Source of the DNA: Dickeya dadantii NCPPB 898
Lineage (GTDB): Bacteria > Pseudomonadota > Gammaproteobacteria > Enterobacterales > Enterobacteriaceae
Length of the DNA stretch: 32,000 bases
Direction: 5' to 3'
Assembly: GCF_000406145.1 (NCBI RefSeq)
Contig: NZ_CM001976.1
Location: forward strand, 2,981,337 to 3,013,336
This document shows, one piece after another, positions 1 to 32,000 of this stretch. A program made the translations under genes and the position numbers. Each line of letters opens with the position of its first letter. Positions within the stretch are counted from its first letter, which is position 1. The notes beneath the pieces are model-generated. The model did not search any database. It had not been told where the DNA came from and was given only the letters and a program-made list of their open reading frames with translations.

Positions 1-620
1 ACTGGCGGGTAGAGCGCTGGTTTAAGGTAACTGGTATCGAAAATATACAGCCCTTGCGTGAACAAAAACGCGGCATACTGCTGATTGGCCTGCATTTTCT
101 GACTCTGGAATTGGGCGCACGCATCTTCGGTCTGCAAAATGCCGGGATCGGCGTTTACCGCCCCAATGACAATAAACTGATCGACTGGCTGCAAACCTGG
201 GGCAGAATGCGCTCCAACAAATCAATGCTGGATCGCAAGGATTTAAAAGGCATGATCCGCGCCCTGAAGCAGGGAGAAATCATCTGGTACGCCCCCGATC
301 ATGACTACGGCCCGCGCAGCAGCGTATTCGTCCCCTTGTTTGCCGTCGAAAAAACGGCGACCACCGTCGGCAGCTACATGCTGGCCCGCGCCGCCAAACC
401 CGCTATCGTTCCGTTTGTTCCCCGCCGCCTGCCGGATGCCAGGGGATATGAATTGATTATTCAGCCTGCGCAATTGGATGTCCCGCTGGAAAGTGAGGAG
501 GTGACCGCCGCCTGGATGAACAAGCTGGTTGAAGAAAATATCCTGCTGGCGCCAGACCAATATATGTGGCTGCACCGACGCTTCAAAACACGCCCTGCCG
601 GGGAACCTTCGCTGTACTAA
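1..620 (+). CDS. lpxL: Lipid A lauroyl acyltransferase LpxL (HtrB); 5' end cut by window edge
   Basis: Frame 3 is open from base 3 ([24 protein letters not shown]...), so the Met at 54 in the ORF track is internal. The C-terminus ...[20 protein letters not shown] tracks E. coli LpxL as I remember it (...[22 protein letters not shown]). It is followed by mdtG, as in E. coli. Confidence 0.9.
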
Positions 621-650
621 GCCCTGGGATATCCCAGTCAGGAAAATACG

Positions 651-1877
651 ATGGATAACACCGCCCCGATTGACTGGAAACGTAACCTCTACATCGCCTG
701 GTTGGGATGTTTCTTTACCGGGGCCGCCTTCAGCCTAGTCATGCCTTTTCTTTCATTGTATGTCGAGCAACTCGGCATACAGGGCCATGAAGCGTTGAAT
801 CTGTGGTCAGGCGTGGTTTTCAGCATTACTTTCCTGTTTTCAGCTATCGCTTCGCCGTTCTGGGGACGTCTTGCCGATCGTAAAGGACGCAAGCTGATGC
901 TGCTGCGCTCAGCGTTAGGAATGGCGATAGTGATGGCGCTGATGGGCGTAGTACAAAATATCTGGCAGTTCCTGCTGCTCAGGGCAGCGTTGGGTATCCT
1001 GGGAGGTTTCGTGCCTAACGCCAATGCCTTGATTGCCACCCAGGTGCCCCGCAATCGCAGCGGCTGGGCGCTGGGAACGCTGTCCACCGGCGCAGTGGGC
1101 GGCGCCTTGCTCGGCCCGCTATTGGGCGGCTATCTGGCGGATACATTTGGCCTGCGACCGGTTTTTTTCATCACTGCCGTGGTCTTGTTCATCTGTTTTC
1201 TGATTACGCTCTTTCTTATTCGGGAACGCATTGAACCCATTAGGAAAAAGGACATGCTCAGCGGGCACCAGGTGATGGTCTCACTGAAAAACCCGCACCT
1301 GGTGGTGAGCCTGTTTGTGACAACCATGATTATTCAGATAGCCACAGGTTCCATCGCGCCGATTCTGACATTGTATGTACGTGAGCTGGCGGGGCAAACC
1401 GATAATCTGGCCTTTATCAGCGGCGTTATTGCCGCCATTCCGGGCGTATCGGCACTACTGAGCGCCCCACGGTTGGGAAAACTCGGCGACAAGATTGGCC
1501 CGGAGCGCATCCTGATCGCTATGTTGATACTCTCGGTGCTACTGCTGATTCCCATGGCGTTCGTGCAATCACCCTGGCAACTGGCGCTGCTGCGTTTCCT
1601 GCTGGGGGCCGCCGACGGCGCGCTATTACCCGCGGTACAAACGTTGCTGCTCTACCATTCTTCTCATCAGGTCGCCGGCCGGATATTCAGCTATAACCAA
1701 TCATTCCGTGATGTCGGCAATGTAACGGGGCCGTTGCTGGGCGCAAGTGTTTCAGCCAGCTTCGGGTTCAGAACCGTATTTCTGGTTACCGCTGCCGTCG
1801 TGATGATCAATGTGTTCTACTCATGGTTCTCTCTGCGCCGTAAACCCAATCGCATACCGGTGTCTGAACCAGAATAA
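651..1877 (+). CDS. mdtG: MFS multidrug efflux transporter MdtG (YceE)
   Basis: The 408 aa product is near-colinear with remembered E. coli MdtG ([32 protein letters not shown]...[16 protein letters not shown]). AGGAAA lies 7 nt upstream of the ATG. The protein is hydrophobic and 12-TM-like. Confidence 0.93.
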
Positions 1878-1932
1878 AGCGCGTCCCCGGTGCAGGATAA
1901 AAGTAATCCTGGCAATGCCGTATTCAGCCCAT

Positions 1933-1964
1933 AAAAAAAGCAACGGACTGGCCGTTGCTTTTTC
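1933..1964. terminator. Bidirectional intrinsic terminator between convergent mdtG and opgH
   Basis: AGCAACGG (1939-1946) pairs with CCGTTGCT (1952-1959) around a 5-nt loop. The stem is flanked by an A-run (1933-1939) and a T-run (1960-1963). Confidence 0.8.
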
Positions 1965-1979
1965 GTCGTTCACCCTGAC

Positions 1980-4532
1980 TCACTGAGCGCTTTTAATCAC
2001 CGGAGCGGCAAGGGTCTGGTAATGGCTTCGCCAGTCGCTATGAGTATCCGGCTGGCTCCACACCCGATGGTGCAGGCGAGCCAAGGTTACCGGGTCGCTC
2101 ATCAACGCCAGACGCAGGTTGCCATCAACATCCTGAGGTTTGCGACTCAGCGCATCATTGACACGTTGTTCACGCATATCCTCAATCGGCCTGCTGAAAC
2201 GGTGACGCGCCGTCGCCATTGCGCTGGTCAGCGCATTGATTGACGGATCAAAGATCGCGTGCATGAAGCCATGATCCAGCTTGCGCTCACGATTGCGCCG
2301 GAAATACTCATCGGTCGCAACCAGCTCACGCGGCGGATCGGACTCTTCCGGGATCAACAGCAGCTTGGCGCGTTTACAGGCCAGCCCCAAACCCGCACGG
2401 CTGGACAGCACTGATACCAACGGCGACAGGATCAACGAGAAGACGATAGGCGCCAGCCACCACAGGAAGCGTAAATCCAGCCATGCCATGCCGCCGGCCC
2501 AAACCAGCCCCAACAGCAGCTGAGAACCATGGCGGGCAAACGCTTCGCTCCAGGGAGTAGCATCATCATCACGCTGCGGCGATTTCCACTGCACCGACCA
2601 TCCCAGAAACGCGCTGACCACAAACACGGTGTGGAACAGCATGCGTACCGGCGCCAGCAGCACGGAAAACAGCATTTCAACCAACAGAGAGATAAACAGC
2701 TTGGCCACTCCGCCGTATGATTTAGCGCCTTTAGCACACACCAGAATAACGCTCAGCAATTTCGGCAGGAACAGCAGAACCAATGTTGTCGAGAACAAAG
2801 CTATCGCCAGTTCCGGCCGCCACTGTGGCCATACCGGAAACAGCTGACGAGGCTGCAGGAAGTACTGCGGCTCCATCAACGTGTGCACCACCTGCAATGC
2901 CGTAGAAAGCGCCAGGAACATGAACCACAGCGGCGCTGACAAGTAAGACATTACCCCGGTCAGAAACACCGCACGGTGCACCGGATGCATGCCTTTAACC
3001 AGGAACAGTCTGAAGTTCATCAGGTTACCGTGACACCAGCGGCGGTCGCGTTTCAATTCATCCAGCAGGTTAGGCGGCAATTCTTCATAGCTGCCCGGTA
3101 GATCGTAGGCAATCCACACCCCCCACCCGGCGCGACGCATCAGCGCGGCTTCAACGAAGTCGTGCGACAGGATGGAGCCGGCAAAAGACCCTTCACCCGG
3201 CAGCGGCGCCAGCGCACAATGCTCAATGAACGGCTTAACACGGATGATGGCGTTATGACCCCAGTAATGGGATTCACCCAATTGCCAGAAGTGCAAACCA
3301 GCGGTGAAAAGCGGGCCATAAACACGGGTAGCAAACTGCTGGCAGCGGGCGTACAGCGTATCCATACCCGATGCACGCGGCGCAGACTGGATAATCCCGG
3401 CTCTCGGATTGGCGTCCATCAGCCGCACCAGTGACGTCAGGCACTCGCCGCTCATGACACTATCGGCATCCAGCACGACCATATAGCTGTACTGATTGCC
3501 CCAGCGACGGCAGAAATCGTCGATGTTGCCGCTCTTGCGCTTCACGCGGCGGCGACGGCGGCGATAGAAGATACGCCCCGCACCGCCGACTTCACGACAC
3601 AAATCCATCCACGCTTTCTGTTCAGCGACGCAGATATCCGGATCGTTACTGTCGCTGAGCACATAAATATCAAAGTGATCCAGCTCGCCGGTAGCCTCAA
3701 CCGACTCGTAAGTCGCCCGCAAGCCCGCAAAGACACGTTCCACATCTTCGTTGCAGATCGGCATGATCAACGCCGTGCGGTGTTCCGGATTCAGCGGTTC
3801 ATTGCCGGTCGTTGTCGACGAAATACTGTATTTGTCTTTTCCGATCAGCAGTTGCAGGAACCCCATTAGTGCGGTCCAGAAACCAGCCGATACCCAGCAA
3901 AACAGGATAGCGAACAGAATCAAAATCCCACTCTGCAGCACATAAGGCAGCAGTTGCATGATCGTACGCCATACGTCCTGATGCACCATCGCAAAAGGAT
4001 CGATCAGCGCCCATCCCTGATAAGGAAGAATGGTCTTCATATACCAGGTGGCGATGGCGGTCTGAAACAGCGTCAGCAGCAGAAGAACATAGCGACGCAA
4101 CGTCCCTACTCTGCGCCAGCGATTCTCCGCTTCGTTCTCTTCCGCCGTCTTATCATGATGGCGGAGTGGCTTGGAGCGCCCGTTGATCATATCCCACCAG
4201 CGCACCATCGGGTTCGTCTGCCAGGCATCGGGGAACATGGAGGCGCGGGTGATACGCGGCATCGCCTGCAGCGCAGTTCGCCCTTCACGGTCTTTACCCA
4301 GTTGCTTGCCGCCGTTTAGCCCGTCTTCCCATGCCAGCTCCAGACGACGCGGTACGGAAACCAGCGGAATATCATCCGGCGATTGCATGGTGACGACAGA
4401 ACCATCAGACAAAGCCTGATGCAAGGAAGATAGATCCTGAGACGAGGACAAGTTCTCACGCAGGGCCTCTGCCTGCTCGGCAGGCAGAGGCAATTTCTCG
4501 ATATACTCGAGAGTAGAAGTTGATTTATTCAT
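1980..4532 (-). CDS. opgH: Osmoregulated periplasmic glucan glucosyltransferase OpgH (MdoH)
   Basis: The 850 aa product has multiple TM segments flanking a GT2-type core (LDADSVMSG...RWCHGNL). It overlaps the opgG stop by 8 nt (..AATGAATAA..), the classic opgGH arrangement. Confidence 0.93.
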
Positions 4533-6093
4533 TAGCAGGCAGCTGATAGCTCCAGGTTTCAGTCAATGTGGTTTCGCCATTGACCAATGCCGCTCGCATT
4601 TCCGTCGGCTGCTTGTTGTCCTTCACTTTCATACGCAGTGTCAGGCGCCAGCCATGGGTTACCGGATTATAGCGAACACTGTTTTCCACAATTTCGCCGT
4701 TGTCACCGATACTGGCTTGTGACGCGATCGGCGTATTCGGATCCAAATCCTTCAATTTGCCGCCGACGAAATCGACCAGGAATGCAGTGGTGCCGTCCGG
4801 CTGACGAATCAGATTTGACTGTTTCACATCGCCGGTTGAACGCATGGTCTGCATCACATAAGCCTGTTCCGGCGAATGCAGCGCTTCTTCGTCCTTGGTG
4901 AAATGCAAGCGGTACTTAACTTCCAGCGGCTTGCCTTTCTCAGGCAGGTTTTCCGGCGTCCAGAAAGCCACAATGTTATCGTTGGTTTCATCCGCGGTCG
5001 GAATTTCTACCAGTTCCACCTTGCCTTTACCCCAGTCGCCCTTGGTTTCAATCCAGCCGCTGGGACGCAGATCGTAACGATCATCCAAATCTTCATAACC
5101 GGAGAAATCGCGACCACGCTGCAGCAGCCCGAAGCCTTTCGGATTCTCAATCGTATAGGTACTCACCGCCAGGTGCTTCGGATTATTCAGCGGACGCCAG
5201 ATCCACTCGCCGTTGCCGGCATGGATGGACAAGCCGTTGGAATCATGCAGCGCCGGACGATAGTTTAACGTCGGAGACGGCTGGTTCGGCCCAAACAGGA
5301 ACATGCTGGTCAGCGGCGCCACGCCCAGTTTGCCCACTTTGTCGCGCAGATAAACCTTAGCTTCCACATCCATCATGCTGTCGCTGCCCGGATAGAGCAC
5401 AAAGCGGTAGGCACCGACGGAGCGTGGAGAATCCAGCAACGCGTAAATGACCAGATGCTTGTCTTCCGGCTTCGGATGCTCTATCCAGAACTCGCGGAAA
5501 CGCGGGAACTCTTCGCCAGACGGCAACGCCGTGTCGATAGCCAGGCCGCGGGCCGACAGACCATAAACTTGTCCTTTACCTACCACGCGGAAATAGCTCG
5601 CGCCCAGCATGCTGAGAATTTCGTCGTGCTTATCCGCTTTGTTGATCGGGTAAAGCACCTTGAAGCCCGCGAAGCCCAGATCTTTCACCGTTGCCGGATC
5701 ATGGTTAACGGAGCCAAAATTAAAATAGTCGGTAGAATATTTGATTTCGTTGACTTCAGTGGCAGTCACTTCATTGATTTTGACCGGAATGTCAAAATAC
5801 ATACCCTGATGGTAGAACTGCAGTTTGAAAGGCGTCTGGTCCGAATTCCAGTAGGATTTGTCCTGGTTGAAGCGAATCTGCTGATAATCGACGAATTTCA
5901 TGTCGCGAAATTGGGCCGGAAGATTACTCTTTGGCGCTTCATACCCCTTTTCAGCAAGCTTTTCCGCCTTTTGCGCAACATCGTCAATGGAAAAAGCCCA
6001 AGCGTGCAATGATGTCAGAGACAACATAACCGCAGCTGAAACCCAGCGAAGATTAGCAACCCGCTGCTTAACCCTAAATTTATTAACCAGCAC
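4525..6093 (-). CDS. opgG: Periplasmic glucan biosynthesis protein OpgG (MdoG)
   Basis: The mature part ([26 protein letters not shown]...[10 protein letters not shown]) is nearly colinear with remembered E. coli MdoG. The ORF-track Met at 6195 adds about 34 non-homologous residues. I place the start at GTG 6093 ([33 protein letters not shown]|FSIDD, signal-peptide-like), preceded by GGGGGAG. The start is uncertain; the stop is firm. Confidence 0.85.
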
Positions 6094-6496
6094 ATCTCCC
6101 CCTGTATGTGTGCCTAAATCAACTAAAACCCATATTAATGGATAAGTTAGCTTTCCGACAACTTGAGAAAAGAATGGTTCATCATAATAGGTCACCGTTT
6201 AAACAACATTGACGCGCTTAAATGACAAACCGCCTTTTCAGGATGAAAAACCATAACGGATATCACCTTAAAAATGCCTAGGAATAGTCCGTTTAGAAAC
6301 GAGGTAAATTTTCCTCTCACATGACCACAGTAGCAAGAAACTTCTGGGTCTGACGGCCATTAACCGGTGTTTTATGGAAAGCAGCGCGCAACTTTTTCAC
6401 CAGGGATGATCAAAAAAGAACATTTTCTTAACCCTTATTCCATGATCGGGTACAGTGTCGTCTATGTTGCCTTTTTCTCATCATCACATGTAACGC

Positions 6497-6928
6497 ATGT
6501 CTCTGTTTGAACTGAGACAACGGCAAACCCCGGCCTGGCTGGGAATACTGGCCCTTGTCATGATCTTCCTGGCCCCACCCATATCGCAGTCATTGCGGGC
6601 CAGCCATCACGTTCAGATATCGTCGCCACCCCATCATCCGCCTTCCGCCAGCCTCCCAATGCCGGATCACCACAGCCACCACGTCATGGCCTCCTCTACG
6701 ATGCCAAAAGGAGACATGGATGAGATGGGCATGGGCATGGGCATGGATCATGCTGCCTGCGGCTACTGCGTACTGCTTTCTTATCTGCCGCTGCTGACAT
6801 TATCAGGTCTGCTTTACCCTGTCGCTACCGCCTGGTCGCCTCGTTGGCAAGCGCTTCGGCCCGTATTTTCCCTGTTCAATGATCCCCGCTTCCTTTCACC
6901 GCTCCCCCGCGCCCCTCCCCATGGATAA
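6497..6928 (+). CDS. Small membrane protein, DUF2946-like, with a His/Met-rich segment and a CGYC motif
   Basis: 143 aa. It has an N-terminal TM (AWLGILALVMIFLAPPISQSL), a His/Met-rich stretch (HHVQISSPPHHPP...PDHHSHHVM...DMDEMGMGMGMDH), then AACGYCVLLSYLPLL. This layout matches my memory of DUF2946 proteins, which commonly sit next to PepSY-TM genes. No obvious SD precedes the ATG. Confidence 0.6.
   Translation: MSLFELRQRQTPAWLGILALVMIFLAPPISQSLRASHHVQISSPPHHPPSASLPMPDHHSHHVMASSTMPKGDMDEMGMGMGMDHAACGYCVLLSYLPLLTLSGLLYPVATAWSPRWQALRPVFSLFNDPRFLSPLPRAPPHG
6725..6746 (+). repeat. In-frame hexanucleotide microsatellite (ATGGGC)x3 + ATGG encoding MGMGMGM
   Basis: Direct reading of atgggcatgggcatgggcatgg inside the DUF2946-like ORF. 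Confidence 0.95.
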
Positions 6929-7091
6929 TCCATCGTCATCAAAACTGTTTGTTCATTAAAGCCGTGTCTGACGCTACTTACGGTCACTCTGCCGATGGTT
7001 TTTATCGCCAGATACCGTTGAACAATCGTGCCTGTCGACAGGAGAAATATTCGTCTTTGTCGGCTGCTGGCTTACCCTATCCGGAGGTTTT

Positions 7092-8576
7092 ATGTCCGAG
7101 TCGAAAACCGAGACATCCTTCATTCAGGGGGGTGCGGTTACTAACGCACCGCCCGCGTACGATACGTATCGCAACAGTCGGGTCCGCTCACAACGCGTAG
7201 CGTTGCAAGCATTGCTGATGCGGTTGCATTTTTATATCGGGTTATTTGTTGGCCCGTTCATCTTTATCGCGGCGCTGACCGGCACGTTGTACGTGCTGAC
7301 GCCGCAGATTGAATCAAAGCTCTATTCTCATCAGTTGTTTACCAACACGGTGGGAACGCCCCAGTTGCTGTCGCAACAAATAACGGCGGCGACCCATGCG
7401 CTGGGCGATAAGGCGCAACACGCCCGGCTGATCGCCGTTCGCCCAGCGCCGGAAGCCGGACAGACAACACGGGTGATGTTTTCCCTGCCGGATCTCGGTT
7501 CATCCGAAAGTTTTGCGGTATTTGTGGACCCGGTATCGCTCGATATCCGTGGCGCGCTCACGGTCTATGGCACCAGCGGTATTCTGCCGTTTCGCACTAG
7601 TTTGGATTATCTGCACCGTAGTCTGTTGCTGGGCGACATCGGCCGAAACTACAGCGAGCTGGCCGCTTCCTGGCTATGGATTGCCGCGTTGGGCGGCCTG
7701 TATATCTGGATCTCGACCCGCAAAAACCATTCTCGCCCACGCCGTCACCCCGCCGCAGAACGCCTGAGCCCGGTCCGGCAACGTCAGCGGTTACGTGGCA
7801 ATCACGCGGCTACCGGCCTGCTGCTGCTGGTTGGGTTGCTATTCTTTTCGGCAACCGGCCTGACCTGGTCGCGCTGGGCCGGCGATAACGTCGCCCAGCT
7901 TCGTGCGGTCATGGGCTGGCAGACGCCCTCGGTCAATACCCGCCTTGATACCGCGTCTGCGCCTCTTCCCTCAGCGCATGCAGAACACGACATGATGTCG
8001 ATGCCAATGCACCCGGCGGCCTTCCAGGCCGCGCCGCAAACCTTTGATAGCGTACTGGCCGCCGCCAGAGCCGCGGGAATTGATGCCGGGAAAATAGAGA
8101 TTCGCCCGGCGGCCAGGCCTGAACGGGCGTGGACCGTTAGCGAAATTGATCGGGCATGGCCCACGCAGGTTGACGCCGTGGCGGTTGACCCGATGACGTT
8201 CCGCGTCATCGACAAAGTCAATTTTGCCGACTATCCGTTAGCGGCCAAACTGACGCGCTGGGGGGTCGACGCGCATATGGGGGTACTGTTCGGGCTGCCG
8301 AATCAACTGCTGTTGTCGGCATTCGGCCTCGGGCTCTGTTCTCTGATCGTCTGGGGATACCGGATGTGGTGGACTCGGCGACCAACACATCCTTCTTCCC
8401 ATAATCCACTGCAGACACTGACGACCGCCTTTCTGCAACTGAACGGCCGCTTACGGCTACTGGTGCTGGTTATCGCGGGTGCGCTGGCGGTCAGCCTGCC
8501 GGTGATGGGAATCAGCCTGGTCATGTTCCTGTTGGTCGATATCTGGCGCTGGTCGAGGCAGCGTCAAACGGCGTAG
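7092..8576 (+). CDS. PepSY-associated TM-helix protein (PiuB/FoxB-like putative periplasmic reductase family)
   Basis: 494 aa. GGAGG lies 6 nt upstream of the ATG. The N-terminal motif LHFYIGLFVGPFIFIAALTGTLYV, the internal FSATGLTWSRWAG and the C-terminal TM pairs (RWGVDAHMGVLFG..., WGYRMWWTRRP) are typical of PepSY_TM proteins. Confidence 0.8.
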   Translation: MSESKTETSFIQGGAVTNAPPAYDTYRNSRVRSQRVALQALLMRLHFYIGLFVGPFIFIAALTGTLYVLTPQIESKLYSHQLFTNTVGTPQLLSQQITAATHALGDKAQHARLIAVRPAPEAGQTTRVMFSLPDLGSSESFAVFVDPVSLDIRGALTVYGTSGILPFRTSLDYLHRSLLLGDIGRNYSELAASWLWIAALGGLYIWISTRKNHSRPRRHPAAERLSPVRQRQRLRGNHAATGLLLLVGLLFFSATGLTWSRWAGDNVAQLRAVMGWQTPSVNTRLDTASAPLPSAHAEHDMMSMPMHPAAFQAAPQTFDSVLAAARAAGIDAGKIEIRPAARPERAWTVSEIDRAWPTQVDAVAVDPMTFRVIDKVNFADYPLAAKLTRWGVDAHMGVLFGLPNQLLLSAFGLGLCSLIVWGYRMWWTRRPTHPSSHNPLQTLTTAFLQLNGRLRLLVLVIAGALAVSLPVMGISLVMFLLVDIWRWSRQRQTA

Positions 8577-8599
8577 CCCCAGTTGACCCGGATGGACAG

Positions 8600-8634
8600 A
8601 AAAAAACCGCAGTCACCATCGACTGCGGTTTTCA
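8600..8634. terminator. Bidirectional intrinsic terminator between the PepSY gene and the convergent MCP
   Basis: ACCGCAGTC (8606-8614) pairs with GACTGCGGT (8621-8629) around a 6-nt loop. An A7 run lies upstream and TTTTC downstream. Confidence 0.85.
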
Positions 8635-8654
8635 TTCGACATCAATTATTGCTA

Positions 8655-10319
8655 TTAGAAGGCCGCCCATTCCGGCGTATCAGATGCGTTCGCATCTTTC
8701 GCGCCAGGCAACCCGGCCAGCGCCAGCGCTTTTCCTCCTGGCTGCCGTCGCGTTGTCCCTTTGTCGGACCAGTTGTTATTCAGTTTGAACACGCTGACGG
8801 TTTTCGCCAGCGTTTGCGCCTGTTCCTGCAGAGAAAGCGCCGCTGCTGCGGACTCTTCCACCAGCGCCGCATTCTGCTGCGTCGTGGTATCGATCTGCCC
8901 AATCGCCAGGTTAATCTGGTTGATGCCTTCGCTCTGTTCCAGACTGGCTTTGGCGATTTCCGTGATCACGCCATCAGCATTGTGCGCATTATCAATCACC
9001 GCGACCATGGTCTGTTCGGTATTTTCCACCAGCGACATGCCTTCCTGAACTTTCTGCACCGAGTTATCAATCAGTTCTTTGATTTCCTTGGCCGAATTGG
9101 CGCTACGCTGCGCCAGCGCCCGGACTTCGCTGGCCACAACGGCGAATCCCCGCCCTTGTTCGCCGGCTCGGGCGGCTTCCACCGCGGCATTCAACGCCAG
9201 GATATTGGTCTGGAAAGCGATACTGTCAATAACACCGATGATTTCCGCCATGCGCTGGGACGCGCTGCGGATTTCACGCATTTCCCGAGTGACATCCGCC
9301 ATCATTTCGCCGCTCTGACGGACAATATCGGAAGCCTGACCCGCCAGCGAAGCCGCGTGCTCCGTATTTGCCGCCGTATTCTTGATAGTGGCGGTCAGTT
9401 GTTCAATCGATGCGGCGGTCTGTTCCAGAGAGCTGGCCTGTTCTTCGGTACGGGCGGACAGGTCCTGATTACCGGCGGCAATCTGCGACGCGGCGGAAGA
9501 AATAGTTTCAGCCCCATCACGCACCTGACTGACAATACTTCGCAGGCTGTCATTCATTCCATACAACGCCTGCAGCAACTTACCGGTTTCATCCTGCGCA
9601 CAGGCAGACGCATCGGTAGTCAAATCGCCTTTCGCCACCTTTTCCGCCAGCGTTAACGCCTCCTGCAGCGGCCGCGTCACGCTACGGGTGATCCACCAGG
9701 CGATCAGCCCTCCGGCTACGATGCTGATAATGAAAACCAGCCACAAAACCATGCGAATATCGGTATAGCTTCGCTGCACCTCTTCCCGCGCGCTCGTCAT
9801 CTGGTCATCCTGATAGTCGATGAACTCGGCTACCTTGTCCTTATATTTTTGCTGCAACGACAAAGAAACATTAATCAATTCTGCCACAGCCTCTTGCTTA
9901 TTACCGCGGCTGGCCAGATCCATCAGTTTATTTCCCGACACGCTATATTCGCTGCGAATCTGTTGAATATCGTTGAGCAGACTGATAGAACGAGCATCTT
10001 TGGCACTCTTGTTTAAATCAGCCAGTAAAGCCGTGATCTCTGCAGAATATCCTTTGATTTCTTCGTTCTTACGTTTAATATCCGCATTAGAATCCAGCAT
10101 TAATATTAGCTGTTGCCCTAACAGAGCATTATTCAGTTCATCGATCAGCTGATTCCCTTTTGCCGTCAGCGGATAAAGCTCGGAAACGGTATAATCCATC
10201 TTACGGTTAAAATCGCTCAGATTACTTAATGCCACCGCCCCTGCGATCAGCAGCATAATGATAAGAAATGAAAATCCGATTGCCAGTCTATAGCCTATTT
10301 TAAAATTAGAAAAACTCAT
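8655..10319 (-). CDS. Methyl-accepting chemotaxis protein (four-helix-bundle-type periplasmic sensor, HAMP, MA domain) ending in the xWxxF pentapeptide EWAAF
   Basis: 554 aa. It has two TM segments, HAMP ([23 protein letters not shown]) and the conserved signalling hairpin [40 protein letters not shown]. The C-terminus is ...[15 protein letters not shown] lies upstream of the ATG. Confidence 0.93.
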
Positions 10320-11381
10320 TACAAGCCCCTTTAATAAAATCCTTTCGATTACAATCCAATTAAAAATCGAGTGGCAAATAATTTATATTTACCAGGCTCC
10401 ATACCTTAAGAAAGTCATTCCATTGCAAGATGGGCCATCGGCAAGCCATCTCGACCCGGATAGTCGGGAAACAGGGTGAGGTAACAGCACAGAGCTCTTA
10501 CCTGCATGCCATGCAGCAGAGTCTGTATGATGGAACCCGGTATGGGTGAAAGTCGAACCAATCCAGTTGACGCAATGTGCACGCCAACGCGTTATTCCAG
10601 TCCTGGAAATCATTTTATCCTCCATGATCATCAATTCCCGCCATCAATCGGCAGGTGAAGTAACCATGCCACGGTTCAGGCCAAAACCTAAACCGCGGCA
10701 CGGTTATTTATTCCGGCTATTGATTAACAATAATCGGATGCGGCATCCTGCCATCCCCATTATCAGCGCAATCACATTGTCGTAGACCACGCTGATAGCG
10801 GATTGTTTCACATTATAAAAGGAATGGTAAGTGCGTTGTTGTGAATACAAAAAAAAATCTTACAGAATTTTCTACCTCATCACGTGATAACACGCGTGAC
10901 TGTTCATGCAAGAAATACCCTTACGCCAAAAAATTTTTCTTCTGAAATTAGCGTCAGTCTACGATAGAACAGAAAAATGCTCGACGAATTTTGGGAAAAC
11001 CAGTCAAATATTTACGCTTTCAGGATAATTTTCTAACAGAAAAGTGAATCTTATTTCATTCAGATATCTTTTTTGTGTTACATGCTTTGTGATTATTGCC
11101 TGCCATTATGCGCTATGGGTTTCACCTGGTTTTGAAGGATTATCATCCGGAGAGTATCACTTTCCCGCCATTTATCGTCTCCTTTATGGTTGAGTAGGTG
11201 CAACGCAATAAGAATTCCGTCAGATTATCTGCAATCGTCGCCTACGATCTTGTCACGCACAGGTATCGCTCACGTTGCCACAGGCGCTTTCGCCCCTGAT
11301 ATCTGCGATCCGCGAGCCAAAGGAAAAATGGGAGGTTAGGAAGAAACAAAATCAGAGGTGAGATGAATGAAGGAGGAATAG

Positions 11382-11410
11382 ATGCTGTATCCTTACTGCG
11401 GATACAGCAT
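11382..11410 (-). terminator. Perfect 11-bp stem-loop 13 nt downstream of the Arc-like ORF (probable terminator)
   Basis: ATGCTGTATCC (11382-11392) pairs with GGATACAGCAT (11400-11410) around a 7-nt loop. On the - strand it is followed by a pyrimidine/U-rich tract (CUAUUCCUCCUUCAUUCAUCUC...), not a clean U-run. Confidence 0.55.
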
Positions 11411-11423
11411 ACGAGAACCGAAA

Positions 11424-11699
11424 TTACTTCTTCCTGGAAACGCCCTTGCCTTTCAGCAACTGACGAAGTTTTTTGATTTCCTTCGCCGTCAGCGGTTGCT
11501 CCACGATCTCTTCCGTATTCTGGCTATCAACGATCTCTGCCTCATCAGCGTCATGGGCATGGTCTTCGATATCAAAACTTTTCAGCAAACGAGCACTGAC
11601 CTCAGCACTGATCGAGACCTCGTTTTCCAGCGCAGCAGCTTTGATCTTTTCTTTCAGATCCAACGGGATTTTCAGTGACAGACTTGATATCTCGCTCAT
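11424..11699 (-). CDS. Arc/Mnt-type ribbon-helix-helix DNA-binding protein (orphan)
   Basis: 91 aa. The N-terminus SLSLKIPLDLKEKIKAAALENEVSISAEVSARLLKSF is a textbook RHH (beta strand plus helix-turn-helix). It is followed by an acidic linker and a basic tail (KKLRQLLKGKGVSRKK). AAAGGT lies 7 nt upstream of the ATG. A fully overlapping + strand ORF exists (see findings). Confidence 0.65.
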   Translation of the reverse strand: MSEISSLSLKIPLDLKEKIKAAALENEVSISAEVSARLLKSFDIEDHAHDADEAEIVDSQNTEEIVEQPLTAKEIKKLRQLLKGKGVSRKK

Positions 11700-12255
11700 T
11701 TCATTACCTTTATGGCAGGAGAAAATCTCAAGCTATGCCAGTATCCTGACAAAGTCCATACTGAAACAAAAAATTAATATAAATGTCATGAAAACCACAA
11801 AAAAATATAAAAAAATCATACTTTGGATGTGATATATATCTCAGTTTTATCTCACATTTTTCATCCAGGCTTTTATCTTTATCAAATCGACTATCTGCGC
11901 CGGATCGATTTAACATTTCCATCTATCCGTTCCACCGGTAAATAAATAGCCGCTGGAAAAATTATCAATCGAGGTTCGGATTCTTCTGGATCTGTATTCT
12001 TTGACACGTCCGTCAAAAATAAATGAGAACTCCGCGTAATATTATTACAAGGAATGCATAGCTGACCGATGGCGCTCACAACGCTATGCCATGCCGTTAA
12101 CACTTAACGTTGTTAACATTTAACTGGCACATCAACCGGCGGATGCAGATAACGGTTAGCCGCCGCGTTGACGAGAACCAAAGTGTCCCGCCAACGCCCG
12201 CACAGCAGGGGTTGTCTATCGGCGAGCTCATCCAGGCATCGGGCAGGTTAATCGA

Positions 12256-12284
12256 TTGATCGAAAAGTTTTAACAGCATAGAAT
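12256..12284 (+). promoter_or_regulatory. Sigma70-type promoter candidate TTGATC-N17-TAGAAT
   Basis: TTGATC (12256-12261), a 17-nt spacer, then TAGAAT (12279-12284). This lies about 30 nt upstream of the GTG start at 12315. Confidence 0.5.
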
Positions 12285-12314
12285 ACGCGCCCCTGTAACC
12301 ATAAGGAAGTAAAT

Positions 12315-12500
12315 GTGTCACACCATCACCTGTGGGAAATGATCAGAATCCTCTATTTCCTGGGCCTTTCGGTCTCGACGCTATTTACTTTTTTTATGAG
12401 CAAAGATAATTCTCTGACCATGCGCTTTCTGGCATCTATATTAATCGGCGTCACCTGGCCATTAAGTTTTCCCGTGGTCATCGTTTTTTCATTTTTTTAA
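12315..12500 (+). CDS. Hypothetical small two-TM membrane protein (61 aa, GTG start)
   Basis: AAGGAAG (12303-12309) lies 5 nt before GTG 12315. The product MSHHHLWEMIRILYFLGLSVSTLFTFFMSKDNSLTMRFLASILIGVTWPLSFPVVIVFSFF has two clear hydrophobic helices, and a good promoter lies upstream. I do not recognise a homologue. Confidence 0.45.
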   Translation: MSHHHLWEMIRILYFLGLSVSTLFTFFMSKDNSLTMRFLASILIGVTWPLSFPVVIVFSFF

Positions 12501-12565
12501 TTATTATCACTTAATGAATTAGCAGACATGATATTTGCAGCCCGGTTCAACTGCGGGTAGCACGG

Positions 12566-12603
12566 AGAGAAAAGAACACCAGCGCTGATGCGGGTTCGGT
12601 GTT
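12566..12603 (-). terminator. Imperfect terminator-like hairpin downstream of matP
   Basis: On the - strand, AACACC pairs with GGUGUU across a 17-nt partly paired loop, followed by CUUUUCUCUCC. The structure is weak. Confidence 0.35.
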
Positions 12604-12645
12604 AATAATCAGACCGCGTCCTGCCGCCGGCATACATTAATTAGG

Positions 12646-13110
12646 CTATTCGTTTTCCGGCGGCTGGCTCAACATCGCTTGCAGATCCTGCCTGAGCAGC
12701 GACATCTGGCTGGCATATTTCTCTTTATGCTCCGCGTCTTCAATCAACTGCACGATCGTCTCCGATAGGGTAATGCCGCGGCGTTGCGCCAGCGCCGCCA
12801 GGCGCTGCCAGACCAGATATTCAAGATCGATGGATTTTTTGCGGGTATGCTGGTGCTCTGCGTTGAAGTGCCTTTTGCGCCGGGCGCGAATCGTCTGTTT
12901 CATGCGGTTTTCCAGCGCCGGATTCATGCACTGTGCAATCCACTCCAGCACCAGCGCTGGCTGGCTTTCCATTTTCAGCAACCGACCTACGGCTTCATCG
13001 GCCGCGCTTTGTTCGATAAAGCGCGTAACTGGTTCACCTTCGCGATGTTTTTTGACCAAGTACTTCCACTTCCAGCCGCACTCAAGATTTTTTAGTTGTT
13101 GATATTTCAT
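12646..13110 (-). CDS. matP: Macrodomain Ter organiser protein MatP (YcbG)
   Basis: 154 aa. [26 protein letters not shown]...[64 protein letters not shown] is nearly identical in pattern to remembered E. coli MatP. It is adjacent to ycbZ and fabA, as in E. coli. Confidence 0.95.
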
Positions 13111-13320
13111 ACATTATTCTTTAGTGACCGTGTAACGTGCCTGAACTTGTCTCCATTGTTGCCCGATATTCCCGTTTCAGGCAATGCCTGACTGCCTATT
13201 TTTCGTCCAAAAATTCGCCTATAGATGTTCTCTTGTTCGCATCTCCGGACTCAGCGCATATGCAGCCCCAAGAATTCTTGTATAATTGCGGTTTTCCTTT
13301 AAACGATTACAGCAGATACT

Positions 13321-15051
13321 TTGACCAGCAACCGACTCGAATGGCAGCAACTGCTGCCCGATCATACGCCATATCAGACGTTATTCTCCCAGGCAGCCCA
13401 ACTTGCCCCCGCCGAGTTCTCCGCGGTACAGCCGCGCCTGGCCGATGCGCTAACGATTTTCTGCCATCCCCGCTCGCCTTCCCGCTTCATGTTATTGAAG
13501 GCGCAGGAGAACAACGCCTATCTGGCATTGATTGCCAATGCCATCGCTCATCTGCCAGCCCGTCAATCGGAAACGCTGCATGGTAACCGTTATCAGATCG
13601 ACGGCCGTCAGATCAGTATCCAGCCGGCCCAGTATCCGGACGACAATTTTGCGGCCACCCTGCGCTGCGGCTATCAGGAGTGGATCGAGCCGGAACAGTT
13701 GTTTGGCTGCGTGAGGATGTATCAGGACGATATCAGCCTACAGCCCGGCCTGCTCCATCGCGTCAACGGCGGCACGTTGATTCTGTCCGCCCGAACATTG
13801 CTGGCTCAGCCGCTGATGTGGCTGCGACTCAAGCAGATCATTATTGACGGTCAGTACCACTGGCTGTCTCCCGACGAACGGCGGCCCTTGCCGGTGGCTA
13901 TTCCACCGATGCCTGTCGATCTGCGTCTGATTGTGCTCGGCGATCGTGAAAGCCTTGGCGATATCCATGAGATGGAGCCGGAGCTGGGCGAACTGGCAAT
14001 CTATGGCGAATTTGAATCACAATTGCAACTGATCGAACCCGAAGACATGGTGCACTGGTGTTCCTACATCAATGCGCTCTGTCTGGAAAACCAGTTGCCG
14101 CTGCTGGCCGCCGATGCCTGGCCGGAACTGTTTACGCTGGCGGTGCGTTACAGCGGCGATCAGGGTAATGTCCCCTTGTGCCCGCAATGGCTGCTCCATC
14201 AACTCAAACACGCCGCGCTCTATGCCCGTGAGGAAGACATCACCGGACAGGCTATTATTGATGCCGTGACCGCGCGCCGCTGGCGTGAAGGTTACTTGTC
14301 CGAACGGATGCAGGACGAAATCGAGCTTGGTCAAATCTTGATCGAAACCGAAGGCGACATGATCGGTCAGGTTAACGGTCTGTCGGTGCTGGAGTATCCC
14401 GGTTATCCGCTGATGTTCGGCGAACCGACCCGCATCAGTTGCGTGGTGCATCCCGGCGACGGCGAACTGACCGACGTCGAGCGCAAAGCCGAACTGGGCG
14501 GCAATCTGCATGCCAAAGGCATGATGATTATGCAGGCGTTCCTGATTTCCGAGCTGGAACTGGAACAGCAGTTGCCATTCTCCGCATCGATTGTATTTGA
14601 ACAGTCCTACAGCGAAGTCGATGGCGACAGCGCCTCGCTGGCTGAGCTCAGCGCGCTGGTCAGCGCGCTATCGCTGCTCCCCATCAATCAACAACTGGCC
14701 GTGACCGGTTCTGTCGACCAGTTTGGGCACGTGCAACCGATCGGCGGCGTTAACGAAAAGATCGAAGGATTTTTCGAAGTATGCCAGCGCCGTGGTCTGA
14801 CCGGCAAACAGGGTGTGATCATTCCTGCGACCAATCAGCGTCATTTGTGTTTGCAGCCGGAAGTGGTCGACGCGGTACGCGAAGGACAATTCCATATCTA
14901 TGTTGTAGATTCAGTGGCCGAAGCGCTAATGCTGTTAACCCAAATGCCGTACGATGACGATCGGCAACCCAGTCTATTGGCGGCTATCCGCGAGCGAATC
15001 GCGCAGTTGGCGCCTCCGGAACGCCGTCGCTTCCCGTGGTTTTTCCGTTGA
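13321..15051 (+). CDS. ycbZ: Lon-protease-like protein YcbZ (LonH-type, lacks the AAA+ module of LonA)
   Basis: 576 aa, colinear with remembered E. coli YcbZ (...LQPGL.H..NGG.LI.S.RTLLAQPL.W.RLK...RISCVVH.GDGE.TD.ERKAELGGN.HAKGMMIMQAF...FEQSYSEVDGDSAS.AEL.AL.SAL...NEKIEGFF). TTG at 13321 is the first start after an in-frame TAA (13300-13302). A perfect TATAAT lies at 13281-13286. Confidence 0.9.
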   Translation: MTSNRLEWQQLLPDHTPYQTLFSQAAQLAPAEFSAVQPRLADALTIFCHPRSPSRFMLLKAQENNAYLALIANAIAHLPARQSETLHGNRYQIDGRQISIQPAQYPDDNFAATLRCGYQEWIEPEQLFGCVRMYQDDISLQPGLLHRVNGGTLILSARTLLAQPLMWLRLKQIIIDGQYHWLSPDERRPLPVAIPPMPVDLRLIVLGDRESLGDIHEMEPELGELAIYGEFESQLQLIEPEDMVHWCSYINALCLENQLPLLAADAWPELFTLAVRYSGDQGNVPLCPQWLLHQLKHAALYAREEDITGQAIIDAVTARRWREGYLSERMQDEIELGQILIETEGDMIGQVNGLSVLEYPGYPLMFGEPTRISCVVHPGDGELTDVERKAELGGNLHAKGMMIMQAFLISELELEQQLPFSASIVFEQSYSEVDGDSASLAELSALVSALSLLPINQQLAVTGSVDQFGHVQPIGGVNEKIEGFFEVCQRRGLTGKQGVIIPATNQRHLCLQPEVVDAVREGQFHIYVVDSVAEALMLLTQMPYDDDRQPSLLAAIRERIAQLAPPERRRFPWFFR

Positions 15052-15086
15052 GGAAACTGGTTGGGCCAGAAGCAACAGACTTGCTC

Positions 15087-15104
15087 AGCGTACATCTGTA
15101 CGCT
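15087..15104. promoter_or_regulatory. FabR-type operator palindrome in the fabA promoter
   Basis: AGCGTACA-TC-TGTACGCT is a perfect 8+8 inverted repeat. It sits where E. coli fabA carries AGCGTACACGTGTTAGCT (from memory). The downstream CCTGCGTGCT..A..GGCTTA.AGAAACATG is also conserved. Confidence 0.55.
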
Positions 15105-15141
15105 AACCTGCGTGCTCCACAAAAACAGGGCTTATAGAAAC

Positions 15142-15660
15142 ATGGTAGACAAACGCGATTCCTATTCCAAAGAAGACCTTTTCGCCAGCGGACGCGGTGA
15201 ACTGTTTGGGCCGCTGGGGCCACAACTGCCGGCTGGCAACATGCTGATGATGGATCGTGTCATTTCGATGACCGAAGAAGGCGGTCTGCATGGAAAAGGC
15301 TATGTGGAAGCAGAACTGGATATCCGTCCGGATCTGTGGTTTTTCGGTTGCCACTTTATCGGCGATCCGGTGATGCCAGGCTGCCTGGGTCTGGATGCCA
15401 TGTGGCAGTTGGTAGGCTTCTATCTCGGCTGGCTGGGTGGCGAAGGAAAAGGCCGCGCGCTGGGCGTAGGCGAAGTGAAATTCACCGGTCAGGTGCTGCC
15501 AGAAGCGAAAAAAGTGACTTATCGCATTCACTTTAAACGCGTTATCAACCGTAGGCTGATCATGGGTATCGCTGATGGTGAAGTTCTGGTGGACGGTCGT
15601 CTCATCTATACCGCAACCGACCTAAAAGTGGGTCTGTTTAAAGACACCAGTACCTTCTGA
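15142..15660 (+). CDS. fabA: 3-hydroxydecanoyl-ACP dehydratase/isomerase FabA
   Basis: Starting from the Met at 15142: [23 protein letters not shown]...[68 protein letters not shown]... This is almost identical to E. coli FabA. The ORF-track start at 15061 adds 27 non-homologous codons. Confidence 0.97.
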
Positions 15661-15668
15661 TAGCAGAT

Positions 15669-15694
15669 AAAACGCGGCTATAACGCCGCGTTTT
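15669..15694. terminator. Bidirectional intrinsic terminator (fabA, and possibly betA from the other side)
   Basis: AAAACGCGGC (15669-15678) pairs with GCCGCGTTTT (15685-15694) around a 6-nt loop. The A/T runs are built into both arms. Confidence 0.85.
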
Positions 15695-15859
15695 GCTATG
15701 AAGGGCGATTCCTGCGCGGGTTGATGCCCCACCTCTCGACACGCCAGCTGCTTTTTTATCTGCGATTTTCCGGCGCGACCATTCGCCGTATGATTGTTCC
15801 CTCCACGACGACTTTCCTTATGACTACATGCCGCGTAGCGGATGATTTCTGTTGATGGT

Positions 15860-17545
15860 TTATGCCGGATGAGCCAATGCGGAACTCGCAACATAAAAAT
15901 CCGCCTCGCTGGGTGGTAACGGCGTACATCCGCGAATCCGATCGGCGATCTTCTCCGCCATCATGATCGTGGTGGCGTTGAGGTTGCCGGTGATAATCTG
16001 CGGCATGATCGATGCATCCACCACCCGCAATCCGGAAAGCCCGTGCACTCGTCCCTGACCATCCACCACTGCCATTGCATCCTGCCCCATTTTGCAGGAA
16101 CAGCAAGGATGATAGGCGGTTTCCGCCTGCCGGCGAATAAAGGCATCCAGTTCCCTGTCGCTCTGCGCCTGCGGCCCCGGGCTAATTTCACTTCCCCGAT
16201 AACGATCCAATGCCGGTTGCGACATGATTTCCCGGGTAATGCGAATCGCCGCGCGAAATTCCTGCCAGTCCTGTTCGGTCGACATATAGTTGAACAGAAT
16301 ACTCGGATGCTGACGCGGGTCGCGGGATCGCAAATGGATGCGGCCGCGGCTTGGCGAACGCATCGATCCGACATGCGCCTGGAACCCATGCTCACGCACG
16401 GCCTGAGAACCGTTGTAATTGATCGCCACCGGTAAAAAATGGAATTGCAGATTGGGCCAGTCAACGGCCGCGCTGCTGCGGATAAACCCGCCGGCTTCAA
16501 ACTGATTGCTGGCGCCGATGCCGGTGCCGAGAAATAACCATTCGGCGCCGATCTTCGGCTGATTGATCCACTTCAACGCCGGATAAAGCGAAACCGGCTG
16601 TTTACAGCGGTACTGCAGATACATTTCCAGATGATCATGGAGATTCTGCCCGACACCCGGCAAATGCTGCACCAACGGAATATCCAGACTGCGCAACACA
16701 TCCGCCGGCCCGACGCCGGAACGCTGCAATATCTGCGGCGAGGCGATCGCTCCCGCGCACAGCAGGACTTCTCGCCGGGCGAAAACCTGTTGCGGCTGAT
16801 TGCCGTCGCCACGCAGATAACTGACGCCGATGGCCTGCTTGCCGTCGAACAGGAGGCGATCGGTCAGCGCATGGGTCACAATGGTCAGGTTCGGGCGCCC
16901 CCGCGCCATGTCCAGATAACCGCGTGCGGTGCTGGAGCGGCGTCCGTCAGGGGTTACCGTGCGATCCATGGGGCCAAACCCTTCCTGCTGATAGCCGTTC
17001 AGGTCATCCGTACACGGATAACCAGCCTGTACGCCTGCGGCGACCATCGCATGAAAAAGCTCGTTGTTTCCCGCTTTGGGTGTCGTCACACACAACGGAC
17101 CTTGATCGCCATGATAAGCATCGGCGCCGCTGTCGCGCCGTTCCGCCAGGCGAAAATACGGCAGGCAGTCGCGGTAGTGCCAGTCCGCCAGACCGGGCAT
17201 GCTCGCCCAGTGTTCAAAATCCATGGCGTTGCCGCGAATGTAGCACATGCCATTAATCAGCGACGAACCGCCCAATCCTTTACCTCGGCCGCACTCCATG
17301 CGCCGGTTATCCATATGCGGTTCCGGATCGGTTTCATAGGCCCAGTTATAACGCCGCCCCTTTAATGGCCAGGCCAACGCGGCCGGCATCTGAGTCCGAA
17401 AATCCAGCCGGTAGTCCGGTCCGCCCGCCTCCAGCAGCAGAACGCTGACATCCGGGTCTTCCGTCAATCGGGCGGCCAGTACGTTACCGGCAGAGCCGGC
17501 GCCAATAATGATGTAGTCATAATCCATGTCATCCTCCGTCAGCAT
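15860..17545 (-). CDS. betA: Choline dehydrogenase BetA (GMC oxidoreductase)
   Basis: 561 aa. It has the N-terminal FAD fold [22 protein letters not shown] and GMC signatures, and lies last in the betI-betB-betA order. Its start overlaps the betB stop (TAATG). Confidence 0.93.
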
Positions 17546-19017
17546 TAAAAAATCGGCTTGAAATCTCCCAGTTCGACCTGAATGGATTTGGTTTGGGTGT
17601 AGCTTTGCAGCGTGACGATGCCATTTTCACGCCCGATGCCCGAGTGCTTGTAACCGCCGACCGGCATTTGCACCGGCGATTCCCCCCAGGTGTTGATCCA
17701 GCCGATCCCGGCCTGCAGCTGCTGGATAACCCGATGCGCCCGACTGATGTCTCGCGTCACCACGCCAGCCGCCAGCCCATAATCGCTAGCATTAGCGCGT
17801 CGAATCACCTCGTCCTCATCGCTATATGTGAGGATGCTCATCACCGGCCCGAAAATCTCTTCGCGTACGATAATCATGTCATCCCGGCAATCGGTGAACA
17901 CCGTCGGAGCCACCCAGGCGCCACGCGCGAATGCCTCGCCTTCCGGCACGCCGCCTCCGGTCAACAATCTGGCGCCTTGAGCTTTGCCAAGTTCGATGTA
18001 ACGCAGCACCGACTCCCGATGGGCAGCGCTCGCCAGCGGACCAAAATTCACCGCCGGGTCGGTCGGCTCACCCATACGGATACGGGCTACGCGCTCAAGA
18101 ATTTTGCGTTCAAAAGCCGGCTTCAGCGCCGTCGGGATAAATACCCGCGTACCATTGGTGCACACCTGTCCGCTACTGAAAAAATTGGCCGCCATGGCGA
18201 TATCGGCAGCCCGATCCAGATCGGCGTCATCAAAAATGATCAGCGGCGATTTGCCGCCCAGTTCCAGGGTCACCGCTTTAAGGCTGGACTCGGCGGCATT
18301 CGCCATCACCGTTTTGCCGCTAACCACGCCGCCGGTAAAAGACACTTTGGCGATGCCGGGATGGCGCGTCAGCGCCTGACCAACGCGCTTTCCGCTGCCG
18401 GTCAGCACATTAAATACACCCGCCGGTAGCCCCGCTTCATGGTAGATCTCCGCCAGTTGCAAAGTTGTCAGTGAGGTCACCTCGCTGGGTTTAAAGATCA
18501 TGGCATTGCCCGCCGCCAGCGCAGGGGCGGATTTCCAGAGCGCGATCTGAATCGGGTAATTCCAGGCGCCAATCGCCGCCACCACGCCCAACGGTTCTCG
18601 CCGGGTATAGACAAAGGACAAGTCGCGCAGCGGGATCTGCTGTCCTTCCAGCGACGGCGCCAGCCCGGCGTAATACTCCAGCACATCAGCCCCGGTGGCG
18701 ATGTCTACCGTTCGGGTTCCCGCCAGCGGTTTGCCGGTATCGTGGGTTTCCATCAGCGCCAGTTCATCATTACGTTCGCGCAGTATCGCCACGGCGCGCT
18801 GCAATACTCGCGCCCGTTGCATCGCGGTCATCGCCGCCCACAGCTGCTGTCCATGCTGCGCAGATGTAACCGCCCGCTCAATGTCGCCGGCCGTGGCTTC
18901 CTGTAACTGGGCAATAACCTCGCCCGTCGCCGGGTTGACGGCAGGAAATCTGTCGCGGCCGTCGCTATTGACCCGCTCTCCGTGGATAAACAACGGCTGT
19001 AAACCATAAAGTGACAT
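17545..19017 (-). CDS. betB: Betaine aldehyde dehydrogenase BetB
   Basis: 490 aa aldehyde dehydrogenase (ELGGKSP, ...[13 protein letters not shown] catalytic Cys region) lying between betI and betA. Confidence 0.93.
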
Positions 19018-19019
19018 GA

Positions 19020-19634
19020 TCAGTTCTCCTGTTCAGGTACGGCGCAAGGCGCCGTCTTCAGCAGACAGTCGATAAAGTGGCAGGCCACCGCCAAAGGCTC
19101 CTCCCGACTTCCCCCGTTGTCGCTCAACGCACTGCGCAGCCATAATCCGTCAATCAACCCCGCCAGACCTCTTGCCGCGCGGCGTGCCTCTTCACGCGGC
19201 AAGCAGCGACGAAATTCGACACACAGGTTGGAATAGAGCCTGCGACTACTGACGCGCTGTAGCCGGTAAAGATTGGGGGAATGCATGCTGCTGGCCCAAA
19301 AGGCCAGCCAGGTTTTCATCGCAGCCGCGTTGGTCTGGCTCGCATCGAAATTACCCGCCACCATCGCCCGCAAACGTAATTTGGGATCGTCGGAGGTCAG
19401 TGCGGTCAGGCGCGTCCTGACGGCGGTACCCAGTAGGCGCAGCAGATGACGCATGGTGGCGTCAAGCAGGCCATTCTTGTCCTGAAAATAGTGGCTGATG
19501 ATGCCGTTAGAAACGCCTGCCCGCCGGGCAATCTGCGCAATGGACGCCTCATGTAGCCCGACTTCGTCAATCGCCATCAACGTGGCGTCAATCAATTGCT
19601 GTCGCCTGATCGGTTGCATCCCGACTTTGGGCAT
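19020..19634 (-). CDS. betI: TetR-family choline-responsive repressor BetI
   Basis: [57 protein letters not shown] parallels E. coli BetI (MPKLGMQSIRRRQLIDATL...). I start at the ATG at 19634, 8 nt downstream of GGAGG; the ORF-track start at 19640 is 2 codons longer. Confidence 0.92.
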
Positions 19635-19714
19635 AAACACCTCCTGCCGCGGACGCAGTACGGCTACGTCCGCCGAATTGTTGTCTGGTTATCAGGGTCC
19701 ATTGAAACTTTTTT

Positions 19715-19733
19715 TAATTGAACGATCAATCAA
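19715..19733. promoter_or_regulatory. Candidate BetI operator (imperfect palindrome) overlapping a betI promoter candidate
   Basis: TTAATTGAACGATCAATCAA has the core ATTGAAC|GATCAAT with 6/7 symmetric positions. It resembles the TTGA..CGTTCAAT-type bet operator as I recall it. On the - strand TTGATC-N17-TTCAAT gives a plausible -35/-10 overlapping it. Confidence 0.45.
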
Positions 19734-19918
19734 AAATAAATCGACCGGCGAGTAATCGCAGAAGTGACGACGACCGCGAGAGATCGATCAGGTCACGTTT
19801 TTGCGATCAATTCCGGATTCTGGTGGTTTGCGGTTTCCGGCGAGCAAGGTATACTGGGCTATCGAAATGAAATAGTGTTTTAAAAAATGCAGTTGTCCGC
19901 ACATATAAAGGAACGAAC

Positions 19919-20557
19919 ATGAAAATTGCACTGATTAACGAGAACAGCCAGGCCGCAAAGAACGCGATCATCGCCGCTGCCCTGTCCAAAGCCGTTGAAC
20001 CGCAAGGTCACACCGTATACAACTACGGTCAATATGCTGTTGAAGACGCCGCGCAGCTGACCTACATCCAGAACGGTATTCTGACTGCCATCCTGCTGAA
20101 CTCCGGTGCCGCTGATTTCGTGGTCACGGGTTGCGGTACCGGTCAGGGTGCCATGCTGGCCTGTAACTCTTTCCCGGGTGTGATCTGTGGTCTGGTTGTT
20201 GACCCGTCTGACGCTTACCTGTTCTCCCAGATCAACAACGGTAACGCGGTTTCCCTGCCTTACGCCAAAGGCTTTGGCTGGGGCGCCGAGCTGAATCTGG
20301 AAAACCTGTTCACTCAGCTGTTCAAAGAAGAAGGCGGCCGCGGCTACCCGAGCGATCGCGTAGTCCCGCAGCAGCGTAACAAGAAAATCCTGGATGCTGT
20401 GAAAGAAGTGACCTATCGGGATCTGATCACCATTCTGAAAGGTCTGGATCAGGATCTGGTCAAAGGCGCTATCGCCGGTCCGAAATTCCAGGAATACTTC
20501 TTCGCTAACAGCACCAACGCTGAGCTGACCAGCTACATTAAATCCCTGCTGAACTAA
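19919..20557 (+). CDS. RpiB/LacA/LacB-family sugar-phosphate isomerase with a roughly 70-aa C-terminal extension
   Basis: 212 aa. The core ...[50 protein letters not shown] aligns by eye with the E. coli RpiB segment [54 protein letters not shown] lies upstream of the ATG, codon choice is strongly biased (CTG, GGT, AAC, TTC), and a strong terminator lies downstream. Confidence 0.8.
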
Positions 20558-20581
20558 TTCGCCGGGTACTCGTTTATTGCG

Positions 20582-20610
20582 ACCACCGCTCCGGCGGTGG
20601 TTTTTTTTTT
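20582..20610 (+). terminator. Intrinsic terminator
   Basis: ACCACCGC (20582-20589) pairs with GCGGTGGT (20594-20601) around a 4-nt loop, followed by a T9-10 run. Confidence 0.9.
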
Positions 20611-20683
20611 GCCGGTGATTCTGCCGACTTTCGACTGGGTCGAACAACAGTTAGCCAGACGTTTCAAAAGCCTGAAATACTGC

Positions 20684-20712
20684 TTGACCATAACTGGGCG
20701 ACTCCCTATAGT
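20684..20712 (+). promoter_or_regulatory. tRNA promoter TTGACC-N17-TATAGT with a GC-rich discriminator
   Basis: TTGACC (20684-20689), a 17-nt spacer, TATAGT (20707-20712), then AGCGCCCC. This is the typical stringent-type stable-RNA promoter layout. Confidence 0.7.
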
Positions 20713-20743
20713 AGCGCCCCGTTGCCCCTTACGGCGACGATCC

Positions 20744-20833
20744 GGTGAGGTGTCCGAGTGGCTGAAGGAGCACGCCTGGAAAGTGTGTATACGTGAAAAC
20801 GTATCGAGGGTTCGAATCCCTCCCTCACCGCCA
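20744..20833 (+). tRNA. tRNA-Ser (anticodon GGA), class II with a long variable arm, CCA encoded
   Basis: GGTGAGGTGTCCGAGTGGCTGAAGGAGCACGCCTGGAAAGTGTGTATACGTGAAAACGTATCGAGGGTTCGAATCCCTCCCTCACCGCCA. The acceptor arms GGTGAGG/CCTCACC pair, the anticodon stem is CACGC/GTGTG with loop CTGGAAA, and the T-arm is GAGGG-TTCGAAT-CCCTC. It is nearly identical to E. coli serW/serX as remembered. Confidence 0.97.
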
Positions 20834-20843
20834 GATTAAAAAC

Positions 20844-20880
20844 AAAAACCCCACGACGCAAGTCTGGGGTTTTTGTTTTT
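20844..20880 (+). terminator. Intrinsic terminator after tRNA-Ser
   Basis: AAAAACCCCA...TGGGGTTTTT has an inner GAC-GCAA-GTC hairpin, followed by TTTTTGTTTTT. Confidence 0.85.
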
Positions 20881-21274
20881 AAACCGATGACGGGACGGAC
20901 GAGAGCCATTAAGAGGTCGGTAAGACCCGACAATATTGTGGCAGTTGATGTTCACGAAAAAGATGAACCATCCGTTAAAAATAGGAAATATTCGCATTCC
21001 TTTATATAACGAACTGCCAATCCGCTCTCTTTGACACTACCCTCCTTAGGATACAACGGCTATATTAGCCAGATACTAAACAACTCTTTGATATAAAAAT
21101 AAAACAATCGAACCCCCCTATTAATCACCCAGCTTATATTTGCTTGCGAGACGTAAATAAAAATCGCTTTTTTATTGCCATTAATGTTCACTTAATCTAA
21201 ATAAAATAAATTCATCGTTGTAAGATAATTATACTTTTTTATCTCCATCCTCATTTCTGGCGGAGCATTCCAAC

Positions 21275-22879
21275 ATGACCATTGTGAAAAAATTAGCTAT
21301 CGCAATCAGTATTTTTTCGCTGGCGCTGATTAGCGTAGGCGGTTTTGGTCTTCATTCACTTAGCCAGTCAAAAGATCGTCTGGAATATGTGATGACTAAC
21401 ACATTACCCAGCCTTGATAATCTGGTGAAATCGAATAACGCATTAAACGATGCACGTAGCGATCTGGCGCTTATTTTTCTCACCCGGGAAGATCAGCAAC
21501 GTAATACCTTAAAACGCGCGCTTGATGATTCTCTGAGCAGCGTTGAAAAACTGAATGCTACATATAAAAAGGATCTGGTTTCTGATAGCAAAGATGCGCA
21601 GATGGCCAGTGATAATCTGCAATATCTGAGCGACTTCCGTGCCGCCAAAGATAAGCTGTTTCAGCAGTCCCAAACCGATACTCAGGCCGCGGAGAAAGCC
21701 TTCGCCTCTCAGGGCTATGTCACGCTGGCTCAGGAGAAACTGGTAAAAGGCTTTCAGGCTCAGTACGACTACAACGTAGATCTGGCTGGTGGACTGCAGG
21801 AACAAAATAACACCAGTTTCAAACAGGCTTTCTTCGGGCTGGTCGGGTTGATTGTGGTCGCCCTGCTCGCCGCCGGTACCTTGTCCACGGTGATTATCAG
21901 CTATGTGCGTGCCAGCCTGAACGCCCTGCGTCAGACGCTGATTTCCGTCAGTGAAAATCTGGATTTGACCCTGCAAGCCGACACCAGAAAGAATGATGAA
22001 ATCGGCCAAACCGCCAGCGCCTTTAACAACCTGATTCAGCGATTCGCCACCGTTCTGACCGACGTGCGTTCCGCCAGCGAAAGCGTTTCAACGGCATCCG
22101 GCGAAATCGCCGCCGCCAATGAAGACCTCTCATCCAGAACGGAAGAGCAAGCCTCTTCGCTGGCGCAGACCGCCGCCAGTATGCATGAAATCTCGTCCAC
22201 CATCGAAAGCAACGTTGACAATACTTCCCAAGCCAATCGGCTGGGTCAGCAAGCAAGCGTCGCGGTCCAGCATGGCGATGAAGCGGTGCAGCGTATGATG
22301 CACGCAATGGACGAGATCGCTAACGGGTCCGCAAAAGTAGCCGATATCACCAACCTGATTGAGGGTATCGCCTTCCAGACCAACATTCTGGCGCTGAATG
22401 CCGCCGTGGAAGCCGCCCGGGCGGGTGAACATGGCCGTGGCTTCGCGGTGGTGGCCGGCGAGGTCCGCACGCTGTCCCAGCGCTCCTCATCCGCCGCCAA
22501 AGAGATCAAGACCCTAATCGACAGTGCGATTGCCGCCGTAAAACATGGCGCGCTACAGGCTGATGAAGTCCGCGATGCCATCAGCAACGTGAAAGGCGTG
22601 ATTCAGAACGTATCCAGCCTGGTCAACGAAGTGTCGCTGGCATCGGAAGAACAAAGCCGCGGCATATCCCAGATTAACACCGCCATCAACCAGATGGAGG
22701 CTGTCACACAGCAGAATGCCGCGATGGTGGAACAAGCCTCCTCGGCGGCCGATTCGCTTAACGAGCAGGCCACCAAATTGCGCCAGTCGGTGGAAACCTT
22801 CAAACTAAACGGGAACGCGCATTTTATTGACGCCCATACCATGAACGACATACACCCTTTGCGCCTCGGCAATCACTGA
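21275..22879 (+). CDS. Methyl-accepting chemotaxis protein (no C-terminal pentapeptide)
   Basis: 534 aa. It has TM1 ([20 protein letters not shown]), a periplasmic helical domain, TM2, HAMP and the conserved [40 protein letters not shown]. It ends ...HPLRLGNH*. Confidence 0.92.
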
Positions 22880-22900
22880 TTGACCGGAGGTTACGGTGAA

Positions 22901-22931
22901 AAAAAGGGCTGCTCGCGCAGCCCTTTCGCTT
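22901..22931. terminator. Bidirectional terminator between the convergent MCP and phoH
   Basis: AAAGGGCTGC-TCGC-GCAGCCCTTT (stem 22907-22913 / 22918-22924) is flanked by A7 upstream and TTTCGCTTTT downstream. Confidence 0.85.
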
Positions 22932-22947
22932 TTACGTCAACCAGGAA

Positions 22948-23736
22948 TCAGGAATACGCCACCAGCGTACGTTGACACAGCTCTGAGCGAACACAGTCCT
23001 CCTTGCCAAAGGTGACAATGCCCACCATGCCATCTTCCGTAAATCGCTCCAGCGCGTCGCGCAGACCCGATTTCACGCCGGCTGGCAAGTCACACTGCGT
23101 AATATCGCCATTGACGATCACCGTAACATTCTCGCCCAGACGCGTCAGGAACATCTTCATCTGATTGACGGTAACGTTCTGCGCTTCGTCCAGAATCACC
23201 ACCGCGTTTTCGAACGTCCGCCCGCGCATATAGGCGAATGGAGAGATCTCTACCTTGGCGATTTCCGGCCGCAGGCAGTATTGCAGGAAGGAAGAGCCGA
23301 GCCGACGCTGCAACACGTCATACACCGGCCGAAAATAAGGTGCGAATTTCTCCGCGATGTCGCCCGGCAGGAAGCCGAGATCTTCCTCCGCCTGCAATAC
23401 CGGCCGCGTAACGATAATACGTTCAACCTCTTTATGAAGCAGTGCTTCAGCCGCTTTGGCCGCACTGAGAAACGTTTTGCCACAACCCGCCTCACCGGTG
23501 GCAAAGATTAACTGTTTATTTTCTATTGCAGACAAGTAGTGTTCCTGAGCTGGGGTTCGGGCCTCAATCATTGAGGTGTCACGGCTTTCACGCGCCATAC
23601 CGATAGCTTCAATTCCTCCCAACTGAACCAGAGAAGTGACCGAATCTTCTTCACGCTGACGATGACTGCGCGATTCGCGTCTGATAACACGTTTGGCTTC
23701 ACGACGCGCTTTGATCACTGCTTTTTGTCTTCCCAT
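22948..23736 (-). CDS. phoH: Phosphate-starvation-inducible ATPase PhoH
   Basis: 262 aa. MGRQKAVIKARREAKRV.RR.SRSH.QREE.SVTSLVQ.GG.EAIGMAR.SRDTS...FATGEAGCGKT (Walker A)...VILDEAQN...NGDITQCDLP is nearly colinear with remembered E. coli PhoH. AAGGTG lies 6 nt upstream of the ATG, and an in-frame TAA lies 4 codons upstream. Confidence 0.93.
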   Translation of the reverse strand: MGRQKAVIKARREAKRVIRRESRSHRQREEDSVTSLVQLGGIEAIGMARESRDTSMIEARTPAQEHYLSAIENKQLIFATGEAGCGKTFLSAAKAAEALLHKEVERIIVTRPVLQAEEDLGFLPGDIAEKFAPYFRPVYDVLQRRLGSSFLQYCLRPEIAKVEISPFAYMRGRTFENAVVILDEAQNVTVNQMKMFLTRLGENVTVIVNGDITQCDLPAGVKSGLRDALERFTEDGMVGIVTFGKEDCVRSELCQRTLVAYS

Positions 23737-23842
23737 AGTGGCACCTTACAGTTTGTTTCACTGACCGTACGACCCTGGGTCGACGGTGTTTTGTTCACAA
23801 ATGAGGTTGGCTTCCTTATTAAGCCGTAACACAAGTGGAATG

Positions 23843-23865
23843 AAAAAAGCCGACGCGAAGTTGGC
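23843..23865 (-). terminator. Terminator-like hairpin plus U6 about 110 nt upstream of the phoH start codon
   Basis: The - strand RNA reads GCCAAC-UUCGC-GUCGGC-UUUUUU, with 5 of 6 stem pairs and one A.C mismatch. The same stem is fully paired (with a G.U) on the + strand, but there the A-run precedes it. Confidence 0.35.
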
Positions 23866-23959
23866 GCTGTCGCCTTTACTGGCATGACGGCGCATTCGGC
23901 ATCGGCTTTGAGGCATGGAGCGGGAATCACTCCGAGGACCATATCGCAACAAACAGGGG

Positions 23960-24075
23960 ACAGTGAGAAAATGAAGCGGGAGGGAGAGCCTCCGCATCGA
24001 TGAGGCGGTAAATACGGGCGAATTTGCTGACTATTCCGTCCAGGGAAGGACTCTACCATTCGCGCTCCTCACTGT
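23960..24075. other. Nested inverted-repeat element (candidate structured RNA, three-way-junction-like); strand unresolved
   Basis: The outer 8/8 pair ACAGTGAG (23960-23967) / CTCACTGT (24068-24075) encloses three inner pairs. These are GCGGGAGG (23976-23983) / CCTCCGC (23989-23995, one bulge), GCGAAT (24018-24023) / ATTCGC (24058-24063), and GTCC (24038-24041) / GGAC (24048-24051). Confidence 0.35.
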
Positions 24076-24135
24076 GACAATAACTATTCGGGTGAATAAT
24101 GATTGACCGTATCAGGCACCCGACATCTGAGGATG

Positions 24136-24169
24136 AAATTACCGCCCACAGATGTCATTAAGATGACAG
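24136..24169 (-). promoter_or_regulatory. Pho-box-like promoter candidate (PhoB-type), reading toward phoH
   Basis: The - strand reads CTGTCAT-CTTA-ATGACAT (24169-24152), then 10 bp, then TAATTT (24141-24136). The first 7-mer is a perfect Pho half-site, the second matches 5/7, and the 10-bp distance to the -10 fits Pho-regulon promoters. The same DNA is also the inverted repeat TGTCAT-TAAG-ATGACA. Confidence 0.4.
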
Positions 24170-24267
24170 TGCTATATTTTGCCCCGGCATGGCAAGTATT
24201 TTCACATCACCATAACATAAAACTATGAGCTGGATTTCCTCCGCCGGTCAGCGGAGGAGCGCGAAGG

Positions 24268-24780
24268 TTAGTAATGCTTCTGCCAGTGCAGATATTGATC
24301 GTACTTCCGCAGAGCGCTGCGGTATGTATTCTGCTCTATATCAGGCAAATAATCGCAAATACGCTGCTGAATATTGCCATCCGAGGAGAAGCTTTCCTGC
24401 GGGTAATTCTTCGACAACAGCAATTCATCCAGGCGTCGCAAGCGGATGACATATTCCCGCATCGTGCTATGGCGCACCTCAGTCTGCTCGATCAGATAGT
24501 GCGTGAACGCTTTGATATCGAAATAATTGGCGTGTGTATTGCAGGACACTTCACTGCAAAAACGACATAAGGGGATGAGTTCTTCCTGCACAGATTCCCA
24601 GATAGTGTTGTCAATCAGCCGGTCCATCATGGCTATCGACTTTTTATTGATGAGCTGATCGCGAAATACCAGCGAAACACGATCCAGTTCCTTGGCACAA
24701 TTGGCGCAGTGTGTTTGCCTGTGTTTGAAGTCTTTCAAATAACGGCTCAGAAGCTGCTTCTTCCTGGTTGCTTGAGGCAT
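24268..24780 (-). CDS. fliZ: Flagellar/RpoS-antagonist regulator FliZ
   Basis: 170 aa. LLSRYLKDFKHRQTHCANCAKELDRVSLV...ALCRFC...FDI..F..YL.EQTE....T.REYV.RLRRL...NYR.ALRKY parallels remembered E. coli FliZ. It lies immediately downstream of fliA. Confidence 0.9.
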   Translation of the reverse strand: MPQATRKKQLLSRYLKDFKHRQTHCANCAKELDRVSLVFRDQLINKKSIAMMDRLIDNTIWESVQEELIPLCRFCSEVSCNTHANYFDIKAFTHYLIEQTEVRHSTMREYVIRLRRLDELLLSKNYPQESFSSDGNIQQRICDYLPDIEQNTYRSALRKYDQYLHWQKHY

Positions 24781-24834
24781 GAGTCCATTCCTGACAGTAG
24801 TGTGGGTACAACTACATATCTGCGTGCTCCAAAA

Positions 24835-25557
24835 TTAAACGTCACTCATTAATTTCGCACGCAGACGCTTTATCGCCTGGCTATGCAACTGACTAACGCG
24901 AGACTCTCCGACCTCCAGAACCGCCCCAATCTCCTTTAGGTTCAGTTCTTCCTGATAATAGAGGGTCAACACCATTTTCTCTCGCTCTGGTAGGCTTTCA
25001 ATCGCGTCCATCACTCGCTGGCGTAAATTCACGTCCATCAGTTGATTTAACGGATTGGCTTCCTCATTTCCTTCCAGTAACGCCTCAGCGCTATCCCCAT
25101 GCTCTTCCCGCCATTCATCGTAAGAAAACAACTGGCTATTGTTGGTATCCAGAAGAATCTGGCGATACTCCTCCAGCGAGATATTCAGGGTTTGGGCCAC
25201 TTCCTGTTCGGTAGGTGCCCGGCCGAGTGACTGTTCAGCCTGCTGCATTGCCTGCGCGACTTCCCGGGCGTTACGCCTGACACTGCGTGGCGCCCAGTCC
25301 CGGCTGCGCAGCTCATCCAGCATCGCGCCACGAATACGTTGCACGGCATAGGTGGTGAATGCCGTGCCCTGCAACGAATCATAACGTTCTACGGCACTGA
25401 GCAGCCCGATCCCCCCTGCTTGCAGGAGATCATCGAGCTCGACGCTTGCCGGGAGACGAACCTGTAAGCGTAAGGCTTCATGGCGCACCAGGGGAACATA
25501 GCGCTTCCATAATGAATTTTTATCCATTGTGCCTTCAGCGGTATACAGTTCGCTCAC
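24835..25557 (-). CDS. fliA: Flagellar sigma factor FliA (sigma-28), GTG start
   Basis: 240 aa. ..LYTAEG.MDK.SLW.RYVPLVRHEALRLQVRLPASVELDDLLQAGGIGLL.AVERYD.LQGTAFTTYAVQRIRGAMLDELRSRDW.PRSVRRNAREVAQA...LTLYYQEELNLKEIGAVLEVGESRVSQLHSQAIKRLR.KL is near-identical to E. coli FliA. Confidence 0.97.
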   Translation of the reverse strand: MSELYTAEGTMDKNSLWKRYVPLVRHEALRLQVRLPASVELDDLLQAGGIGLLSAVERYDSLQGTAFTTYAVQRIRGAMLDELRSRDWAPRSVRRNAREVAQAMQQAEQSLGRAPTEQEVAQTLNISLEEYRQILLDTNNSQLFSYDEWREEHGDSAEALLEGNEEANPLNQLMDVNLRQRVMDAIESLPEREKMVLTLYYQEELNLKEIGAVLEVGESRVSQLHSQAIKRLRAKLMSDV

Positions 25558-25888
25558 AGTGATAAATACCTATAAAATTAAGGTGCTCAGTAACATTATG
25601 CGTTTAGCATACTATGGCAATCGGCAGAATAGGTGTAGAAAAAAGGCTTTTTTCAGATATGCAGCCGGATTCCCATTTCTGAATATTGTAGCCGCTATAG
25701 CGTAAGGTGGGTACCTGCCCCAGTAGAGTAAGCCATTTTTTGTGATGTACAGTTATTGACTGATAATGCAAGAAACTATTAATACAATAATAGTCATTGA
25801 TGGCAGAAGGGAAATCAGGCTACTTGCAAACGCCTACGGTGATAAACCGTCATTACCGGATAATCAACATAATAAAATATGATTGAGA

Positions 25889-25918
25889 AATAAGGCCCCA
25901 TCCCACCGGCGCCTTATT
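25889..25918 (-). terminator. Terminator-like hairpin ending the sugar-modification operon
   Basis: AATAAGGC (25889-25896) pairs with GCCTTATT (25911-25918) as a perfect 8-bp stem around a 14-nt loop. On the - strand it is followed by UCUCAAUCAUAUUUU, 19 nt after the stop at 25937. Confidence 0.5.
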
Positions 25919-25936
25919 CCTGTTGCTCAGCCAATT

Positions 25937-27364
25937 TTAGCTATTAAGCTTATTACCATATTTTTCAACAAGATAATCTTTATATTCGGAATAGCGGTTT
26001 TGCGCATCCTTGATCGTCGTCACCACCCAGGCGAATGAGCTTTCTCTGTGATTGACGTCACAGACAAAAGACGCATCAATCCGCGCAATATGGGTTGATT
26101 CTCCCACCCTATCCAGAACGGCAGACAATGCAACCTGATCCAAAAACCAGACAGCATTATTCTTCATCAAATTATTCCATATAAACAAAGCAACTTTTTT
26201 GATGAAACGTCTGGATTCCTCGCCGCCGTTAAGGTAGACAAATCCGGCAATGGCTTTTTCCCAGAACGGTGAACTTTCGCTTTTCGTCAAAGCAATATCC
26301 GCTGACGCGACAGTATGCTCGACAAATTGCCAGCCATTTTTCATCAGGCAATCCGCATCGACAATAATCAGCGGCCCTTTAACGGCAGACAACAGATAAT
26401 TAGCCGCCACAAATCGCCTGCAAGCATAGTGCACATTAATGCCGGGCACATCAGCAATCGATTCAACCGTACAGGAAATATTCAGTTCAGGAAACCGCAT
26501 CCGTTTCGCTTTAATATCATCAGCCGTCACCTCGTCAATATTATAGACGTGAAGGTGTACATTGAATTTTTCACGGTTGGTTTCATAGAGTGAATAAATC
26601 AGATGTACGGCATGCTGATGATAATACTTCACATCACACGCGATAAGTATGGTGGGTTTGTCATTATCATGATCTCTTTTATGTAACCATTGATAATGCT
26701 CATAACTGATATTCTCTTTTTTCGATACCAGTGAACTGAAATCAATATATGAGTCAGGATAACCACCGCTCTTGAATATGGTCGAGACGATCATCAGCAA
26801 AGTCAGCGGGTCTTCACCAATAAGATAGGAGTTGGCGGTCATTCTTTTGACGAGCAACAACGCATACTCATAATCGTCTTCCAGAATACAGGTGAGCAGC
26901 AGAATCTTAAAGATAACAGGGACATCCTGCAGAGCATCCAGGTTGTTCTCGATCAGAGCGACAGCATGTTCTATCGCGCCAATCCGGAACAACAGCTGGA
27001 TAGAGGCAACCAGATATTCAAGATTCGGCGCCAGCTCTAATACATCGCTAAGATAACTGACAACACTGTCAATATATTCGGCCGGCATATGTACCTGCTG
27101 ACCGTTCCATTTTTCATCCAGCGCCAGATTAGACAAGGCAATCGCATTCAGCAGCAATTTCAGTGCGCGATCCTGCGCCTCCGGCAAATTGCTCTGACTG
27201 GCGGCCAGTTTTTTGTTCAGGGTATAAATATCGCAGCTTCTATTGACAATCACATCAACGATAATTTCTTTCGGCAGGTCGCCAATATCGCCAATCATCA
27301 ACTCCCGGCTGAACACATCCCGATAATATTGATGTGTCGATTTTACATGCGTGTAGTCCGCCAT
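25937..27364 (-). CDS. Two-domain glycosyltransferase: N-terminal helical-repeat domain plus C-terminal GT-A (GT8-like, DxD) nucleotide-diphospho-sugar transferase
   Basis: ATG at 27364 follows GAAGG by 6 nt; the ORF-track start at 27370 is a TTG 2 codons upstream. The C-terminal half reads ILIACDVKYYHQHAVHLIYSLYE...FNVHLHVYNID...YACRRFVAANYLL...PLIIVDADCLM (DxD), resembling LgtC/GT8-type enzymes by eye. The N-terminal ~235 aa are amphipathic helices (ALKLLLNAIALSNLAL, YLVASIQLLFRIGAIEHAVALIENNL). The gene is visibly more AT-rich than its neighbours. Confidence 0.7.
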   Translation of the reverse strand: MADYTHVKSTHQYYRDVFSRELMIGDIGDLPKEIIVDVIVNRSCDIYTLNKKLAASQSNLPEAQDRALKLLLNAIALSNLALDEKWNGQQVHMPAEYIDSVVSYLSDVLELAPNLEYLVASIQLLFRIGAIEHAVALIENNLDALQDVPVIFKILLLTCILEDDYEYALLLVKRMTANSYLIGEDPLTLLMIVSTIFKSGGYPDSYIDFSSLVSKKENISYEHYQWLHKRDHDNDKPTILIACDVKYYHQHAVHLIYSLYETNREKFNVHLHVYNIDEVTADDIKAKRMRFPELNISCTVESIADVPGINVHYACRRFVAANYLLSAVKGPLIIVDADCLMKNGWQFVEHTVASADIALTKSESSPFWEKAIAGFVYLNGGEESRRFIKKVALFIWNNLMKNNAVWFLDQVALSAVLDRVGESTHIARIDASFVCDVNHRESSFAWVVTTIKDAQNRYSEYKDYLVEKYGNKLNS

Positions 27365-27410
27365 AAGCAACCTTCAATTCATTGTATTTACTGTTACGGC
27401 AACATGATCA

Positions 27411-27460
27411 GGCATATTACATCATGCCTTTCCGGGTGATCGGCACAACCACCCGGAAAG
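27411..27460. repeat. Two adjacent intergenic hairpins (5-bp and perfect 11-bp stems) between the methyltransferase and transferase genes
   Basis: GGCAT (27411-27415) pairs with ATGCC (27424-27428). CTTTCCGGGTG (27428-27438) pairs with CACCCGGAAAG (27450-27460) around an 11-nt loop. No U-tract follows on the - strand. Confidence 0.7.
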
Positions 27461-27467
27461 TGACTTA

Positions 27468-28553
27468 TCAGTCGGCCGCCGGGATAAAGAACATGATGGT
27501 CTCTGCCCACCCTTCGGTATAGTGGCGCAGATAAATGCGATAATCATTCCGCAGGCTCAGGATATATTCAGGAATCTTCCAGAAGTCGCTCGGATAATGA
27601 TAAACCGCCACCGCCAGTTTCGGGTGATCATCCTGAATATGCTGTTTCATTCCGGTCAGTGCGGCGATTTCCGCCCCTTCCAGATCCAGCTTGATAAAGG
27701 TAACGGGCTCATTGACTACGCTATCCAGCGTCGCCACTTCAATTTTTACGTTCCCTTCCTCCGAAATATGGCTGGCGGAACCATCGCCCGAGGAAAAGCT
27801 CAGCGTCGTATTCCGGTCGAACAATCCAAGCGGGTGATAGGTAACGCCATGCAGATGCTGCATATTCTTTTTAGCCAACACCAGCGTATCGCTGCCCGGC
27901 TCGAAGAAATGGATGCCGCCATAACCAGGGCAACGTTTGGCGAATTCCAGGCTGGTAAAGCCATCAAACCCGCCGCCATCGACAAAAACCTCGCCATCGG
28001 AAAACGTAACGAACGGCTCGAAATACTGCCTGTCGACACAAAAATCGTATTTATCGATCGCGGTCAGGTTGGCTTCCAGGCGAAAACGCAAAATGTCGTC
28101 AAATACCTGGCGGGACTCATCATCGACCAGCAGCCCGCGGATCCACTCGAATTTTGCGGTGTTGGTCGCATACTCTTTACGCATCTCGGTAATGCATTCA
28201 AGCTGGGGCACCGTGCCGTGGCTCAAATCGGCAAACGCGAAATAGTCCATCACCTCGTTGACGCCTGCCGCCTTCAGTTTTTCCACGCCGGTTCTGGGGC
28301 GGGAATTGGTCACTGCAGATACCACCATGCAGTCCTTCTCGATTTGATTCAGGCGCAGCACCGGCTTGCCCAACCATGTCGTCAGGTCGGTGTATTCATC
28401 AATAAAACCGTCGACCGGCGCGACGTTGGCGACGGCCTCCGCGTACTGGTTAACGCCCAGTACGTAGTGTTTAACACCATCGGCACGGGTAAACCGCTCA
28501 AAAAAGTCAGCTGTTGCGCTGTTCGCTGCCGCAGGCTTACTGGCTGTATTCAT
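27468..28553 (-). CDS. FkbM-family SAM-dependent methyltransferase with an N-terminal extension of about 150 aa
   Basis: VFVDGGGFDGFTSLEFAK (SAM-binding glycine motif) and TFIKLDLEGAEIAAL are hallmark FkbM motifs. I start at ATG 28553 (MNTASKP...), 8 nt after GGAGA; the ORF-track start at 28610 adds 19 codons. The N-terminal part (HYVLGVNQYAEAV...GKPVLRLNQI..DCMVVSAV) looks like a small Rossmann-like domain. Confidence 0.8.
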   Translation of the reverse strand: MNTASKPAAANSATADFFERFTRADGVKHYVLGVNQYAEAVANVAPVDGFIDEYTDLTTWLGKPVLRLNQIEKDCMVVSAVTNSRPRTGVEKLKAAGVNEVMDYFAFADLSHGTVPQLECITEMRKEYATNTAKFEWIRGLLVDDESRQVFDDILRFRLEANLTAIDKYDFCVDRQYFEPFVTFSDGEVFVDGGGFDGFTSLEFAKRCPGYGGIHFFEPGSDTLVLAKKNMQHLHGVTYHPLGLFDRNTTLSFSSGDGSASHISEEGNVKIEVATLDSVVNEPVTFIKLDLEGAEIAALTGMKQHIQDDHPKLAVAVYHYPSDFWKIPEYILSLRNDYRIYLRHYTEGWAETIMFFIPAAD

Positions 28554-28744
28554 TCGTCTTCTCTCCAATACCTTCTGATATCGCAATGAGTCATCACCCT
28601 CATCATGCACCGCTCCGACAGGCTGTTGTCGGCAAACGCGGCTTTACCAGTAAAAGTTTAGTGACAGTAACACCGGGTGATCTCTAAACCGATACAGTAC
28701 AAAATCAGCAACACATTGATTTATATATTTATCAAATCACGGAT

Positions 28745-29878
28745 TTACTCCGTAATCCGAACCTTCTCTCCTCTATGCGCGCTGGCTGCGGCGGCCTGGA
28801 GATAACGAATACCGCGCATCGCAACATCGGCGCCAAACACATACTCGCACGCGCCTTCTTTCAGATAAGAAGCAATGTCCTCGTAGTAATTGGCGAACGC
28901 TTCAATAAATCCGGCGGGATGGCCGGCTTTAAAACGGTTGTATCGAGGCTGGGATGCGATCAGGTTATCCGGGTGCGTTCTGTCGATCACAGAAGAGACA
29001 CCGTTGATATTGCTGAGTTTCAAATGCTCAGGGTCCATCTGTAGCCACTCTGCCGATCCTTTGCTGCCATAAACCCGGATACGCAACCCATTGCGATAAC
29101 CCAGCGCCGCCTTGGTGTACCAGTAATTGCACACGACCTGATTGGTGTAACCGGAAATGCAGTGAACCGTATCCACCACATCCGGGATCTCGCCGAACCG
29201 ATGGTGCACCGCATATACATCCTGCGCCAGCTCACCAATGATGTAATCCACCATCTGGTGGGCATGCACGCCCAGATCCAGCGACACGGTGGGGATCACG
29301 CCGTCATGCTGGCGCCAGTCCTGCGGACGCGGCACCGCCCCGCTTTTCACATGGCGCAAAAAGCCTTCCTGAGGCATTTCAACCATAACCTGCCTGATCT
29401 GGCCCAGCTCACCATCGGCGATCCGCTGTTTCAGCTCCCTGACCATTGGGTAACCGGAATAATTGAAGGTGACCAGCAGAGTCCCGTTCATTTTTTCCAG
29501 TGCATGCTGAATCTCGGCCACTTCCTCCACGCTGGTCGCCAGCGATTTCTCACAAATCACCGGCAACTGATGCTCAATGCAGGCAATCACAATCTCTTTA
29601 TGCGTCGGCGTCGGCGTTAGAATGACGACCGCATCCAGTTTACTGGCTTCCGCGTGCAAAAAACCGGTCAAATCGCGGTACACGCGGTCTTCATGAATTC
29701 CCCAACTGGCGGCGGTTTGCTGATTGATGTCATCATGGCGGCTGAAAAATCCCGATACCAGTTCGAACTGGCCATCCATCTGCGAAGCAATCTTATGCGT
29801 TTCACCGATTGCCGAATTAATGCCTCCGCCGATGAACCCGATTTTTAATGCCCCACCGTTGTTTGTTATGCTTTTCAT
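28745..29878 (-). CDS. Gfo/Idh/MocA-family NAD(P)-dependent sugar oxidoreductase
   Basis: 377 aa. The N-terminal Rossmann motif is LKIGFIGGGINSAIGETH, followed by ...PVICEKSLATSVEEVAEI (EKP-like motif). The start ATG overlaps the ATP-grasp stop (ATGA at 29875-29878). Confidence 0.85.
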   Translation of the reverse strand: MKSITNNGGALKIGFIGGGINSAIGETHKIASQMDGQFELVSGFFSRHDDINQQTAASWGIHEDRVYRDLTGFLHAEASKLDAVVILTPTPTHKEIVIACIEHQLPVICEKSLATSVEEVAEIQHALEKMNGTLLVTFNYSGYPMVRELKQRIADGELGQIRQVMVEMPQEGFLRHVKSGAVPRPQDWRQHDGVIPTVSLDLGVHAHQMVDYIIGELAQDVYAVHHRFGEIPDVVDTVHCISGYTNQVVCNYWYTKAALGYRNGLRIRVYGSKGSAEWLQMDPEHLKLSNINGVSSVIDRTHPDNLIASQPRYNRFKAGHPAGFIEAFANYYEDIASYLKEGACEYVFGADVAMRGIRYLQAAAASAHRGEKVRITE

Positions 29879-31062
29879 TGCTCTTTCCCCAGAAAAGAGT
29901 GGCTCACCACCAGATGGTGTTTCAGGTTTCCGGTATTTTTTAACAGATGCGCTTTATCATTGAAGGTCATAAAGACGACGGCAGCCCGATCCCCTGGCGC
30001 CGGATTCAGCACTTCACCACTTTTTTTCAGCACGACACTTTCCAGTAACTCACCGGGCAACTGGTGATAACGCAGTGCGTTAAAGATCGTTTTTTCAGCC
30101 ACCGATACGGTATGTCTGGCTACATAATGGCGAGCCGCCGGCCGCTTACTGGCGAATGTCGACGGCAGCGACAGGAAAGGCGCGACAAAATATTCCGCAT
30201 AAGGGATATCGGTGGAATAACGGATCAGCTGGCAATATAAATCACCCGGACAGCGCCGGGTCAGTTCAATCAGCCAAAAATCATCGCCATTGGCGATAAA
30301 TTGCGTATGCAGCAAGCCATCACATAGCTTCAGGTCGGCGACAATACTGTTGATGCAGTCACTGACGGCATTTTTCAGCGTTTCACTCATTTGATGAGCC
30401 ACACAGCTGCTATTCACCTGATAAGGGTAGACCGTGCAATATTCATCAACAAAGAACTCACAAACAATCTCGCCGTTACGAATAAACGCCGAATGGCTGT
30501 GCAGCGAGCCCTGCTTGAATTCTTCTATCACCACCTGACCGCTTACCGATGCCGATGCGGCCGACTGGTAAGCCGGCAGAATATCCTGTTCGCGCTGAAC
30601 CTGAGTAATACCGCGGCCACTGTAGGCATCAACCGGCTTGACCAGAATCGGATACGACAGTTGCCCCACCGATCCAATATCACGTACCGCTTTAGGAATG
30701 GGCAGTCCCTTACGCTGTGCATAAGCACGAAACGCATCCTTTTTCAGCAGGATCGCCGTTGTTTCAACCGAATCGAAACCGGGCATACCCAGCGATTGCG
30801 CAACCCAGGCGCCGGTTTCGTAAGAGACATCCGTCACGCCCGGCAAAATAGCCTTAATATTTTCCTTTCTGACAATGCCGAGAATGGCCTCTTTGTCCGA
30901 ATAATCTTCGACAATCGACCGGGTTGCCCGGATATGACCAGGGTCACCGGGTTTGCCGCTGCACACACCAATCGCAACGCCCTGTTCCAGGCACGCTTCC
31001 AGCAGAGGCAGCGCAGAAAAACCCGCATCAAGCATTAAGGCATCTATAGTCGACATATCCAT
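29875..31062 (-). CDS. ATP-grasp family ligase (carbamoyl-phosphate-synthase-like fold)
   Basis: 395 aa. KKDAFRAYAQRKGLPIPKAV...LSYPILVKPVDAYSGRGITQV...VVIEEFKQG.LHSHSAFIRNGEI...DFWLIELTRRCPGD is the typical ATP-grasp motif order. It is translationally coupled to the downstream oxidoreductase. The start could be ATG 31062 or ATG 31056. Confidence 0.8.
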   Translation of the reverse strand: MDMSTIDALMLDAGFSALPLLEACLEQGVAIGVCSGKPGDPGHIRATRSIVEDYSDKEAILGIVRKENIKAILPGVTDVSYETGAWVAQSLGMPGFDSVETTAILLKKDAFRAYAQRKGLPIPKAVRDIGSVGQLSYPILVKPVDAYSGRGITQVQREQDILPAYQSAASASVSGQVVIEEFKQGSLHSHSAFIRNGEIVCEFFVDEYCTVYPYQVNSSCVAHQMSETLKNAVSDCINSIVADLKLCDGLLHTQFIANGDDFWLIELTRRCPGDLYCQLIRYSTDIPYAEYFVAPFLSLPSTFASKRPAARHYVARHTVSVAEKTIFNALRYHQLPGELLESVVLKKSGEVLNPAPGDRAAVVFMTFNDKAHLLKNTGNLKHHLVVSHSFLGKEQ

Positions 31063-31083
31063 TCTCTGTTACCAATATTTTCT

Positions 31084-31138
31084 CAGGCTTCCCGCTACAA
31101 CGGGGAGCGCGCACGCCCCTTAGGGCGAAGCAAGCCTG
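31084..31138. repeat. GC-rich composite palindrome (two hairpins inside an outer stem) in the 80-bp gap between the aminotransferase and ATP-grasp genes
   Basis: The outer pairs are CAGGCTT (31084-31090) / AAGCCTG (31132-31138), or alternatively GCTTC (31087-31091) / GAAGC (31127-31131). The inner pairs are CCCG (31091-31094) / CGGG (31101-31104) and CGCCC (31114-31118) / GGGCG (31123-31127). Confidence 0.65.
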
Positions 31139-31142
31139 TCAC

Positions 31143-32000
31143 TTAACGCCCGTTTTCACTCAACGTGCGCCCAATAATCTCGATGATGCGATCCTGATCG
31201 CCGCTTTCCAGACCTGGATAAATGGGCAGACACAGCACAGCGTTGGCGATGTCGGTCGCCACCGGTAAATTCTCGGCGCCCGCGCTGCCGAGACCACGGT
31301 ACATCGGAAAACTGCTGATCAGCGGGTAGAAATACCGGCGTGACATGATGCCGTGCTCTTTCAGAGCGTCATAAAGTTTCTCGCGCACATCGAACGAGTA
31401 ATCATTAACAAAAAGCGGGAAGTAGGCATAATTCCAGTCGATGGAATCCGGCACGCTCAGCGTCCTGATGCTATTAATCTGAGCCAACCCATCACGGTAG
31501 TAGCGATAAATACGTTTTCTGTCTTCCAGCGCCTGATCGATATAATTCAGTTGCAACAGGCCAAACGCCGCCTGCACTTCGTTCATTTTGCCGTTAATAC
31601 CGGGAGCGACCACAGTGGTTTCATCCGCAAAGCCGAAGTTTTTCAGATAATCGATCCGTTTCTTCATTTTTGCGTCGGGGCAAATAATGGCGCCGCCTTC
31701 AATGGTGTTGAACACCTTGGTCGCGTGGAAACTCAGAATTGAGAGATCGCCATAATTCAGAATGCTGTCGCCATCCTTTTTCACGCCAAAAGAGTGTGCG
31801 GCGTCATAAATCACCTTCAGGCCGTAAACATCCGCAATATTCTGGATTCGATCGACATCGCAAGGAATACCATAACAGTGGACAGGCAGAATAGCGGACG
31901 TGAGCGGCGTAATCGCTTCTTCAATCTTTTTAGGATCCAGATTACAGGTAACCGGATCGATATCGACAAAAACTGGCTTGAGGTTATTCCACAATAACGA
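31143..32000 (-). CDS. DegT/DnrJ/EryC1/StrS-family PLP-dependent sugar aminotransferase; N-terminus beyond the window
   Basis: The frame is open to base 32000, and the ORF-track 'M' at 31994 is an internal TTG. Motifs seen are KPVFVDIDP.T.N.D, LPVH.YG..CD...I..IA, and DLSILSFHATKVFNTIEGGAI (the SFHxxK PLP-lysine). The C-terminus is LCLPIYPGLESGDQDRIIEII. Confidence 0.88.
   Translation of the reverse strand, partial: SLLWNNLKPVFVDIDPVTCNLDPKKIEEAITPLTSAILPVHCYGIPCDVDRIQNIADVYGLKVIYDAAHSFGVKKDGDSILNYGDLSILSFHATKVFNTIEGGAIICPDAKMKKRIDYLKNFGFADETTVVAPGINGKMNEVQAAFGLLQLNYIDQALEDRKRIYRYYRDGLAQINSIRTLSVPDSIDWNYAYFPLFVNDYSFDVREKLYDALKEHGIMSRRYFYPLISSFPMYRGLGSAGAENLPVATDIANAVLCLPIYPGLESGDQDRIIEIIGRTLSENGR

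Follow-up and report, generated by a model that had tools for sequence, protein, structure and literature searches.

The closest described system to the locus analysed here is the flagellin glycosylation cluster of Dickeya dadantii strain 3937, in which six genes between fliC and fliA (Dda3937_03424 to 03419) have been tied to flagellin glycosylation (Royet et al. 2018, PMC6637903). The glycan on FliC of this strain is about 3.3 kDa, flagellin of a mutant in the GT41-type gene is unmodified, flagellin of mutant A3422 is about 1.1 kDa lighter, and the unglycosylated mutant causes weaker celery rot (PMC6637903). The published flagellin data are intact masses only, with neither a glycan structure nor enzymology: 32170 Da for the wild type, 31034 Da for A3422 and 28890 Da for A4277, the GT41 mutant (Royet et al. 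2018, PMC6637903). Flagellin glycosylation islands have been catalogued in 44 of 44 Dickeya strains and, like the present locus, carry genes for a GT41 transferase with a methyltransferase domain, a DegT protein and an FkbM protein between fliC and fliA (De Maayer & Cowan 2016, PMC4875605). That work is a gene-content survey, which noted a difference in FkbM presence between Dickeya strains S1 and 2B12; the words "ATP-grasp" and "carbamoyl-phosphate-synthase-like" do not occur in it, and it says nothing on how the 475-aa protein discussed below is folded (PMC4875605).

A TPR/GT41 transferase beside fliC, as in D. dadantii, is also found in the FgtA type of Burkholderia cenocepacia. FgtA reportedly puts N-acylated viosamine on many flagellin sites, with a single sugar said to be present and an ATP-grasp/oxidoreductase cassette said to be missing from the locus. 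In Pseudomonas syringae, a VioA-type aminotransferase is said to make 4-amino-4,6-dideoxyglucose, which is then reportedly N-acylated and O-methylated. The glycan of P. syringae pv. tabaci is built on rhamnose, its acylation is of the VioB/VioR/VioS type whereas the present locus has an ATP-grasp ligase, and its transferases are Fgt1, Fgt2 and VioT instead of the GT41 and TPR-GT-A enzymes of D. dadantii. According to Yamamoto et al. (2011, PMC3927599), P. syringae pv. tabaci, also a plant pathogen, has a viosamine island with fgt1/fgt2, and its flagellin is O-glycosylated, which is needed for full virulence; flagellin glycosylation by B. cenocepacia FgtA is given here as it is cited in PMC6637903 (Khodai-Kalaki et al. 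2015).

The window analysed here is a stretch of 32,000 nucleotides from D. dadantii NCPPB 898, and its open reading frames and profile searches showed that five minus-strand genes fill positions 25937-32000, upstream of fliA-fliZ, as an earlier note made from the sequence alone had described. Read in the direction of transcription, these are a DegT/DnrJ/EryC1 PLP aminotransferase (31143..32000, running past the window end, with the last 284 of 375 codons inside and the 5' end outside; orthologue of Dda3937_03423), an ATP-grasp ligase (29875..31056, 393 aa, a length as in homologues, the ORF being extendable to 31062; Dda3937_03422), a Gfo/Idh/MocA NAD(P)-dependent oxidoreductase (28745..29878, 377 aa; Dda3937_03421), an FkbM-family SAM methyltransferase (27468..28553, 361 aa, again as in homologues, extendable to 28610; Dda3937_03420) and a predicted flagellin-glycan glycosyltransferase of 475 aa (25937..27364; Dda3937_03419). 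The downstream border is formed by fliA, encoding sigma-28 (24835..25557; NF005413, 5e-106), followed by fliZ (24268..24780; TIGR03823, 1.7e-85), both on the minus strand. Over 20851-32000 the window shares 99.2-99.5% identity with six assemblies of D. dadantii, and the gene order in all six is fliD and, divergent from it, fliC, then the GT41, aminotransferase, ATP-grasp, oxidoreductase, FkbM and 475-aa genes, fliA, fliZ and phoH. The extension predicted earlier, one more TPR/OGT-like transferase and then fliC on the same strand, was thus found in each of them, the sixth gene encoding a methyltransferase/TPR/GT41 transferase of 1148-1150 aa. In one assembly (L011, about 99.3% identical to the window), a Y1 transposase lies between the fliC and GT41 genes, the position at which strain 3937 carries transposase genes (Royet et al. 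2018, PMC6637903). The Tn-seq study to which the earlier note referred is the same paper, with six fliA-fliC genes of the same annotations in the same order. With species, position, genes and order shared, this is the same locus as Dda3937_03424-03419, from which it differs by about 0.5-0.8% of nucleotides, the transposase position falling outside the window. The block is therefore five of the six genes of the published cluster, and the whole is very probably the D. dadantii flagellin O-glycosylation island, with the sixth gene and fliC just past the right end of the window.

Within the cluster, a single 4-nt overlap joins the end of the ATP-grasp gene to the start of the oxidoreductase gene. 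Elsewhere the genes are spaced 86, 191 and 103 nt apart, with a further 379 nt between the last of them and fliA; therefore, the earlier description of genes packed with 4-nt overlaps or short gaps is only partly right. The claim of a single operon is not supported, and the published promoter mapping disagrees with it: Royet et al. (2018, PMC6637903), citing the mapping of Jiang 2016, state that the cluster is not transcribed as one operon, and they group only 03422 and 03421, the overlapping pair. Strong minus-strand hairpins also stand directly after the stop codons of the methyltransferase gene (27421..27464; minimum free energy -25.3 kcal/mol, z -4.2, 0 of 200 shuffles as stable, no U-run) and of the glycosyltransferase gene (25886..25921; -20.5 kcal/mol, z -3.4, 0 of 200 shuffles). 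The latter is terminator-like, is followed by UUUCUC and lies between the island and the fliA promoter region; a consensus terminator scan did not call it. The island genes would thus be transcribed from several promoters.

We propose that the encoded enzymes act in four steps. By its sequence relatives, the aminotransferase probably turns dTDP-4-keto-6-deoxy-glucose into dTDP-4-amino-4,6-dideoxyglucose (viosamine), with housekeeping RmlA/B or RffH/G as the presumed suppliers of the substrate. There is an even chance that the ATP-grasp enzyme then N-acylates the viosamine amine, activating a carboxylate as acyl phosphate, and that the oxidoreductase, whose translation is coupled to that of the ligase, goes on with the FkbM methyltransferase to modify the acyl group or the sugar. 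The methyltransferase/TPR/GT41 enzyme encoded beyond the window would, with slightly better than even confidence, act in the cytoplasm and put the tailored sugar on FliC at several Ser/Thr residues. Finally, the 475-aa enzyme may dock on flagellin via its TPR-like domain and add a second sugar with retained configuration, the donor being a common nucleotide sugar and probably a UDP-hexose, a step on which we are evenly divided.

The 475-aa protein had no Pfam or NCBIfam match even at E<=10 and no PDB sequence match even with a family profile. The Glyco_transf_8 match foreseen for it was thus absent, and the call of a GT-A DxD transferase stands only at the level of the fold, which resembles GT8, GT6 and GT24. 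In the structure predicted by AlphaFold2 (pLDDT 93), residues 1-215 (nt 26720-27364) form a helical, TPR-like N-domain, and residues 224-470 (nt 25955-26695) form a GT-A domain of the retaining type in which a DxD is conserved. The best Foldseek matches were GT8 3tzt, LARGE1, the GT6 enzymes GTA/GTB, glycogenin and UGGT. The predicted GT-A domain matches the retaining GT8, GT6 and GT24 folds (3tzt, glycogenin, GTA/GTB and UGGT, for example) with E-values of 6e-7 to 5e-5 and a target-normalised TM of 0.5-0.63, although sequence identity is only 9-15% and the N-domain is an addition. That domain alone matched only TPR proteins, weakly (E-values 0.05-0.3), and remote relatives have canonical TPR repeats ahead of the same catalytic domain. 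The DxD motif (26351..26359, minus strand) consists of D336, A337 and D338, each of them kept by 90% or more of 52 homologues, and aligns with DID and DID/DVL in TPR-containing relatives.

The published masses bear on which of the two transferases handles the amino sugar, as A3422 is presumably mutated in 03419, the orthologue of the 475-aa gene. By mass arithmetic, where the MALDI error at 30 kDa is tens of daltons, the A3422 loss of 1136 Da equals 7.01 hexose residues, which speaks for the order of steps proposed above, but divided by 187.19 it also gives 6.07 residues. N-acetyl- or N-formyl-O-methyl-aminodideoxyhexose is an example of a 187-Da residue. With six such residues the amino sugar would be distal, and it is possible, if rather unlikely, that the order of the sugars is reversed, with the GT41 enzyme adding a large or composite first unit and the 475-aa enzyme the tailored amino-dideoxyhexose (about 187-189 Da at six sites). 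The near-integer quotient agrees with this, as do the position of the methyltransferase gene next to the 475-aa gene and the repeated fusion of other FkbM domains to the 475-aa transferase family. However, the family also occurs with no aminotransferase or other sugar-synthesis gene nearby, in Caballeronia (L005, which has a TPR/GT41-type transferase and the fusion to FkbM) and, away from flagellar genes, in Pantoea; its fold neighbours are retaining enzymes that use UDP-Glc, UDP-Gal and UDP-Xyl; the GT41 and aminotransferase genes adjoin in every enterobacterial locus examined; and the first unit, at 357 Da per site, would lack biosynthetic genes of its own.

The preferred reading, with viosamine as the first sugar, depends on the aminotransferase. 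Its DegT assignment, like those of the oxidoreductase and the FkbM protein, was upheld by Pfam and NCBIfam profiles (PF01041, 2.9e-77), the best NCBIfam match being the DesI model TIGR04427 and the best solved structure DesI (2po3, 5e-64; next match 6e-47), with which the lysine of SFHATK aligns, the catalytic lysine being kept. It is 98-99% identical to the L007 and L002 proteins, the gene is annotated vioA in the D. zeae literature, and by sequence the enzyme is DesI/VioA-like. The earlier note had instead proposed that the oxidoreductase makes a keto sugar for transamination by the DegT enzyme, in the manner of WbpB/WbpE or GnnA/GnnB, giving a 3-amino product. Pairing of Gfo/Idh/MocA and DegT enzymes is a classic combination, and the oxidoreductase weakly matched a model for archaeal UDP-GlcNAc 3-dehydrogenase (63.8 bits, where the cutoff is 450). 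We nevertheless consider this pathway improbable. DesI, a C4 enzyme, is a far closer relative of the aminotransferase than WbpE (3e-39) or NtdA, and because orthologues of the aminotransferase occur in Pectobacterium and Lelliottia (63-73% identical), Cronobacter and D. oryzae in loci free of the oxidoreductase, the latter is probably not the source of the keto substrate. The oxidoreductase gene overlaps the ATP-grasp gene and not the aminotransferase gene, and in the distant flagellar locus L016 it travels with ATP-grasp and FkbM genes beside a different aminotransferase and FdtA. In chicory Tn-seq, the ATP-grasp gene was the sole cluster gene with a significant defect (log2FC -4.85, q 0.02), separating it from the oxidoreductase (-0.71) (PMC6637903).

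The ATP-grasp protein gave weak matches to ATP-grasp_4, Dala_Dala_lig_C, PurT, cyanophycin synthetase, CPSase and an L-amino-acid ligase. Its matches were consistent across four Pfam and 27 NCBIfam models of ATP-grasp type, which agrees with the earlier call, yet all lie under the Pfam gathering scores (best 23.1 bits, cutoff 27). The top-scoring relative, below the curated cutoffs, is the formate ligase PurT, so that the acyl group may be no more than a formyl. The protein is 100% identical to that of D. dadantii P0068. The oxidoreductase has the N- and C-terminal GFO_IDH_MocA domains (PF01408, PF02894, PF22725), and its nearest solved structures are unnamed Gfo/Idh/MocA proteins (3v5n, 3dty, 7d5m). 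Its gene follows the one for the ATP-grasp protein both in Enterobacter (57% identity) and in L016 (52%), and is frameshifted in two D. dadantii assemblies; the enzyme is thus broken in some strains, and it is not required in planta. The FkbM protein (PF05050, 6.3e-11; TIGR01444, 3.9e-17; PDB 2py6, 3.5e-21) carries an extra N-terminal domain, shares 43% identity from end to end with the FkbM protein encoded after the ATP-grasp and oxidoreductase genes in L016, and is missing from L001 and L007. Its linkage points two ways, as by orthology it belongs to the trio, kept as a unit in L016 at 43-52% identity, yet the FkbM fusions tie such domains to the transferase family. The slot between the aminotransferase and 475-aa genes holds one of three alternative cassettes: ATP-grasp/oxidoreductase with or without FkbM; WbqC, two GH-like genes, GNAT and a methyltransferase; or a PglD-like acyltransferase, ACP, two SDRs, transketolase, an AMP-binding enzyme, LuxE and LuxC, which is plainly an N-acylation system.

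The two transferases might also modify separate Ser/Thr sites of FliC and form no disaccharide, as the TPR-type protein-binding domains on both and the restriction of the published data to intact masses would allow. This is slightly more improbable still, since no modification is left on flagellin of the GT41 mutant (28890 Da measured, 28833 Da calculated with initiator Met). Action by GT41 is therefore a prerequisite for the 475-aa enzyme, barring a polar effect of the cassette insertion, and according to the authors the genes do not form an operon (PMC6637903). A role in O-antigen, capsule or enterobacterial common antigen, with the fliA neighbourhood due to chance, can practically be dismissed: DegT, FkbM and GT-A enzymes are common in such loci and the methyltransferase-transferase pair of Pantoea brenneri adjoins the yjbEFGH exopolysaccharide genes, but none of about 15 related loci contains such machinery (no Wzx, Wzy, Wzz, initiating phosphotransferase or ABC exporter), the fliC-fliA position is fixed in Dickeya, Pectobacterium, Lelliottia, Cronobacter and Enterobacter, and orthologous mutants alter flagellin mass (PMC6637903).

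As the cluster of Royet et al. (2018) and one of the islands catalogued by De Maayer & Cowan (2016), the locus is already known. The present analysis adds that the island has a swappable central slot occupied by a conserved ATP-grasp/oxidoreductase/FkbM trio, and that its transferase gene is present as deeply divergent alleles among closely related strains.

The five genes under study follow one another on the minus strand from 25937 to the right end of the window, upstream of fliA, as described in the earlier note. In the ORF map they are the genes of a DegT aminotransferase (31143 to beyond 32000, with the last 284 of its 375 codons inside the window), an ATP-grasp protein (29875-31056, 393 aa), an oxidoreductase (28745-29878, 377 aa), a methyltransferase (27468-28553, 361 aa) and a fifth protein of 475 aa (25937-27364). 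Pfam and NCBIfam matches identify the downstream neighbours as fliA (24835-25557, minus strand), 379 nt after the 475-aa gene, followed by fliZ (24268-24780, minus strand) and phoH. The GC content over the 475-aa gene is 0.42-0.44 compared to 0.52-0.57 in most of the flanking housekeeping DNA. Low GC (0.41-0.46) was also seen over about 2.3 kb between a chemoreceptor gene and matP (10320-12645), a stretch with no ORF longer than 119 aa, in which a 91-aa ORF with many charged residues is located (11424-11699, minus strand).

The surroundings of the island could be read from six other D. dadantii assemblies, which are 99.2-99.5% identical to the window over 20851-32000. In all six the order is fliD (divergent), fliC, a GT41-type gene, aminotransferase, ATP-grasp, oxidoreductase, FkbM, 475-aa gene, fliA, fliZ and phoH. 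The fliC product is 280-281 aa long and the GT41-type protein, 1148-1150 aa, carries methyltransferase, TPR and GT41 domains. Combining fliA in the window with fliC and the GT41 gene in these assemblies, the island is situated between fliC and fliA, all of them sharing one strand, and one more TPR/OGT-like transferase followed by fliC was indeed what the earlier note had expected beyond the right end. In just one of the assemblies (L011) an IS200-type Y1 transposase gene (4478-4936) separates fliC from the GT41 gene, at the place of the duplicated transposase genes of strain 3937 (PMC6637903). The ATP-grasp protein has 100% identity to P0068, a D. dadantii protein present on 33 contigs. The 90% cluster of the 475-aa protein is represented by a 94% relative; this had hinted at a species not yet sampled, a reading given up in favour of D. 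dadantii on account of the 100% match of the ATP-grasp protein. A genome-contig scan gave D. undicola 2B12 alone, at 67% identity.

The island is the locus published by Royet et al. (2018), in the same species as the original study, and is thus already known. In D. dadantii 3937 they described, for the interval from fliA to fliC, a set of six genes (Dda3937_03424 to 03419) with the same content and order as here: GT41-like, aminotransferase, carbamoyl-phosphate-synthase-like/ATP-grasp, oxidoreductase, methyltransferase and nucleotide-diphospho-sugar transferase (PMC6637903). This is the paper referred to in the earlier note, with exactly these annotations. The dependence of FliC glycosylation on these genes was shown for strain 3937 only, by SDS-PAGE and MALDI, with FliC masses of 32170 Da in the wild type, 31034 Da in mutant A3422 and 28890 Da in mutant A4277; the latter was built in 03424 and had reduced maceration of celery (PMC6637903). 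A3422 presumably carries its mutation in 03419. The mass calculated for D. dadantii FliC, 28,833 Da including the initiator Met, fits the 28,890 Da of the unmodified protein within MALDI error. In the Tn-seq data of the same study the ATP-grasp gene 03422 alone was significant (log2FC -4.85, q 0.02), and the oxidoreductase gene 03421, the one gene placed in an operon with 03422, had a value of -0.71 (PMC6637903). Such islands were found in 44 out of 44 Dickeya strains, their GT41 enzymes usually with a methyltransferase domain, and one FkbM gene was reported as the difference between Dickeya strains S1 and 2B12 (De Maayer & Cowan 2016, PMC4875605). The same arrangement is reported in a D. zeae genome paper (PMC7575072). 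The locus tags Dda3937_03424-03419 are not mentioned in later papers within the literature searched, in line with what the earlier note says about the glycan structure and the enzymology.

Transcription of the five genes as a single, tightly packed operon, as the earlier note had it, is not supported. One pair, ATP-grasp and oxidoreductase, does overlap by 4 nt, but the remaining spacers are 86, 191 and 103 nt, hairpins follow two of the genes, and the published operon assignment argues against it as well. The hairpin after the methyltransferase stop codon has a folding energy of -25.3 kcal/mol (z -4.2) and the one after the transferase stop codon -20.5 kcal/mol (z -3.4), the latter followed by UUUCUC; both were significant by folding after having been missed by a consensus terminator scan. 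Canonical sigma-28 promoters (TAAA-N14-16-GCCGATAA) were absent from the window, and near-matches noticed by eye in the spacers before and after the methyltransferase gene were rejected due to wrong spacing. Sigma-70-like sites in the consensus promoter scan were not commoner than chance (8 against 11.6 expected from shuffles).

Profile searches matched the families proposed earlier for the aminotransferase (DegT_DnrJ_EryC1), the oxidoreductase (Gfo/Idh/MocA) and the methyltransferase (FkbM), but not Glyco_transf_8. The aminotransferase matches PF01041 at 2.9e-77, and its PLP-binding lysine is kept in an SFHATK stretch aligning with the motif of DesI, a dTDP-4-keto-6-deoxyglucose 4-aminotransferase. 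Among solved structures DesI (5e-64) leads perosamine synthetase (6e-47) by 17 orders of magnitude, with WbpE at 3e-39, and judged by these comparisons the enzyme is much nearer to DesI than to any other solved enzyme; against the DesI equivalog model the 284-residue fragment in the window scores 216 bits (cutoff 650). The ATP-grasp protein has four Pfam matches, all under their gathering scores (23.1 against 27, 23.0 against 24, 18.9 against 27 and 16.9 against 19.8), which coincide with 27 NCBIfam matches and with PDB matches to cyanophycin synthetase, carbamoyl-phosphate synthase and PurT; close homologues have precomputed matches to PF13535 and PF07478. In the oxidoreductase both the N-terminal Rossmann domain (PF01408, 8.6e-18) and the C-terminal alpha/beta domain (PF02894, 4.8e-19) are over the cutoff, as is the FkbM domain of the methyltransferase (PF05050, 43.1 bits, cutoff 22.7; TIGR01444, 63 bits, cutoff 37.7), which also matches PDB 2py6 at 3.5e-21. 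In two of the D. dadantii assemblies (L014 and L015, both at 11179-12311) the oxidoreductase gene is frameshifted after about residue 77, with one product of 86 aa and another of 271-281 aa. The gene seems to have lost its function naturally, in agreement with the weak Tn-seq effect of Dda3937_03421.

Comparison of the loci between genera indicates which parts are exchanged. D. dadantii and Enterobacter cloacae share GT41, DegT, ATP-grasp, oxidoreductase, FkbM and transferase. The order in Pectobacterium, Lelliottia and Cronobacter is GT41, DegT, WbqC, two GH-like genes, GNAT, methyltransferase and a 47x-aa transferase, and in D. oryzae GT41, DegT, a PglD-like acyltransferase, ACP, two SDRs, a split transketolase, an AMP-binding enzyme, LuxE, LuxC and transferase. 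The GT41-DegT pair and the 475-aa transferase thus stay constant and what lies between them is an exchangeable cassette, which in at least one of its versions is unmistakably an N-acylation system. This pattern backs the part of the earlier pathway in which N-acylation of the amino sugar falls to the ATP-grasp enzyme, and speaks against the other part, in which the oxidoreductase supplies the keto substrate; oxidation-transamination of the WbpB/WbpE type, with the oxidoreductase feeding the aminotransferase, was set aside. The trio of ATP-grasp protein, oxidoreductase and FkbM methyltransferase was found intact in a distant flagellar locus (L016; full-length identity to the window proteins 43%, 52% and 43%) together with FdtA, another DegT of 31% identity, a radical-SAM enzyme and GT2 transferases, and the trio thus behaves as a portable unit.

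Neither Pfam nor NCBIfam gave a match to the 475-aa protein, even at E<=10, and its family profile found no PDB sequence at E<=10. The Glyco_transf_8 assignment of the earlier note could thus not be upheld, and by sequence the protein is not a GT8 member. A homologue of 52% identity has its match in PF03407 Nucleotid_trans (26.4 bits, cutoff 22). The AlphaFold2 model, built from a 52-sequence alignment (pLDDT 93), consists of an N-domain made up entirely of helices (residues 1-215) and a C-domain of alpha/beta type (residues 224-470). In Foldseek searches of the PDB the C-domain resembles GT8 (3tzt), LARGE1, glycogenin, UGGT, the GT6 blood-group and alpha-3-Gal transferases and Skp1 galactosyltransferase (E 6e-7 to 5e-5); the top 50 for the model are retaining-type GT-A enzymes. 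These fold neighbours of the C-domain use UDP-hexoses. Each residue of the DxD (D336, A337 and D338) is conserved in 90% or more of the 52 sequences. The N-domain alone retrieved only TPR proteins (MamA, designed TPRs, the OGT TPR domain, Tom71 and PilF), with weak E values of 0.05-0.3; MamA, the best of them, reached a target-normalised TM of 0.6. Against 1.84 billion cluster representatives the family profile found 957 relatives at E<=1e-10, and in the remote relatives inspected canonical TPR repeats precede the same catalytic domain, often with a C-terminal FkbM or other methyltransferase. The protein is predicted to work like a TPR-guided, protein-directed retaining GT-A transferase. The gene labelled 'fkbM' beside fliA in published D. 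zeae/D. oryzae maps (PMC7575072 Fig. 6) belongs to this family (D. oryzae locus L018, 10001-11419; 72% identical to the window protein) and is not a methyltransferase. In Pantoea brenneri (L009, 6991-9474) a short FkbM gene and a 471-aa transferase homologue adjoin the yjbEFGH exopolysaccharide genes and metH with no flagellar gene nearby, indicating that the FkbM-transferase pair can move independently of the flagellar locus.

As to which transferase adds which sugar, we would assign the tailored amino sugar to GT41, always found next to DegT, and a common hexose to the 475-aa enzyme, whose fold neighbours use UDP-hexoses and whose family occurs without sugar-synthesis genes, both in Pantoea brenneri and in Caballeronia, where an FkbM-transferase fusion is encoded beside a GT41/TPR gene. 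The 1136 Da lost in A3422 also agrees with this assignment, corresponding to 7.01 hexoses and leaving 306 Da per site. The reverse order, with the 475-aa enzyme moving the amino sugar, would account for the loss almost as well by six residues of 187 Da (6.07), and therefore keeps a fair, though lesser, probability. The published masses have several near-integer solutions, and no glycan structure is therefore claimed. We tentatively put forward, as a possibility still short of even chances, that the trio is a portable cassette for a new type of N-acyl (and methyl) decoration of the amino-dideoxyhexoses of flagellin glycans and that the 475-aa protein founds a large family of TPR-guided, protein-directed retaining GT-A transferases without a Pfam model. 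The trio would then N-acylate through an acyl-phosphate ligase instead of the usual acyl-CoA, acyl-ACP or formyl-THF transferases, and would serve C4 (DesI-like) as well as C3 (FdtA-linked) amino sugars.

Variation was also detected among close relatives. Another assembly labelled D. dadantii (L007) shares 98-99% identity with the window in the aminotransferase, ATP-grasp and oxidoreductase proteins, whereas its transferase is only 66% identical and the in-cluster methyltransferase is absent. D. undicola 2B12 (L001) resembles it, with a 66-67% identical transferase and no in-cluster FkbM, and a metagenome-derived Dickeya contig (L002) shares the window alleles of methyltransferase (97%) and transferase (94%). 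The mosaic breakpoint against L007 and L001 is downstream of the oxidoreductase gene (window 25937-28553 compared with L007 9915-11431 and L001 9924-11437), with flanking genes 90-99% identical, and the methyltransferase-plus-transferase segment looks like allelic replacement within and between closely related Dickeya. Among about ten genomes compared, only the two without in-cluster FkbM have an FkbM-like gene between phoH and a chemoreceptor gene (L007 14713-15561 and L001 14673-15500, both minus strand; 275-282 aa, weak PF05050); it is absent from the window, where the equivalent site is a 68-nt gap (22880-22947), from L002 and from the six D. dadantii assemblies. Direct comparison of the two kinds of FkbM gene gave no similarity (E 0.27 or worse), so the phoH-adjacent gene is not a relocated copy, but it may be a functional substitute in these genomes. 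Antisense to the 3' end of phoH, an Rfam match to the Yersinia sRNA Ysr251 was found at 22953-23146 (plus strand; 137 bits, gathering 100). Identity to related Dickeya genomes also shifts about a tRNA-Ser gene (anticodon GGA; 20744-20833, plus strand) in a low-GC spacer between an rpiB-like and a chemoreceptor gene.

The island in one more D. dadantii strain is nothing new, and the residual value lies in the chemistry of the glycan, the trio and the TPR-GT-A transferase and in the family-level observations. In other phytopathogens, flagellin glycosylation hides the flagellin epitope from the plant immune system. In D. dadantii it aids multiplication in plants (Royet et al. 2018, PMC6637903). 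The fixed bookend genes, the swappable cassette and the deeply divergent transferase alleles in near-identical strains together suggest surface-variation pressure on the flagellar glycan and offer a concrete enzyme set for assays.
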